From a virus, in IMG/VR virus record IMGVR_UViG_3300046005_001038, positions 15,833 through 79,832 of that record: DNA of 64,000 bases, one strand, 5' to 3'. The stretch's first letter is position 1. The number at the start of each line of letters is the position of its first letter. The notes below the pieces were generated by a model that had not been told where the DNA came from, made no database searches, and worked only from the letters and a program-made list of their open reading frames with translations. The position numbers were made by a program, and so were the translations under genes. Below, piece by piece: positions 1 through 64,000 of this stretch.

Positions 1-7811: not shown

Positions 7812-9985
7812 TGTCTAAATATATCAGCTCATTTGACCTAGCGCACTATTCAGGGTTCACACATGATGAAATTATTGATTTGTTAATTGATAACGATATT
7901 GTGTCGGATTCAGAATCAATCCCTAAAATATCACAATCTGAATATGAATTGATTTCAGATGTATTTGATGAATCATCACAATCGAGAATAAACACTTATT
8001 TTGGCGTTCAGACGGACGTAAAACTTCAGTTTGACCTATTAGGAGGGATAACTGAAATCAAGCCTAGAAAGCCTAAAACAAAGGTTATTCCCACTCGTAC
8101 TTGGGAAGCAGATGACTACTTACCTAACTTAGAAGAATCGAAGAATTATCAATATAAGTTCTTCACAGATTTATCACGACCGCAAGATGAAGAATTGATA
8201 TTTGATATTGAGGTTTACGGTAATTATTTCTTAATTATGTTCTTGGGTTATCGCACGGGTAGATGTTGGTATTTTGAGAAGACTGAAAGTCAAGAACTAG
8301 ACGTGCAGGGTGTGAAATGGTTTATCGAGAATCACACCCTTATTTCATTTAACGGTATTAAATTCGATTTACCGTTATTAGCGATAGCGTTAAATAACGC
8401 TAACTTTGATGATTTGTGGAAAGCAACAAAGATGTTGATTCCTGAAGATAAGGGAGAGTTTGTTAGATATTGGGAGATTCCTAAAAAATTTGGAGCAACT
8501 CAACTCAAAACTGACCATATTGATGTAATGGAAGTTGCGCCTGGTGTTGGTGTAGGTTTAAAGACGTATGGCGCAAGAATTGGCGTTCCAAACCTACAAG
8601 ACCTTCCTTTCAAAGTTGGGATAGATTTAAACGGTGACCAAATTTCTATTGTGCGAAGATATTGTTTGAATGACGTTGAAACGACAGCGTATCTATACAC
8701 GGCTTTGGCTGAAGAAATTGCTATTCGCAAAAGAGCATCGTTAAAATATAAATTAGATTTACGCTCTAAATCTAATGCACAGTTCTCAGAAGCTGTGATT
8801 GTGAAATGTTGTGAGGACGCTAATAAGTCAAAGGTAGCTAGAACTAAAAATGAAGCTCCTGCATTTGTCACATACACAACGCCAAGCTATATTTCATTTA
8901 AATCAGAATTATTAAAAGATGTGTTGAAAGATATTGAAAACTATAAGTTCACTATTGAACATGGTGAGGTTCAACCTGGAATTTTGTCAGCATTAAAAAT
9001 ACGCATGGGTCAATCTGTGTACACAATGGGTTTGGGCGGATTGCACTCTACTGAGAAGTCAGTATCGCATTATGCGAATGACGGTTATATTCTAATGGAT
9101 GTGGATGTTCGCGCCTACTATCCGAACATGATGTTGTTTCAACAAATGTTCCCTGAAAAACTTGGAAAAGTGTTCATTAAAGCATTTGAATCTTTAGTCA
9201 GAGAGCGAGAAGATGCTAAAGCTAAAAAGATTAAAGCTGTAGATGCAATGCTCAAGGTAGTAATCAATAGCGGGTTTGGCAAGATGCTTCAGCTTGTCAG
9301 CCCGCTATTTGCTCCAAAACTAGGTATTCAAACAACTGTTGGTGGACAATTATCTATTTTAATGGCGATTGAAATGTTAGAATTAGCTGGTCACAGTGTA
9401 ATCAGTGCAAATACTGACGGCATTGTTATTAGATTGAAAGCAGAAGATTATGATTCGGTTTGGGAAATGTTACACGAGTGGGAAGAAAAAACAGGTTTGA
9501 TTTTAGAAGAAACTCAGTATAAATCTACACACAGTCGGGATGTGAATTGTTACTTCGCGGTTAAGTTAGATGGTTCTGTGAAGCGTAGAGGGTCTTTCGG
9601 TTTAGACATTACTGAAATGCTGAAGAAGAATCCTGTAGGTCTTGTTTGTACCGATGCTGTTGCAAATTGGCTGAGTGATGGTTCAGATATTGAATCTCAC
9701 ATTAGAAATTGTAAAGATGTGAAGAAGTTCTTAGTGGTTAAGAATGTCACAGGTGGGGCAGTGAAAGACGGCGAATACTTAGGAAAAACTGTTCGTTTCT
9801 ATCACAGTACATCAACAAGTTCTGCGATTCATTATGCTAAGAATGGCAATACTGTAGGAACAAGTGACAAATGTCGCCCAATGATGAAATTAACTAAAGA
9901 CATTCCGATTGATTTGGATTACAATTGGTACATAGACGAAGCGTATAGAATTTTGAAAAATATAGGAGTGGATTGTGATAACTAA
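7811..9985 (+). CDS. Family B DNA polymerase with 3'-5' exonuclease
   Basis: ExoI DIE, ExoII FNGIKFD, ExoIII YCLND. Polymerase motifs DVRAYYP, KVVINSGFG, ANTDG. Confidence 0.9.
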   Translation: MSKYISSFDLAHYSGFTHDEIIDLLIDNDIVSDSESIPKISQSEYELISDVFDESSQSRINTYFGVQTDVKLQFDLLGGITEIKPRKPKTKVIPTRTWEADDYLPNLEESKNYQYKFFTDLSRPQDEELIFDIEVYGNYFLIMFLGYRTGRCWYFEKTESQELDVQGVKWFIENHTLISFNGIKFDLPLLAIALNNANFDDLWKATKMLIPEDKGEFVRYWEIPKKFGATQLKTDHIDVMEVAPGVGVGLKTYGARIGVPNLQDLPFKVGIDLNGDQISIVRRYCLNDVETTAYLYTALAEEIAIRKRASLKYKLDLRSKSNAQFSEAVIVKCCEDANKSKVARTKNEAPAFVTYTTPSYISFKSELLKDVLKDIENYKFTIEHGEVQPGILSALKIRMGQSVYTMGLGGLHSTEKSVSHYANDGYILMDVDVRAYYPNMMLFQQMFPEKLGKVFIKAFESLVREREDAKAKKIKAVDAMLKVVINSGFGKMLQLVSPLFAPKLGIQTTVGGQLSILMAIEMLELAGHSVISANTDGIVIRLKAEDYDSVWEMLHEWEEKTGLILEETQYKSTHSRDVNCYFAVKLDGSVKRRGSFGLDITEMLKKNPVGLVCTDAVANWLSDGSDIESHIRNCKDVKKFLVVKNVTGGAVKDGEYLGKTVRFYHSTSTSSAIHYAKNGNTVGTSDKCRPMMKLTKDIPIDLDYNWYIDEAYRILKNIGVDCDN

Positions 9986-10519
9986 ATTGAAACTACCAAG
10001 TCAAGAATATCTTAAAGAATGTTTTGATTATAATGAAGAAACAGGCGAATTAACTTGGAGAGTCAGACCTCTAAGTCATTTTAGAGAGGATTGGATTGCT
10101 AAAAGATGGAACGGTAAGTTGGCTGGAAAGATTGCAGGAACTTATGATAAAAAAGGATATGTTCAAATTAAGATAAATAAAATTTTTTATAAAAAACATA
10201 GGTTGATATGGGTGATGTTTACAGGTTCTGACCCTGGAGATTTAGAGATTGACCACATCAATCTAATAAAAGATGACAATAGATTTGAAAACCTGAGACT
10301 TGCAACAGGTAGCGAGAATGCTTGTAATCAGAAAGCGAGGGTTACAAATGTTAGTGGTGCAAAAGGAGTTTCTTTTGATAAAGAAACTGGTAAATGGAGA
10401 GCTTCCGTGATGAAACAAGGAGTTATCCATCATCTAGGCAGTTCAAAACAATAGCTCTTGCGGAAGAAGCTGTGAACAAAGCAAGGTCTGTTTTGCATGG
10501 ACAATTTAACAACTCATAA
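9975..10519 (+). pseudogene. HNH-AP2 homing endonuclease, frameshifted in the AP2 domain
   Basis: HRLIW, IDHIN, DNRFENLR, GAKGV. The AP2 tail FKTIALAEEAVNKARSVLHGQF continues in the -1 frame from about 10442 to stop 10519. Confidence 0.75.
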
Positions 10520-10558
10520 TAACGGCGAAGCAAAATCACCTTACTCACGGAGCGAAAT

Positions 10559-10798
10559 ATGATAACAGTAACAGTATCAAATGAAGATGAATTATATGAA
10601 GTTCTCGAACCTTATCTTAGTGGCGAAGAACTTGAAATTTGTAGAAGTGGATGTAAAGAAGATGGTTATTATTGTGATTGTGAGCCTTCGCAAGTGTTTA
10701 ACAGAAAAATACTCGTAAATGACAAACCGTTCTTCTTTTTCACATGGTATGAAGCGACGTGCTTTGATTACCCTTGCGTTATTACAATTTTGGAGTAA
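10559..10798 (+). CDS. Hypothetical protein
   Basis: ORF with GGAG RBS. Confidence 0.55.
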   Translation: MITVTVSNEDELYEVLEPYLSGEELEICRSGCKEDGYYCDCEPSQVFNRKILVNDKPFFFFTWYEATCFDYPCVITILE

Positions 10799-10806
10799 AA
10801 TATAAC

Positions 10807-10950
10807 TTGACACAATAGCTGTATTTTGGTATATTCACTATGCCAAAAAGATTTTAAACTTATAACCCCTTTATACTACATCTAAATTTATTTACATGAT
10901 AATTTTAGAATCTTTTGGCGAAGATGTAGTGTTGAGGGGTTTTCTTATTT
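10807..10950 (+). promoter_or_regulatory. Promoter plus attenuator-like leader of the Rha/P63C gene
   Basis: TTGACA-17-TATATT. Interlocked complementary pairs a 10842-10858 / a' 10903-10919 and b 10864-10883 / b' 10922-10941, then a T-rich tract. Confidence 0.6.
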
Positions 10951-10963
10951 CAAGGATATTAGT

Positions 10964-11683
10964 ATGCAAGATTTAATTAGTAAAAATGATAGTGGTGAGC
11001 TAACGGTAAGTTCGATAGTTGTCGCTGAAGTTTTCGGTAGACCTCATGATGCGGTTTTAAAGAGCATTGATAAAATAAACGCGCAACTTGTTGATATTAC
11101 CGACGAAGTTCAAATCAACTTTGTGAAAAGCAAAGACGTTAGCGGTATTAGAAATACCAGAACTGCCTTTTTAAATGAACGTCAATTTTTAATGGTAATG
11201 CCTTTTATCGGAGGTAAGAAGTCTTTAGAAGGTCAGATTAAACTTGTTGACGAATTTATACGGCTACGAAAAGAATTAGATTCTAAAATATCACAAGTTG
11301 ATATAATCCGAAACTTGCTCCTTTTAGACGCTCCAACTGAATGGGTAAAATTATATCCCGATTCATTCTATCAGGCTATTATGAGTATTTATGGTCACAC
11401 GTTTGATAAGACTAAGAATAAGCCATTTTATGCGGCACAGATAACCAGACGCTGGATTTATGATATAATTTTACCAGATGAACTTCAAAATGAAATCGAC
11501 GCTAAACGTAAAGATGAACGTAAGCATACTTGGTTTAATAATGAAAACGGTAGGAATGCTTTATTAGCACAAATATCTAAAGTTGAAATGGTCGCACGAA
11601 TGTCGACTTCGCGAATTGACTTCGAATCTAACTGTGCTAGAGTATTCCTTTCAGCTCCTTTACAATTAACTATTACAGTTTAA
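10964..11683 (+). CDS. Rha-family regulatory protein with C-terminal P63C-like domain
   Basis: N-terminal VSS..VAEVFGRPH..VLKSI, LNERQF, KLVDEF. C-terminal W.K.YPDSFY...IYG, YDII, K.H.W. Confidence 0.75.
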   Translation: MQDLISKNDSGELTVSSIVVAEVFGRPHDAVLKSIDKINAQLVDITDEVQINFVKSKDVSGIRNTRTAFLNERQFLMVMPFIGGKKSLEGQIKLVDEFIRLRKELDSKISQVDIIRNLLLLDAPTEWVKLYPDSFYQAIMSIYGHTFDKTKNKPFYAAQITRRWIYDIILPDELQNEIDAKRKDERKHTWFNNENGRNALLAQISKVEMVARMSTSRIDFESNCARVFLSAPLQLTITV

Positions 11684-11748
11684 CCAAAATTAAGGATAGC
11701 TTAATAATTTTTTGTTAAACTATCCTTTCATTAACAACAAGAGAATTT

Positions 11749-11874
11749 ATGAAATATCCAGATTATTTGTTTGAAGGTCGTTGTGTTACCACTACTTTCG
11801 ATAGACAACTTACGTTCATGCAATGTGTAGGCGTTGTATTATTCACGACACTCGTATTAGTATTGTTTGTATAA
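11749..11874 (+). CDS. Small single-TM protein (41 aa)
   Basis: C-terminal hydrophobic run directly upstream of lysozyme 2. Confidence 0.4.
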   Translation: MKYPDYLFEGRCVTTTFDRQLTFMQCVGVVLFTTLVLVLFV

Positions 11875-11887
11875 AAGGAGAATCATT

Positions 11888-12352
11888 ATGATTTCAGCAG
11901 CAATAGCATTATGTGTAAGTTCAGTAATTTCGCACGAAGGCTTTCGTCACAAGCAATATAGAGATACAAACGGATGGAGTATTGGTAATGGTTATTCGCT
12001 TACACAAAATCCGTTACACCTAGACAAGAAAACCATAGCAAATTTTAAACGATATGGTATATCAGAGCTTCGTTCACATCAATTAGTAGCAAAGGTATGC
12101 TCACAAAACAAACAGCTCTTAGAATCAAAATATGAATGGTTTAATAACCTATCTGATGCGAGAATGATGGTTCTTCTCGATATGAGTTATAACTTAGGTA
12201 GTGTGGATGAATTTGATAAAACGCTTAAATATATTAGAAGCGGTAGAACTACAATGGCTTCTGTTGAAATGTTAAATTCACGTTGGGCTAGACAGTGTAA
12301 AAATAGAAGTGCTGAACTATCGTTTGTAATGAAAACAGGTAAGCTAATATAA
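11888..12352 (+). CDS. GH24 lysozyme 2 with hydrophobic N-terminus (possible SAR endolysin)
   Basis: HEGFR…YRD.NGWSIG, DMSYNLG, EML.SRWARQ. N-terminal MISAAIALCVSSVI. AGGAG RBS. Confidence 0.85.
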   Translation: MISAAIALCVSSVISHEGFRHKQYRDTNGWSIGNGYSLTQNPLHLDKKTIANFKRYGISELRSHQLVAKVCSQNKQLLESKYEWFNNLSDARMMVLLDMSYNLGSVDEFDKTLKYIRSGRTTMASVEMLNSRWARQCKNRSAELSFVMKTGKLI

Positions 12353-12407
12353 GTTCATTTATATGTGTGGTATAATATATTTATATCACACTTTTATACT
12401 ATTAACC

Positions 12408-13154
12408 ATGACTAATAAAATTTATTGTATTTATATGCACACAAGTCCAAGTGGTAAAAGTTATATTGGACAAACTTGTAATTATAAAAAGAGATGTAAT
12501 GACCATCAGAACGAAAAGAACAAATGCACAGCTTTTAAAAACGCTATTGATAAATACGGCTGGGATAATTTTACACATGAAATTTTATTAGATGGATTAA
12601 CTTTAGATGAAGCTAATTACTGGGAAGAATTTTGTATAAAAGAGTTTAATACTTTTGGTGAAAATGGATATAATTTAAGAACTGGAGGGTTAAATAGTAA
12701 TTTATCAGAAGAAACAAAAAATAAAATATCAATTGCTCTAATAGGTAGGGTTTTCTCAGAAAATCATAGGGAAAGCCTATCTATGGCGGTAACAGGTGTA
12801 AAACGAGAACCTCTTTCTGAAGAAAGAAAGCAATGGTTATCGAACTTTAATAAAGGTAAAACATTATCCTTTGAACATAGGAATAAGATAGCTACTGCAA
12901 ATACAGGGAAGCAAAAATCAGATGAATGTAAGTTAAAATATAGTAGAAATAGGTATATTAAAACGTATGAAAAGATTATAGCCAATCCTGATAAAATTTA
13001 TGGTGTTAATAAAGGTAGCGAAAATTGTTACCGTGTAATGATTAGCATTGATGGAAAAACTGTCTACTTAGGTTCTTTTATGACAGAGCAAGCAGCGTTT
13101 GATGTATATAAACAAAAAGCATATGAGAGATATTTGGAAGCGTTGAAAGAATAA
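12408..13154 (+). CDS. GIY-YIG homing endonuclease with NUMOD3-like repeats and AP2-like end
   Basis: CIY…KSYIGQT, GYNLRTGG, SEETKNKIS repeats, YLGSF.TE..A..Y. Confidence 0.85.
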   Translation: MTNKIYCIYMHTSPSGKSYIGQTCNYKKRCNDHQNEKNKCTAFKNAIDKYGWDNFTHEILLDGLTLDEANYWEEFCIKEFNTFGENGYNLRTGGLNSNLSEETKNKISIALIGRVFSENHRESLSMAVTGVKREPLSEERKQWLSNFNKGKTLSFEHRNKIATANTGKQKSDECKLKYSRNRYIKTYEKIIANPDKIYGVNKGSENCYRVMISIDGKTVYLGSFMTEQAAFDVYKQKAYERYLEALKE

Positions 13155-13206
13155 ATCAAGTCGAGCAAAAGAGTTATCACAGATAATGAAAACAGGATTG
13201 GTATAG

Positions 13207-13237
13207 AAAAAAGGGAGCTATTATAAGCTCCCTTTTT
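13207..13237. terminator. Bidirectional intrinsic terminator between the converging arms
   Basis: AAAAAGGGAGCT-attata-AGCTCCCTTTTT. Confidence 0.85.
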
Positions 13238-13242
13238 ATTAT

Positions 13243-13653
13243 TTATAATAAACTCGCATTATAAAAGAAAGTATCCATATTTGAATCTGTCATACTTAAT
13301 GCAGCTTGCAATGCTGAAACCAACGGATTACTACGTTGAACTTCTGTAGCGTATTCCCACTCAATTTGTGCAGCTTGTGACATTGTTGAAATTTGAGCAT
13401 TAACAACATCAAGTAAGTTCATTGAGAGTAACTGCAATCGCGCTTGACGCATTGAAATCACAATCGGGATATAAACAACTGGCTCAACATAAGGCGGCAC
13501 AGGCGTGACAAATTCACCATTGATATAATCATCGCCAACATTCGCCGTTTCGGTTTTGACTAATTCCCAGTCGCTAGGCATTTGGTCTAAGTCCTCATCT
13601 AACAACACGATGACATTTTCTACTTTTGAATCTAAAATTTTTGCATATCTCAT
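13243..13653 (-). CDS. Tail fibre-associated/assembly protein
   Basis: YA.I....V.NVI, GD.Y..GEF, ISMRQARL.L, IEWEYA, D.FF..A. Coupled to the fibre gene. Confidence 0.7.
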   Translation of the reverse strand: MRYAKILDSKVENVIVLLDEDLDQMPSDWELVKTETANVGDDYINGEFVTPVPPYVEPVVYIPIVISMRQARLQLLSMNLLDVVNAQISTMSQAAQIEWEYATEVQRSNPLVSALQAALSMTDSNMDTFFYNASLL

Positions 13654-15188
13654 TATTCCACCCACTCAATTAAACAATACCCTGCTGCTCCAGCCGTTCC
13701 TGCTGAATAAATAGTTGTATTTGACGAATAACCACCTGCGCCACCATGACCCGAGTTAGCTATTGGGGATGTAGCATTAGTGTTTATTGTATTAAATCGT
13801 GTGCCACCAGCCGCAGAATCCCCACCACCGTCACCACCTACCCATGTGGCATTACCGCTTAAATGAAAACCGTTTCTACCGTATTCATATCCAGCTCCAC
13901 CTCTCAAAACGCATACATTGTTAGTCGCGCCAGAAGCTCCTATACCAGCAGAACCTCCATTAGCCGACGCAGTTACTCCGCCAGATACGCTTGTTGTTCC
14001 ACCAGGATTCCCATCCTGTCCAGCTCCTCCGTTAGCTGTACCTCCAGCACCGATTGTCACAGTTATATTACCTGTTACGGTGAACACACCTTCTGTAATA
14101 TAACCAGAACCGCCACCACTACCACCAGTAAGTAAATTTGTAGCATGATAATTTCCACATCCGCCAGAACCGCCGCCGCCACGCAACGTAATTTTAACTT
14201 TCGTCACATTAGCTGGCTTTGTCCATGTTCCAGACGTAGTGAATAATTGAGAAGCGATGGTTTTATCTATTTGAATGTTACCTGCTCCGAGAATAGATGT
14301 GTTGTTTATCGTTTTAACATCTGTTCCTGAAACAACAGTTCCTAATACAGACCCGTTACCTTTTGCCAACCCGTTAATGTTGGTGGGATTCCCTGTATTT
14401 ACAGAACCAGTAGCACCAGTATTACCTTGAACACCCTGCAATCCACTTAATGAAATCAACCAATCAGCAAAAGTACCTGTTCCACCAATAGCCGTTACAT
14501 TAACAATCAATGTCGTTGCAGAATAACTTGTCACTTGCCCGTACATATAATTTGCGGGGTTAGCTGATGAAGCGACCGTGACAAATTGCCCTGCAATGAA
14601 TTGTTCTCCGCTCTGTGTTGTAAAGGTTTTTGAACCTGTACTAATTGTTGTGTTGGTTGTTGATGTTGAAGTAAGTGTGTTTGATTGTTGGGCTGCGGCA
14701 TCGGCGGATGCTTGAGCATTTAAAGCATATTGTTTTGCAGAATAACTTGTTCCATCTACAGTTGTCGATAATTTAGAAGCCCATAATTTTGCTGATTGAG
14801 CGACGTTTCCAACTGCATATTCTTTTGCAGAATACTCAGTTGTATTCCCCACAGTAGTAGTAATCTTAGTAGCCCAATCTTTAGCTGAACCACCGATTGT
14901 GTCTACACCAACGCCACCAATCGCCCATGCTTTAGAACTATAATCCGTACTAAGCACTAAACCTGTAGTTAAACTAGCCCATTGCGACGCTGTGGTTGCT
15001 GATGAATTAGAATTTGTTGCTTGTGTAACAACATAATTAGCTACACTCACATTATCCAAAATAAGCGGCAATAAGCGTTCTACATGACCGCCGCCATCTA
15101 ACCCAGTTGTGGGTGAAGAATCGTCCGTGTAAATGTGTTCTATACCATCACTCGACATTGATGCGGGGACAGTTACTGTAACCGTCAT
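13653..15188 (-). CDS. Tail fibre protein with glycine-rich C-terminal domain
   Basis: Repeated YSAK.W/YA motifs and a collagen-like stretch. FTTSGTWTKP…GGGGSGG…TVTIGAGG…G.AGY..IEW Gly-rich domain. Confidence 0.8.
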   Translation of the reverse strand: MTVTVTVPASMSSDGIEHIYTDDSSPTTGLDGGGHVERLLPLILDNVSVANYVVTQATNSNSSATTASQWASLTTGLVLSTDYSSKAWAIGGVGVDTIGGSAKDWATKITTTVGNTTEYSAKEYAVGNVAQSAKLWASKLSTTVDGTSYSAKQYALNAQASADAAAQQSNTLTSTSTTNTTISTGSKTFTTQSGEQFIAGQFVTVASSANPANYMYGQVTSYSATTLIVNVTAIGGTGTFADWLISLSGLQGVQGNTGATGSVNTGNPTNINGLAKGNGSVLGTVVSGTDVKTINNTSILGAGNIQIDKTIASQLFTTSGTWTKPANVTKVKITLRGGGGSGGCGNYHATNLLTGGSGGGSGYITEGVFTVTGNITVTIGAGGTANGGAGQDGNPGGTTSVSGGVTASANGGSAGIGASGATNNVCVLRGGAGYEYGRNGFHLSGNATWVGGDGGGDSAAGGTRFNTINTNATSPIANSGHGGAGGYSSNTTIYSAGTAGAAGYCLIEWVE

Positions 15189-16384
15189 AATAACTCCTTA
15201 ATGTTAATTGAAGAACCGTATAAACCAACATTAGGTTGTGTTATCGGGTTTAATTGTGAAAAACGTCCAATAAATGAACGTGCGTATTGATATGAACCAG
15301 TATCTTCTACATCATAAGCATAAAGAACTTCTCTTGTGATACCTTGTGAACGACTTGCTTCATAAATACCGCCAAAGGCTTCATCTTCTGTTAAATAGTT
15401 CCATTGAATGTCCACTGTGCGAGCTTTTTGCTTTTCGTAGAAGAATTCTGTTCCTGAATTTGACACACTGATTTCAGAATTATCTTGAAATCCATGTGAA
15501 ATAGAACCGTACTCAGGATTGATATTAGGCATCGTGTATTGACCAATGAATAACCGTCCAAATTCAATAAATAAATCAGGATGTGTCGCTTCGGTTGAAT
15601 CATCTAAATCAATGTGTAAATGTGTTCCGACAGGCTGATTACCTGTCAGAACGTCTTTTAAAAATGAAATATGAATTTTTGTAAAAGACAGTCTTTGTTC
15701 TTCTTCAATTGTTCCTCGCCACAAGTTCGTACTACGCCACGATAAGAATGCTGAATTACTAGGTAGAATGCGTTTCCACACATTTACCCATTCAGGCTTG
15801 TTTAACACAATGGATTCCGTTTTACCTGACTGTAATCCATAACCCACATACCAAATCGAATACGATGTTTGAGTGCCATTATTAACGTAATCACCCGTTC
15901 TACTAACCGTTAAACTTGTACCAGAATGTGACACAACAGTTGCATTAAAATACGAACCCGATGTATAATCATTTTTGTCAGAACTAAATGCGAAGAAACG
16001 TAGTTTAGTTCCCGTAGCAATAGTAGGCACAGATGAATTTAACGTCAGCGTAACATTGTTAGTTCCCATAATATCGACAGTAGAATTACTATATTCAATA
16101 GGAGGTTCATTGAAAACTGAAAACTTAACTTTTGCAGAAGTGCTTAAATTGTGGTTAATCAAACCAATCGCACCGAAGATTCGATACGGTAAGTTTTTAA
16201 GCGAAGTAGCAAAAGAAACCTTTTTAGCTGAAATTGAACCGAAATTGCTTGTTCTTGCTGTTTCAGCTAAAATAGGTGTTGTAATGTTACTCAAAGGTAA
16301 GTTAGAATTGTTCGTCCAAGTCACTTGATGTAATTTATTTAGTTCAAGTAATCTATTTGGATAAGCAATTGCAACGTTACTCAT
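15185..16384 (-). CDS. Tail tip/minor tail protein
   Basis: Position in the tail module. IGLINHNLS..A, IEFGRLFIG, NPEYG motifs. Confidence 0.7.
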   Translation of the reverse strand: MSNVAIAYPNRLLELNKLHQVTWTNNSNLPLSNITTPILAETARTSNFGSISAKKVSFATSLKNLPYRIFGAIGLINHNLSTSAKVKFSVFNEPPIEYSNSTVDIMGTNNVTLTLNSSVPTIATGTKLRFFAFSSDKNDYTSGSYFNATVVSHSGTSLTVSRTGDYVNNGTQTSYSIWYVGYGLQSGKTESIVLNKPEWVNVWKRILPSNSAFLSWRSTNLWRGTIEEEQRLSFTKIHISFLKDVLTGNQPVGTHLHIDLDDSTEATHPDLFIEFGRLFIGQYTMPNINPEYGSISHGFQDNSEISVSNSGTEFFYEKQKARTVDIQWNYLTEDEAFGGIYEASRSQGITREVLYAYDVEDTGSYQYARSFIGRFSQLNPITQPNVGLYGSSINIKELL

Positions 16385-18795
16385 AATTTGTAACCCATTA
16401 AGTTCATTGTAATTGATTTGCGTTTAATATCCATTTCATACCCGATAAGTCTAAATTTAACTGTCTGATTATACCACAATCTATCATACTTTACAAGAAC
16501 TGTTTGACCTATTTTTATATCAGGTAATGTACTAAAATAAGCCGTTAATGACACCACATCACAGCGTTTTTTAAAATAAGCAAGCAATCTATCTGTCACA
16601 GTTTGTGTATTAGCTTGCGATACCAATAATGATTCAAATTGTAATCGTTGTGATTGAGGATGTTTTTGTTTAATAATGGTATCAACCGATTCCTGTGTGA
16701 GATATTGTTGTAACAATCTCGCTTTTCTTGCTTGTGTGGTCGCACCTAATACATCTTTTTGTACTGTTTCAATCTTACCGTATTTGCCCACAACTGAATA
16801 ATACGGAACACCGTTTTCACCTACACCAGTAGCTGTTCGTTCACATGATGTGATTTGATAAGGTAGAATTGAAATATCGGCTGTTGTAGATGGTTCTTCA
16901 TAAATATCTGCATTCATAATATACGAACTGTTATCAATCGAATCACCAAACCACCAATAACCACCGACAGACTTCACAATTGAATCTAACACAGACCTAA
17001 AACTGGCTTCTTGATTGATATACAATCCAATTCCACCAGAACTAACCGAATTCAACTTTGTAATAGCGGATGAATTTACTGTGATAGATTTGCTTGTAGC
17101 ATAAGTAACGGACGAGTCTGAAAAATCAGCAGTAATTTCAGTTAATGGGATTGGAGCGTAAGGATATTCTGTACTATTCAAAGGTGTGACTTTAAATAGA
17201 TTCTGATACGCAATCCAAGTACCCTGTGCAGGTGTTGTTGCATTAAATGTACTTAATGAACCTGTCACAATGCCCGATGTAAATTTAACACCGCTATTGT
17301 ACACATTCTCAATGATAGTTGACGTTGTACCGCTAACTTGATATTTATTAGTTGGTGCATCGATTAATGTCGGTGTTTCAAATATCGTTCTCATTCCTGA
17401 TGAAAAACTAATTGATTGACAGACTTTATTAAAGACTTCCCCTGCTGAAATCACACTTGGTTTCAAAACTGAAACAGGTGTTGATATAGTTTTAATATAG
17501 TCTGTCGCAAAGCTACCTTGTTCTAATTGTGCGCCCCAGATGAATACTCCTGATGTGCCATCACCCGTGTAGCCTAGACTTGAGCCTTGAAATAATCTCG
17601 CCCACATTGTAAAAGAAACCACACTAATGCTTACAGTAAGTGTACAGCGAACCCATCCGTTACCTGCATCTGTTATTGTGGCAGAGGGTGAGGTGTAGCC
17701 AGTTCCTACCACGCTTGGTGCAGATAAAATGGTGTTATTTGTGGTGTCAAAACCAACAAAACAATAGTTAGCAGACCCGTCGGAATTTCTAAGCCATATT
17801 GAGAAGTTGCGCTCAGAACTCTTAACGTATATGGACGCTGTGTATGTATTCGTACCTGAATTAGATATGACGATGCTATTAGTGTAATGTAGTGTATTAA
17901 CTGTATTCTCAACCAACTTATCCGCAGTCAAAGTACCGTCTGGTGAGGTTGTTGCATTTGCGGTGATAGTCGCATTAGATTTAGTCCAAGCCACATTATC
18001 AAATTGTTCTGAATAAGTTAGTAAGTTTGTCCTATAAGCAACAACTACTTCTCCATCATGCGCGTCACAAGTGATTTCCTGATGATTATGGTCACCAACT
18101 TTGAAATACCCTTGAAAATGATGAAATTCACCTGCTGACACATTGTCTGAAATCAATTCAGCTAATGATACACACTCATGTGATTTAGTGAGAGCAACAC
18201 CTTTATCATAAACAGCATCTATCACACAGGTTGATAAATCACTCACTTGAAATAAATCAATGTTCGCATAACACATTACAGGTGACGCATTAGTCACAGT
18301 ACCATAAACACGAGGTTTAACATTACCCATCACATCTGTTGGTAACCCTTCAACTCCACCTCCACCTGTGTATCTTGCTTGCGTTAAAGGTGTGTCTAAA
18401 GATTCAGATAACGATTTTAACGTCAAATAAATTGAATTACCACGTTGATTAATTCTCGTCACAATACCTTTGAACCATGTTGTGACGACATTATTAGCAT
18501 CGACTAACTGTAATGTACAATCACGACCATCTAAATAATAATCTGCCAGATAATTTAATCCACCATCTGTATTATCAAGTTCGATTTCACCAATAGATGA
18601 TTGTCCTGATATGTTTGGTAATAACCCTCCATCATTAACCGCAATCGTAACCCTCGCAGGCTGTTTCATGCGAGGTTGATAATAAATACCGTTTGAATCT
18701 TTATAGCCATCATCTGAAAAGTAGATGACGCTGGGCGAACCCAGCGAATCTAAAACATTGATGGTACAAATCCAAGAACCTTGAATTTTAGCCAT
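16381..18795 (-). CDS. Tail tip/hub protein with inserted carbohydrate-binding-like domain
   Basis: Follows the tape measure gene. GEIELDNTDG.L, YTG.GG.EG, KPRVYG.V.N, inserted RTNLL..SE.F…WGAQLE.G..ATDYI domain. Confidence 0.75.
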   Translation of the reverse strand: MAKIQGSWICTINVLDSLGSPSVIYFSDDGYKDSNGIYYQPRMKQPARVTIAVNDGGLLPNISGQSSIGEIELDNTDGGLNYLADYYLDGRDCTLQLVDANNVVTTWFKGIVTRINQRGNSIYLTLKSLSESLDTPLTQARYTGGGGVEGLPTDVMGNVKPRVYGTVTNASPVMCYANIDLFQVSDLSTCVIDAVYDKGVALTKSHECVSLAELISDNVSAGEFHHFQGYFKVGDHNHQEITCDAHDGEVVVAYRTNLLTYSEQFDNVAWTKSNATITANATTSPDGTLTADKLVENTVNTLHYTNSIVISNSGTNTYTASIYVKSSERNFSIWLRNSDGSANYCFVGFDTTNNTILSAPSVVGTGYTSPSATITDAGNGWVRCTLTVSISVVSFTMWARLFQGSSLGYTGDGTSGVFIWGAQLEQGSFATDYIKTISTPVSVLKPSVISAGEVFNKVCQSISFSSGMRTIFETPTLIDAPTNKYQVSGTTSTIIENVYNSGVKFTSGIVTGSLSTFNATTPAQGTWIAYQNLFKVTPLNSTEYPYAPIPLTEITADFSDSSVTYATSKSITVNSSAITKLNSVSSGGIGLYINQEASFRSVLDSIVKSVGGYWWFGDSIDNSSYIMNADIYEEPSTTADISILPYQITSCERTATGVGENGVPYYSVVGKYGKIETVQKDVLGATTQARKARLLQQYLTQESVDTIIKQKHPQSQRLQFESLLVSQANTQTVTDRLLAYFKKRCDVVSLTAYFSTLPDIKIGQTVLVKYDRLWYNQTVKFRLIGYEMDIKRKSITMNLMGYKL

Positions 18796-21700
18796 TTACT
18801 TGTTTCCTTGTGGTTGAATCAATTGAATCGAGTTTGTCATTTGTAACTTCGTTTTGTTTAATTAATGTTCGGAAAGCTGCTTGCATGACTTCAATTTGTG
18901 CTTGCAACAGTTTGTTTTGTGTTTTCAACTCAGCTAATTCTTCTTCATTATTACCTGAATCATTAGCGGCAATCGCTCTCACACCTAATGAACCATTTAT
19001 ATTGGCCAAAGGCATGATTGCTTCTGAACCTGATTCACCCATCAAGCCCATATTGAACACAGTGGGTTTAGACACAATGCCATTTGTGAATGCACCGCCT
19101 GATGCAAAATAACCATTTGTAGAGAAATACCCATTTTTAGCATCCATATATTTTTCAAAATCTTGCCAACTACTAAGTCCTAGCTTGCGTAACATTCCTT
19201 CTACATCGGTGTAGTCACCATAATAACCTACATTTATCGCTTCACCTTCTAAGACGGAAGTTCCGTAATTAAAATATCTAGGTGTTAGTGTAGGTGTTGA
19301 CGTAGCAATATTAGAAGGAGGTATGCTTGGAATTACTGGTGATGGTACAACAGGTAATTCAGGTACAACTGCTGTAGGAATTTGAACTCCTACTGAAGCT
19401 CCCGCGTTAGCTGCATTTTGTGCAGTTATTTGTGCGCCGATTGCTTGTAATGCTGCTAAAGCTGCGTTGGCTGCGGCAACAATATCATTGATAGATTGAA
19501 TCAATGCTGAGGTATTAGCTGCTGGAAATACCATTACTGGAATTTCAATATCTGAGAAAGTTTCGATAATTCTAGCTAGCTCATCTTTTAAAGCCGTACC
19601 GCCTCCAACACCAATACCTGCCATAAGTTCGTTAAACGCAAGTGCGAATTCGCTTTCAGGGTTTAATGTCAATTTAACATCTTCAACAAATGTTGCCAGA
19701 ATGCCTGTTGCAGAATCTAAAGCAGATGTCTCAGTATCTAACAATAGTTGGCTGATATTCAAAGCAGAAATCATGTCGGTCATACCTACGGAGATTGTAC
19801 CTAACACATCGGTCATTGTATCGGTTAATTCCGCAGTAGGAACTTCTATTTTGGTTTTAACAACGGCATTGTATTTATCTAACGCTTCAGATAGGTTTGT
19901 CATAAATGAAATTTTATCTTCATCTGACATTTCAGGTGTTGCAACCACACTTAATGTAGCAGTCGTGGTTAAAACTAGATTTTCGGCAGCTTTTGCTTTG
20001 ATTGAATCATTAAACGTACTTATTGCCACTAATACTGTGCTACTAATTGCTTTTTCAAACACATCTAACGCAGGAAGTTTTAACGAATCTGAAATTTCAG
20101 AGCTTGATTTTAATGTGTTATAAGCAGCGTAAGATTTCTCAATAGCATCGCCGATAACAGTACCTTTTAAAGCATCAGGTAGAGCGAAGATTCCTGTTTT
20201 AATATCTTCTAATAAATCAACCATTCGCAACTGCGGGTCAACTTGTTGTGGTAGCACACTTACAGCATCAATCACTTGTTGTATCAACTCATTACCTTCT
20301 TTAGACGAACCATAGAAGTTACGAATTGCAGTAATTGTTTGGTCTGCCGTACCTGTGATAGAACCTTCAATAGCTGATTTAATATCAGCAACTGTTTTTC
20401 CAGTATTAGCAATATCGGTTTGTGCCATATATTTATTAAGATTAGCAATTGTGTTTTTGTCAGTAATACCCGACATATCAATTGAACCCACACCCGTAGA
20501 TGATTTATAAGCTGATAATTGATACGCCAATTTACCTTGTGCTGTATCTAATTGTGACTTAGTAGAACCTAATTGTGTGATTTGTAATCCGATAGCCCAA
20601 TCAGCGATAGCGCGTCTAAAATCGCGTAATTGCTGTATTGATTTTGACAAATCAACTTTATTTAAATTATCAACATACATTTTGACCATTGCATCAGACT
20701 TTTTCAAAGTACCTTCAACACCAGAAATCGTTTCGTTTCCATACTTTTTAATCATGTCGTTTTTGTACTTTTCTAATGCAAGTACCTTTTTACCTGCTTC
20801 ATCAGCTAATGCGTATTTAGCATCGTAACCAGCTTGTTCTGCATCATCTAAGAATGATTTCGCCTTATTGATGTCACGAGTTAATTTCATGGTTTCGATG
20901 AATTCTTTCGCTGCACTAGATGCTTCTCCGAACACAGAATTGATTTCAGCGATTTGAATGTTAAATTCAACTAAGCTACGATTATATTCGTCTAAACCTG
21001 CAACAGCTAATGCGTTTGATAATTCTTTACGTTTATTAGCAATGTCTTGTGCTGTAGCTACTTTAACTTCTGTCAAACCCGATGCGTTTCTAGCATCTGT
21101 AATGGCTTTAGTTTGACGTAACATATCAATGTAGGTATTTGCCGCATCTGAACCTTCACCGAACATATCGTTAATCGCTTTAATATCTTTTCCTAATTGA
21201 TAATCTCCTTTTTGTGTATCAGACATTCCTGCTACTAATAAGTTATCCTTCAACTCATTGTATTTACCTGTAACTAAAGATTGCTCTTTTGCACGTTGTA
21301 AAATCAATATGTCGTTTATTTTAGTAGACGATTCATTATTCATTTCTCTAGCAATTCGCAATTCTTCAGCATTTTGCATCATCCGTTTGTTATATTCAGA
21401 TGTTAATTGATTTTCAGACGTAATCAAACTATCAATCGATAACTTTTGTTTTGCTGCATAGTCAGCTTTGTTTTTCGTATCAATCAATGCGTCGGAATAT
21501 GCTTTTAACGAGCGTTCAGTCACATTAACTGTTTCAGTAATACCGTAGAACTTCTTATCAGTTTCAGATAACGTCGCGTTCCAACTAACGATGCTAGGTA
21601 ATAAATCGCTGTCGATTTGAGAAACTAAAGAACTAATATCTGTACCGATACTCAATTCAGTCAATGAATCTTTTGAAGCCTTAGCAGTCATGTAATCTTT

Positions 21701-24700
21701 AGACTTTGTAGTCGATAAAATTACATCTGTAATTTTTAACACAGATTGTTGTCTTTCTAACACAGTTTGTAATGTTTCTGTAGAATCAATTAAGCCTGAT
21801 ACGACTTTGTTGATGCCTTCTGATTGTGACGTAAGATTATTCATCCAATAATCCATCACCTCAAGTTGTGTTGACGTATCTTTAATTGATAGAATCGTAC
21901 TAACTTGTTTCAATAAATCATTAAATATCGGATTAGATTTATCGATTTTAAACGTACTTGCGATAAATGCTTCAGGATTCTCTTTAGCAGTAGTAAGCTG
22001 TTGTAAACGAGTTTCGTTTTTATCAAACATAGATAGCATACTTGTCACAAACAATCCGTTTGCACCAGTTTGATTATCCAACTTACCTTTGATTTCATCT
22101 AAATCTGACTTTTTAATATCCGATGTTTTCAAATTCATCAATGCGTCAACAGAACCTTTAGCGAATCGGTCTGCCCATTTCTGAACACGCTCTGAGTCAA
22201 AACCCGCCATGTCTTGGGGTAATAATGCTTTAAGACTAGACGTGCCTGTTAATAGATTTTGTAATGTGGTAGAATTTTCATTCACACTTTTGAAAGTTGC
22301 ATCAATTGACTTTTTCAAATCTAAATTATTCAAATCTGTGTTCACAGTGGTGATATTGTAACCTGGTGAAACAGAGAACATTTTTGAATAGTTTTCAATG
22401 TTACTTACAATACGAGTTTCATTGTCTTTTAACACTTTACTGAACGTATTGAAGAACGCTGTGTCTTTAGTAACGTCTTTTTTATTTTTAGCATCTAAGT
22501 CAGAGAGTTTTAAATCAACAATCTTACTTACATCACCACCTGTGTATTTATTAGCATAGGCTTTTGCGTAAGTAGCATTTGTTTTTTCTAAATCACTACC
22601 TGTCACAGAAGATTCTGTAATTTTAAAGTCAGTTGGAGCTTTAGTTGTGAGTGAATTGAGCAATGTAATCTGATTATTGATATTAGTAAAAATCTCACTT
22701 AGACCTTTATTCGCAATATCAAATTTTTCACCTTTAGACGTTACGACATTAAAGAATTTGTCAATAGCTGACGTAAAGTTTTTCAAACCATCATTTGCTT
22801 TACCTGTTGAATCGTACATTTGAATCAACTGCTCAGACATAATTGCAAAACCTAACGTGCCTAAATTTTTACTTTCTACACCGAGGTCTTTGAATTTTTC
22901 ATTAACTTGGTTAATATCAATCGCAACTCGCGTTAAGGTTTCAAATGCGCCTTCACCCATGCGTTTAAATCTATCTAAGAATCCATTAGTCACATCATCT
23001 GCAATTAAATCGAATGTTGTGTTTAACGAATCACTTACTTTTTTCGTAATAGCATCAGATTTCAAACCTTTCAAATCTAATTTTATTTTAGGAATAATCG
23101 CTTTAGTATCGCTTACTACTTGCAATCCTAAGATGTTCAAAGATTTAGATAGTTCTGTTGAAAAATAACCAAACACACCTTTAAATGAATTTGTCATTTC
23201 ATTATTAACACCATTGATAGTGTCATAAATCTTAACTGTGTCTGAGAACCAACCTTTAGTTGTCGCTTTTATTTTTGAATAATCATAAACTTTTAGCGCG
23301 TCAGCAGCTCCGCCAATGATGAATTGGTTAGCTTGCATTGTAATACCTGAACCAATTGCTTCAAATTTAGTTTTACCGATACCTAATAATTTACCTAAAC
23401 CAAATTGTAATCCCGCTAAAATTAATCCACCAGCAAGTCCTATGATAGCTCCCCCAACCATCATCCCTGTTGAACCAACCCCCACTCCAACAGAAGTGGC
23501 AGTCCCCATACCTACCGCAGTTGCGGCAGACGCAGCTAATGCACCACCAGCAAGCCCCATACCAGCAGCTCCCATCGCAGTTGATGAAACCAAACCAGCT
23601 CCAATCATACCAGCAGAACCCGCAGGATTTTTAGAACTTGCTGTCATTCCAGTAGTAGAACCAATCCAACCACCTTGTCTGTTTACCGCTAACGAGATTG
23701 TGTTATCAACTGCCTTTGTGATATTTTTAAATCCATCCGCAATATCGCGTAATGCACCGTATTCTTTCACATGGATAGATTGCAATGTATTTGTGATATT
23801 ATCGACTGAGCGAGAAGATTCTGACGATGCTCCGTACACAGAGCTAGTAAAAGCCGATTCAGGTGTTGAAGTGTCTACAGGTTTAGTTTTGAAAAGCGTT
23901 TGCATTAAACTAATCGCCATTCCACCAATCATTGCTGCTCCACCAGCTAACCAGTTTCCTGACATCATCGCATTCATACCGATGTTCATTAAACTTGAGC
24001 TAATATTAGACACAAGGTTTTTAAACATATCGCGAAACGCATCAGTAAAGGATTTACCTTTAGTCAACACATCTGTGAACATGGTTGTAAAACCTGATGT
24101 AATTGAACCTGTCACAGTATCTTTAACAGAGGTTAATAGTTTTAGATTTTCTCTCGTATCAATCAAATCTCTAATTTCTTGTGCCTGTGTTCCTGTCGCT
24201 CCTGCTTGTTTGATTTTAGACTGTTTTTCTAACTCTAATGTAGAAGTTGTCAAAGAGGTTAGTAAATCGTCATTACCTTTAATTAAATCAGGTATAACAT
24301 TACGTTGTTGTTCTTTTAGTGATAATTGAATACGATATAAGTCAGTAATTTCTTTATTCTTAATAAGAAGTTCAGAATCTGTATCAAGCAACATAGTTTC
24401 AGTATCTACTCTCATTGCAGCGTAAGCAGAATTTCCAGTTTGTTTGAATAATTTTTCATATTCATCAGCCATATCTGTTAATTCTTTTTTGGTTGCTGAT
24501 AATTCATCACGCAATTTTAATTGCTCTTTAATCGAACTATCTATTGCAGGAACAGCGAATCCACCGAGTTCTTTAGCTAAATCTTTTGCTTTTAGTGACA
24601 CATCTTGACGTTCTCGCAATTCATCAAACGCATGACTATAAGCATACCCAGCTTTTTCTAGCTTTAATAAATCTTGAAGTTCACCAGCTCTACGACTACG

Positions 24701-27700
24701 CTCTGTATCAGCAATTTCATTCGCTTTAATGTATGCTTGGTCTTGCCAACCAATTTGTTTTCTAATTAAAGTTAATTGTTTATCTAATTCTTCAGCTCTT
24801 TTAGCATCTGACTTTAAAATAGCTTCATTGCGTTGTTTCTTGACTTCATCAAACTCAGCCAATCTTGATTGTAATGTAACGAATTCTTGTGATGCTTTTA
24901 CTTGTGATTCTGAACCTCCCATTCTGCCCATTACTAGAGGAACATAATCTTTTGTTTCAGGTCGAAGATGTGACATCCAATCTTTACCATCAACTTTTGA
25001 TTTTTCTATTACTGATTTAACTCGATTTTCACCAGCGTTGTATCCCGCTAGTGCTTTAGTTAAATCACCGTCAAACATTTTCAATAATTGATTTAGATAT
25101 TTGTTAGCAGCTTTCACGGCTTGCTCAGGGTCATAAGCATCTATGCCGAAACCTTTAGCTGTAGCTGGCATAAATTGCATCAATCCCATTGCACCTGCTC
25201 TTGAAGTAGCGTTTGCTATACCTCGTGATTCTTGTGCTGCAACAGCTCTTAGCAATTCTGGAGAAACTTGACCTGAAGCATATTTTTGAAATAAAGGATT
25301 GTACTTGTCTAATCTTTTTACTGTATCCTCAGTATCAACAACAGCTTTGATTTTGATAGGATTTTTAACAGAATGTAACTCGACCTGTTTATTGACTTTT
25401 TCTAATTCTTGCTTTAACCATTCATCATCTACTTGGATTTTAGGTGTGAGTGATTCGAGAGTTGATTTTGCTTCTCTGGCTGATTTGTCTGCTGCTTCTT
25501 TTGCTAAATCAGCTTCTACTTTCGCAGCAGCTTTATTTCTAGCATCAGCTACCATTTCAGGAGCTTTGACTGATAAAAAGTCATAGTATTCTGTTGTACC
25601 GACAGTACCTGCTTTTTCTTTTAATTGTTTTGGTAAGAAATTGTATGTTTTATCTAATAAATCATTTGTTTCTTTTTTAATGCGGAAAAGTTTATCGTTT
25701 GCTTGTGTAAGCTCTTTTGTTTTCTCTATCTCTTGCGATAATGCTTTACCGAAAGCCGTTTTAATATCTAATTGTTCTACTTGAAGTTTATTCAACCCTT
25801 GTGTACGTTTTGCTTCGGCTATTTTTTCTTCTTCATTGATACTGTCGATTTCCTTTTGTTTTTTTAACTGCTCATCTAATAAAGCTCTCTCGGCTAATAA
25901 TTTAGATTTATCATACACTCCTATCACATCAGAAACAGCAGTTCCTAAACGCGATTGTTTTTCGTGCGCGTTAATAGAACTATCTATTTCACGCATACGT
26001 TCAATTAGTTTTTGTTGTTCAGTTTTAGAAGCCTGTTCTTCTTGACTTTTAGAATAACCGTACATCCCAAGACCTGCAACTGCACCAACAGCTAAACCTA
26101 TAGGACTTCTACTCATTAAAGCCATACCCGCAGCCGCTTTTTCTGAATTTAATGCTACTGTAATTAAAGCTGCGCCTAATGCAGTTACTCCAGAAACTAA
26201 TAAATCCATGTGTTCGCCAATTGCTAACATGGATTTAAAGAATAAATCGCTGGCATGACTACCTTCGTTCATTCTTCCGACGAATTTAGTAAAATAAGTT
26301 TCTACTTCAGTAAAACCTTGTGCAAATGTTTTATGCGTTTTTTCAAAAGTTTTATTTATCTCATCGTTACCTAAAAGGATAGCTTTAAAAAACGCTTCAG
26401 ATGTTATTTTTCCATCATACATAGCATTTCTTAAATCAGCTATTGTTTTAATGTGTGTTGGTGAGTTTTTAATAGCTTCTATTTCAGCAGCAGTCGCTCC
26501 TCGTAAAGCAGCTTCTTCTAATTTTATTGTTTTAGCTGCTTCATCATAATGTTTAACTACAATTCCCATCACATTAGGCATACTATCAAGAATAGACTTA
26601 AACTCTTGACCTCTGACCGTCACACCGCCTAACGCTTGTTCTAACTGTAACAAGCCACCTCTAACTGCATTAGGGCTTGTACCCATGATAGCCAGAGCTT
26701 TTGTTACTGTGTCAATAGCCTTTACTGTATCGGATTGAGTAGCGTTAAGTGACTCGGAAGCTCTTGACATTCTTAAATACAATGTAGTAATAGAGTCTAA
26801 TGGAGCGCGAGCATCGACAGCAAGTTTAAACAATCTTTCTTGCATACCAGCCGCATTACCTGTCTTTTCAGTAGCGATGCCTACAGCATTGGTAAAATGT
26901 GTCCAATGGTCAGCGTATTCCATAATCTGACGACCTGACATTGCTACACCAACCATCATTAAGGTTTGTTGAAGTTTGTTTAGACTGTTTGAGAGTTCGT
27001 TGATGACTGATGTTTGGTTACCTGAACCTGTTTGACGACTTTGTGAAATTAACTGTTGTTGACGATATGCTAAGTTATCTGCTTCTTGTCTACGAATTTC
27101 AGCTTCTATTCTAGCTGAATCTGAAAATCTAGTTTGATTTTGAACATTAACACTTCCCATTTGAGAAGTCATTGAAGATAAACGTGGTGGAACATAGGTA
27201 GATGATTGTGACATCGCAGCAGTCATCGCGTGAGTGTGTGCAATTTTATCAGCAAGAATAGCAGCATCAATTTCTTTTAATGTTTGTCTACGCGCTCTCC
27301 ATGCAGCAAGTTCTCTTTCCATATCAGTTTGAATAGCTTGTTCGTATGCAGAGTTATAACTACGTTGGTCAGACAACTCTTTATCTTTTCTAGCTTTTTC
27401 ATCAGCCATATATTTTAAATGAATCGCTCCTAATTCATTATAATGATTATCAATCTGTTTTTTAGCGTCTAAATATCCTTTTAAATCTCTCTCCCACTCT
27501 TTATAGTTCACACCGTCTGACGCGCGAGTAGCAGCTACATTAGGTCTATCGGTAGCCATTTTGTTATATTCAGCAGTAACAACTACTGACGCTTTAACTG
27601 AGTTTTGTAATTGTGTATTTATTTCCCTAGAGATGTTAGCTACTTGCTGACCTATATTTTTGTTATCTATCAGCAAACCAATGATAATTTCTTTGTGACT

Positions 27701-28048
27701 AATATCAGCTATTAAAGAATTTATTTTCGATACAGATTCGCTTACCTTTTTTACTGTAGCGTCCATCGACTTAGAAATCTTTTCAACATTATCAATATCA
27801 ACTGTTATTTTAATTGGCTTTTCTAATTCCTTTTTATTCTTATTGATTTTTTCTTCGACACCAGCTAAAGGATTCGTATCAAATGATTTAAATTTTAATT
27901 CAATATCATTGATTGCTTTTAAAGTCTTTTCTAACGCGCTAAGATTAGTATTTGCGGTAGCCGCTTTCTCGCCCACACTCTGTAACGTACTACTCGCATT
28001 ATCCGTTACTTTAACTTCAATACTGACGCTATTATCGATTTCTGACAT
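18788..28048 (-). CDS. Tape measure protein (3086 aa) with SLT lytic transglycosylase domain
   Basis: Tape-measure domain (YAD.W…QLEQALG…GQEF.SI). SLT motifs AVAAQES, AGAMGLMQFMPATA, ALAGYNAG at about 24930-25300. C-terminal FASGG…GESGSEAIMPL. Confidence 0.93.
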   Translation of the reverse strand: MSEIDNSVSIEVKVTDNASSTLQSVGEKAATANTNLSALEKTLKAINDIELKFKSFDTNPLAGVEEKINKNKKELEKPIKITVDIDNVEKISKSMDATVKKVSESVSKINSLIADISHKEIIIGLLIDNKNIGQQVANISREINTQLQNSVKASVVVTAEYNKMATDRPNVAATRASDGVNYKEWERDLKGYLDAKKQIDNHYNELGAIHLKYMADEKARKDKELSDQRSYNSAYEQAIQTDMERELAAWRARRQTLKEIDAAILADKIAHTHAMTAAMSQSSTYVPPRLSSMTSQMGSVNVQNQTRFSDSARIEAEIRRQEADNLAYRQQQLISQSRQTGSGNQTSVINELSNSLNKLQQTLMMVGVAMSGRQIMEYADHWTHFTNAVGIATEKTGNAAGMQERLFKLAVDARAPLDSITTLYLRMSRASESLNATQSDTVKAIDTVTKALAIMGTSPNAVRGGLLQLEQALGGVTVRGQEFKSILDSMPNVMGIVVKHYDEAAKTIKLEEAALRGATAAEIEAIKNSPTHIKTIADLRNAMYDGKITSEAFFKAILLGNDEINKTFEKTHKTFAQGFTEVETYFTKFVGRMNEGSHASDLFFKSMLAIGEHMDLLVSGVTALGAALITVALNSEKAAAGMALMSRSPIGLAVGAVAGLGMYGYSKSQEEQASKTEQQKLIERMREIDSSINAHEKQSRLGTAVSDVIGVYDKSKLLAERALLDEQLKKQKEIDSINEEEKIAEAKRTQGLNKLQVEQLDIKTAFGKALSQEIEKTKELTQANDKLFRIKKETNDLLDKTYNFLPKQLKEKAGTVGTTEYYDFLSVKAPEMVADARNKAAAKVEADLAKEAADKSAREAKSTLESLTPKIQVDDEWLKQELEKVNKQVELHSVKNPIKIKAVVDTEDTVKRLDKYNPLFQKYASGQVSPELLRAVAAQESRGIANATSRAGAMGLMQFMPATAKGFGIDAYDPEQAVKAANKYLNQLLKMFDGDLTKALAGYNAGENRVKSVIEKSKVDGKDWMSHLRPETKDYVPLVMGRMGGSESQVKASQEFVTLQSRLAEFDEVKKQRNEAILKSDAKRAEELDKQLTLIRKQIGWQDQAYIKANEIADTERSRRAGELQDLLKLEKAGYAYSHAFDELRERQDVSLKAKDLAKELGGFAVPAIDSSIKEQLKLRDELSATKKELTDMADEYEKLFKQTGNSAYAAMRVDTETMLLDTDSELLIKNKEITDLYRIQLSLKEQQRNVIPDLIKGNDDLLTSLTTSTLELEKQSKIKQAGATGTQAQEIRDLIDTRENLKLLTSVKDTVTGSITSGFTTMFTDVLTKGKSFTDAFRDMFKNLVSNISSSLMNIGMNAMMSGNWLAGGAAMIGGMAISLMQTLFKTKPVDTSTPESAFTSSVYGASSESSRSVDNITNTLQSIHVKEYGALRDIADGFKNITKAVDNTISLAVNRQGGWIGSTTGMTASSKNPAGSAGMIGAGLVSSTAMGAAGMGLAGGALAASAATAVGMGTATSVGVGVGSTGMMVGGAIIGLAGGLILAGLQFGLGKLLGIGKTKFEAIGSGITMQANQFIIGGAADALKVYDYSKIKATTKGWFSDTVKIYDTINGVNNEMTNSFKGVFGYFSTELSKSLNILGLQVVSDTKAIIPKIKLDLKGLKSDAITKKVSDSLNTTFDLIADDVTNGFLDRFKRMGEGAFETLTRVAIDINQVNEKFKDLGVESKNLGTLGFAIMSEQLIQMYDSTGKANDGLKNFTSAIDKFFNVVTSKGEKFDIANKGLSEIFTNINNQITLLNSLTTKAPTDFKITESSVTGSDLEKTNATYAKAYANKYTGGDVSKIVDLKLSDLDAKNKKDVTKDTAFFNTFSKVLKDNETRIVSNIENYSKMFSVSPGYNITTVNTDLNNLDLKKSIDATFKSVNENSTTLQNLLTGTSSLKALLPQDMAGFDSERVQKWADRFAKGSVDALMNLKTSDIKKSDLDEIKGKLDNQTGANGLFVTSMLSMFDKNETRLQQLTTAKENPEAFIASTFKIDKSNPIFNDLLKQVSTILSIKDTSTQLEVMDYWMNNLTSQSEGINKVVSGLIDSTETLQTVLERQQSVLKITDVILSTTKSKDYMTAKASKDSLTELSIGTDISSLVSQIDSDLLPSIVSWNATLSETDKKFYGITETVNVTERSLKAYSDALIDTKNKADYAAKQKLSIDSLITSENQLTSEYNKRMMQNAEELRIAREMNNESSTKINDILILQRAKEQSLVTGKYNELKDNLLVAGMSDTQKGDYQLGKDIKAINDMFGEGSDAANTYIDMLRQTKAITDARNASGLTEVKVATAQDIANKRKELSNALAVAGLDEYNRSLVEFNIQIAEINSVFGEASSAAKEFIETMKLTRDINKAKSFLDDAEQAGYDAKYALADEAGKKVLALEKYKNDMIKKYGNETISGVEGTLKKSDAMVKMYVDNLNKVDLSKSIQQLRDFRRAIADWAIGLQITQLGSTKSQLDTAQGKLAYQLSAYKSSTGVGSIDMSGITDKNTIANLNKYMAQTDIANTGKTVADIKSAIEGSITGTADQTITAIRNFYGSSKEGNELIQQVIDAVSVLPQQVDPQLRMVDLLEDIKTGIFALPDALKGTVIGDAIEKSYAAYNTLKSSSEISDSLKLPALDVFEKAISSTVLVAISTFNDSIKAKAAENLVLTTTATLSVVATPEMSDEDKISFMTNLSEALDKYNAVVKTKIEVPTAELTDTMTDVLGTISVGMTDMISALNISQLLLDTETSALDSATGILATFVEDVKLTLNPESEFALAFNELMAGIGVGGGTALKDELARIIETFSDIEIPVMVFPAANTSALIQSINDIVAAANAALAALQAIGAQITAQNAANAGASVGVQIPTAVVPELPVVPSPVIPSIPPSNIATSTPTLTPRYFNYGTSVLEGEAINVGYYGDYTDVEGMLRKLGLSSWQDFEKYMDAKNGYFSTNGYFASGGAFTNGIVSKPTVFNMGLMGESGSEAIMPLANINGSLGVRAIAANDSGNNEEELAELKTQNKLLQAQIEVMQAAFRTLIKQNEVTNDKLDSIDSTTRKQVNG

Positions 28049-28059
28049 CTTTAAATTCC

Positions 28060-28770
28060 TTATTTATCGGTTTCTGATTGTTTATTGTAATGCTCTAAAA
28101 ATACCCTATCTAACATCTTAATAACTCGTGTTTCATAAGGTGATAATTTATTCCCTGTCAATGTACACCATGCCACAATTTCTGTGTAACTAATCGCATT
28201 TACACCCATACCTGATTGTCGTGTTGAATTCAAATCTAGGATAAATTCCCACAAATATACGACGCAATCTGGTATAGGTTCACATTCTAATTGTGGTGGA
28301 GTAACGCCTGTTTGACGTTTGATAGATTCTAACTGTTCTTTAAGTGTAGAACCGTCTTTTTGTTTGCTAGACAATTCTAATTCATGTTTAGCGAAGTTAA
28401 TCAATCCTTCGACCATTGTGTCCAATTTAGACGATAATTCGTTTGATACGCGAAGAATCTGATGCCTAATGAATGGATTAGTCGAACACAATGTGTGAGC
28501 ATTCTCTTTCGTGAAAGGTTCAGTGATTCCATCCCAACCGACAATTCGACTTGATGCGGCAAGAACTTCGAGTTCCAATTCATTCACAGTAGAATGACCG
28601 TTTTGAAACTCAGCGATACGTTGTGCTAGTATAACCTGTGATTTTAATGTGGTAGATGCTTGTTCTGCATGAGCTGATGTCACAGTGATAAATAAACCTA
28701 TCCCTTTACCTGTCAGTTCAGAGGTAACTTCAAAAACATAAGGTGTTTCGTCGATAGGGAGTATTTTCAT
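28060..28770 (-). CDS. Tail assembly chaperone, G-T-type fusion
   Basis: N-terminal half paralogous to 30544-30939 (RIVGW.GI.E.F, TNP.IR.Q). C-terminal half gpT-like (YLWEF..L..TR..GMG..AISY.EI.AW…LD..F). Confidence 0.8.
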   Translation of the reverse strand: MKILPIDETPYVFEVTSELTGKGIGLFITVTSAHAEQASTTLKSQVILAQRIAEFQNGHSTVNELELEVLAASSRIVGWDGITEPFTKENAHTLCSTNPFIRHQILRVSNELSSKLDTMVEGLINFAKHELELSSKQKDGSTLKEQLESIKRQTGVTPPQLECEPIPDCVVYLWEFILDLNSTRQSGMGVNAISYTEIVAWCTLTGNKLSPYETRVIKMLDRVFLEHYNKQSETDK

Positions 28771-28799
28771 AAGTAATTAGACATGGATTTGGTCTAATT

Positions 28800-28828
28800 A
28801 TTATTTCATAAATGATGGTAAAAGTCAA
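28800..28828 (-). promoter_or_regulatory. Extended -10 promoter for the G-T/tape measure genes
   Basis: TTGACT-17nt(…TGA)-AATAAT. The same TTGAC[AT]…TGAAATAAT design occurs at 41668-41696, 48190-48218, 55555-55583 and 56320-56348. Confidence 0.65.
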
Positions 28829-28878
28829 GTAGTGATGATAAATAAAAACCCGATGGTTTAGGTCGGGTTTTTATTTAT

Positions 28879-29316
28879 TTAGTATCGTAGTAATGCGTAG
28901 TTAAAATCATTTTCATCACAAATAGAATATGTTACATTCTTACGACCAGCTATCTTTAAAACATTTTCATTAGAACAGTAAGTTATCACAAAATAACCAT
29001 CAGAATTACTAACCGTCAAAGTATCCAATGTGCTATTATCAATTTTAAAACCGTTCTCACCTGACCAGCGTTTAAAAAATGTAATCCAAACAGAATCACC
29101 TAAATTTTTTCTTAAATCAGATAAATGCTTTATAAAATATCCAACAGAACATCCTTCGTAAATGTTATTTTCAATAAAATATTTAATTCCGTTTTCAAAT
29201 AATACCTCATCAATCCTACTCTCAATCACACTATCTCCGCCATCAGCCACTTCTTCATCACAAGTAAAGCAACCCATAATCTCATTGCGTAGTTTGATTA
29301 GTTCTTGGTTATTCAT
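28879..29316 (-). CDS. Hypothetical protein
   Basis: AGGAG RBS. Flanked by its own promoter module and a terminator (28843-28872). Confidence 0.6.
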   Translation of the reverse strand: MNNQELIKLRNEIMGCFTCDEEVADGGDSVIESRIDEVLFENGIKYFIENNIYEGCSVGYFIKHLSDLRKNLGDSVWITFFKRWSGENGFKIDNSTLDTLTVSNSDGYFVITYCSNENVLKIAGRKNVTYSICDENDFNYALLRY

Positions 29317-29335
29317 TTCTTTCTCCTAGATAAAT

Positions 29336-29372
29336 AAAAACCTAGCTTATCACAATGATAGGCTAGGTTCAA
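29336..29372 (-). promoter_or_regulatory. Hairpin terminator/promoter module, copy B
   Basis: TTGAACCTAGCCTATCATTGTGATAAGCTAGGTTTTT. Confidence 0.6.
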
Positions 29373-29388
29373 ATGAATTAACAGTTAC

Positions 29389-29568
29389 TTACGAAATCGC
29401 ACCAGTATAAAGAGGTGTATATTCATACAAACAATTATAGTCGCTAATATAACTTAACGGAATTGGATTTTCCGTTGCCAAAAACGATAGAATTTCATTT
29501 TTAATTTCTAAGAATTTTAAAGATTCATCATCGTTTACATATTCAAAATCAGATTTTAATTTAATCAT
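29389..29568 (-). CDS. Hypothetical protein (59 aa)
   Basis: AGGAG RBS and ATG directly after the KilA-N stop. Confidence 0.5.
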   Translation of the reverse strand: MIKLKSDFEYVNDDESLKFLEIKNEILSFLATENPIPLSYISDYNCLYEYTPLYTGAIS

Positions 29569-29569
29569 T

Positions 29570-30316
29570 TTAAGCTCCTAATAAAGTTGGTTGTGATTGA
29601 TTGTCTAATGACAATAGTATTTTATCTTTAAATCGTTTATCAAACAAGCCTTTTAATTTAATTGCTCGTTCAGAATAATCCATCTCAGCATTGATGAATA
29701 CAGCGTTGTGAGATTCGAGAAATTCAAACGCATCTAATTGAACTTTGTTTAATCCATCTCTGATATTAGCGTTACTATCTAAATTTAAGACTTCTTTGTA
29801 TTTCTTAGCTCTCATTCCAAGCACAATAAGATTTAGTAAATCCGCTTCTGTTGTGTACGCAAAGAACGGTGCGACTTTACCTTTTTCTTCGTAGCTAAGT
29901 TTGGTCGCAAAGGTCATGTTTTTGTATTCTTGTTTCACACTACCGCGAATCGCTTTCCATTCAAGCTCAGTTTTCTCTTGCACAACTAAAGTATCGTAAG
30001 CTCTAATTACATGAAGATGAAAAGTAGGGCTAAGCCACATTGCATAAGCATAAACAAGTTCTTTACAAGCATACGTCCCTTGCTTATTTCCGCCGCTAAT
30101 CACGATTAAAGGCTCTATAACTTGTTGATTTATATCCGAAGCTACCATGGTAGCCGCGCTAATTTCAGCAACAAGCTCCTTAGTGCTAGGATTATCTAAC
30201 CAAAATTGAGGACGTTTGTGTGATTTCCCACCAGATGCTTTATGAAGGTCGTTTAGACGGAATCTTAAATTTTCGTCTTGTTTGATTACTACGTTTGAGA
30301 TAACTAAATTAGTCAT
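29570..30316 (-). CDS. KilA-N domain DNA-binding/antirepressor-like protein
   Basis: LNDLHKASGG, P..WL, GTY.CKELVYAYAMWLSP.FHL.VIRAYD. Confidence 0.9.
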   Translation of the reverse strand: MTNLVISNVVIKQDENLRFRLNDLHKASGGKSHKRPQFWLDNPSTKELVAEISAATMVASDINQQVIEPLIVISGGNKQGTYACKELVYAYAMWLSPTFHLHVIRAYDTLVVQEKTELEWKAIRGSVKQEYKNMTFATKLSYEEKGKVAPFFAYTTEADLLNLIVLGMRAKKYKEVLNLDSNANIRDGLNKVQLDAFEFLESHNAVFINAEMDYSERAIKLKGLFDKRFKDKILLSLDNQSQPTLLGA

Positions 30317-30319
30317 TTT

Positions 30320-30460
30320 GAGGTTTCCTTTATGGAGGGCAGTTCTGAAAGAGGGTAACATCGAACCCTAACCGCCCATATTCATAAAAGATATTTTGAT
30401 GTGTTTTATAATGCTTTCAGACATTACGGATATGCTACCATAATTTAATTAGTCTGTCAA
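30320..30460 (-). promoter_or_regulatory. Promoter plus structured leader of the KilA-N gene
   Basis: TTGACA-17-TAGCAT. Hairpin loop UCUGAAAG is complementary to a downstream CUUUCAGA bulge. A stem abuts the RBS. Confidence 0.6.
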
Positions 30461-30543
30461 GCACTTTACACATTCTACACGCAAAGAAAAACCCTGTCAA
30501 TAATTAAATTAACAGGGTTCGTCTTTTTTCTATGGAGATAGAA

Positions 30544-30939
30544 TTACTTTGTGAAGTTACTCATGTTAGAACTCGCAGTCATAACCTGTTCACGGATTGA
30601 CGGATTAGTTTTAACTAATTCAATCGCTAATTCAGGTGAGAAGGCTTCTTCAATACCTGACCAACCAACAATACGTTTTGCTGCTAATTCAATGCCGAAC
30701 ATAATGTCGTCTTCGACTTTCTCAACAGGAGCGTCTTTACCCTTTTTAGTTGCAATACGTTGTGCTTCACGTTTACCGTTTACTGCTTTCGCTACTAAAT
30801 CAGAAATCACTTTACTGTGTTCGCCGATAATATCAATTGTAATACCAGTAACCGCACCAGACTGTTCGTCAATGATGTCCAATTTGTAAGGTGTGTCGCA
30901 TTTTTTTTCTACGTTTAATGAACTTAATGAAATTGCCAT
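30544..30939 (-). CDS. Tail assembly chaperone (gpG-like)
   Basis: Downstream of the tail tube. I.IIGEHS, RIVGWSGI, IREQV…NF. GGAG RBS. Confidence 0.8.
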   Translation of the reverse strand: MAISLSSLNVEKKCDTPYKLDIIDEQSGAVTGITIDIIGEHSKVISDLVAKAVNGKREAQRIATKKGKDAPVEKVEDDIMFGIELAAKRIVGWSGIEEAFSPELAIELVKTNPSIREQVMTASSNMSNFTK

Positions 30940-31067
30940 ATTGTATATCTCCAATAGTTATGTTAAAATTTTATTGCCTAATTGCAATACACGCGATAAT
31001 AGCATAGTGATTGGAAGATGTCAAGTTTTTTGTTGTATTTTATTTTGTTTGGTGATAGGAGTTGAAA

Positions 31068-31910
31068 ATGGAAGAAAGATTACATTGTATCTATATGATT
31101 ACGAGTCCGAATGGTAAAAGTTATGTTGGACAAACGATGAACTTTGAAAAAAGAATGCGGGAACATAATAAAACGACTAGCGGTTGTTTAGCTATCCGAG
31201 ATGCTATTTTAAAATATGGTTTTGAAAATATGAAAGTTGAAATCTTATTGAAGAACTTAACGATTGATGAAGCTAATAAGTATGAAGAATTTTATATTAA
31301 AGAACACGGTACTTTATCTCCAAATGGATATAATCTAAGAGAAGGTGGTTTAAATCATACTTTGTCGGATGAAATTAAGAGAAAGATTGGAGATAAGAAT
31401 AGAGGGAGAATTAAAACGCCTGAACAAATAGAAGCGAATAGGCAGAAATTATTAGGTAGGAAAAGCAGTGATGAAGCTAGATTAAAAATATCAATTGCTT
31501 TAAAAGGTGTACCTAAATCAGAAGAACATAAAGAGAAAACTAGACAATCTCATATTGGAATGAAAGCGAGTGAAGAAGCTAAGAAGAATATGTCTTTAGT
31601 TCATTTAGGAAAACCATTAGCTAAAGAAATAGTAGAGAAATTATCTAAAATAAGAGATGAAAAATTATTCAATAAAGAGTTCCCACACTATTTAGCTAAC
31701 ATTTCTAATTTACCCGACGATACTGAATTTAGCACTAAAGAATTAGCAGATTTGTTAAATCTAACAAAAGGTACTTTAACTAAAAGAGTTATCAGAGGTA
31801 ATTTTCCTAACAGTTACCATACATTCGTTAAAGGAGGTAAAAAGTATTTAATACCGATTAAAGACGTTCATGATTTTTATACAAAAAATAACCTCTCGGT
31901 ATTGAACTAG
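31068..31910 (+). CDS. GIY-YIG homing endonuclease with NUMOD3 repeats and C-terminal HTH
   Basis: CIY…KSYVGQT, PNGYNLREGG, SEEHK/SEEAK repeats, STKELADLLNL. Inserted antisense in the tail operon. Confidence 0.85.
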   Translation: MEERLHCIYMITSPNGKSYVGQTMNFEKRMREHNKTTSGCLAIRDAILKYGFENMKVEILLKNLTIDEANKYEEFYIKEHGTLSPNGYNLREGGLNHTLSDEIKRKIGDKNRGRIKTPEQIEANRQKLLGRKSSDEARLKISIALKGVPKSEEHKEKTRQSHIGMKASEEAKKNMSLVHLGKPLAKEIVEKLSKIRDEKLFNKEFPHYLANISNLPDDTEFSTKELADLLNLTKGTLTKRVIRGNFPNSYHTFVKGGKKYLIPIKDVHDFYTKNNLSVLN

Positions 31911-31921
31911 AGAGGTTATTT
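31886..31921. terminator. Terminator hairpin between converging genes
   Basis: AAATAACCTCTC…GAGAGGTTATTT. Confidence 0.7.
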
Positions 31922-31941
31922 GTGAACAATACGTTTTTAAA

Positions 31942-33690
31942 CTACGCAGTTTGTGAGTATTCTTGAATGCTCAAAGTTGTCGCTTCATACCCTTGTGAAG
32001 AATCCGCCAACAATGCCGTAAAAGGAACTGTCATCACAATAGATTGTGCATCGTCTTTTGATGCACCGCCTGTTTTAATACGAGGAAACACAAACGACAT
32101 GAATGCAGAATTAACTGTGTTTGAAGAAGATTCTGTAAACACAGCAATCAATGTAGCATCTTCTGAGTTCAAGAAAATATCACGGAATACAGTATCTTGG
32201 AAATAAATACTCGCATTACCACTTACGTTTACTTTACCTAATGTTACGTCAGGAGATGTAGTAGAACCAATAACTTTTAGAGTTTCTCCATTACCGTTAA
32301 TTGTGAAATCCAAAGAGGTAATCAAACCAACTTTGTAAATTTGACCACTTGCACCTTTTTTATCTTTAATGTACAAGTTACCTACAGCAGAAGAATATAC
32401 AGCATCAATTGCAGGGTCTAAAGGAACATCACCTGACAATGTTTCCATCATCGATTTATCTTTATCCCATGCACCAGAAGTAGATGTACTTCTATCCCAT
32501 TTCACAGTTTCTGTTGATGGGGTAGTCATCGAAGTCCCCATAACCGTGAAATCTACAGTAGCCAAACCACTTGTTGGTAACTTCACAGCCCCTTGCGTAA
32601 TACGAACACCTTTGAATAATTCAGAATAAGGAGCATCTGTTTGATTTGGTTGTTCATGACTAATATCATAATAATAATGTTCTAATTGGAACGATTTTTT
32701 CTTATGCCCTGACAACGGTACAAATGATTTTTGTCCTAAAACTTGGAATTTAGTACCGATTGCGAGTGAACCACCTACAAACGTAACAGATTCCATTGTG
32801 TTAGCAGCTACTACTGTTAGTGCTTGTGTTGTAATATCTTTAGCAATAACTAACAAAGGTATGTTCGCTACTGATGCACCATTAGCAGTCGCTGTAGAAG
32901 CTCCTACATTAGAAATAGAGAAGATTTCGCCAACTTTAATACCTGCGAATTTATTACTCGCTAAAGTTCCAGCATCTTCAGTACCTACTGTACCTTGGTC
33001 AGCCGAGTTAGGAGTAATAATAGCTACGTTAGCTGTTGCAACGCCTTGTCCTTTAACAGTGTTAGCTGGTGCAACAGCTAGTGTTCCTGCTACAGTTAAA
33101 GCAAATTCTTCAGGCGAATAGAAGTCTTTACGCAATAAAGCTGAGATGAATTCACTATAAGTATAAGACGACAATTCTGCGGATAATGTACCATCAATTG
33201 TCTGTGCGCCAATACGATAGTCAACAATTTGTTGTGAACTGTTTACTTCGTTACTTGAATAGGATTCTTTTTTCAAATCCAAGTTTGAAGATACACGGCG
33301 CAACTTCTTAGGTTTTAATTTTTTACCAGCAGATGTCCATGCTTGAGTTGCTGTAGTTGTTCCGATAACTGGCGCAATAACAATACCTCTATCAAGTTTG
33401 ATGGTTACAGATGTGGTTGTTGTATCAACCAATGTAGTAGTGTAATAAACTTGTGTACTGTTACTAAATACAATTTTAGTACCGATGTTTAAATACGTTG
33501 AAGCTGTACCTGAGCTTAACGTAATTTTAATTTCATCATCACCAATGTTATAAGTACCGCCAGCAGCAGGAGCTGTTACACCTGTAATAGTCGCTGTTGT
33601 TTGCGTTGTAGTCGGTTCTAATTCAACCACACCTAGTGTGGTTTCTGGTACATAAATTAATTGTTTAAAAATATTACTGGCAATAGCCAT
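31942..33690 (-). CDS. Major tail tube protein with inserted domains
   Basis: YVPETTLG, LRRVSS.L.L.K.SY.S.E, G.LSAELS, VSG..SIYF.D, FPRIK. Position after the tail terminator. Confidence 0.85.
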   Translation of the reverse strand: MAIASNIFKQLIYVPETTLGVVELEPTTTQTTATITGVTAPAAGGTYNIGDDEIKITLSSGTASTYLNIGTKIVFSNSTQVYYTTTLVDTTTTSVTIKLDRGIVIAPVIGTTTATQAWTSAGKKLKPKKLRRVSSNLDLKKESYSSNEVNSSQQIVDYRIGAQTIDGTLSAELSSYTYSEFISALLRKDFYSPEEFALTVAGTLAVAPANTVKGQGVATANVAIITPNSADQGTVGTEDAGTLASNKFAGIKVGEIFSISNVGASTATANGASVANIPLLVIAKDITTQALTVVAANTMESVTFVGGSLAIGTKFQVLGQKSFVPLSGHKKKSFQLEHYYYDISHEQPNQTDAPYSELFKGVRITQGAVKLPTSGLATVDFTVMGTSMTTPSTETVKWDRSTSTSGAWDKDKSMMETLSGDVPLDPAIDAVYSSAVGNLYIKDKKGASGQIYKVGLITSLDFTINGNGETLKVIGSTTSPDVTLGKVNVSGNASIYFQDTVFRDIFLNSEDATLIAVFTESSSNTVNSAFMSFVFPRIKTGGASKDDAQSIVMTVPFTALLADSSQGYEATTLSIQEYSQTA

Positions 33691-33715
33691 GTTGAACTCC
33701 TTTTATCTTAATCGA

Positions 33716-34126
33716 TTAAGCAAAAATATCGGCTGTAAAGAATACCCTTACAACCACTACAAATCGGTCCACCTCATTAGGTAAAACGCGAATGTCTGGT
33801 GTTTTATCGCACACAATACGGCGATTATCTTTCATTAAAACAGTTCCACGTTTAAATACTGCGCGGATTTTCTCTGCTTGTGTCATAACAGCTATTGTTC
33901 CGTTACCTAATGGATAACGAAGTGTAACTTGAAAAATTCCTCTTTCTCGATACATACCTGGTGAAAATATCACAGGGTCATCAGGTGTATTCATCATTAA
34001 ATACGCTGATTGATACGGAATACCTGTAACAGGTGTGAACGCTACATTTTCAAATTGTGTTGAAACTTTTGGTGTGAGAGTAGCGAGTTGTGTTTCTAAT
34101 GCAGAACGAATTGATATTTGACTCAT
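33716..34126 (-). CDS. Tail terminator protein
   Basis: IR.ALE..L, FENV.F.P, GIFQV.L.YP.G.G, A..IR..F.RG. Confidence 0.8.
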   Translation of the reverse strand: MSQISIRSALETQLATLTPKVSTQFENVAFTPVTGIPYQSAYLMMNTPDDPVIFSPGMYRERGIFQVTLRYPLGNGTIAVMTQAEKIRAVFKRGTVLMKDNRRIVCDKTPDIRVLPNEVDRFVVVVRVFFTADIFA

Positions 34127-34593
34127 TTCGATACCTGCTTCGCTTTAGCTAAAAATGATGACGTTTGTTGTGTAACTAATCCTGCTACAGCATGAGGTTT
34201 TGATTGTGACTGAGGATTATGAATAGCACTACCGTATTCAATTGCTTTAGCATAAGACACATCATTGGTAAAATAATGTTTCGTGAACAATAGTTTATTT
34301 GACGCAATTTGTTGCTTTAATCTTCTACCTGTTTCACAATCTTTTTGTTGAAATGAATTATCACGAGTATCTTCTAATTCAACGTACACAGGTGAACCAA
34401 TGGAATGTAACCAGTTTGATTTATATTTACCTGGTGTATAATCTTCTGGTTGAAATGACCACATATCAGGCTGTCCTACAGGTGAACGATACATCAATTC
34501 ATCAACCATTAGATTAAGTGTGTTGTCCACAACAACCTTCGCTCTATCATGAACCTTCTTTGTGAAATATCCTTCCAACTGATTCAGATTCAT
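34123..34593 (-). CDS. Tail completion/neck protein (HK97 gp10-like)
   Basis: SPVG, G.YK.NW, N.V.YA..IEYG. Confidence 0.75.
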   Translation of the reverse strand: MNLNQLEGYFTKKVHDRAKVVVDNTLNLMVDELMYRSPVGQPDMWSFQPEDYTPGKYKSNWLHSIGSPVYVELEDTRDNSFQQKDCETGRRLKQQIASNKLLFTKHYFTNDVSYAKAIEYGSAIHNPQSQSKPHAVAGLVTQQTSSFLAKAKQVSK

Positions 34594-34952
34594 TACGCGA
34601 TTCCTCGTAACGCTACTTCAAATAATAAGTTTATTCCTGCTGGATTCGTTTCCGTAACATTCACCACAGTGTAATCTTTACCGTTCACAGTAATAATGTC
34701 GCTATTTTCAATTGTAGAAATTCCTGTTGGTTGAACGAGGAGCTTCTTATCGCCTTTTAAAATCGTTGTACCGTTAATATCTTTTTCACCATAATCAAAT
34801 AACACACCATTTAACACATAAGTTGATTGTGTGTTAGTAACTAAACCTGTATCAACATCATATTCACCGTACATATTTCGAGTTACTGTGATTCTCTGAC
34901 CAAATTCAGTCACAATATCATCTACCGTTAAAGCTAATTCAGACCAGTTCAT
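34593..34952 (-). CDS. Head closure/head-tail adaptor protein
   Basis: EFGQ, G.YD..TG, INGT.I..GDKK, P.G..L. Confidence 0.75.
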   Translation of the reverse strand: MNWSELALTVDDIVTEFGQRITVTRNMYGEYDVDTGLVTNTQSTYVLNGVLFDYGEKDINGTTILKGDKKLLVQPTGISTIENSDIITVNGKDYTVVNVTETNPAGINLLFEVALRGIA

Positions 34953-35494
34953 CGAATCACCTGTGTTGGATTTGATTTAAGATACGGTTTGATGAGTAAA
35001 TCTGCTGTAGGATACGATGCAAATAAATCAGCGCGTCTTGAGTTATAACCGAAGTTAGTTTCTTTTTCAATTGAACCGACTTTAACACGACTACTCATCA
35101 TCGCATCTGACGCAACGTCTTTAATGAGCGTATTTTTACTCGCTCTAATCGCATATTCACAAGTGGCTTTTTTGATTGCGGTAGGAATATCTACACCTAA
35201 AACTAATGTCGGGTCGAGTTCATCGTAAATGAACGTATCAATTGGCAAACCTGATGTAAGTGTAGCTGGAAAGAATAACGATTGTGATAAATTAAATTTA
35301 GTACCTCGTAGTTGACTTCCGAATCGCATTTCAATATAATCTGTCGCAAGAATTAAAGATGCTTTTTTAATATCATCATCTAATACATCCCAAGTCACTG
35401 CGTTCCTATCTTCAAAATAAGACGCTGCGAATGTTAAATCACAATACGAGTTAGCATTCGATAATCCAGTTCCATCTTCTACTACAAATGCCAT
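34949..35494 (-). CDS. Head-tail connector (DnaT-like family)
   Basis: VEDGTG..NANSY, LI.ATDYI, Q.L.FP, IP..IK.AT.E.A, KVG.IE. Confidence 0.8.
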   Translation of the reverse strand: MAFVVEDGTGLSNANSYCDLTFAASYFEDRNAVTWDVLDDDIKKASLILATDYIEMRFGSQLRGTKFNLSQSLFFPATLTSGLPIDTFIYDELDPTLVLGVDIPTAIKKATCEYAIRASKNTLIKDVASDAMMSSRVKVGSIEKETNFGYNSRRADLFASYPTADLLIKPYLKSNPTQVIR

Positions 35495-35562
35495 ATTAAC
35501 TCCAATTTATTTTAATCATATTGTGATTCTTCGATTTTACCATTATTTTTAATCTTTGTCAA

Positions 35563-36135
35563 CTACTTATTGATGTTTTTAATGTAAGAAGCCATATTAT
35601 GCGCGAATAGAATCTGATTACCTTTTAGTGTTATTTTTTTACCGTAATGTCTGTAAGGATACATTGGAATATACGGTGCGTAATCAAATCTATTAACAAC
35701 TCGTAAATGGTTTATTTTTGCTTCTGACAAGACGTTTATGAACTTCTCTGTACCAACTCTAGGACTACCAAAACTTATGACTCTAGCGTTAAATAACGGC
35801 GCTAGAATCAACGCGACTGCTCCGCCTAAACTGTGACCGATAAAGATGACTTCTTTTGACATATCAACTTCATCAATCAGTTTAGATACAATAGCGTTTG
35901 CATATTCATTAAACCCACTTTGAATTCCATCACAAGTGGGTTTAAACGATAAATCGATGAACCAATCCTTTAATTCGTCTGTTCCTCTGAACACAACATA
36001 TTGATTTTTTCTATCTGTCAAAATATATGCTTGACATCCTTCAGCGTCGATGAATCGTGTCGTAAATTCGTTTAAACTCAATTCATCACAATAGGATTTA
36101 TCTGCTAAATGTGCATAGAACAGAAGCTCGTTCAT
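35563..36135 (-). CDS. Lipase, class 3 (alpha/beta hydrolase)
   Basis: VVFRGT, DW..DL, GHSLGGA nucleophile elbow, SFGSPRVG, R.VN..D..P..P, H.M..Y. Confidence 0.9.
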   Translation of the reverse strand: MNELLFYAHLADKSYCDELSLNEFTTRFIDAEGCQAYILTDRKNQYVVFRGTDELKDWFIDLSFKPTCDGIQSGFNEYANAIVSKLIDEVDMSKEVIFIGHSLGGAVALILAPLFNARVISFGSPRVGTEKFINVLSEAKINHLRVVNRFDYAPYIPMYPYRHYGKKITLKGNQILFAHNMASYIKNINK

Positions 36136-36338
36136 TATTGTTTAGTCCACAGACCTGTATTAGTCAGATTTCCATTTAACCATGTAAATGTTTGTTTATA
36201 AGTAAAACCGTTAAAATCAACAAACGTGTCTGTAATTAAATTACCTGAACTATCGTAAGTAAAATTATGCGCTGCTACATATTCTGGGAAAATAATGTTA
36301 TTATCAGAAGCAATAACACCGTAATCTAAATCACTCAT
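36135..36338 (-). CDS. Small beta-rich protein, paralog of the C-terminus of 38486-38800
   Basis: H.F.YDSSGNLI.DT..D….TY.QTFTW.NGNLT….W.KQ is shared by both. AAGGAG RBS. Confidence 0.65.
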   Translation of the reverse strand: MSDLDYGVIASDNNIIFPEYVAAHNFTYDSSGNLITDTFVDFNGFTYKQTFTWLNGNLTNTGLWTKQ

Positions 36339-36455
36339 AATCACTCCTTGTTATTGCAGACGTTAAGCCTTTTGTTATTGGGTTTTGCCAAGCTATTCTT
36401 TTCATAAGTCTTGTCTGCCTGATTGAGTCATCTTAATTTGTTTGTCAGGACGAGG

Positions 36456-38489
36456 CTATAAAGTAACATTCTGGCTTGTTGCATCAACAGACACTTGCCC
36501 ACTTGCTAAATCAGTATTTGTAGTATTTCCAGTTACACTCAAGCTCGTTGCACGGCAACGCACGTTGGTAGATGTAGTTGCATAAATACCTTTTAAGAAC
36601 CCCGTGACTGTTCCACCCTCAACCGCCACATCAGTACATCCTTGCCACCGAATACCTGTTCCAGCGGCAGTGGTATCGGATAACCGCCCAATTCTTACAA
36701 TTCCGTTTGATGATGTGTTCATTCTAACAACTCCAACACCTCGATAGCCAGTGGAATAAACCTTACCTATATCGAACTTTGATGCCGAAGGTAAATCAAG
36801 AAGGGTTATGGATGGCAAATACTGAGCATCCGCCCTAATGCACCCTATATTGACTACACCATCGTTATTTGGACCAATAATAATAGTCGTAGGGGATGTT
36901 GAGTTGCCTGTTTGATTATGCCTCATTGCACCGATAAAACACTCACCTAACATTACTAACACAGTACCTGGGTGTCCGTATGATGTATCTATCAACTCCG
37001 ATACAAGAGTTGTGTAGGCTTTGACCGTGATAACAGTGTTAATAATAGGGTTGCCTTGCGTTGATTTACTTAATGCTTTTATTCTTGTATTGTATAAACA
37101 GCTTCTAAATGAGCCAGATGGCGGACTACCTGCTGCGATTGTTATATAACTATACCCAGTGTCCACAGTACATCCAGAAGCATTAGCTACGTCTATATAA
37201 TCTATTTGAGCCAATGCGATATTTCCTGGGTTGTTAATATCCCCGATAGATATACCTCTATGTGTAATAGACAAGCATTCTAACGAGTGAATTTTTGGTA
37301 CCGTCCACGATGGTGGTGTGTAAATTGCATTTTGTGTATCTTCAATTCTAAAGTCATACAACGCATTGCTCCGTGTTCCAGCAATTTGATTAACAGTGAT
37401 GTTATCAACTTTTAATCCAGAGCATCTTTTTAGCCATACACCTGTTAGCTCCTTAGATTGTGATAAAGTCTGAGCTTCTTGTAACGTCCTATCATGTGTA
37501 CCGTACCCCCAGCCGTCTACGCGAATAGAGTTAACTGTTTGATTTGCGCCAATAAGATATACCCCATGACCAGCACTATCTTTAACCCAAATATCCCCGT
37601 AGGTATTATCGTGGCAGTCTGATGAATCTACAACAAACGCCCCGTCTGTGTTGTACACTGTGCCAATACATGGGCAATCCTCTACTATAAAGTTACCAAA
37701 TTTTGTGTTTGTAATAGATGAATACATATGTACTCCTCTACCATAAATTCCTGTCAAATGTTTAGTTGCGTCTGATTTGCAAATTACGTTTAGAAGGGAT
37801 AGGTCGGAGTCTTGCACCCCTATAGCTCCAAATCTATCGTAAGTGGTTATGTGTCCAGATAGTATTAAGTCAGAGAGAGCTGACGCGGTAGAAGGAAACC
37901 CTGCACTGGGGATAATATGAATCAAACCTGAGAATTCAGCCCCCTGTTGGAAGTGCATTTTAGCCTTAGAATGGCTGGAGTTTAAATTAAAGGATGTGCA
38001 GTACAGTCCAGCAACCCAATCAATAGTAATGCCAGGAACAGTGGAATTAGTTAATACATTTGCCAGGCGTGTTGCATAATCTCTTTCCCAGTATGTCCCT
38101 ATTCTTGCGTTCCCCGTGCCTGAGCCAGTTGCGGCTATATTTAAAGTTGCACCCGACCCATCAGGTAGTATTGAGATTATTTTTGGAGGTGTGCCACCGT
38201 AACTACCTGTTGACAAAGGCGAACAAACTACCATGCCTATCATATTGTTGTTAAATGCCCCAGCAGACGCAGCTAAAGTAGTTGTCGCATTAAACGTAAT
38301 GTTTAATACGTCCGACCCATCTGGGTAAATACCATAACGTCTAACGTCCCCGACAGGGTAGTTAGGGTTTATAACTCCAACCTCTTTGATTGGGTACTCA
38401 GCAACAGGTGTATGAGCATACCCACCCGCAGTCCCTCTATCCTTCTTAAACTCAACGCCAGCTTTCGCCGCTTCAACTATAAAACTCAT
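36456..38489 (-). CDS. Beta-helix (tailspike/pectate-lyase-like) virion protein
   Basis: YPVGDVRRYG..PDG N-terminal motif, followed by repetitive G/I/V/N beta-helix rungs. Confidence 0.7.
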   Translation of the reverse strand: MSFIVEAAKAGVEFKKDRGTAGGYAHTPVAEYPIKEVGVINPNYPVGDVRRYGIYPDGSDVLNITFNATTTLAASAGAFNNNMIGMVVCSPLSTGSYGGTPPKIISILPDGSGATLNIAATGSGTGNARIGTYWERDYATRLANVLTNSTVPGITIDWVAGLYCTSFNLNSSHSKAKMHFQQGAEFSGLIHIIPSAGFPSTASALSDLILSGHITTYDRFGAIGVQDSDLSLLNVICKSDATKHLTGIYGRGVHMYSSITNTKFGNFIVEDCPCIGTVYNTDGAFVVDSSDCHDNTYGDIWVKDSAGHGVYLIGANQTVNSIRVDGWGYGTHDRTLQEAQTLSQSKELTGVWLKRCSGLKVDNITVNQIAGTRSNALYDFRIEDTQNAIYTPPSWTVPKIHSLECLSITHRGISIGDINNPGNIALAQIDYIDVANASGCTVDTGYSYITIAAGSPPSGSFRSCLYNTRIKALSKSTQGNPIINTVITVKAYTTLVSELIDTSYGHPGTVLVMLGECFIGAMRHNQTGNSTSPTTIIIGPNNDGVVNIGCIRADAQYLPSITLLDLPSASKFDIGKVYSTGYRGVGVVRMNTSSNGIVRIGRLSDTTAAGTGIRWQGCTDVAVEGGTVTGFLKGIYATTSTNVRCRATSLSVTGNTTNTDLASGQVSVDATSQNVTL

Positions 38490-38800
38490 TGTTTCACCCA
38501 ATTGCTAGTTGCAGTTAAATTACCGTTTGTCCAAGTGAAAGTTTGCGTATAAGTATTGCTGTTGCTATCTGTATAGGTATCAGAAATTAAATTACCAGAA
38601 GAATCGTAACCGAAAGAGTGATTCGTTGTTGAATTAGGATGTACAGCCAGTCCATCAGAAGCGATTATTTGAGGAACGCCAGAATCTCCTTTTTCACCTT
38701 TATCTCCCTTTAGACCTGCGGGAAATGCTTGTACTACCGTTTGAACAACAGGGGATACTTGAATAGTTTGTTGATTTTGATTTACAATAATATCTGTCAT
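38486..38800 (-). CDS. Collagen-motif virion protein
   Basis: GLKGDKGEKGDSG triplets, then the duplicated C-terminal module. Confidence 0.65.
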   Translation of the reverse strand: MTDIIVNQNQQTIQVSPVVQTVVQAFPAGLKGDKGEKGDSGVPQIIASDGLAVHPNSTTNHSFGYDSSGNLISDTYTDSNSNTYTQTFTWTNGNLTATSNWVKQ

Positions 38801-39174
38801 ACAATCGCTTCCGTCACTTCAGGCACAACAACAACTTTATCTTTATAATCTGCAATAGGCGGTAATACTGTTGTGATACTTGAGCCTACTTTTTGTTGAA
38901 TATCATAATAATATCGACCTACAGGAACTTGTTTGGTCACACTAGCAGGGACAGTTAAATAACAAATACCGTTAAGTGCTTCATCATTTACATTATCACC
39001 TACAGTAGTCACAAACTGCATAGCGGCTTGAGCATCTGAATTATCATAACTCGCTTTTAATGTCAACCAAAACTTATAACCTGTAATATCAACAGCAATC
39101 CCTGCTACATCATTCACAGTTAGCTTAATGTTATAATCATCGCCTACTCTAAAGTCAGGAATCCACTTAGCCAT
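38797..39174 (-). CDS. Ig-like/BppU-like structural adaptor
   Basis: GDD…I.L, VDITGY, G.YYYDIQ motifs. Confidence 0.6.
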   Translation of the reverse strand: MAKWIPDFRVGDDYNIKLTVNDVAGIAVDITGYKFWLTLKASYDNSDAQAAMQFVTTVGDNVNDEALNGICYLTVPASVTKQVPVGRYYYDIQQKVGSSITTVLPPIADYKDKVVVVPEVTEAIV

Positions 39175-39184
39175 AAATTACTCC

Positions 39185-39325
39185 TTATTTCTTACGTTTA
39201 GCTTTCGCTTTCTTAGCCACAGATAGAGCGATTGCAATACTTTGCTTTTGTGATTTTCCTGATTTCATTTCGGTTCTGATATTCGATGAAATCGTTTTCT
39301 TACTGTAACCTTTTTTAAGTGGCAT
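39185..39325 (-). CDS. Small basic conserved phage protein (46 aa)
   Basis: MPLKKGYSKKTISSNIRTEMKSGKSQKQSIAIALSVAKKAK… Not in the ORF track. Confidence 0.75.
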   Translation of the reverse strand: MPLKKGYSKKTISSNIRTEMKSGKSQKQSIAIALSVAKKAKAKRKK

Positions 39326-39330
39326 GAGAG

Positions 39331-39654
39331 TTAATCCTCATTACAAATAAGAATTGCAGTTACTGTTCCAGTATTAGCAGTGACATCTAACACAATTTTG
39401 TCCGCAGATGCGATAACATGTCTACCTGTTGCAGAAAGTGTAGTTAAGGTAGCATCTTTAGCAGTTTCACCAAAAGCATTACTTTTAACAACCACAGTAG
39501 CTGTAGCTGAAATGTGTACAACAAGCGTAGATAAAGCGGGTGCGAACAAACAGTTACTTCTAACAACAGCCGTTGTACTGTGTTTAGGTAACTTGCGTAC
39601 AACACCGCTAATCGTCTGTTCAACTTCAAAGAAACTGTATGTATCGTCACTCAT
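39331..39654 (-). CDS. Hypothetical structural protein
   Basis: Beta-rich ORF in the head module. Confidence 0.55.
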   Translation of the reverse strand: MSDDTYSFFEVEQTISGVVRKLPKHSTTAVVRSNCLFAPALSTLVVHISATATVVVKSNAFGETAKDATLTTLSATGRHVIASADKIVLDVTANTGTVTAILICNED

Positions 39655-39657
39655 ATC

Positions 39658-40206
39658 TTATACTCTGGCTAATTGTGGGAATAATTCTTTTAAATCATCA
39701 AACGACAAACCTAATTCTTCAAACTTTTTAAGTTTTTCAGAGCGTTCCATACGTTCTTTTGCTGTCGCAGCTACATAATGTGAGATTGCTTCTGCGAATT
39801 CTTCATTAGGTGTTGGTTTTACGAGCTGTGATGATAATTCATCTACTTGTTTTTGTAATTTAGCTAATTCAGTTTCTGTAGAATCTGCTTTATTACGAAG
39901 CTCCTCGAATTCAGCACTGGCTACCGCGATTGCGGCTTTCACTTCATCTTGTGACAAAGATTGTACAGGTTCTTCAACCACAATAACTTCTTCTACAGTA
40001 GCTACGCTAGCATCAACTGGAGCAGTTGTGTACGTTGCCACAGTATCACGAGTTAACCCTAATGCGACTTTATTGAGTGCTGAACGAGTTAATTTACTAT
40101 CACCTGTTAATGCTTTAACAGCATCTAACATAGGTAAACCGTCATCTGTCCACAAGGTTGCGTCATTCGGGTCTAATGCTTTTAAAACGTCTAATAATTC
40201 TGCCAT
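39658..40206 (-). CDS. Head-module protein with coiled coil
   Basis: LDP.D..LWT.DGLP N-terminal motif and a coiled coil. Directly after the capsid gene. Confidence 0.6.
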   Translation of the reverse strand: MAELLDVLKALDPNDATLWTDDGLPMLDAVKALTGDSKLTRSALNKVALGLTRDTVATYTTAPVDASVATVEEVIVVEEPVQSLSQDEVKAAIAVASAEFEELRNKADSTETELAKLQKQVDELSSQLVKPTPNEEFAEAISHYVAATAKERMERSEKLKKFEELGLSFDDLKELFPQLARV

Positions 40207-40261
40207 TTTATATTCCTGTAAATACCCTTCCTTCACACAAAGCAAAGGAAGGGTTAAATTA

Positions 40262-41320
40262 TTAAGATTCTTGTGTAATTAAACGAGCAATGTTGACTTG
40301 TTTGCGTTCAGGGTAACGACGCGACCAGTTAGCAGCAGTCGCTAATGCAGTATTACTTGCACCGCCTTCTGTAGCAGTACCGATGTACGAAGTACCTTCA
40401 GGTGCAACCACAAATTCTTGACGACTGTATAAGGTTTCAATACCACCACCATTACCGCCGTTAGGAGCGCGGAACACTTCACTAGGAATACGAGGAGAAC
40501 CCATACCTAATTGTAATGCACCACTACCTAAGATGTAAGTGTAGTATTTACCAGCCAATCCTGTACCAGAAACACCTGCTGGCATCATATTATCAGACAC
40601 AACTTCCATATCCATAAATGTTGGAATGTTACGTTTTTCTTGTGAATCAGGTACAAAAGTAATCATGTTACGTTTTAACATACGCGCATATACAACAGGG
40701 TGTACTAACAATGTACGCAAACCATCCGCACTATCACCCATTGTTGCTAAGGTATCAATCAACAATTCAGCAGAGAAACGAGTTGTATCACTTGCTGATT
40801 GTGGTGTACCTGAAGGCAAACCTGTGTTTGTTGAAGCATCATAAGTTAAATCATATTGTGTATGCGTATCTGAACCTGATGCCGCAGCATCGTTATCAGC
40901 AAATACACCTGCTAAGGTAGCAAGGAATGTTTTTTGTAAATCCCAAGCCCAATAAGATGCTACACGGTCACCAATACCTTTTAACGGGTCTGCACCTGTT
41001 AAATCTGCTGCTAAATCAGCAGCAGTCCATGATTGGTTTCTGCTCAAGCGTTGTTGAACGATTGACGCGCCTGTAATTGCATTCGGAGTAGAAGTAGCGG
41101 TATCATCTGAACTCGATACGTTAGATACGTTACGAACTAAATCTTTGTAGAAAGGCATTGTTACAATGTTACCGCCACCAGACAAGAAATTGTCTAAGAA
41201 GCCTGAACGTGCAACAGCACCTGATTGAATGAGTTTTGATTTTTCTTGTGTGCGTAAGAACACATACGGATTAAATACTTGTGGTACTAATAACGCTGTA
41301 CTTAAAGTTGCGACTGCCAT
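40262..41320 (-). CDS. Major capsid protein
   Basis: P.VF.PY, S.LIQSG, MPFY.DL, W…DLA..L.G.DP…IG.RVA.YW, L.SR…V.P.G. Follows the scaffold gene. Confidence 0.9.
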   Translation of the reverse strand: MAVATLSTALLVPQVFNPYVFLRTQEKSKLIQSGAVARSGFLDNFLSGGGNIVTMPFYKDLVRNVSNVSSSDDTATSTPNAITGASIVQQRLSRNQSWTAADLAADLTGADPLKGIGDRVASYWAWDLQKTFLATLAGVFADNDAAASGSDTHTQYDLTYDASTNTGLPSGTPQSASDTTRFSAELLIDTLATMGDSADGLRTLLVHPVVYARMLKRNMITFVPDSQEKRNIPTFMDMEVVSDNMMPAGVSGTGLAGKYYTYILGSGALQLGMGSPRIPSEVFRAPNGGNGGGIETLYSRQEFVVAPEGTSYIGTATEGGASNTALATAANWSRRYPERKQVNIARLITQES

Positions 41321-41371
41321 TTGGAAATTCCTTTATTAAATTAGTTAATTGATTTATTCATATTTCATCCT

Positions 41372-41425
41372 TTGCCCATGCAAGTAATTGAAAGTTAATT
41401 GTGTATTGTATCTACCCATGTAGAT
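41372..41425 (-). promoter_or_regulatory. Tandem AUGG-loop hairpins in the capsid mRNA leader
   Basis: AUCUAC-AUGG-GUAGAU and UUGC-AUGG-GCAA, downstream of a TTGACT-17-TAGCAT promoter. Confidence 0.55.
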
Positions 41426-41502
41426 TTATCGCTGTATGCTACACGAAAAGTATTTAAAAGTCAAGCATTATTTAGTGTAGATGTCAAATTTATTTTCGAT
41501 GA

Positions 41503-41661
41503 ATAAAAAGAAACCCTTTAACAGTTTTAATTATTAAAGGGTCGAGTGTAGGAGGACTAAAAATGAGAACAAACCAAGACTATGAAATCTTATTAAAAAC
41601 TCTGTTTAGAATTCTTAATAAGATTATCTTATCTATTGCTAGAAAAAGATAATCTTAACTG
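41503..41661 (-). ncRNA. Candidate ~155-nt small RNA with anti-Shine-Dalgarno motifs
   Basis: Own promoter (TTGACA-17-AATAAT, 41668-41696), two hairpins, ACCUCC and UCAUUUUUAGUCCUCCU motifs, intrinsic terminator 41503-41542. Confidence 0.5.
41563..41652 (+). CDS. Possible 29-aa cationic amphipathic peptide antisense to the sRNA
   Basis: AGGAGG RBS 7 nt before the ATG. MRTNQDYEILLKTLFRILNKIILSIARKR. No clear + strand promoter. Confidence 0.3.
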   Translation: MRTNQDYEILLKTLFRILNKIILSIARKR

Positions 41662-41700
41662 GAGGTAATTATTTCACACTATAATCACAGTGTCAAGCAT

Positions 41701-42480
41701 TTATTTAGCTTGTTTAGATAATCTTTCCGCTAAGGTCGGGTTCTCTGTCCACATCTGTGCTTGTTCAGTTAAATTACCTGTCGCAAAAGGATTGTTGCCT
41801 TTATACGCTCCATTACCACCTTTTGCACCACCACCTACGTTATCACCCCAGTAATAAGGGTTACTTGCTTGTTGTTCACTTAACCACACTTCAAATGGCA
41901 TATAACCTGTCACACCGTTGATACCGTCTTTCGTTAAGAATTTACCATCATCAGTTTCTGTGAATAAGCGTTCTGCTTTCATTAGCACGGTTTCTTCAAA
42001 ACGAGGGTCAATTTTAGCAGCTTTGATTTTAGCCACAAATTCATCATTCATTCGACGTTGACGGTCTACTTGTTCAAAGTACGCAACACGCTGTTCTAAT
42101 TCAGCCGCTTTCTTAGAAATTGCATCACGTTCAGCCATCAAAGGTTGTGTTTGACTTTTTGCGCGTGCATTTGCCATTTCTTCTAACTTAGCTACATCTA
42201 CCGTAGAACCTTTCGCTAATTCTTCTAATTCAGCGATTCTCGCTAATTGTGCTTGTACAGATTCAGGGTCTAATTCGCCAAAATGTGATAACTTCGCTTT
42301 GACTTGTTTGTGGTCATTGCGTTCTTTTTCTAATGCGCCTTGCACTTTCGTGAATTCACTTAACGGTTTCACACCTGCTACATCCAACACATATTTGCTA
42401 CCATCAGCCGTTGGTGTGTAGAATGAATGTAGTGTTTCATCTAATGAATCTAAACTTGTAATTTCGTATTCTAATGCCAT
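41701..42480 (-). CDS. Capsid scaffolding protein
   Basis: Y…DG.KY.LDV.G, ALEKER, coiled coil, GGGAKGG…NPF…NLTEQ C-terminus. Confidence 0.85.
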   Translation of the reverse strand: MALEYEITSLDSLDETLHSFYTPTADGSKYVLDVAGVKPLSEFTKVQGALEKERNDHKQVKAKLSHFGELDPESVQAQLARIAELEELAKGSTVDVAKLEEMANARAKSQTQPLMAERDAISKKAAELEQRVAYFEQVDRQRRMNDEFVAKIKAAKIDPRFEETVLMKAERLFTETDDGKFLTKDGINGVTGYMPFEVWLSEQQASNPYYWGDNVGGGAKGGNGAYKGNNPFATGNLTEQAQMWTENPTLAERLSKQAK

Positions 42481-42501
42481 TTTAATATCTCTCGTTTTGT
42501 C

Positions 42502-42538
42502 GGACACCATTGCCCATTTTGTGAACCACCATTGGTTC
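42502..42538 (-). promoter_or_regulatory. Tandem AUGG-loop hairpins in the scaffold mRNA leader
   Basis: GAACCA-AUGG-UGGUUC and GGGCA-AUGG-UGUCC. Confidence 0.55.
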
Positions 42539-42614
42539 GGTAAGTTGAGTCTTTTATTATCCTGTGTCTACTCAGCACAGTTCGATGCAACTTGTTATAC
42601 TGTCGTGCTTCAGT

Positions 42615-44120
42615 TCAATCTCCGTTAATCGGGTCATTATTCACAGTAACACGGTCAACATTCATCGATGCTGTCGGTTGTTGTACTCCGTTACTTGAAT
42701 TATCAGGAACTTCTATCGGAGGAGATAAGTCATCCTCTTTCATTAACTTACGTTCTTCTTCATAACTAAGTTTCGTATAACCTTGGTCTTTAAGAATTGT
42801 ATGAACTGTTTTATCAGCTAACGGTAATAAGCCTGTATTTTTAGCAGCAATCAACTGTGCAAAGTCTTGACCTTTCATATCTTTGTCAGAGAACTGTAAG
42901 TTAGGAATAACTTCAACTTTTGAATCATCTAATCCCATCCATCTAGCACACTTCTTCAACAATTCTTCGAGTGCATAAGCAGATGTGACAGCAACTTGAT
43001 TTAAGTTAGCCGTTTGTGCAGCCATACGAATTTTAAGTGCGTCACCTGATTCTTGTTTAGAATTTCCATTCATCAACTGACCAGCTTTTGTCACAGCCGC
43101 TTGTTTATCGTTCTCAATTGCTTGACGCATTTCAGCCAAACCAGATGAACTCACACCGATAAACTTCGCATCACCACCCATATCAACATCAATTCTTGCA
43201 CCTGCGCCAACACGAGTTGCTTCGTCTTGTCCATGACTAATACCACCTACCACAACTAAGGTATCTTGTCCTTGCATATACAAAGTGTGACGATAATCCG
43301 CTTCAGCCCGATAGATGGCAAGTGATAGATTCGCTAAACCTAATAACGGTGGTACATCAGGTGTCGCTAAAATATCTTTCGAGTTAGCGAACACAAAGGG
43401 GATTTCATTTAAGGATTGACCACGATAAATAGGTGTCACGAAGGATTCTAACGTAGGATTTTCGTTTGAATAGTTCATCACAGATTGTGAATATGTTGCA
43501 TTCTGATAATCTTCTTCATTCACATTAAAATCACCTAACGCTAAGAACCGATAGCGAGGTTGTTCTGACCATGACACCCCTTGTCGCATCCATGTGGTTT
43601 CGTCCAACACAACTAAGTTAAGGGCATTAAATCCTACGTTGTCAGAACCTTCATCCCAATTGACGATGTTTTCTGCATTGTACATTGCAATATACGGATT
43701 ACCACTACCACTTGAGTCAATATCTAGCAATAAACCTACACGACCTGTAATGAACTGTTGTGAATGAATTCTACGCAATAAATGGTCTAAATTATCACCG
43801 TTAATCGTCGCTTTAGTACGCAAGAATTCCATTTCTGGCGGTAATTTGATTTGTGTCGGTCTATAGTGTAACAATCCGATATAACTTTCGACTGCATCAT
43901 GCACAAAGTTGTGATAGACAGCGCGTTTCTTATAAGATTCATAGGACTTATAACCATCTTCACTAACACTCATTCCATCTAAAACTTGACCGCCTGTAGC
44001 AGGTAAATACGTCTGTCCTTTAGATTTAACTTGTTTCTCACCTTTGTAACAATCACGCATAATCAACCAATCTTCGATTGATTCATCATATAGCGGATGT
44101 GTTGAAACTGTGCTTGTCAT
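42615..44120 (-). CDS. Portal protein (DUF4055 type)
   Basis: HP.Y….W..MRD.Y.GE..VK..G..YLP, Y..RA…N, GRVGLL.D, Y.AE.I.NW, PPLL.LA.L.LA.YR..ADY. Confidence 0.92.
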   Translation of the reverse strand: MTSTVSTHPLYDESIEDWLIMRDCYKGEKQVKSKGQTYLPATGGQVLDGMSVSEDGYKSYESYKKRAVYHNFVHDAVESYIGLLHYRPTQIKLPPEMEFLRTKATINGDNLDHLLRRIHSQQFITGRVGLLLDIDSSGSGNPYIAMYNAENIVNWDEGSDNVGFNALNLVVLDETTWMRQGVSWSEQPRYRFLALGDFNVNEEDYQNATYSQSVMNYSNENPTLESFVTPIYRGQSLNEIPFVFANSKDILATPDVPPLLGLANLSLAIYRAEADYRHTLYMQGQDTLVVVGGISHGQDEATRVGAGARIDVDMGGDAKFIGVSSSGLAEMRQAIENDKQAAVTKAGQLMNGNSKQESGDALKIRMAAQTANLNQVAVTSAYALEELLKKCARWMGLDDSKVEVIPNLQFSDKDMKGQDFAQLIAAKNTGLLPLADKTVHTILKDQGYTKLSYEEERKLMKEDDLSPPIEVPDNSSNGVQQPTASMNVDRVTVNNDPINGD

Positions 44121-44305
44121 TAAATAGCTACCTCAACGGCTTCTACTACTACGTCGTCTACTTCAGGATTAGTCAATACATCAACAATCGTTTCAGCAAT
44201 CTTTTGTGTAGCAATGCCTTCTACGGCAGAGCCTACATCTTTAGCTGCGTGTTCGATTCCGTGTTCTGCTTTTTTTAACGCTTTACTGATTTTACTCATA
44301 TTCAC
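44120..44305 (-). CDS. Hypothetical protein
   Basis: ORF coupled (TAATG) to the portal gene. Confidence 0.55.
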   Translation of the reverse strand: MNMSKISKALKKAEHGIEHAAKDVGSAVEGIATQKIAETIVDVLTNPEVDDVVVEAVEVAI

Positions 44306-44308
44306 CCC

Positions 44309-44869
44309 TTAATTATTAAAATTATCTATGCTATCTTCTAAATATAAAAATTCGCCAAAATACAGATGCGCTGCTTCACAATACTTACTATACGCTTCTT
44401 CTGCTGTATCAAACAAGCCTAAGTTTAAACGTACTGAATTTACAGTTATTCTCGCTCTAAACTTGTTACTTTTAGTTGCAGTAACTCCTTTGAACCCAGT
44501 AGTGTTATTTATTTGTCTTTTTGAATGCTGATGATTTTCAGTATGTGTGCAATTTCTGATATTTTCAATTCTGTTATCTGATGTATTGAAGTTAATATGG
44601 TCTATATGATTTGGGTCTGTACCGTATATCATTTTGTACACTATTCTGTGCGCTCTATATTTTATACCGTTTATTTTTATTGCAATATAACCTCTAGTTC
44701 CAGCAACACCTGCCTTTTTATTAGCGTTTTTAACATTCCAAGCGTTAGTATATTGCATATTTTTGAAATGACTTAACGGTCTTTCTTTCCAATACAACTC
44801 TCCTGTTTCAGAATCGTAATTGAAACATTCATGTAGATAACTCTGTTCTGGTAATAATTTAATTTTCAT
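44309..44869 (-). CDS. HNH-AP2 homing endonuclease
   Basis: AHRIVY, IDHIN…DNRIENIR, NTTGFKGV, LGLFDTAEEA…Y..AA. Confidence 0.88.
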   Translation of the reverse strand: MKIKLLPEQSYLHECFNYDSETGELYWKERPLSHFKNMQYTNAWNVKNANKKAGVAGTRGYIAIKINGIKYRAHRIVYKMIYGTDPNHIDHINFNTSDNRIENIRNCTHTENHQHSKRQINNTTGFKGVTATKSNKFRARITVNSVRLNLGLFDTAEEAYSKYCEAAHLYFGEFLYLEDSIDNFNN

Positions 44870-45125
44870 CTGTTTCACTTCTAACTACATTATGTCCAGC
44901 TACTAATGCTAGCGAACCTATCACAATCTTGGTTGCTGTTTCGGAATCAATCTCTAAAGAATAGGTCAGAATGATTGGGATTATAATTATTAAACCTTGA
45001 TAAGTGCTAGGTTCTTGTAGCCTTTTTCTTATCCATCTTGAAATAAAATTAGATTTTACATCTGAACTACTGTTGGATTTCTGTAGTGTTTCTGTAACTA
45101 ATTTAATAATCTCTTCTTCTGTCAT
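44859..45125 (-). CDS. Small two-TM membrane protein, holin-like
   Basis: WI..RLQEPSTYQGL motif followed by two hydrophobic segments. Confidence 0.55.
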   Translation of the reverse strand: MTEEEIIKLVTETLQKSNSSSDVKSNFISRWIRKRLQEPSTYQGLIIIIPIILTYSLEIDSETATKIVIGSLALVAGHNVVRSETDEN

Positions 45126-45189
45126 ATCCACCTTCTTTATAAGAACCCATACTATAAATATAGGTTCTTACAGTTAAGAACAATTTAAA

Positions 45190-45462
45190 TTACTTAGCTT
45201 GTTTAAACGCGAGGTAATTTTTAGCTTCCGTAGCAGGTAAGTCCATTGCTTCACCTGTAGCTGGATTACGTCCTGCTCGTGCTGGACGAGCTGCGCGAAC
45301 TTTCGTCTTAAACGAACCGAAGTTAGGAATACGAACTTCATCGTTAGCAGACACAGTAGTGAACACACAATCAACAACTGCACGAACTTTATCATTCGTG
45401 AGTTCTACACCTGTGTTAGCTAATTGTACTTTTACTTCTTTTAAAAAATCTTGAAACGTCAT
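45190..45462 (-). CDS. HU/IHF-family DNA-binding protein
   Basis: V.IPNFGSFK…RAAR..R.GRNPATGE. Own TTGACA-17-TACTAT promoter. Confidence 0.92.
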   Translation of the reverse strand: MTFQDFLKEVKVQLANTGVELTNDKVRAVVDCVFTTVSANDEVRIPNFGSFKTKVRAARPARAGRNPATGEAMDLPATEAKNYLAFKQAK

Positions 45463-45571
45463 TGGTAATAAATCCTTGTGTTTAGTTAAAAAATATGTTA
45501 TTTGTAAATCTGATGCGATAGTATCATAGTGTTTAAGCGATGTCAAGTGTTTTGTTTAATAAATAAGTGTA

Positions 45572-46290
45572 TTAGCCGCAGGTTTTTAGGGTTACTTGTA
45601 AATTTACCGCTGTCACTGTGGTTGTAGCTGCTGCTGAAAATCTGTGCCAAAGAGTCAGATACTCATCTATTGTTGTGTCTAAGCTCGCTATAATCCCGCT
45701 AGGTGAAAGTGAGGAGTTTGATTGTGATCCTACATATCCAACAGGAATTGTTATAAATTGTATCTGAGTTGTGGAAATCAATTTAAACGCCGTTTTGTAA
45801 TGAACTAGACCGCTTCCAGCGGGAGTTCCTGTCGGCGATTGACTTATAGTTGGGTCAGATGATGTCCCACTTACGCCGCCAAGGAAACCCATTACTCCAG
45901 CATCACCTGCTGCCACGGCTTTTCCTAGTAACGAATCTAATGTAATGACATCCCAATCTTAGCTAATCCGCCATGCAGCTTCACGGATTCAAGAGCCGTT
46001 GTTGATGTAGATGTAGATATTCCGCCCGTCATTACTCGTGCTAAATCAACACTTCCACCAACAGCCCTATATCGAGTTCCATCTGAGTACCACTCAGAAC
46101 CACCTATACCTACGTCTGTGATAATAATTCTATCCACAAAAGGACTTAACGATTTAATATTAGGTCTGTTAGCCCAAGTAGTTACATAAGTATAGATAGG
46201 ATTTGTATATTCCGACCTTGTGTCCCAATGTATTTTATATCTGCGCCCATTTTCAAAACTCCTAGTTATAGTAAATTGCGAGTATAGCAT
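45572..46290 (-). pseudogene. Virion-type protein split by a single frameshift
   Basis: TTWANRP…ITDVG.GGS.WYSDG.RY motif. Adding one G to the GGG run near 45952-45954 joins the two ORFs (AKIG-DVITLDSLLGKAVAAG). Confidence 0.55.
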
Positions 46291-46386
46291 AATTTTACAA
46301 AATTGTAAATGATTTAGTTTATTTTAGGCAATAAAAAACCCTTAATTGAAATAAATCAATTAAGGGTTAAAAGGAACAAACAATTG

Positions 46387-46590
46387 TTAATCCAACATTT
46401 CCAAACACACCAAACATTTTAAATCAAACGAATCACGTTTAATATCACCGAAATCAGCCCACACAACATCTGCGTTTAACACACCACAATCACACTCAGA
46501 TAATTCTTCAATCGTCATAGGCATTGATTGGTCTAAATCAGACGTTAAAAATACGACATCACCTACTTCTGGTACAAATTCTACTTTCAT
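46387..46590 (-). CDS. YodC/DUF2158-like small protein
   Basis: VGDVV.L.S…MTI…VW…DSF…L. GAGGAG RBS. Confidence 0.6.
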   Translation of the reverse strand: MKVEFVPEVGDVVFLTSDLDQSMPMTIEELSECDCGVLNADVVWADFGDIKRDSFDLKCLVCLEMLD

Positions 46591-46615
46591 TTTAATCTCC
46601 TCGTTAATAAAGCAG

Positions 46616-46816
46616 TTAGTCTACATGATTTGATATGTTCTTGTCAAGTAATTCTTCATCACAACACCATGAAGTTTGTTTATAGTCTTCTGGGTTTGGT
46701 TTTTCTTTCTTACCGAAGATTCTATCGTAACCTTCTGCGTATTTGGATTGGTTTGTAGGTCTTGAAATACTTCCTTTACCGCCGTCCCATTTAGAGTGAT
46801 TTCTTTCTAGTTTCAT
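46616..46816 (-). CDS. Conserved small phage protein
   Basis: GGKGS..RP…KY.EGYDRIFGKK motif. Confidence 0.6.
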   Translation of the reverse strand: MKLERNHSKWDGGKGSISRPTNQSKYAEGYDRIFGKKEKPNPEDYKQTSWCCDEELLDKNISNHVD

Positions 46817-46840
46817 TTTTTTTATTACCTTAGTTAATTG

Positions 46841-46878
46841 AAAAACCTATCTTATCACAATGGATGAGATAGGTTCAA
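46841..46878 (-). promoter_or_regulatory. Hairpin terminator/promoter module, copy C
   Basis: TTGAACCTATCTCATCCATTGTGATAAGATAGGTTTTT. Confidence 0.6.
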
Positions 46879-46986
46879 GTGGTTGATATTGTTCCGTTAC
46901 CTGAATATAGGTAACGGTTTCATTAGTTCCGCGCTCTGTCTGTTTTTAACTCCATGTATTACACGGAGTTAAAGTTTATTTAAAGT

Positions 46987-48087
46987 TTAACCGTGATTCG
47001 CAAATTCACCGTGTAGTTCGGTAGATGCTTTGCAGTAGGCGGCGTGTGCTAGTTCAGCGGTGTCGTGATGTCCTAAATTTATAAGTTTTCCTTCATGTCT
47101 AATTCTAGCTTCCCATCTACCGCTTTTTCTAAGTCTAACTCCTTTGAAGCCAGTAGTGTTATTGATTGCTAAAACTGTATTTCTACAATTTTCCATACGC
47201 GAACATAGGCGTAAGGTCTCAATACGATTATCTAACCTATCTCCGTTGATGTGGTCAATTACCTTATCATCAGTAGGTTCTACTCCTGTACATATCCAAT
47301 ATATTAGTCTGTGTACCCGATAACTAAAACCATGTAGGTTTATAACTCTATACGTTTCACGAATACTACCCGCTATTTTTCCAGAAAACATAGTGATCCA
47401 AGCATTATATGATTTTTTATTTTTAAAATGGGTTTCAGGTCTATTTATATTCCATATTAACTCGCCGTTATCATACACTAAGCATTCCTTTAAATATGAT
47501 AAATCTATATTTCTACAATTAGTCTTATTATGCTTAACAGTTGCATCGTCTAAATGTGACCAATCTTTTTCTTCAGCTTCTTTGCGAGCTTTTATTGCAG
47601 ATTCTTTATCTTTGAAAAATCCTAAATGGATTATATTCCCTTTAATAGTTATTAAAGCTCTCCACATACTACCCTTCTTATCAAATGAAACGCCTTTTGT
47701 TCCAGATGTATTATTCTTAGATTCACTGGTGTTATGACAATTTATATCCTGCGTCACATCTCTGAGATTTTCAATTCGACTATCTAACTTGTCTTGATTT
47801 ATATGGTCTATTACACCAACGGGGTCTTTACCAGTATGATATTTCCATATTACTCTATGAGAAGCAATAGCAGAATAACCTCCAACGGAGGTGGTTTTAT
47901 AGCTCATTTTACTTGTACAAGTCGATGCTAATTTCCCTGCAAGTCTAGCATTAAATGAATTAAACCCTCTGTCTGAATTAAAATGTTCTCTCGGTCTTTC
48001 TTTCCAAAACAAATCCCCAGTTTTTTCATCATAATTAAAACATTCATGTAGATATTCTTGACTAGGGAGCTTTCTTGTCTTTGACAT
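46987..48087 (-). CDS. Tandem double HNH-AP2 homing endonuclease
   Basis: Two complete units, each HR.I., IDHIN, NTSG/NTTG.KGV and LG. Confidence 0.88.
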   Translation of the reverse strand: MSKTRKLPSQEYLHECFNYDEKTGDLFWKERPREHFNSDRGFNSFNARLAGKLASTCTSKMSYKTTSVGGYSAIASHRVIWKYHTGKDPVGVIDHINQDKLDSRIENLRDVTQDINCHNTSESKNNTSGTKGVSFDKKGSMWRALITIKGNIIHLGFFKDKESAIKARKEAEEKDWSHLDDATVKHNKTNCRNIDLSYLKECLVYDNGELIWNINRPETHFKNKKSYNAWITMFSGKIAGSIRETYRVINLHGFSYRVHRLIYWICTGVEPTDDKVIDHINGDRLDNRIETLRLCSRMENCRNTVLAINNTTGFKGVRLRKSGRWEARIRHEGKLINLGHHDTAELAHAAYCKASTELHGEFANHG

Positions 48088-48221
48088 AATTTTGATTCCT
48101 TACAGTTATTGGATATTGTGAACAGTGTCTAATGATTGTGGAAGGCTTACTGAAGGCTTTTCGAGTTCGATGCTCTATCCACAAATAGCATTATTTCATA
48201 TTTATTGATAAATGTCAAGAA

Positions 48222-49841
48222 TTAAGTAAGTCCAGAAGTTTTACCAGTTTTACCACCAGTGTTCATTGATAGTAATTTGTATCTTAATTGATCATTCACA
48301 TGATCATTAGAACCATCAACATCATCAGGGTTCTTAGAATCCCTAATTGTGTAGGGAATAATATCAATAAAGTATTTACAGGTATTAAACACAAATAGCG
48401 CGGGTTTATCACGGTATGGTTTTTCAGGAGAAGTTTTCGCATTAGCAAAACGCTCTCTAATCTTCTTAACACCATCAATTCTACTACCTGGTTTCTTTAA
48501 AGCGTCATATCTGCGCCATTTAACACCTGGATAAACTTTACTTCCTATTGTTATTGGTTTATCCATCATTCCAGCTACGCTATTTCCCATGTTATTTGAA
48601 AATATAGCGGTATCGGCTACACCTGGAACAACTCTATCATAAATGCCGAGCGATAATTCGTGTTCGACTATCATTTTAGCTAAATCGTGAGGTAATACCC
48701 GTGTCCCTTTATTCAAATAACCATCTAAACAAGTGTATATTTCAGTAAAATAAAATAAATCACCTTTGATTGTTGACTTTGTTTTGCCGTTTCTAAGGAC
48801 TATATCTTCACCGTTACTTTCAGCATAATAACCAATACTGCTAGGTGAGCTTTCCCCGAAATCCATACATCTGTCTATTTTCCAGTCTTTCGGAATATCG
48901 AAAGGTTCTACAATATGAATGTTTTTATCCCACACATCCGCATACATCCCATCATCTTCACCAACTCCATCCCAAATGCCCATCAACCATTTTTTTCTGA
49001 GCTTTTCATCCCTAATAGACTCTAAATCAGCTACATATTCAGGTGATAACTTTGTGTTTTCTTTATATGAACCAAAAATATGACATTGTGTTTTTACTAA
49101 AATTTCATTTTCTTGAGTTCTAGGGTTAAAAATTTTAACTTCTCTTTTTACAATCTCTCCGTTTTTACCTGCATCTACGAATCTTCGCTTCACTTCTAAG
49201 CTACTTCTGCCCGTCGGATTTGAGGTTAAAAATATACATAGCGGAATCTCAGGTAATAATGACCCATCGGGAAGTGGGTGTTCGCTAGGTACAAATGATG
49301 AACGATTTAACGATGAAAGAAGGTCTAATACCGAAAGGTCAGGGTACTGACTTACTTCATTAACCCCAATGTAAACAAATTCTTGCCCGTGAAGTTTTTG
49401 ATAATCATTCTCATCTGCAATACTTCGGAAAAGTAATTCCTCTCCGTCCTTCCACACCCATCTATATTCACCTTTCGACGAGTAGAACTTCGCACCATCA
49501 TTAAATTCTGGAAAATATCTCTTAGACTTGCTTACCAAATCATCTAACGCGCCATAAGTACGGTCTACGATGATACCTCTAAGGTATTTACCATAACCTA
49601 AACCTACCGATTTCCTAAACCGCATGATTTGGCAATCAGACTTCCCGTTTCCCCTAGAGCCGCTATAAAGGATGGTTTGAGCAGGTGAACTAAGGGCTAG
49701 AGTTTGTGAACCTTTTGATGGTTGCCATATCACGTTTGCATTATTTGGAATCAATAGCTCATCTTCGTGTAATTTATAACCTTTCGGAATTTCACCACCA
49801 GTATCAGATAACCTGAGAGCTTTACTACCACTACTCATCAT
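48222..49841 (-). CDS. terL: Terminase large subunit
   Basis: Walker A GSRGNGKS, GQEF.YIGVNE, TSNP, nuclease DFG…P and DH..D.LRY. Confidence 0.93.
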   Translation of the reverse strand: MMSSGSKALRLSDTGGEIPKGYKLHEDELLIPNNANVIWQPSKGSQTLALSSPAQTILYSGSRGNGKSDCQIMRFRKSVGLGYGKYLRGIIVDRTYGALDDLVSKSKRYFPEFNDGAKFYSSKGEYRWVWKDGEELLFRSIADENDYQKLHGQEFVYIGVNEVSQYPDLSVLDLLSSLNRSSFVPSEHPLPDGSLLPEIPLCIFLTSNPTGRSSLEVKRRFVDAGKNGEIVKREVKIFNPRTQENEILVKTQCHIFGSYKENTKLSPEYVADLESIRDEKLRKKWLMGIWDGVGEDDGMYADVWDKNIHIVEPFDIPKDWKIDRCMDFGESSPSSIGYYAESNGEDIVLRNGKTKSTIKGDLFYFTEIYTCLDGYLNKGTRVLPHDLAKMIVEHELSLGIYDRVVPGVADTAIFSNNMGNSVAGMMDKPITIGSKVYPGVKWRRYDALKKPGSRIDGVKKIRERFANAKTSPEKPYRDKPALFVFNTCKYFIDIIPYTIRDSKNPDDVDGSNDHVNDQLRYKLLSMNTGGKTGKTSGLT

Positions 49842-49995
49842 CCCAACACCCAATCATCGTTCCGTCATTAAACTCTAATTCATGACGTAATCTAAACAAT
49901 CCTTCATCGTGAATATGCACATTAGCTAAAATATCTTCAATATCTACACTACCTCTAATATCAATTAGGTAGTCATCATCGTAATCTTCATCCAT
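49831..49995 (-). CDS. Small acidic protein (54 aa)
   Basis: AGGA RBS. Overlaps the terL start. Confidence 0.45.
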   Translation of the reverse strand: MDEDYDDDYLIDIRGSVDIEDILANVHIHDEGLFRLRHELEFNDGTMIGCWDDE

Positions 49996-49998
49996 TGT

Positions 49999-50295
49999 TT
50001 AATGTTTCCTTAACGTATCAACACATTCTATTGCGTAGCTTTCTTTCGATAATAAGTGAATCGAAATACCGAGGTCAAAAATCATAAATAAGTCGATAAG
50101 TTTATCTACCGATAATTTGGTAAAATCTCCCAGAATAATCGCATTCATCACACCTGATTCACGCATATTTTCAATCGCTTGTTTCTGTGTAAACGATAAT
50201 TTACTGTGTGTAATCAATCTATCAATATGTAACGTAAGCTGATTTGCTAGTGCGACCACAATATGTTTCTTAAATGTCGCTTCATCAGTAATCAT
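49999..50295 (-). CDS. Hypothetical protein, possibly HTH-like
   Basis: GGAGGA RBS. TQKQA…G.F.K.SVDKL resembles XRE-type HTH. Confidence 0.5.
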   Translation of the reverse strand: MITDEATFKKHIVVALANQLTLHIDRLITHSKLSFTQKQAIENMRESGVMNAIILGDFTKLSVDKLIDLFMIFDLGISIHLLSKESYAIECVDTLRKH

Positions 50296-50536
50296 GTAAT
50301 CCTCCGATATTGTGTGTGAAGTGTAAATCAATTAAGAAATCATCATTGTGTTTGAAGAAGCAGATTGTATTAGAATTAGCTTTATCACACACATCAGAAT
50401 TAGCAATCTTATGAAACATCGAAGGTGTGACTAGCATCGTATCACTCGATATTTCCCCCACATACAAATGTGTATCTAAGAATGTAATACCTGTATTGGG
50501 TTTGTACTGATAATAACCTGTTGTTAATTTAGTCAT
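50285..50536 (-). CDS. Hypothetical protein
   Basis: Coupled ORF after terS. Confidence 0.5.
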   Translation of the reverse strand: MTKLTTGYYQYKPNTGITFLDTHLYVGEISSDTMLVTPSMFHKIANSDVCDKANSNTICFFKHNDDFLIDLHFTHNIGGLHDY

Positions 50537-51027
50537 AGTGATGCTTCCAGTTGTTTATAAAGTTCTGCTTGTTGTGACATTGCCTGTTGACTCCAGTCGT
50601 CAACAGATAGGGGTGCGGGGACTATCATAACGGAGTGTTGGACTTGTGAGGTGTCCACTTGTTGTTTAGCATCAAATCCCATCAGCTTAGAGATTCTATC
50701 CATAGCAGTAATTCGTGCAGTAGGATTGGTGTTTTCACCATCTGCTTTCATAATCTGAATGAGATTACGCAACATTTCGGATTTTAGGGCTGCTTCATCT
50801 GATAGTAATGAATCAGAATGTGCGTTGTATTTCTTTAATTCCGTTTGAAAGTATTCGGTTTCCATCCATGTATTAGCCACACTCTTTGCGTACATTTTAG
50901 AAATGTTGCAACGCAATGCAGCAAGTTCTGGATTCAAGTCGTAGACGTATTCTTTTAGAAACTTGTCTATCGCATCCTTTTCCACCTGTGATAATTCCCT
51001 TTGTTTAGATTCTTTTTCGTTAGTCAT
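50533..51027 (-). CDS. terS: Terminase small subunit
   Basis: F..EY..D.N…AA.R HTH start, ARI.A…I.KL.G, VM.VP….DDW…A..QQ. Upstream of terL. Confidence 0.82.
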   Translation of the reverse strand: MTNEKESKQRELSQVEKDAIDKFLKEYVYDLNPELAALRCNISKMYAKSVANTWMETEYFQTELKKYNAHSDSLLSDEAALKSEMLRNLIQIMKADGENTNPTARITAMDRISKLMGFDAKQQVDTSQVQHSVMIVPAPLSVDDWSQQAMSQQAELYKQLEASL

Positions 51028-51032
51028 AATAA

Positions 51033-51087
51033 AACCGTATAATGTAATAGTTACATAAAGCTATCACATTATACGGTTGTTTGTCAA
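51033..51087 (-). promoter_or_regulatory. terS promoter embedded in a long inverted repeat
   Basis: TTGACA-18-TAGCTT with TG extension. Inverted repeat AACCGTATAATGT / ACATTATACGGTT. Confidence 0.55.
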
Positions 51088-51100
51088 GTTATTTCGTATT

Positions 51101-51307
51101 TCAGTACCCTTCTCGTTCACAATGAGATAGGAGTTTGATGATGTCAGGTAGAAGATACTCGGAATTAAGTTCTTTCTTAGCGATACGACACAGTGCTTGC
51201 ATCGTTTTATTCTGATAATTAACTTCTTTTAAATACTTCAGACACAATAAAGAAACCTCGTAAGGGTCGTCGTCTTGAGTTAGTTCGATGAATTGGTTAT
51301 ATTTCAT
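51101..51307 (-). CDS. Hypothetical protein
   Basis: ATGA-coupled ORF. Confidence 0.5.
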   Translation of the reverse strand: MKYNQFIELTQDDDPYEVSLLCLKYLKEVNYQNKTMQALCRIAKKELNSEYLLPDIIKLLSHCEREGY

Positions 51308-51657
51308 AATTTAATAAATCCTATTACTTTACGGTCATCGTAGGTATCGCCATGTACGGGGTGGTATAGATTATCACACCAGTCATCGCTACCACAGTAG
51401 AGCCATCCGTAGCCGATAGGATAATCAGATTCTTCGTCGTCTGATAGGTCGCAAATATAAGGTTTCATAATGTGTAGAATCATTTCATCTGGAAAACGGT
51501 GGTCAGTCATAAAGCAGAGGAATGGTACGTTTGAGTATTTAATGTAGGTTTCTTCATCATGAGTTAGGGTACACAATGGTTCGCAGACTTCGTGGAACTT
51601 ATGTGGTGATATAACGGGAAGGTTGAAGGTGCTTAGAACGGCTGTTACGGTATTCAT
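51304..51657 (-). CDS. Hypothetical protein
   Basis: GGAG RBS. First ORF after the G-rich non-coding segment. Confidence 0.55.
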   Translation of the reverse strand: MNTVTAVLSTFNLPVISPHKFHEVCEPLCTLTHDEETYIKYSNVPFLCFMTDHRFPDEMILHIMKPYICDLSDDEESDYPIGYGWLYCGSDDWCDNLYHPVHGDTYDDRKVIGFIKL

Positions 51658-51910
51658 TTGATTATTCTCCGAGTTGAATTGAACTGAGTGGGAAGTTTAA
51701 TGGATGGGGTAGAGGTTTGTCAAGATTATATAAAATATAATCGTAAGTTGTTGATTTGTATAGGGAATATTTGGTTTATGTGGGGTTGAGGTAGGGATTG
51801 GATTGGTTAATTTGGTGATTCTAGGGTTGGGGGAATGATGGTGGCGCGTCACGCCTAAATTTCTACCCATTGGTGGGGTAGAGTCAATCACCCCGCTAAA
51901 ATTTTACCCA

Positions 51911-51939
51911 AAAAAAAAGGCTTGCATGATGCAAGCCTT
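51911..51939 (-). terminator. Intrinsic terminator ending the leftward early operon
   Basis: AAGGCTTGCA-tca-TGCAAGCC-T8 on the - strand. Confidence 0.8.
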
Positions 51940-51962
51940 CTCGAGTCTACCAGTTTAACCCG

Positions 51963-52136
51963 TTATTTTACCAACTCGGTTAACACGTTTCGCGCTATTG
52001 TGTAATTTAAACTCGAAATAATAATCCTCCCCCTTTGTGTGACGATGTAACTATCATCAATCGATTTGTAGAATGTTACGCCTTTTGTGAAATAATGAAC
52101 CGCGCCGCCTTCAATTTGTTTTCTATTCAATCGCAT
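51963..52136 (-). CDS. Hypothetical protein (57 aa)
   Basis: GGTGA RBS. Ends just before the terminator. Confidence 0.5.
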   Translation of the reverse strand: MRLNRKQIEGGAVHYFTKGVTFYKSIDDSYIVTQRGRIIISSLNYTIARNVLTELVK

Positions 52137-52148
52137 AATATCACCGTC

Positions 52149-52424
52149 TTAACTGTAAAATTTGTTTAAAATCGTTAAATGTTTTCTTGCCTTGTTGTAA
52201 TCGCTGTAAGTATATAAAACAGGCGAAAGGAATCCTTTTTGCAACTTGTCAAAATGTAACACTTTTAAGCAATAAAGCTCGCTGGCTTTATAAAATTCTA
52301 GGGTTACTTTATAGTTCACTATCCTATTTTTGCCTTCAATCAATGTTTGATTGTAGTTGTATTTAAAAACACAACCGTATTCCAACGCTACTTTGTCGCG
52401 CCCTACCATTCTTATTTTATACAT
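52149..52424 (-). CDS. Hypothetical protein
   Basis: AAGGAGG RBS before MYKIRM. Confidence 0.6.
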   Translation of the reverse strand: MYKIRMVGRDKVALEYGCVFKYNYNQTLIEGKNRIVNYKVTLEFYKASELYCLKVLHFDKLQKGFLSPVLYTYSDYNKARKHLTILNKFYS

Positions 52425-52435
52425 AATAACCTCCT

Positions 52436-53071
52436 TTATTTTTTCAATTCGTTCATGTATTGTACGCTGTTTTCGGTATAGCACGTCAAACAATCAATAC
52501 ACTTTAACGCGCCACAGTTTATATTTGTGGCGTTTTCTTTCGCATAGTCGCGACTATAAACAGTAAAGACTTTGTCAAAATGGCGCGGCAAATCAACTTT
52601 TTTATTAAGATTGACGCTTGAGTAAATCAGCTTTAAATTGTTTGGGCGTGTAACGATATTACAATCAAACGCTTTATTGATAATATCCAATCGTTTTGTC
52701 CACAATGTGAAGTTTGTGTGCGGGTTCAATTCGCATATTCTAATTAAGTTAATAAAATGTTGAACATTAACCAATTCGCCAAAACTATTAAACCTAACAA
52801 AACGCGCATTAAATCTAGGCAATTGAAAATCTAACAAAGATTGCGAAAGTAAATCGGCGTTAAATTGTAATTTTGCTGATAATGTTGGGCGCATTGATTC
52901 ATAACGCCACGCATAACAACTTGAACAACTCAAATCGTTTTGTTGTTTCATACTTTTACAAAATTCGTTATGAATCGTTGATACATTAACGCTGTCAATT
53001 TCTTTTAATTTACCATCTTTAGCGGCTTTTGTGACGTGAACTGTTGAAAATAAACTGTTATTTGTTGTCAT
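52436..53071 (-). CDS. Cys-rich GP88-like / radical-SAM-like protein
   Basis: C-x9-CxxCYA, VRFNSFGE, F.LWTKR, P.NL..IYS, C-terminal C-x4-CxxCxxC. Confidence 0.65.
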   Translation of the reverse strand: MTTNNSLFSTVHVTKAAKDGKLKEIDSVNVSTIHNEFCKSMKQQNDLSCSSCYAWRYESMRPTLSAKLQFNADLLSQSLLDFQLPRFNARFVRFNSFGELVNVQHFINLIRICELNPHTNFTLWTKRLDIINKAFDCNIVTRPNNLKLIYSSVNLNKKVDLPRHFDKVFTVYSRDYAKENATNINCGALKCIDCLTCYTENSVQYMNELKK

Positions 53072-53152
53072 GATAATTTACCTTATTTTTAAAATTAAAA
53101 GCGCGTTTTTGTTTATTCTGCTACGCGCATAATTAGCAGATATTAAAACCGA

Positions 53153-53620
53153 TTAACGTGTAACGTGTGAATCACTAAATCCGTGAATTCTATTGTATAT
53201 CGCTTGATATGGTTCGCGCGGTTTCTTTGGTGTGTTGCTTTCATCAAGCCCCCACGTCGCCAAATCATAATCCGACTCGGTAAAACTTAAACTATCGCGC
53301 AATTGCTGCAATTCTTGAATTATTGCCTGTTTGTCGTAGTTTTTTAATTCGCTGCACTGGTAAAGATAACAGTCTATAAGTTTTGTACGTTGAGCAGGTG
53401 CGATTGCATCAAAATCAAACGGGTTTATCATCCAGTCGTAAAACTTAACATTGTTATATCTTATTTTTTCATTGTAACGTGCGTTAACACTTTGAGTGTT
53501 AATCTTTAACAATTCGCGTGCAATGTTGAAATGTTCAAAGTAATGAATTTTACCTTGTTTTTTAGTCACAAATGACGCAATTGCTAGAATTTCATGTTTA
53601 GTCATAATATAAGCTGACAT
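53153..53620 (-). CDS. Conserved phage early protein
   Basis: MSAY…I, N..SVNARY, K..DCY.YQCSE motif. Confidence 0.65.
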   Translation of the reverse strand: MSAYIMTKHEILAIASFVTKKQGKIHYFEHFNIARELLKINTQSVNARYNEKIRYNNVKFYDWMINPFDFDAIAPAQRTKLIDCYLYQCSELKNYDKQAIIQELQQLRDSLSFTESDYDLATWGLDESNTPKKPREPYQAIYNRIHGFSDSHVTR

Positions 53621-55058
53621 TTTCTTATCCTCTTTTTAAATTGAATCGTTGAACGCACTATAATCGAGTGCGTTGTTTGTTTTTACAATGTTAGCTGCGA
53701 TTCTGTAGAATCCGCTAACAATACCAATAACACAGCAAACTGCTAATAATCCAGCAATCATAATATCACCATAACATCGACAACAACCACACTAATAATG
53801 GCAATCAAGCCGAATCCAATTACTTCAAAAACTTTTACCATAATTTTATCTAACATTTTTCTTACCCCTTTTAAAATTAATTCTGTGAATTTAACATAAA
53901 TAATTGCATCAGCCTTAATCGTGTAAAACACGCTACAGGGCTAAAATTCTGTTGTTGTTTAAAATACAAAACTTGTAACCGTCTAACGTGACGTTGGAAC
54001 TGTGATTTCGTTTTCATTTTTACCGCCTTTTATAGTTGAATTGTTAAAGTATAAAAGCCTATATAATAAGCCTTTATAGTTTAACGCCTTTCGTGTGCTA
54101 CCTATTCAAAACAACTCGCGTGCCTAGTATCACAGGTAACAAACTCAAAAGGCTTGTTGGAAAATTTAAGTTTTTAAAGAGCATGATTCATTTTAGCGAA
54201 TTTTAGGCAATTGTAAAATTATTTTTAAACACGTTTTAACTAACAAAAAAACTATTTAAGCCAAAACCTAATAAAATCAATACCTTATCATGCGACAAAA
54301 TACCACGTTGTTTAATTTAATGGATAAATTAGACTATTTCAAACCGCAAATCGTGCCATTTTCACATTCTAAGCACAATTAAATGCAACAAAGGCTCTTA
54401 AACAATCTAATTTTTCTACCAGTTCAAGGCGTGATTCTCAACATTAAAATTTACTCTATATATAACGAAAAAAAATTATCGTCAGATGCTAAAATTTTCG
54501 ATTTAAGACGTGTTTGAATGTCAAGGTACACAAACATACCAGTAAGACTAAAAACGTCACCACAGGTCAATTTGATGCCTTCTCAATGATGTTATACTCT
54601 AACCCGCAAATCATCTAACATCTGGTATTCTGCTATCTGTAATGATAGAAAAACTATCATTTGTAAAAGCAACAATGATTGTATGCGAAAGTTTTAGATA
54701 ATAGCGAATCGACATTATCGAGTTTGAAAGCAAAGCTATCATTTTTGAAAGTAACTGATAAAGTCGTGACCCACGTCACACACAAATTAGCCACAATTCA
54801 GCAATGGCGCGGTATGCAAGCGATAACCTACTCGATTCAATCCGCAATAACTGAAATATGATAATAAAATCAACAAGTTAGAAAACACTCGATTTAAGGT
54901 GTCTAGCATTCGATTTAAGCGATGTTTAAACTCAGTAACCCAATCGTATAGGTCACATGGAGAATGAAGCGTGAAGGTCAAATTTATAACCTTCGTTAGC
55001 CCCCGAAATAAATTTGGATGCAAAACTCAGGCAAAAATGAAATAGGAAACCTAGGAAT

Positions 55059-55424
55059 TTAGTATTCTGGGAATATATCATCTACTGGAGCTTCTAATTT
55101 TGAAAGTTTGGCGTAAATCTTCTTAATGTGGTCAAAAGCGGTTTTATTAAAATCGCTAATTTGTTTCATATCGAAATCGTATTCTGATTTAGTGACAAAT
55201 TCTGAAGGTATACCTGAAGGTATACTCGTGGTTACCTCGGTATGGTTACTAGGTAACCCTGTGGTTACCTCTGAAGGTATACCTGAGGTTACTAGGTAAC
55301 CATCTAAAAGTAAATTTAGGAAATCTGAGTTGGTTACTTGGTGACCACAGGTAACCTCGTATTGTTTCTTAGCCAATGTGAATTTAGAAGGTGTTGTTGA
55401 ATCGGTGAATTTGATGGTAGCCAT
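55059..55424 (-). CDS. Small putative DNA-binding protein with internal nucleotide repeats
   Basis: N-terminal RHH-like segment, repeated GGTTAC/GGTAACC/GGTATACC words, C-terminal coiled coil. Own promoter and leader. Confidence 0.55.
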   Translation of the reverse strand: MATIKFTDSTTPSKFTLAKKQYEVTCGHQVTNSDFLNLLLDGYLVTSGIPSEVTTGLPSNHTEVTTSIPSGIPSEFVTKSEYDFDMKQISDFNKTAFDHIKKIYAKLSKLEAPVDDIFPEY

Positions 55425-55583
55425 AAATAAAAAAATCCTCAAAAAGACTGTAAATAATAGAAGTGTGGAAAGATATTGTAATCTAATCTATTAAAATACA
55501 GTCCTTTTGAGGACATTCTTACTACAATATCAGGCTTCCACACCGTTAGCAAGTATTATTTCACAAATTTAACAAAAAGTCAA
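55425..55583 (-). promoter_or_regulatory. Promoter plus attenuator-like leader
   Basis: TTGACT-17-AATAAT. Pairs a 55523-55543 / a' 55463-55480 and b 55497-55513 / b' 55436-55452, followed by U7. Confidence 0.6.
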
Positions 55584-55679
55584 GTACGGCTAGGTTTCTA
55601 GCATAATTCAAATTCAAAATCTGTACAAAAATCATTTCCTGTTTCTAGGAAAATCAATTTCACACAAGAGGTATATATT

Positions 55680-55823
55680 ATGAACACAATTACACTAAGT
55701 AAAGTAAGCGACACAAAACCATCACTCAACGTGATGGTCGAAATTTACAAATTAGCCACAAAAGCATCAGAAGTTTTAGAATTCGTTGAACTCGTAGATT
55801 TATTGAATGGATTGTTTAGTTGA
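55680..55823 (+). CDS. Hypothetical protein (47 aa)
   Basis: GAGG RBS and ATG. Confidence 0.4.
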   Translation: MNTITLSKVSDTKPSLNVMVEIYKLATKASEVLEFVELVDLLNGLFS

Positions 55824-56030
55824 GTGAAGGTCGTTAGATTTTCTGAAAAATGTGAATCGAAAATCTGTACCAATTTGAAAGTCGATTTCTGGGAAATTTC
55901 TAAATAAGAATGATTCTTATTTGCATTTGGAGAGAGAAAGAGGAAACTTGTAAGTAGTTGTTTTTAATATAATATGTATTTAATTATATAATAATAATTT
56001 ATATATTGATTTTTATTATATTTTAAAAAG

Positions 56031-56273
56031 TGTATACAGTGTATTCAAAAGTGTATTCAAATAATACACCTATCAAAAACCTCTACAAGCCACGAATATC
56101 AAGGCTTACAGCCATTTTACTACCTATATTTTTCTGAATACACTGAATACACTGTATACACTAATTTTTGAATACAAAATCTCTCTATCCCAGTAAAATC
56201 AATGTATTCAGACTGTATACACTCTGTATTCACTGTATTCAAAACTGTATTCACTGTATACACCCTGTATTCA
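56031..56273. repeat. Iteron-like array, 14 copies of TGTATTCA/TGTATACA/TGAATACA; candidate replication origin
   Basis: Copies at 56031, 56040, 56052, 56135, 56144, 56153, 56169, 56203, 56214, 56225, 56234, 56246, 56255, 56266. Next to an almost pure AT tract (about 55960-56030). Confidence 0.75.
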
Positions 56274-56319
56274 AAAATTGCTTATATGAAAATGACAATT
56301 TAGATACTTAATTCATCTA

Positions 56320-56470
56320 TTGACAAATCGTCAAATCTGTGAAATAATAGTTGACATAAGTGAGTTCTTTAATTAAACTGTACCAGAGTTATCTAATTAA
56401 AGAGTTTATAACTCATAAAGCCTTGATTCAATGTACTGGTACTACATTATTTCAGGGCTTATTTCATTTT
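56320..56470 (+). promoter_or_regulatory. Promoter plus two-hairpin leader with complementary loops
   Basis: TTGACA-17-AATAAT. Loop GTACCAG (56380-86) is complementary to loop CTGGTAC (56436-42). Confidence 0.6.
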
Positions 56471-56483
56471 AGAAGGTAATAAA

Positions 56484-57470
56484 ATGGCAACATCCCACCA
56501 ATACAGACTTCACCACAGTCACGATACCGTGAAGTTATTTAAATCAATTGTGTTATCCGAAGGTAAAAACTTCGATGATGAGTTGATTAAAGCAATCAAT
56601 ATGTATTTATCCAATAGTCTTATTCGCACATCAACATCGATACCAGCATTATCTCAAAAATCTACGCTAGTATCTGAGAGCAATGTTTACGAACAGCACC
56701 CTATTTACACACCTAACTTTAACCCTGTATTTCACAATACTAATAACCCGAATACACCTGTTAATATAAATTCTTCTGATGAATTTGTGTCGTTAAAAAA
56801 CACAGTGAACATTTTAATAACAAGGCTAAATGATATGGATGCGAAATTATCCCAAACATCAAAAATCATTCAAAAAACAAAATCATCTAAAATCGAAAAT
56901 AATTCTTCAATAAGTCACGACGAAAATGAAGTGTGTTTTCAAACAACCTCACTATCCACCTTATTCAAAGATAAATTTAATCTCTCTGTTGTGGACTATT
57001 TAACCGTTATCGAGAACCCTAACTACGAACATCTCCCTTACGACCTTCGTAATCAAATTATAAACTGTGTGCGAGATAATCCTCATTTCGTATTTGAAAT
57101 GACACAATTTATTTCAACTTACGATGTGGTATTCAAGGAACTTACTGTGTCATATTTTAAAAACAATTCTTTCGTGAATGCACTATCGATTATGAACCCT
57201 TCATTGTGCGACTATTTAAGACTTCGATACCAACGACTATCAGATATGCAAACCTACACTATGCTAACTAAAACGAAGCTCTACGACCTACCGCTATGTG
57301 ACATACAACAACTATTCGATAATCTTACACCTCACGCATTCACAATAGATAAAATTGCACAGGAGGAGCAATACCCTATGTTATCTAATCAACAACGATT
57401 CAAAAACGCATTTAGTCAAATTTTTGATTCCTGTTGGCAAGATAAACTGGTATCATTTGAAACGATTTAA
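56484..57470 (+). CDS. Hypothetical protein, candidate origin-binding/regulatory protein
   Basis: 328-aa ORF between the iterons and the primase. RHH-like N-terminus. Confidence 0.55.
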   Translation: MATSHQYRLHHSHDTVKLFKSIVLSEGKNFDDELIKAINMYLSNSLIRTSTSIPALSQKSTLVSESNVYEQHPIYTPNFNPVFHNTNNPNTPVNINSSDEFVSLKNTVNILITRLNDMDAKLSQTSKIIQKTKSSKIENNSSISHDENEVCFQTTSLSTLFKDKFNLSVVDYLTVIENPNYEHLPYDLRNQIINCVRDNPHFVFEMTQFISTYDVVFKELTVSYFKNNSFVNALSIMNPSLCDYLRLRYQRLSDMQTYTMLTKTKLYDLPLCDIQQLFDNLTPHAFTIDKIAQEEQYPMLSNQQRFKNAFSQIFDSCWQDKLVSFETI

Positions 57471-57570
57471 GATTCAGTATAAATCACTTATCTTAAATTG
57501 AAATTCAATTTCTAATTTCCATTTTCAAAACATTTTTTAAATTTAACATTTCCAAAAAGGAACAAATACA

Positions 57571-60336
57571 ATGATTGATTTCGACTACACAACTTTCTTA
57601 GACGACGTAGTTGTCGATAGCAAAACAGGTGAAGTATCTCAGAAAACGAAACCTACCGCTTTCAAGCAAAACCCACCTATCATCCCAAATAATAAATGGC
57701 ACATGATTCCAGAGTCCATTATGAATGAAAAAATCTGGCTTCTAGGATGTGCGATAGATAATCCGTATGAAGCAGGTAAACGTCCGCATCTACTTTCCTA
57801 TAGTGGTGTACCTAAACCTGCTTCAATCAATGTTACTTCTCAGTTCATGACTTACGATGAAGCGGTATCGTATGCCGATGAAAACTCACTTAACTTAGGT
57901 TTCGTACACACAGCCACGTTAAACATTTGTACCTTAGATGCTGATATTAAAGACGATACGCCTGAAAATGTGAAGCAAACAATTTACAAATTATTCAAAG
58001 ATATGGATTCTTATACCGAGCTATCTAACTCAGGTAAAGGGCTACATTGTATTATTCGCACAGAACAACTTGTTGGAATTCATCCTAACTATCCGTCAGT
58101 ATCGCCTATTCCGTTAGAAATCTATTCTTACAATCGCTTTATGTTGACCACAGGTCGAGAAGTTAGATTTGAAGAAGTTGTGACCGTTAATGAAGCAACA
58201 GGGTTAGAAGAAACTAAACTTAACGTAGTTGAATTATCAGAACACGAATACGATGATGTGTACCGTAAAATACCGTCTTATCGTGAAGCACAGCTAACAT
58301 CTATTATCGAACAAATTGGCGGTAATACGACACAATTCTTAGAACTTATTGAAGTTCCTAGCGAAGATAGCGATGAAGTCGTGCTAAATAAAATATATAA
58401 TGACCACAACAGTTCTAAATTCATCGAACTCTGTGAATTACCACCGACCTTCGATTTTACGAATTTAGGTTATCCATCCTGTAGCGAAGTTGATTTATTC
58501 ATTATCGGACAAATCGCTAAACAAACACCGTCTAATGCACAAGTACATCGAATTTTTAAACAATTACCGATAGCACAGCGGGATAAGCATCAGAAAGGTG
58601 AATATCACATCAATAAAGCGTTAATCAAGATTCGCACCGAAATAGCTAACAGTAAAGCGGAAGCAGAAGAAACAGATAAAGCAATGGCGGTATTCTTGAA
58701 CAACATTAACGATAGAATTGTGTATGAAAAGCAAGCCTTAAAAAATCAATTTGAATCCGTCGATAAGCTAGAGCTTGAAACCTATAATCCGACAAACGAA
58801 TTTGAAAACATGATTCCATTCCCACACGGTATACCTGGTGAAATGTGTCAATTCTTAATGGATATTGCGCCACACAAATTACCCGAAGCGTGTCTTGCTG
58901 GAACATTAGCATGGTTATCGGCTGTTTTAGGAAGACAATACCAACACAATGGTGCAGGTCTTAATAATTATTACGTTGTCGTTGCACCTTCAGCAACAGG
59001 TAAGGAAACGGCTCGCCGAGGTGTTGGACGATTCGCATCCGCGACATCTTCTGTAGGTGGTGATAAATTTATTTGTTTCGATACAATGGCATCTAAGCAA
59101 GGCTACTTATCATTTTTTTCTGAAAGCGAAACCTTATCCAACTTAGTTTTTGTACCAGAATTCTCTAAAATCGTGAGTGCAATGCAACAAAAACAAAACA
59201 ATACGATGCAACAAATTTATTCTTTTTGGTTGGAAGTGTTCCCACGCTCTGCAAGAGGAGATGTTAATGGTGGAAACCTACGCGCTAATAGTGAAGATTC
59301 AACTAAAGGTGTGAGTTCACCAGCTTTAACTTTAATGTGTGATACTACGCCCGACGATTACTATGAACAGATTACTGAACAAATGCAACGTGATGGTTTT
59401 ATGTCTAGATTTGTCAATATCGAGTGTTACAATCCAATTAAAAAACTATCTGATACAGAATGTCACAAAGTAACCATGACACCAGAATTAGCATCAGAAC
59501 TCCGTGATTTGTGTGCGTATGTATTGAAACTAAAAGCAGAGGATAAAACGGTCGATGTTCAAATTGAATCGACTATTCGTAAACACATTCGTTCTTTTGA
59601 GATGTACACATTAGAAATGGTTAATAAGACACGCGATGAACGCTACAGACAACCTTACAATCGTTGTTTCTTAAAGATTATGACGATAGCGAGCCTTCTC
59701 GCTATCATGCGTAACAAATTTAATCCTATCATCAATATGGACGATTTTGAATGGTCTAAATCACTTATCATGCGTGATGTGTATAACATTGTGCGTAAAT
59801 TAGACAATGGCACATTCGGTTCATCAGACGATAACAATGAGAAAATCGTTAAGTCTGAAATCAAACGATTATTATTTAAAGCGACTCGAAGTGAAAGTGA
59901 AAAAGATAAGTACGGTGAGTTACTCGATAAAGGTGTTGTACCACGCTCTGCTTTAACTGTGCGAATCAATCAGTATCCTAACTTCGGTAGACAAAATCAA
60001 GCTAAGACTGAAACATTCGATAAAATTATGTATAATTTTGAAAAGAATGGTTGGATTCGTAAAATTGATAAACACAATCGAATTACGGAATTCAAAAACC
60101 TAGGCTGGGACAATGTGCCGTTCTTTGGTGATTGCTACGCTCTACAAAACGGCTCTGCGTTCAGCGAAAAGGCTTCAATGGTGTTAGAGAATACGTTACA
60201 AAATGCGCCAGACGATAATGTCGAAATAACTCCTGCTGAAGCAATTGCCTTTGATAATTTTGAAGTACCTACAAGTGAAAAACCAGCACGACTCAAACCT
60301 GGTCGTAAGCCAAAAACTACTACAACTGGAGAATAA
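57571..60336 (+). CDS. Primase-polymerase (AEP) fused to DUF3987-type helicase-like domain
   Basis: AEP motifs LDAD, YTELSNSGKGLH, EIY…RF..TG. P-loop APSATGKE and DGFMSRF. Confidence 0.85.
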   Translation: MIDFDYTTFLDDVVVDSKTGEVSQKTKPTAFKQNPPIIPNNKWHMIPESIMNEKIWLLGCAIDNPYEAGKRPHLLSYSGVPKPASINVTSQFMTYDEAVSYADENSLNLGFVHTATLNICTLDADIKDDTPENVKQTIYKLFKDMDSYTELSNSGKGLHCIIRTEQLVGIHPNYPSVSPIPLEIYSYNRFMLTTGREVRFEEVVTVNEATGLEETKLNVVELSEHEYDDVYRKIPSYREAQLTSIIEQIGGNTTQFLELIEVPSEDSDEVVLNKIYNDHNSSKFIELCELPPTFDFTNLGYPSCSEVDLFIIGQIAKQTPSNAQVHRIFKQLPIAQRDKHQKGEYHINKALIKIRTEIANSKAEAEETDKAMAVFLNNINDRIVYEKQALKNQFESVDKLELETYNPTNEFENMIPFPHGIPGEMCQFLMDIAPHKLPEACLAGTLAWLSAVLGRQYQHNGAGLNNYYVVVAPSATGKETARRGVGRFASATSSVGGDKFICFDTMASKQGYLSFFSESETLSNLVFVPEFSKIVSAMQQKQNNTMQQIYSFWLEVFPRSARGDVNGGNLRANSEDSTKGVSSPALTLMCDTTPDDYYEQITEQMQRDGFMSRFVNIECYNPIKKLSDTECHKVTMTPELASELRDLCAYVLKLKAEDKTVDVQIESTIRKHIRSFEMYTLEMVNKTRDERYRQPYNRCFLKIMTIASLLAIMRNKFNPIINMDDFEWSKSLIMRDVYNIVRKLDNGTFGSSDDNNEKIVKSEIKRLLFKATRSESEKDKYGELLDKGVVPRSALTVRINQYPNFGRQNQAKTETFDKIMYNFEKNGWIRKIDKHNRITEFKNLGWDNVPFFGDCYALQNGSAFSEKASMVLENTLQNAPDDNVEITPAEAIAFDNFEVPTSEKPARLKPGRKPKTTTTGE

Positions 60337-60337
60337 A

Positions 60338-60649
60338 ATGGAATACATTGCAATTGATTTTGAAAGCAGAAAACGTACACCTAAATACAAACTTAGAGTA
60401 TTAATGTCGAAAACAGACGTTTACGTCTACCCTGAAGTATTGGGATTAACTGAAGTGTTAGCGGTACTGTATTATTGCAACGATACACTATCTCACAAGA
60501 AGCACATTTATGTTGCATTAGACGCTATTATGAATTCTGAGAAACCTTTAGAATCTAAACTCTACTTTGAAGCAAGGAAGCTCTATTTAGCGATTACGTC
60601 AAGTGAACCTTACGATAACGCAATGAATCAGTTGTACAACATTATTTAA
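60338..60649 (+). CDS. Hypothetical protein
   Basis: GGAG RBS, ATG 1 nt after the primase stop. Confidence 0.55.
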   Translation: MEYIAIDFESRKRTPKYKLRVLMSKTDVYVYPEVLGLTEVLAVLYYCNDTLSHKKHIYVALDAIMNSEKPLESKLYFEARKLYLAITSSEPYDNAMNQLYNII

Positions 60650-60735
60650 ATTAAAGGTAGTTTCTCACTTCTACTCAAAAAGTGATTTCCAAAACATTTT
60701 TCAAAATCCAACTTTCCAATTTAGGAGTATTTCAA

Positions 60736-61086
60736 ATGAACACAGAATTAAACGAAATGATAATACGTCAAGTTATAAAAGTTCGTAAAGCAAAGCAGAA
60801 TTACGATTTAGCGGTATCAGAAGGTAAATTAAAATATACACTTTATGAAGATTTGCCTTCCTTTTACGGTTTAACTATCCAAGAAGCGATAGATACATTA
60901 AAACGATTCAAGCGAGACCTACCTGATGGCGTAACCGTTAGTACAATAGAATCAAACTGGGATGAAGGAGATTACGTTAAATACAGCACCTGTGAATCCG
61001 ATGCAGAGTATGAATCACGCCTGATACAGCTACAACAAATACTTGAATGTGAACAAAAGGAATTGTATGAATTAGAATTAAAATAA
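60736..61086 (+). CDS. Hypothetical protein
   Basis: AGGAG RBS. Confidence 0.6.
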   Translation: MNTELNEMIIRQVIKVRKAKQNYDLAVSEGKLKYTLYEDLPSFYGLTIQEAIDTLKRFKRDLPDGVTVSTIESNWDEGDYVKYSTCESDAEYESRLIQLQQILECEQKELYELELK

Positions 61087-61214
61087 ATTTATTTGCATTT
61101 AGGTATTGACACCAACGTAAATTACTCTAAAATACGCAGCAACAAAGGTTCTCCACTTCTACCTTCACAAAAAGAAGTGGTTTTATTAAATCAATTTTAA
61201 CAGAGAGAATTATC

Positions 61215-61454
61215 ATGTACAACGCAATCACAGTAGTTCCAGCTTACGGTAGAGATTTCAAATCTAAAAAAGAAGTAACTTTAGCTTGGAACGAACAAAA
61301 AGATTTCCTAATTCAAGACTTTCGCTTAGGTGGTTTTGTGAACAACGAACAAACACAATCGTTGATTGAAAACGGTATTACTCACCTACACTTCAGATAC
61401 AAAATGCAACGTAATGTCGCTGTTTTAGATTTAGTTAAAAATAAATGGTCTTAA
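61215..61454 (+). CDS. Conserved phage early protein
   Basis: PAYGRDFKSKKEV…W…KDF motif. TTGACA promoter at 61106. Confidence 0.7.
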   Translation: MYNAITVVPAYGRDFKSKKEVTLAWNEQKDFLIQDFRLGGFVNNEQTQSLIENGITHLHFRYKMQRNVAVLDLVKNKWS

Positions 61455-61552
61455 TCAGTTGACACCGACTTAGATAAACATTAAAGTAGAATGACACATC
61501 GGTTTCAGAAAGTCCGAATAAAACTTTCCTCAATTTTAAAGTGAGAAATACC

Positions 61553-61840
61553 ATGAAAACAATTCAATTCCGCGATAACGACGACGTTATCGTATCACAA
61601 GAAAGACCTTCAAACATCTTAGATTCAAAAGCTAAGTTTGACGCACTTCGTATCGAAGATAAAGAATCTGTGTTACTATTTCTTAAAGACAGATACACAG
61701 AAGATAACATCCGTATTCGTATGACAGATGGATGTTTCTTATTCGACGATTTACAGGATTGCGAGTTGAAAGAACGGTCTTTCGATAGACATGAATTTGT
61801 GGATAAAGACATTTTGTTGTATATTTTAGGGGAACTATAA
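61553..61840 (+). CDS. Hypothetical protein
   Basis: Behind a TTGACA-17-TAAAGT promoter (61459-61487). Confidence 0.6.
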   Translation: MKTIQFRDNDDVIVSQERPSNILDSKAKFDALRIEDKESVLLFLKDRYTEDNIRIRMTDGCFLFDDLQDCELKERSFDRHEFVDKDILLYILGEL

Positions 61841-62199
61841 TGAAATCAATTAAAAAACTATCTGATGTAGAATTATTCCGTGATTACTGTGATGAATCGC
61901 TAAAATTAGCTAAAATGATAATATCTCATCATGGTACAGATTTAACACAATTAAAGGCTGTCGCTAGACTCGTAAAACAACTCGATGATGAAGCGAAACG
62001 CAGACAAGCCAGAGCTGAGTTTAAAAGATGTACAGAATTGAATGAAGGGGATATTGTAGCGGATATAAACAATCCTTCCATCGAACTTGAAATAATTACA
62101 GTAGCTCCATGGGGTATTGAAGGTCAGTACAAAACAACTGCTGCTGATGGATTTAACAGAAACATTAACGATTTAATTTTAATAAGACGCAAAGGATAA
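61840..62199 (+). CDS. Hypothetical protein
   Basis: TAATG-coupled ORF. Confidence 0.6.
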   Translation: MKSIKKLSDVELFRDYCDESLKLAKMIISHHGTDLTQLKAVARLVKQLDDEAKRRQARAEFKRCTELNEGDIVADINNPSIELEIITVAPWGIEGQYKTTAADGFNRNINDLILIRRKG

Positions 62200-62204
62200 A
62201 TGAA

Positions 62205-62696
62205 ATGAAAACTATTTACGCAAGACAAGGTCTAAACGACATTATCGAATCAGCTTTAAACGAAAGCTACGTTAGATTTGTACATTATCTAGCTACTGAC
62301 ACATTACAAGAATACTATCAAACTGATTCCGATTTACAGGTCGTCATTGTGACAGATATTTCACTAGATAATCAGGCATGGCACACAGTAGAAAGTGAAA
62401 TAAGAAATTACTTTAAGTTACATTTTGAACGATTTGATTTCGTTAAACGCGTAGCGGTTATCTTCGATAATGAATCTGACATCGTGGGTCACATTAAACT
62501 CGGTATTGATATGGAAGAATACGGTGGTGGTGATTGGGATGAACCAATTACTTACTCGCCTGACATCACTGTGATTGATTCAAGTAATGTTACAGATGAG
62601 ATTATTCAAGATGTAATCGAATTTGTGATTGATAGTTGCGAAGTCGAAGACTTCGGTAACGATTTAGACTATGAAACCGTAATTGGAGAACGCTAA
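62205..62696 (+). CDS. Hypothetical acidic protein
   Basis: AAGGA RBS, in operon. Confidence 0.6.
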   Translation: MKTIYARQGLNDIIESALNESYVRFVHYLATDTLQEYYQTDSDLQVVIVTDISLDNQAWHTVESEIRNYFKLHFERFDFVKRVAVIFDNESDIVGHIKLGIDMEEYGGGDWDEPITYSPDITVIDSSNVTDEIIQDVIEFVIDSCEVEDFGNDLDYETVIGER

Positions 62697-63058
62697 TGTC
62701 AGAAGTGAAAGAAGTAGTAGTGTATGCAATAAAAGCAGTAAAGTCAGATTTGACAATTGCTTTGAATACATTAGAGAGATACGAGGATGGTTATCGAGAA
62801 AGCAGTAAGTCTTATCTGAATTTATTTCTTTTAGATGACGATTTACCTTTAGCTGATTTGCTAGAAAGATTGAATAAAATCAATTGTGAATATCCTACAG
62901 CAACACTTAAACAATACGGCGATACTGTTTGTGTTGAATGGACTGAGTATTCTAGTGATGAGGATATGAAACGATTGAAGATTGCTTTGAACAATAAAAT
63001 AGCTAAGTTGCAGTTAAAACTTATCGAATTAGAATCGTATTTAGATGGAGAAATGTAA
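62696..63058 (+). CDS. Hypothetical protein
   Basis: TAATG-coupled, GGAG RBS. Confidence 0.6.
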   Translation: MSEVKEVVVYAIKAVKSDLTIALNTLERYEDGYRESSKSYLNLFLLDDDLPLADLLERLNKINCEYPTATLKQYGDTVCVEWTEYSSDEDMKRLKIALNNKIAKLQLKLIELESYLDGEM

Positions 63059-63245
63059 TGAACGACGAAGAAGCCTTATTTGAAGATTCAATCCTCAATA
63101 CTGATGATGAGTTCTTAGAGCCGCAAGAAATCGCGTACAAACGTCAGTTAGAAGAAAAATACGGTATTGATTATGATTGACATCATCACAAAGTAGATTT
63201 ATACTAATTACGCTTTAAATTTAATTACAAAAGGAGTTTCCGCAA

Positions 63246-63560
63246 ATGAAAACATCACAACAAATCCTATCAATGTGTCTTTCAAACTTGTTTGAAGTCG
63301 ACACACAGTTCTCACGTTTACAAGAAGTAGTTCAGCTATCAGGTTCTTCTTACTGGTATCAGTTATACCGTATCGCAACCTGCTCATTAACAGAACAATC
63401 TTCTGAGTTAGAGGTCTTATCCGTTAGAACGATTCAAACACTCGTTAGTTTAGAAACTTTATCGGATTCAGAAGGGTTATCGGAAACTGAGTATGAAGAA
63501 GTTAAAACTTCTCTAACTAACCTTCTAAATTTGCGTGTAAACGCACTCTCACACGCTTAA
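63246..63560 (+). CDS. Hypothetical protein
   Basis: TTGACA-17-TATACT promoter (63177-63205) and AAGGAG RBS. Confidence 0.6.
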   Translation: MKTSQQILSMCLSNLFEVDTQFSRLQEVVQLSGSSYWYQLYRIATCSLTEQSSELEVLSVRTIQTLVSLETLSDSEGLSETEYEEVKTSLTNLLNLRVNALSHA

Positions 63561-63629
63561 ATAAAATTAGACGATAGTTTGGTTAGGTTACTCGACTATC
63601 GTTCAAAATAGACCTACTGGAGAACAAAA

Positions 63630-63947
63630 ATGATGCAATTGAGAAAGAAAAAAGAACCTGTTTATAACGCAGTAAAATTTACAGGAACTAATGTGGATGA
63701 AGTATTGAAATTAGTCGGTGATGAATTCTCTGTGTGTTATCTACCTGAGTATCAGATTAGATTGACTAAGCGAAGCGGTAACTTCTCAACTATTCTACGA
63801 GAAGGCTATTATCTTGTGGTAGAAGGTAAATCTGTTAAACCATTCTCCATTGAGAAATTACTTGATAAGTTTGAAGCAATATGGGAGTGTGACCAAGAAT
63901 TACTCTCCGAACACATGGATGTTAAAAATAAATACCGAGAGATTTGA
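63630..63947 (+). CDS. Conserved phage protein
   Basis: RKK…AV.FTG.N..EV, G.Y.V, F...FE motif. GGAG RBS. Confidence 0.65.
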   Translation: MMQLRKKKEPVYNAVKFTGTNVDEVLKLVGDEFSVCYLPEYQIRLTKRSGNFSTILREGYYLVVEGKSVKPFSIEKLLDKFEAIWECDQELLSEHMDVKNKYREI

Positions 63948-64000
63948 TTATTAAGTTTACTTTATGGTAATTATGTGATACGATAGTTAAATGCAGATAG

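Follow-up and report, generated by a model that had tools for sequence, protein, structure and literature searches.

We analyzed a 64,000-nucleotide stretch of DNA (here called the window) from an uncultured freshwater (lake-water) siphophage with a genome of 79.8 kb and a GC content of 35.7%. On the minus strand, the genes follow the order tail tube, a short tail assembly chaperone (G), a KilA-N cassette made up of three open reading frames (ORFs), an in-frame fusion of a second G-like domain to a T domain (G'-T, the long chaperone), and tape measure. The tail tube gene (31942 to 33690, minus strand, 582 aa) matched PF18906 Phage_tube_2 (E value of 4.4e-12) and phrog_290. The tape measure gene (18788 to 28048, minus strand, 3086 aa; Shine-Dalgarno [SD] score of -6.2) was taken from the ORF list. 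The same list contained both chaperone ORFs on the minus strand where the initial annotation had put them, G at 30544 to 30939 and G'-T at 28060 to 28770. The pair thus follows the tube gene and precedes the tape measure gene, as in a lambda-type pair. A megablast search of the phage collection with this region as query gave no match. The whole stretch was present in single contigs of two metagenome assemblies with 0 and 1 differences, at depths of 117x and 60x, and either sample may be the source of the DNA. The contigs X3 and X4 span only fragments of related phages. We found an identical two-gene layout in the window and in the loci L008, L004/L003/L019, L006/L005/L007, and L002, here called the window clade. 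This comparison rests on about seven distinct clade loci with readable genomic context and leaves out four long contigs whose fused proteins are divergent (P0020, P0013, P0024, and P0010).

The stand-alone G gene starts with the ATG at position 30939 and encodes a short tail assembly chaperone of 131 aa, which matched phrog_313 with an E value of 2.1e-11. Its match to PF08748 (19.9 bits) was slightly below the cutoff of 21.1. When the G model was compared with 48,161 chains, the top fold match was the HK97 tail assembly chaperone (2ob9_B), although the scores were modest (Z of 4.4, rmsd of 5.6, 95 aligned residues). The C terminus retains the NFTK end of the family. Upstream of the gene lies a TG-extended promoter-like site, TTGACA-17-TATTAT (30996 to 31024, minus strand), which matches the consensus at 11 of 12 positions and is kept in the window, L008, L004, L006, and L002. 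The GGAG ribosome binding site lies 9 nucleotides (nt) before the ATG (30949 to 30952, minus strand); each of the six clade loci gave an anti-SD duplex energy of -6.4 kcal/mol. Scanning past the gene revealed an intrinsic terminator (30489 to 30520, minus strand) whose 13-pair stem precedes a T run, and a counterpart exists in all clade loci. Both the ribosome binding site and the terminator described in the initial annotation were recovered. With a promoter close to the consensus, a GGAG site, and a terminator to itself, G stands as a one-gene unit. An antisense ORF within G (30551 to 30889, plus strand) was dismissed as a shadow frame, as it is missing from L004.

The long chaperone (236 aa) is encoded by a single in-frame ORF. 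Residues 1 to 118 (28417 to 28770, minus strand) form a diverged copy of G, which we termed G'. Residues 119 to 236, including the stop codon (28060 to 28416, minus strand), correspond to a linker helix and a T domain. The homology of the N-terminal half to G, proposed earlier from sequence motifs, was borne out by both pairwise and profile alignment. BLASTP aligned G and G'-T with 33% identity across 114 residues (E value of 6e-18), and hhalign of the two family profiles matched G residues 10 to 130 with G'-T residues 3 to 122 at 99.9% probability (E value of 8.7e-35). In addition, G' matched the phrog_313 tail assembly chaperone profile (E value of 1.2e-5). Residues 151 to 226 matched PF23812 Phage_TAC_18 with 62.7 bits (cutoff, 27). 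The G and G' models have an identical order of secondary-structure elements, and the top fold match of G' was again HK97 2ob9_B, with scores that are still modest (Z of 6.4, rmsd of 3.9, 91 of 104 residues). No match was obtained for G'-T in a sequence search against solved structures, and a Foldseek search against the PDB gave no significant match. The tape measure gene starts only 11 nt past the G'-T stop codon and therefore belongs to the same operon, which G'-T opens.

No T frame follows G, as the initial annotation had stated. Both alternative frames close within 12 codons beyond the G stop codon. A T frame after G is likewise absent from all clade loci and from L021, a separate lineage with the same layout. 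Conversely, the outgroup phages have 114 to 125 codons at this position. The claim that G lacks a slippery heptamer held for its 3' end (AGT AAC TTC ACA AAG TAA) but not for the whole gene, since we detected two in-frame X_XXY_YYZ heptamers inside G, at codons 11 and 65. Neither is conserved, and a shift at either site would meet a stop within 0 to 10 codons. The fused genes of the window, L008, and L021 contain no X_XXY_YYZ heptamer, and none found in other fused genes is conserved in position.

The nearest relatives outside the clade are Curvibacter phage P26059A, Limnohabitans phage DC31, Synechococcus phage Ssp-JY42, and the metagenomic locus L022. Their G proteins are 28 to 37% identical to the window G and end in NF(T/R)K, their T domains are homologous, and their gene order is the same. 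They differ in that they retain the classic two-frame G/T locus, the frameshifted arrangement that the initial annotation had proposed to seek among relatives. The Curvibacter and Limnohabitans phages have a predicted +1 shift at AAC TTT CGA, and the Synechococcus phage and L022 have a -1 shift at A_AAT_TTY. In every case, the shift site falls at the Asn-Phe codons where the window G ends. The T domain of G'-T aligns with the T frames of these phages, and G'-T is collinear with their predicted frameshift products. In public records, the outgroup G and T are annotated as separate hypothetical proteins. Together, these comparisons support a model in which the stand-alone G and the in-frame fusion would take the place of programmed frameshifting.

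We then considered how widely the pair is maintained. In the protein database, the fused protein was represented by 24 clusters and G by 18, with four fused/G pairs on contigs of matching length. Scanning metagenomes with the G-T profile returned one further short locus, L019, and the same scan of genome contigs returned nothing. The ratio dN/dS was 0.10 to 0.47 for G and about 0.1 to 0.45 for G, G', and T taken together; all three parts are under purifying selection. Identities within the clade ranged from 61 to 81% for G, compared to 44 to 78% for G', and the dN of G' was about twice that of G. Between the window and L004, G was 79% identical, G' 64%, and T 52%.

These data bear on two ways in which the two-gene reading could be mistaken. 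The genome is a metagenome assembly, so a sequencing or assembly indel might have placed G' and T in one frame. The probability of such an artifact is negligible, given that the sequence agrees between two deeply covered assemblies, that all 24 protein clusters (48 to 100% identity) are fused, and that the fused frame is maintained across loci whose synonymous divergence is saturated. Equally, the fused gene could yield both forms by itself through hidden recoding or an internal start, leaving the stand-alone G redundant or with another job. We regard this as very improbable in view of the missing or unconserved heptamers in the fused genes; furthermore, G is better conserved than G', is under purifying selection, occurs in every locus read, and keeps the C-terminal end of its family.

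Next, we compared the expression signals of the two genes. In agreement with the earlier proposal that each gene has its own promoter, G'-T and the tape measure operon are preceded by a promoter-like site, TTGACT-17-TGaAATAAT (28800 to 28828, minus strand), with 10 of 12 consensus matches and a TG extension. It is kept in all five distinct clade loci. A scan of the region placed the G and G'-T sites among its four best promoter matches, all of which are intergenic and on the coding strand. Reading of the sequence revealed a second terminator (cccga..tcggg and a T run; 28844 to 28867, minus strand) directly ahead of the G'-T promoter, and it is also present in L008, which has no insert. The inverted repeat previously noted ahead of G'-T is real. 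It reads AATTAGAC-9-GTCTAATT, lies at the predicted transcript start (28777 to 28797, within the element at 28775 to 28799, minus strand), occurs once in the window, and carries two compensatory changes in L008. We rejected the idea that the leader forms an RNA hairpin, because its fold from the predicted +1 was no better than that of shuffled sequences (z of 0.38). The G-leader palindrome, the G'-T palindrome, and a CUCC hairpin were also rejected as shared operators, as each occurs once in the window. The absence of an SD sequence from the G'-T leader was confirmed: with a score of +1.5 kcal/mol, it is the weakest among 69 called genes (median of -5.6 kcal/mol), compared to -6.4 kcal/mol for G. 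Five of six clade loci share this state, the exception being L002, in which a GGAG lies 11 nt upstream of G'-T. In L021, G'-T has a good SD sequence, but it is located within a hairpin of -12.7 kcal/mol.

According to our model, the G:G'-T ratio would be set by separate expression signals and not by recoding efficiency, and in the window clade chiefly by the missing SD sequence on G'-T. It is plausible that translation initiation strength sets the ratio, as the initial annotation had suggested. The SD score of G'-T, the lowest of all 69 genes, is consistent with this idea, and the SD sequences on the L002 and L021 genes oppose it. As the G'-T promoter looks strong, transcription alone would not be expected to lower G'-T.

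Other layers could still be the main source of the ratio, including transcription, mRNA stability, a small upstream ORF, a palindrome-bound regulator, or protein turnover. G is bracketed by its promoter and terminator as a one-gene unit, while G'-T lies in a long operon. The inverted repeat on the predicted +1, with its compensatory changes, would suit an operator, and a mini-ORF (MSNYL and a stop codon) overlaps the G'-T start in the window, L008, and L006. The SD sequences of L002 and L021 point the same way. On the other hand, the G'-T promoter matches the consensus strongly and has an extended -10, so that low transcription is not evident; the single palindrome in the window makes no shared regulon visible; and the SD-less state is extreme and conserved in most of the clade. 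On balance, we find control mainly by one of these layers rather unlikely. A separate alternative concerns the source of the second gene. Instead of arising by duplication, it may have been recombined from another phage, for example by the joining of related tail modules in tandem, which would make G and G' xenologues. The window G is as close to outgroup G proteins (34 to 41% identity; 36.6% for the Synechococcus phage) as it is to G' (33%), and the node of G, G', and P0139 in the tree is a three-way split without resolution. Moreover, the G and G'-T distances disagree when matched pairs of loci are compared, the window and L004 among them, which hints at mosaic exchange, and hotspots of mobile genes flank G on both sides. 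These points are countered by the trees, where G' forms a clade (99/100) and G, G', and one outgroup G group come together (91/83) against the remaining outgroups, and by the near-equal GC contents of G (38.1%) and G'-T (37.1%). Faster evolution once the gene had been duplicated would account for the long G' stem just as well, in line with the roughly doubled dN of G'. Capture from another phage therefore seems to us improbable, yet duplication within the lineage is not proven by these comparisons, since G is about equally similar to the outgroup G proteins and to G'. The function of the two genes would be the same under either origin.

Taken as a whole, the data make it likely that the window phage produces its G/GT pair from two paralogous genes that descend from a frameshifting ancestor, with a ratio given by separate signals. 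We propose that the shift in this ancestor took place at the conserved Asn-Phe codons, close to where G ends. A second G region would have arisen by duplication or by capture of a copy from a near relative. Of the two copies, the one downstream would then have joined T in a single reading frame, and the one upstream would have lost its slippery site and T frame. The two uncoupled genes would have left an intergenic gap tolerant of insertions, now occupied in some members by mobile KilA-N or AntA cassettes.

The contents of this gap vary among loci. In the window, the insert spans 28879 to 30361 (minus strand), has its own promoter-like sites at 30432 to 30500, and comprises a KilA-N gene (29570 to 30361, start probably at 30316; PF04383 KilA-N, E value of 1.8e-20), ORF59 (29389 to 29568, 59 aa), and ORF145 (28879 to 29316, 145 aa), the last with a relative in L002. 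The gap is empty in L008 and L004, holds an AntA gene in L006, and holds KilA-N with the ORF145 relative in L002. These comparisons uphold the description of the region as an insertion, but the insert consists of three ORFs and not of KilA-N alone. On the other side of G, the gap after the tube gene carries a GIY-YIG homing endonuclease gene (31062 to 31910, plus strand; PF01541, E value of 1.7e-13; phrog_314, E value of 3.6e-36). L006 has a homologue there, L008 and L002 have an HNH-AP2 gene, and L004 has nothing.

The same layout, a stand-alone G with a G'-T fusion, is found in L021. The L021 G shares 57% identity with the G of the frameshifting Limnohabitans phage and 23% with the G' of the same locus, and L021 lies beside the +1 shifters in both domain trees. 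By these relationships, L021 appears to be a second, independent origin of the two-gene layout. We tentatively suggest, at somewhat less than even confidence, that duplication and fusion recur convergently in phages with noncontractile tails, from both +1 and -1 ancestors, possibly because of a long tape measure, and that the resulting gap becomes a landing site for mobile genes. The lineages concerned are the window clade and the L021/P0046 clade, with P0044, P0050, and P0043 as possible additions. Scans of contigs returned nothing for P0043 (viral and genome contigs) or P0050 (viral contigs). A possible driver is a very long tape measure, such as the 3086-aa protein encoded here, that needs a ratio or timing beyond the reach of a single slippery site. 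The two G-like matches in Caulobacter phage DMCA proved to be the terminal repeat of the record beside the terminase gene and not a second chaperone gene.

The tail chaperone frameshift of long-tailed phages, exemplified by lambda gpG/gpGT, is described as conserved (Levin 1993; Xu, Hendrix & Duda 2004, 2013, 2014, as presented in PMC5009743). In lambda-type pairs, G is in large excess over GT, both proteins bind the tape measure, T binds the tube protein, and the virion contains neither of them. The window pair resembles the lambda pair in its position between tube and tape measure, in combining a short G with a longer form extended by a T domain, in its T family (PF23812), and in a G-type fold like that of HK97 gp10, to the extent that modest fold scores allow. 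By analogy with lambda, many copies of G and a few of G'-T may coat the tape measure protein, and the T domain may recruit the tube protein. The window phage differs from lambda in that it has no frameshift, no slippery site at the G end, and no overlapping T frame; its genes lie 1.8 kb apart, and its long form carries a diverged G copy of its own and is preceded by a separate promoter and an SD-less leader. Two-gene tail assembly chaperones have been reported for T4-like phages (Vladimirov, Gautam & Davidson, Virology 2022; 566:9; as summarized in PMC10885494 and cited in PMC12846349). As described there, a short gene is likewise accompanied by a longer one, in which a copy of the short part is joined to the downstream part, replacing the frameshift. 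Compared with the T4 genes by that description, the window phage has a noncontractile tail and the origin of its pair would be independent; its genes are co-oriented, and a terminator, a promoter, and a hotspot of mobile genes lie between them. Because its nearest relatives still frameshift, the transition is visible here. Microbacterium cluster EA phages also have two separately expressed ORFs, although a duplicated G domain fused to T is not described for them (PMC7302621). A literature search for two-gene chaperones in siphophages found no such case.

The window clade is thus a well-supported new case of a two-gene chaperone pair; it overturns nothing, because the principle had been reported earlier for T4-like phages. 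Annotation calls for caution, since these genes will be mislabeled by pipelines that look for a slippery site. Few recoding events in biology are as conserved as the G/GT frameshift, and the usual explanation for its retention is that the two proteins are needed in a fixed ratio. With frameshifting sisters on either side and a second lineage, these phages provide a natural experiment suggesting that the ratio may be transferred to ordinary expression signals. They also provide a dated transition from recoding to duplication and a defined pair of leaders for testing.

The window is part of one 79,832-base contig (GC content of 35.7%) assembled from lake-water metagenomes. Its tail module lies on the minus strand and comprises the tail tube gene (31942-33690; PF18906), the stand-alone short chaperone gene G (30544-30939; 131 aa), a gene for a KilA-N protein (29570-30361), a pair of small ORFs (29389-29568 and 28879-29316, the latter termed ORF145), and the G'-T ORF (28060-28770; 236 aa). 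The tape measure gene (18788-28048; 3086 aa) begins 11 nt past G'-T. The interval separating the tube gene from G contains, on the plus strand and opposite to the module, a gene for a GIY-YIG homing endonuclease (31062-31910). Tape measure proteins usually account for about 1.5 Å of tail per residue, so a tail roughly 460 nm long would be expected. A stretch of this protein resembles a lytic transglycosylase motif (...ESRG...GLMQF...AGYNAG...).

G was 33% identical to the first 114 residues of G'-T (BLASTP E value of 6e-18), and alignment of the family profiles matched residues 10 to 130 of G to residues 3 to 122 of G'-T (99.9% probability; E value of 8.7e-35). G'-T residues 151 to 226 scored 62.7 bits (cut-off, 27 bits) with PF23812, a family of T-type tail assembly chaperones. 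Both halves had been assigned in this way by the initial annotation, which read the two-gene chaperone arrangement correctly; the arrangement is real and conserved. AlphaFold models of G and G'-T were confident (pLDDT of 87 and 80) and shared a strand-strand-helix-helix-strand-helix-helix order in G and G', the last G' helix continuing into the helical T domain. Foldseek on its own gave no significant match for the chaperone models. The top structural match of G' was the HK97 tail assembly chaperone, with a modest score (Z of 6.4; rmsd of 3.9 Å over 91/104 residues), and the same protein ranked first for G among 48,161 chains, again modestly (Z of 4.4).

G ends in AGT AAC TTC ACA AAG TAA, and past this stop codon both alternative frames were open for no more than 12 codons, which bears out the claim that no T frame lies behind G. 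An indel error was ruled out as the cause of the in-frame fusion because two assemblies (depths of 117x and 60x) both contain the stretch, with no difference in one and a single difference in the other, although the window DNA may itself come from these two samples.

A survey of relatives for an ancestral frameshifted locus, proposed in the initial annotation, returned four outgroups with T in the +1 or -1 frame, extending 114 to 125 codons past the G stop in all four. In Curvibacter phage P26059A and Limnohabitans phage DC31, T is in the +1 frame and opens within ...AAC TTT CGA...; in Synechococcus phage Ssp-JY42 and the metagenomic locus L022, it is in the -1 frame behind A_AAT_TTC or A_AAT_TTT. 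The shift site (3284-3303 in L009, 2898-2914 in L012, about 2880-2900 in L010, and about 5325-5335 in L022) corresponds to the Asn-Phe pair conserved in a C-terminal ...ANFTK motif, and the same codons serve opposite directions, +1 at TTT CGA versus -1 at A_AAT_TTY. The window G retains ...SNFTK*, yet its codons read T AAC TTC. G'-T aligns collinearly with the frameshift products predicted for the outgroups, through the linker helix and a KQKDGSTL motif. In public records, the outgroup G and T are each labelled as a hypothetical protein of its own. When 1.84 billion representative proteins were searched with a profile, 3377 matched; since about 137 of the best 150 were T-only ORFs (with 6 G-only ORFs and 7 full-length fusions), the two-frame state prevails in this family. 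Caulobacter phage DMCA (L011, 100-546; L020, 6764-7210) also has a G-like gene (31% identity to the window G), located in the terminal repeat adjoining the terminase gene and outside any tail module.

All related loci that were read, from IMG/VR and one metagenome contig, carried a stand-alone G followed by an in-frame G'-T immediately ahead of the tape measure gene (52 to 77% identity for G'-T and 61 to 81% for G). In the protein database, the full-length fusion formed 24 clusters (48 to 100% identity) and G formed 18, and four fusion/G cluster pairs agreed in the length of their parent contigs. In support of the KilA-N gene being an insertion, as the initial annotation had proposed, the interval between G and G'-T is empty in the loci L008 (177-nt gap) and L004 (140-nt gap), while it holds an AntA antirepressor gene in L006 and a KilA-N gene with an ORF145 relative in L002, as in the window. 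In L008, a tandem pair of terminators separates the two genes, and the window cassette is located between the same two. One of them, cccgacctaaaccatcggg plus a T run ahead of the G'-T promoter, is kept in the window (28844-28867) and in insert-free L008 (about 6470-6500); therefore, the cassette insertion point lies between tandem terminators. The tube-to-G interval is a second mobile-gene hotspot of varying content, with a GIY-YIG endonuclease gene in the window and L006 (5015-5872), an HNH-AP2 endonuclease gene in L008 (5308-5850) and L002 (2573-3208), and no inserted gene in L004.

Phylogenetic analysis of the G-type domains placed G' in a single clade (99/100) with a long stem. A larger group, which united G and G' with one outgroup G (91/83), split three ways. 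The dN of G' was about twice that of G, and purifying selection acted on G, G' and T (dN/dS of about 0.1 to 0.45, with dS often saturated). The tree and the dN difference fit a scenario in which a duplication arose in or near the lineage and G' then changed faster; less probably, one copy was captured from a close relative. Locus L021, on a 77.7-kb viral contig, comprises, in order, the tube gene, G (135 aa), an in-frame G'-T (265 aa) and the tape measure gene. The L021 G shares 57% identity with the G of the frameshifting Limnohabitans phage and only 23% with its own G', and the L021 fusion was placed beside the +1 shifters, apart from the window clade (G tree, 96/91; T tree, 89/77). L021 is a second, independent case of the two-gene layout. 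The fused proteins P0044, P0050 and P0043 branch elsewhere among two-frame relatives, and contig scans for the genomic loci of P0043 and P0050 gave no match.

The expression signals agreed with the initial annotation, which had assigned each gene its own promoter, a GGAG to G alone, and a terminator after G. G has a promoter match (TTGACA-17-TATTAT), GGAG 9 nt upstream of its ATG, and its own terminator. G'-T, the first gene of the tape measure operon, follows a separate match (TTGACT-17-TGaAATAAT), and its leader has no Shine-Dalgarno (SD) sequence. The SD scores were -6.4 kcal/mol for G versus +1.5 for G'-T, the weakest among 69 called genes (median, -5.6). The SD-less leader recurs in L008, L004, L019 and L006; L002 has GGAG at a long 11-nt spacing, and L021 has a good SD, but within a hairpin of -12.7 kcal/mol. 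Such signals might set the G:G'-T ratio; what we infer of that ratio and of protein contacts comes by analogy with lambda (PMC5009743).

Conservation extends to the inverted repeat claimed at the predicted G'-T start site, in which L008 shows two compensatory changes. When folding began at the predicted +1, the repeat gave no significant RNA hairpin (z of 0.38), and an operator and a leader structure are equally likely. A mini-ORF, ATG TCT AAT TAC TTA TGA (MSNYL*; 28767-28784, minus strand), overlaps the G'-T start with its stop (ATGA). It also occurs in L008 (MSDYL*) and L006 (MSNYQ*, its stop lying 1 nt ahead of the ATG) and is missing from L004; translational coupling of G'-T to this leader peptide is possible. 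Just 3' of the -10 element of the G promoter, the palindrome TATTGCAATTAGGCAATA (30972-30989, minus strand) occurs once in the window and is kept in L008, L004 and L006, a possible operator. Immediately 3' of the G stop codon, a small hairpin with a CUCC loop (stem, TTCTAT/ATAGAA; 30528-30543, minus strand) is kept with covarying stems in 5/5 distinct loci (the window, L008, L004, L006 and L002). Its TATCTCCA is the exact complement of the G SD region TGGAGATA (about 30946-30953). Such 5'-3' anti-SD pairing could tune G translation, or the hairpin may simply be part of the terminator region.

The two-gene principle is already known. The PRFect paper (PMC10885494), citing Vladimirov, Gautam & Davidson 2022, describes some T4-like phages that likewise replace frameshifting with a short chaperone gene alongside a longer, fused one, and the two chaperone ORFs of Microbacterium cluster EA phages are reportedly expressed separately (PMC7302621). 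In our literature search, no siphophage was reported to carry the duplicated-G arrangement. The main value added here is that sister lineages which still frameshift come into view together with a second, convergent origin.

What the first reader, a model, noticed from the sequence alone, without database searches (positions are those of the whole stretch)
41503..41696. Stand-alone small RNA with two anti-Shine-Dalgarno motifs, antisense to a 29-aa amphipathic ORF
Seen: between scaffold and capsid genes, a strong promoter (TTGACA-17-AATAAT) and an intrinsic terminator enclose ~155 nt with no credible sense ORF. The RNA begins near ACCUCC, folds two hairpins, and exposes UUCUCAUUUUUAGUCCUCCU, the complement of a generic AGGAGG…AAAAUGAG start region resembling many early-gene starts here (e.g. 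4313-4332, 63619-63632). The opposite strand reads as a perfect RBS plus MRTNQDYEILLKTLFRILNKIILSIARKR. Inference: either a trans-acting translational repressor sRNA (early or host shut-off) or a type I toxin-antitoxin-like pair.
Basis: partly seen in the sequence, partly recalled or inferred. Interest (0 to 1): 0.7.

Follow-up and report, generated by a model that had tools for sequence, protein, structure and literature searches.

The report
Phage small RNA with anti-ribosome-site seed
Between the scaffold and capsid genes of an uncultured 80-kb lake phage sits a small non-coding RNA gene with its own promoter, kept in four related phage lineages, whose exposed stretch mirrors a ribosome-binding site plus start codon, so it probably blocks translation of still unknown messages.

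Summary
On the minus strand, a near-consensus extended -10 promoter (41696-41668) and an intrinsic terminator (41543-41503) enclose about 155 nt with no credible sense ORF. The RNA folds into three hairpins, a 31-nt unpaired stretch and the terminator.

The same cassette lies at the same place in three further phage lineages (types A, B and C). Their promoter hexamers are invariant while the spacers have diverged. Their stems keep pairing through compensatory and G·U changes. All keep an unpaired CAU-N(3-10)-CUCC module: one in the window and type C, three in types A and B.

The antisense ORF is 29, 17, 12 and 8 aa in the four lineages, without conserved sequence or frame, so a toxin-antitoxin reading is not supported. 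The 5' ACCUCC lies between the -10 element and the likely start, so only one anti-SD motif is secure in this window.

A relative without the promoter and RNA body still has the terminator. The RNA therefore shares the scaffold operon's terminator, like 3'-UTR sRNAs with their own promoter.

No specific phage target stands out, the host is unknown and no RNA data exist. A sub-threshold likeness to the cyanobacterial sRNA PsrR1 is probably convergence.

The parts
41668..41696 (-). Promoter P1. The -35 element TTGACA is at 41696-41691. The extended -10 element TGaAATAAT is at 41676-41668. It begins 4 nt after the scaffold stop codon (41701-41703).
   Evidence: Both elements are identical in types A, B and C, while the 14-nt spacer differs at half or more of its positions. 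It is one of about ten promoters of this type in the genome.
41505..41661 (-). Predicted sRNA of about 155 nt. The start at 41662-41660 is inferred from the -10 position. The 3' end lies in the U tail.
   Evidence: There is no sense ORF. No Rfam family reaches its threshold.
41575..41657 (-). Three hairpins of the RNA body, at 41657-41619, 41618-41593 and 41592-41575.
   Evidence: MFE and centroid folds: -39.9 kcal/mol, against -22.4±3.1 for shuffles. The sequence of this part is poorly conserved between lineages, but each lineage has hairpins here. In types A and B, 49 predicted pairs include none broken and two double compensatory changes.
41544..41574 (-). Unpaired seed region. It contains CAU-N7-CCUCCU (41565-41550), the mirror image of AGGAGG-N7-AUG.
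   Evidence: Unpaired probability 0.85. A homologous CAU-N-CUCC module lies just 5' of the terminator in types A, B and C.
41503..41543 (-). Intrinsic terminator: 12-bp stem, 8-nt loop, UUUCUUUUUAUU tail. It is shared with the scaffold operon.
   Evidence: All lineages have a hairpin of -13 to -14 kcal/mol followed by a U tract, with different stem sequences. A lake variant carries a different hairpin in front of the same tail (loose end at 41515). The relative L078/L300 has stop codon, terminator and P2 without P1 or an RNA body.
41563..41652 (+). Antisense 29-aa ORF preceded by AGGAGG (41550-41555). Judged not to be a gene.
   Evidence: The antisense ORFs are 17, 8 and 12 aa in types A, B and C, with no shared sequence or frame.
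41436..41464 (-). Promoter P2 of the capsid gene (TTGACT-17-TAGCAT). It is context, not part of the sRNA.
   Evidence: It is conserved in types A, B and C and in L078.

Best explanation
This is a real, independently transcribed small non-coding RNA gene of the phage.

- Host sigma-70 RNA polymerase starts at P1, directly behind the scaffold gene.
- Transcription stops at the terminator that also ends the portal-scaffold transcripts. The RNA is therefore of the 3'-UTR type with its own promoter.
- The RNA carries structured 5' hairpins. Just before the terminator hairpin it has an unpaired pyrimidine-rich stretch, CAU-N(7-10)-CUCC(U), that mirrors a Shine-Dalgarno sequence plus start codon.
- Most likely this seed base-pairs in trans with translation-initiation regions of one or more mRNAs, of the host or of phage early genes, and blocks ribosome binding.

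Shown by sequence and comparison: the transcription signals, the conserved structure, the conserved exposed seed, and the lack of a conserved ORF on either strand.

Inferred: that the RNA is made, that it acts in trans, that it acts by pairing, and which messages it hits.
For: 1. The promoter scores 11/12 with a TG extension, and a terminator lies 147 nt downstream. It is the only clean non-coding promoter-to-terminator unit found in the genome.
2. The cassette is conserved at the same position in types A and B (capsid 61% identical) and in type C (L251, capsid 48% identical). The -35 and extended -10 elements are invariant while the spacers have diverged.
3. Between the window and type C, the seed, terminator, P2 and capsid leader are 79% identical in DNA over 253 nt. 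The whole alignment across scaffold gene, intergenic region and capsid start is 67% identical, and the proteins are 48-52% identical.
4. In six type A/B variants, 49 predicted pairs include none broken, two double compensatory changes and several one-sided changes to G·U. Indels fall in unpaired regions.
5. The seed is unpaired: probability 0.85-0.94, and about 1 for the hairpin loop in types A and B.
6. CAU-plus-anti-SD modules occur 3 times in types A and B against 0.10-0.16 expected (0 of 1000 shuffles reach this). They occur once in the window and in type C against 0.03-0.04 expected (P 0.03-0.04).
7. The antisense ORF is not conserved.
8. The seed pairs better than shuffled seeds with the phage's own start regions: early genes -13.8 against -11.9±0.7 kcal/mol.
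Against: - No transcript has been observed.
- No specific target was found. The best phage duplex is -23.0 kcal/mol, while shuffled seeds reach -23.6±2.7. The top targets in the window phage and in a type A relative are not orthologous.
- The host is unknown, so host targets could not be tested.
- The seed region has indels between lineages, and the spacing between CAU and CUCC varies from 4 to 10 nt. This fits a generic rather than a specific partner, or relaxed constraint.
- Anti-SD words alone are not enriched over dinucleotide shuffles in the window RNA (P 0.35).
- Every CAU/CUCC module is equally an AUG/GGAG module on the other strand, so the module statistics alone do not choose the strand.
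Confidence: 0.45

Rival explanations
1. The element acts only in cis. The terminator insulates the portal-scaffold transcripts from the capsid unit. P1 is an auxiliary promoter whose transcripts partly read through to raise capsid expression, or it is a lambda PR'-6S-tR'-like promoter, short RNA and terminator awaiting an antiterminator. The RNA itself has no trans function.
For: - The relative L078/L300 has terminator plus P2 without P1 or an RNA body, so the terminator has an operon role of its own.
- The RNA body 5' of the seed diverges fast. It is not alignable at 80% in lake variants, which carry 345 other letters in place of 352, and blastn does not align it between the window and types A/B.
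- No target was found.
Against: - A conserved second promoter, P2, follows the terminator in every lineage, so P1 is not needed for capsid transcription.
- All terminators are strong, at -13 to -14 kcal/mol with 5-7 U.
- Stems are kept by compensatory change, and an exposed seed is kept, which a mere spacer would not need.
- The cassette sits in the middle of the late gene block, not at its head.
- No Q-type antiterminator family is among the 25 of 27 matched Pfam families that were listed.
Confidence: 0.2
2. The RNA works by binding a protein rather than mRNAs. Its repeated unpaired pyrimidine-rich modules would act as a sponge or decoy for a host factor that binds such RNA, for example ribosomal protein S1, Rho or a cold-shock protein.
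For: - Types A and B have three exposed CU-rich modules, one displayed in the loop of a perfect 9-bp hairpin.
- Copy number varies between lineages, from one to three modules. Variant L075 has an extra CCU insertion.
- No specific mRNA target was found.
Against: - No protein-binding consensus is known to match.
- The regular CAU at 3-10 nt 5' of each CUCC word is what pairing to start regions predicts. Pyrimidine-binding proteins would not require it.
Confidence: 0.1
3. The RNA is a phage copy or mimic of the cyanobacterial sRNA PsrR1. In the host, PsrR1 blocks the start regions of photosystem I and antenna mRNAs such as psaL (PMC6596454). The phage would then be a cyanophage that turns down photosystem synthesis.
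For: - The Rfam PsrR1 model aligns end to end (positions 1-79) to 41510-41594 on the minus strand, ending at the terminator. The score is 21.8 bits, with E 0.05 for the 271-nt region against all families and 0.0035 for this family against the whole phage.
- A model built from 22 genuine PsrR1 genes gives its best hits in 146 kb at exactly the sRNA loci: window 25.9 bits (E 0.007), type A 18-20 bits.
- Local alignment to the PsrR1 of Chroococcus scores 52.5. The null maximum is 38.1±4.0, and 1 of 200 shuffles reaches the observed score.
- Type A modules pair with psaL start regions as well as native PsrR1 does, at the 1st-2nd percentile.
- Phage GC is 36%, like low-GC freshwater cyanobacteria, and GATC, GGCC and CCGG are strongly avoided.
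Against: - The score is far below the family threshold of 42 bits. Against all Rfam families over the whole phage, such a hit is expected by chance.
- Type C, the lineage whose seed, terminator and capsid-leader region is most like the window's, scores only 9.7 bits, and type B scores 14-15 bits. The likeness is therefore not a family trait.
- The window seed pairs only moderately with psaL (4th-26th percentile).
- The phage has no cyanophage hallmark genes.
- The best phage relatives of the capsid and of RNR-beta infect Pseudomonas and Vibrio.
- 401 Cyanobacteriales genomes gave no capsid homologue and no spacer-like DNA match.
- The promoter is a plain sigma-70 consensus.
Confidence: 0.1
4. 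The plus-strand 29-aa ORF is a real gene. It would be a small amphipathic peptide, possibly a type I toxin, and the minus-strand RNA would be its antisense regulator.
For: - The plus strand has a perfect AGGAGG-7-ATG and an open 29-codon frame.
- RBS-plus-ATG signals recur on the antisense strand of all lineages.
Against: - The peptides are 29, 17, 8 and 12 aa, with no shared sequence beyond M and N/K-rich starts. Types A and B differ by a 7-nt indel.
- The relatives' peptides are hydrophilic, not membrane-active.
- No conserved plus-strand promoter is evident.
- G·U pairs favour the minus-strand RNA.
Confidence: 0.05

Closest known systems
3'-UTR sRNAs with their own promoter (MicL, DapZ class of enterobacteria; from my own knowledge)
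   Same: The promoter lies at the very end of the upstream gene. The RNA shares that gene's intrinsic terminator. The conserved unpaired seed lies just 5' of the terminator hairpin and its U tail.
   Different: This RNA is phage-encoded, inside the head-gene cluster. Hfq dependence and targets are unknown. There is no sequence relation.
C/U-rich anti-SD sRNAs of Firmicutes (RsaE/RoxS, RNAIII; from my own knowledge)
   Same: They have several exposed pyrimidine-rich motifs, some in hairpin loops, that pair with Shine-Dalgarno sequences of many mRNAs.
   Different: Here each motif also has a CAU at start-codon distance. No Rfam family of any kind reaches its threshold.
PsrR1 (Rfam RF02701), cyanobacterial photosynthesis regulatory RNA (PMC6596454)
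   Same: The layout of the 3' domain is the same: a U-rich stretch, CAUU, a spacer, (G)U(U/C)CUCCUA, a few nt, then the terminator. PsrR1 blocks the RBS and start codon of psaL. The window RNA aligns full length to the model.
   Different: The score is 21.8 bits against a threshold of 42. The window RNA has a 4-nt gap against the model's conserved core. The likeness is absent in sister lineage C. The promoter type is different. A cyanobacterial host is not shown.
Late-expressed sRNAs of virulent phages: LUZ7 intergenic sRNA1-3 (PMC9163698) and PAK_P3 sRNA1/2 (PMC4933390)
   Same: They are short non-coding transcripts from intergenic regions of lytic phages, with their own start and terminator, and their function is still unknown.
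   Different: Those RNAs were seen by RNA-seq, while this one is only predicted. There is no sequence relation. This one has a recognisable anti-start-region seed.
Lambda PR'-6S RNA-tR' (from my own knowledge)
   Same: A strong constitutive promoter is followed by a short RNA and a terminator in front of late genes.
   Different: This cassette lies in the middle of the late block and is followed by a second promoter. No Q-like gene was seen.

Membership tests
Rfam PsrR1 (RF02701) | Covariance-model score at or above the gathering score of 42 bits | tested here: not met
   The window scores 21.8 bits. Types A and B are not reported for this family at E up to 10. Genuine PsrR1 genes score 42-78 bits.
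Rfam PsrR1 (RF02701) | The likeness is shared by the whole phage RNA family, as expected if it descends from PsrR1 | tested here: not met
   Scores with the custom PsrR1 model are: window 25.9, type A 18-20, type B 14-15 and type C 9.7 bits.
Rfam PsrR1 (RF02701) | The host is a cyanobacterium | tested here: inconclusive
   401 Cyanobacteriales genomes gave no capsid homologue and no spacer-like match. The phage has no cyanophage marker genes. Low GC and avoidance of GATC, GGCC and CCGG are compatible with such a host but not specific to it.
Rfam PsrR1 (RF02701) | The seed is complementary to psaL start regions | tested here: inconclusive
   The window seed reaches -14 to -20 kcal/mol (4th-26th percentile). 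Type A modules reach -22 to -27 (1st-5th percentile) on the three psaL leaders that native PsrR1 also pairs with. Native PsrR1 reaches -23 to -26 on those leaders. Any anti-SD RNA favours these strong-SD leaders.
Type I toxin-antitoxin pair | A conserved small hydrophobic or membrane-active toxin ORF opposite the RNA | tested here: not met
   The ORFs are 29, 17, 8 and 12 aa, with no conserved sequence or frame. The relatives' peptides are hydrophilic.
Type I toxin-antitoxin pair | An antisense RNA covering the toxin's RBS and start codon | tested here: met
   The minus-strand RNA covers 41550-41565. This follows trivially from the geometry.
Own-promoter 3'-UTR sRNA (MicL/DapZ class) | A promoter at the 3' end of the upstream gene, and a terminator shared with that gene's mRNA | tested here: met
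   P1 begins 4 nt after the scaffold stop codon. There is no other terminator between the scaffold gene and 41543. L078/L300 keeps the stop codon, terminator and P2 without P1. This rests on sequence only, and transcripts have not been seen.
Own-promoter 3'-UTR sRNA (MicL/DapZ class) | Chaperone (Hfq) dependence and trans targets | not testable with these tools
   The host is unknown and no RNA or protein data exist.
Lambda-type PR'-6S-tR' antitermination module | A Q-type antiterminator gene, and a position at the head of the late operon | tested here: not met
   No Q family is among the 25 of 27 matched Pfam families that were listed. The cassette lies between the scaffold and capsid genes and is followed by P2.

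The most novel reading that the evidence does not exclude
The RNA is a phage-borne functional mimic of the host's PsrR1. An uncultured freshwater cyanophage would express, from a constitutive promoter in its head-gene cluster, an sRNA that occupies the start regions of photosystem I and antenna mRNAs such as psaL. The virus would thereby reprogramme photosynthesis with an RNA rather than with the protein genes known from cyanophages.
Probability: 0.1. Interest if true: 0.8.

Novelty: new member of a known kind. Interest (0 to 1): 0.45.

Why it matters
Few sRNAs of lytic phages are known, and almost none has a mechanism. This candidate family has clean transcription signals, four lineages for comparison and a legible seed. 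That makes it a good test case for RNA-based control of translation by a virus, which would be the RNA counterpart of protein tools such as T4 RegB and RegA. It also shows how a phage can turn an operon terminator into an sRNA gene by adding a promoter. The family is abundant in lake metagenomes, but the host must be found before the idea can be tested.

Tried and rejected
The contigs behind the closest capsid relatives (P0002 at 88% and P0003 at 86%) could not be fetched.
I stopped it and used coordinates instead.

**RNA evidence**
- No RNA holder was listed for this DNA.
- Laying four lake DNA runs gave only contig pieces of relatives.

**Target search**
- RNAduplex of the seed against all start regions of the phage gave no outlier.
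- The same search in a 38-kb type A contig showed no shared orthologous target.
- blastn-short of the RNAs against both genomes gave only chance words. The longest was a 14-nt match of the type A seed to the start of a 182-aa gene of the window phage, at E 0.05.
- By-eye pairing to the capsid and scaffold start regions found at most 5-6 bp.

**Host search**
- A DNA search for spacer-like matches and a capsid search in 401 Cyanobacteriales genomes gave nothing usable.
- A Pfam scan of 100 phage proteins showed no host-telling gene.
- RNR-beta points to Pseudomonas phages at 43% identity.
- Cluster look-ups gave no names.

**Other**
- My early guess of an N4-like phage was wrong. The 3086-aa ORF is a tape measure protein with an SLT domain.
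- The NsiR1 hit in types A and B (24 bits) covers essentially only the terminator hairpin.
- Counting terminator pairs on alignment A7 was dropped because MAFFT misregistered the 5' arms.

Full report
**Setting**

The window is 64 kb of a complete 79.8-kb virus record found in lake-water metagenomes. It is a siphovirus. The 3086-aa ORF at 18788-28048 is a tape measure protein with a lytic transglycosylase domain. The nearest cultured capsids are below 50% identical and belong to Pseudomonas, Vibrio and enterobacterial siphoviruses. The late genes lie on the minus strand: portal 42615-44120, scaffold 41701-42480/42510 and capsid 40262-41320. The finding lies in the 380-nt gap between scaffold and capsid.

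**The observation**

Reading the minus strand:
- The scaffold stop codon is followed after 4 nt by TTGACA, a 17-nt spacer ending in TG-a, and AATAAT. This is an 11/12 match with a TG extension.
- An intrinsic terminator (12-bp stem, 8-nt loop, U-rich tail) follows 147 nt downstream of the predicted start.
- The sense strand between them has no ATG. It holds only TTG frames of 6 and 12 codons.
- The RNA folds far better than shuffles (-39.9 against -22.4±3.1 kcal/mol). It forms three hairpins, a 31-nt unpaired stretch and the terminator.
- The unpaired stretch contains CAU-N7-CCUCCU, with unpaired probability 0.85.
- The plus strand therefore reads AGGAGG-N7-ATG, followed by a 29-codon frame.

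ACCUCC directly follows the -10 hexamer, so a start at the usual 7±1 nt leaves it largely outside the RNA.

The promoter is one of about ten of the type TTGACA-N14-TGn-(-10) in this genome. They occur on both the early and the late strand, so host RNA polymerase should use it without a helper.

**Relatives**

Capsid searches and a promoter-pattern search brought in many contigs of two related lineages: type A and type B, with 61% capsid identity. A leader-pattern search brought in a fourth lineage, type C (L251), with 48% capsid and 52% scaffold identity. All four have the same layout: scaffold stop, P1, 150-210 nt of non-coding RNA, terminator, P2, a leader with small hairpins, then the capsid gene.
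- The -35 and extended -10 elements of P1 are identical in all four lineages, while the 14-nt spacers differ at half or more of their positions.
- Each lineage has a terminator hairpin of -13 to -14 kcal/mol followed by a U tract, with different stem sequences.
- A lake variant carries yet another hairpin in front of the same tail.
- Among six type A/B variants, 49 predicted pairs include none broken, two double compensatory changes and several changes to G·U. The indels fall in unpaired parts.
- G·U pairs would be C·A mismatches on the other strand, so the selected structure is that of the minus-strand RNA.
- Between the window and type C, the seed, terminator, P2 and leader are 79% identical in DNA over 253 nt. 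The whole alignment across scaffold, gap and capsid start is 67% identical.

**The seed**

Just 5' of the terminator, all lineages keep an unpaired CAU followed by a U-rich spacer and CUCC(U). Types A and B have two more such modules. One is unpaired near the 5' end, and one sits in the loop of a perfect 9-bp hairpin. Counting a CAU within 3-10 nt 5' of an anti-SD word gives the following:

| Lineage | Modules seen | Expected in dinucleotide shuffles | Significance |
|---|---|---|---|
| Types A and B | 3 | 0.10-0.16 | 0 of 1000 shuffles reach it |
| Window and type C | 1 | 0.03-0.04 | P 0.03-0.04 |

The same fact means that the other strand carries RBS-plus-ATG signals. The frames behind them are 29, 17, 8 and 12 codons, hydrophilic in the relatives, and shifted by indels. 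A peptide gene, and with it a type I toxin-antitoxin pair, is therefore not supported.

**Origin**

A relative with 54% capsid identity (L078/L300) has only the scaffold stop codon, about 25 nt, a terminator, P2 and the leader. More distant relatives have short gaps. The terminator is thus the ordinary end of the portal-scaffold transcripts. The sRNA arose, or was lost in some lines, through a promoter and RNA body placed in front of it. Functionally this is the layout of 3'-UTR sRNAs with their own promoter.

**Mechanism**

I looked for a partner.
- Against all start regions of the phage, the seed's best duplex is -23.0 kcal/mol. This is no better than the best of shuffled seeds, -23.6±2.7.
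- On average the seed pairs about 2 kcal/mol better than shuffles with early-gene starts, and about 1.4 better with late ones. This is the generic effect of an anti-SD word.
- In a 38-kb type A contig, the top predicted targets are not the orthologues of the window's top targets.
- The window's top target is a plus-strand 282-aa gene at 31062, which the relatives lack.

If the RNA pairs with specific messages, they are probably host messages, or the RNA acts broadly on strong-SD start regions. I keep pairing to start regions as the most likely mechanism, because the CAU at start-codon distance is what that mechanism predicts. It is an inference.

**The PsrR1 lead**

The only Rfam match of note is the cyanobacterial sRNA PsrR1. 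It aligns end to end and stops at the terminator, at 21.8 bits against a threshold of 42. I fetched genuine PsrR1 genes.

Points for the lead:
- The window RNA aligns to those of Chroococcus, Hydrococcus, Aphanothece and a Xenococcaceae genome better than nearly all shuffles. The best score is 52.5 against a null maximum of 38.1±4.0.
- A model built from 22 genuine genes places its best hits in 146 kb exactly on the phage sRNA loci.
- PsrR1 blocks the RBS and start codon of psaL (PMC6596454), and type A modules pair with psaL leaders as well as native PsrR1 does.

Points against the lead:
- Scores fall from the window (25.9) through type A (18-20) and type B (14-15) to type C (9.7). Type C is the lineage whose seed, terminator and leader are most like the window's.
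- The phage has no cyanophage marker genes.
- Its capsid and RNR-beta point to phages of Proteobacteria.
- 401 Cyanobacteriales genomes gave no supporting match.

I read the likeness as convergence of two anti-start-region sRNAs, and I leave about 10% for true mimicry.

**Limits**

- No RNA data exist for this phage.
- The host is unknown.

**Verdict**

This is a real and conserved phage sRNA gene that belongs to no filed family. The peptide and toxin reading fails. The repressor reading is plausible but unproven.

Noticed in passing
window 41410-41425 and 41372-41383 (minus strand); also L078, L082-L137: The capsid leader carries small hairpins with a (C)AUGG(G) loop and variable stems. The same kind of hairpin precedes the capsid gene in dozens of distant relatives of very different GC content. 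It looks like a widespread cis-regulatory RNA motif, perhaps an operator for a translational repressor.
   Followed up: partly
window 42541-42615 against L251: The portal-scaffold intergenic leader is 94.7% identical in DNA between the window phage and type C, although their scaffold proteins are only 52% identical. L251 has about 490 extra bases between this leader and its scaffold gene. Regulatory spacers seem to be exchanged, or to be far more constrained than the genes.
   Followed up: partly
whole genome G000 (79.8 kb) and G001: Short palindromes are avoided to an extreme degree. CCGG occurs 0 times (61 expected), GATC 5 (311), GGCC 2 (37), AAGCTT 0 (21), CAGCTG 0 (16.5) and GACGTC 0 (10). 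This points to a host rich in restriction systems.
   Followed up: no
L015/L044 (IMGVR_UViG_3300047200_000362, 40 kb): An unrelated viral contig has 16 exact matches to the promoter pattern GCTTGACA-N14-TGAAATAAT, listed across two loci that may overlap.
   Followed up: no
window 30460-56320, both strands: About ten promoters share TTGACA, a 14-nt spacer, TGn and an A/T-rich -10 hexamer. Several carry the identical TGAAATAAT (55583, 48218, 41696 and 28828 on the minus strand, 56320 on the plus strand).
   Followed up: partly
window 31062-31910 (plus strand): This is the only plus-strand gene inside the late minus-strand block. Types A and B lack it. It looks like an inserted moron. Its start region gives the best predicted duplex with the sRNA seed in this phage (-23.0 kcal/mol), which is not above chance.
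   Followed up: partly
G003, G005, G006, G013, G052, G064, G078, G101 and G139 (cyanobacterial genomes): Several Cyanobacteriales genomes hold 3-5 PsrR1-like loci scoring 28-78 bits, at least two of them above the Rfam threshold in each genome. PsrR1 therefore seems to be a small multigene family in these species.
   Followed up: no
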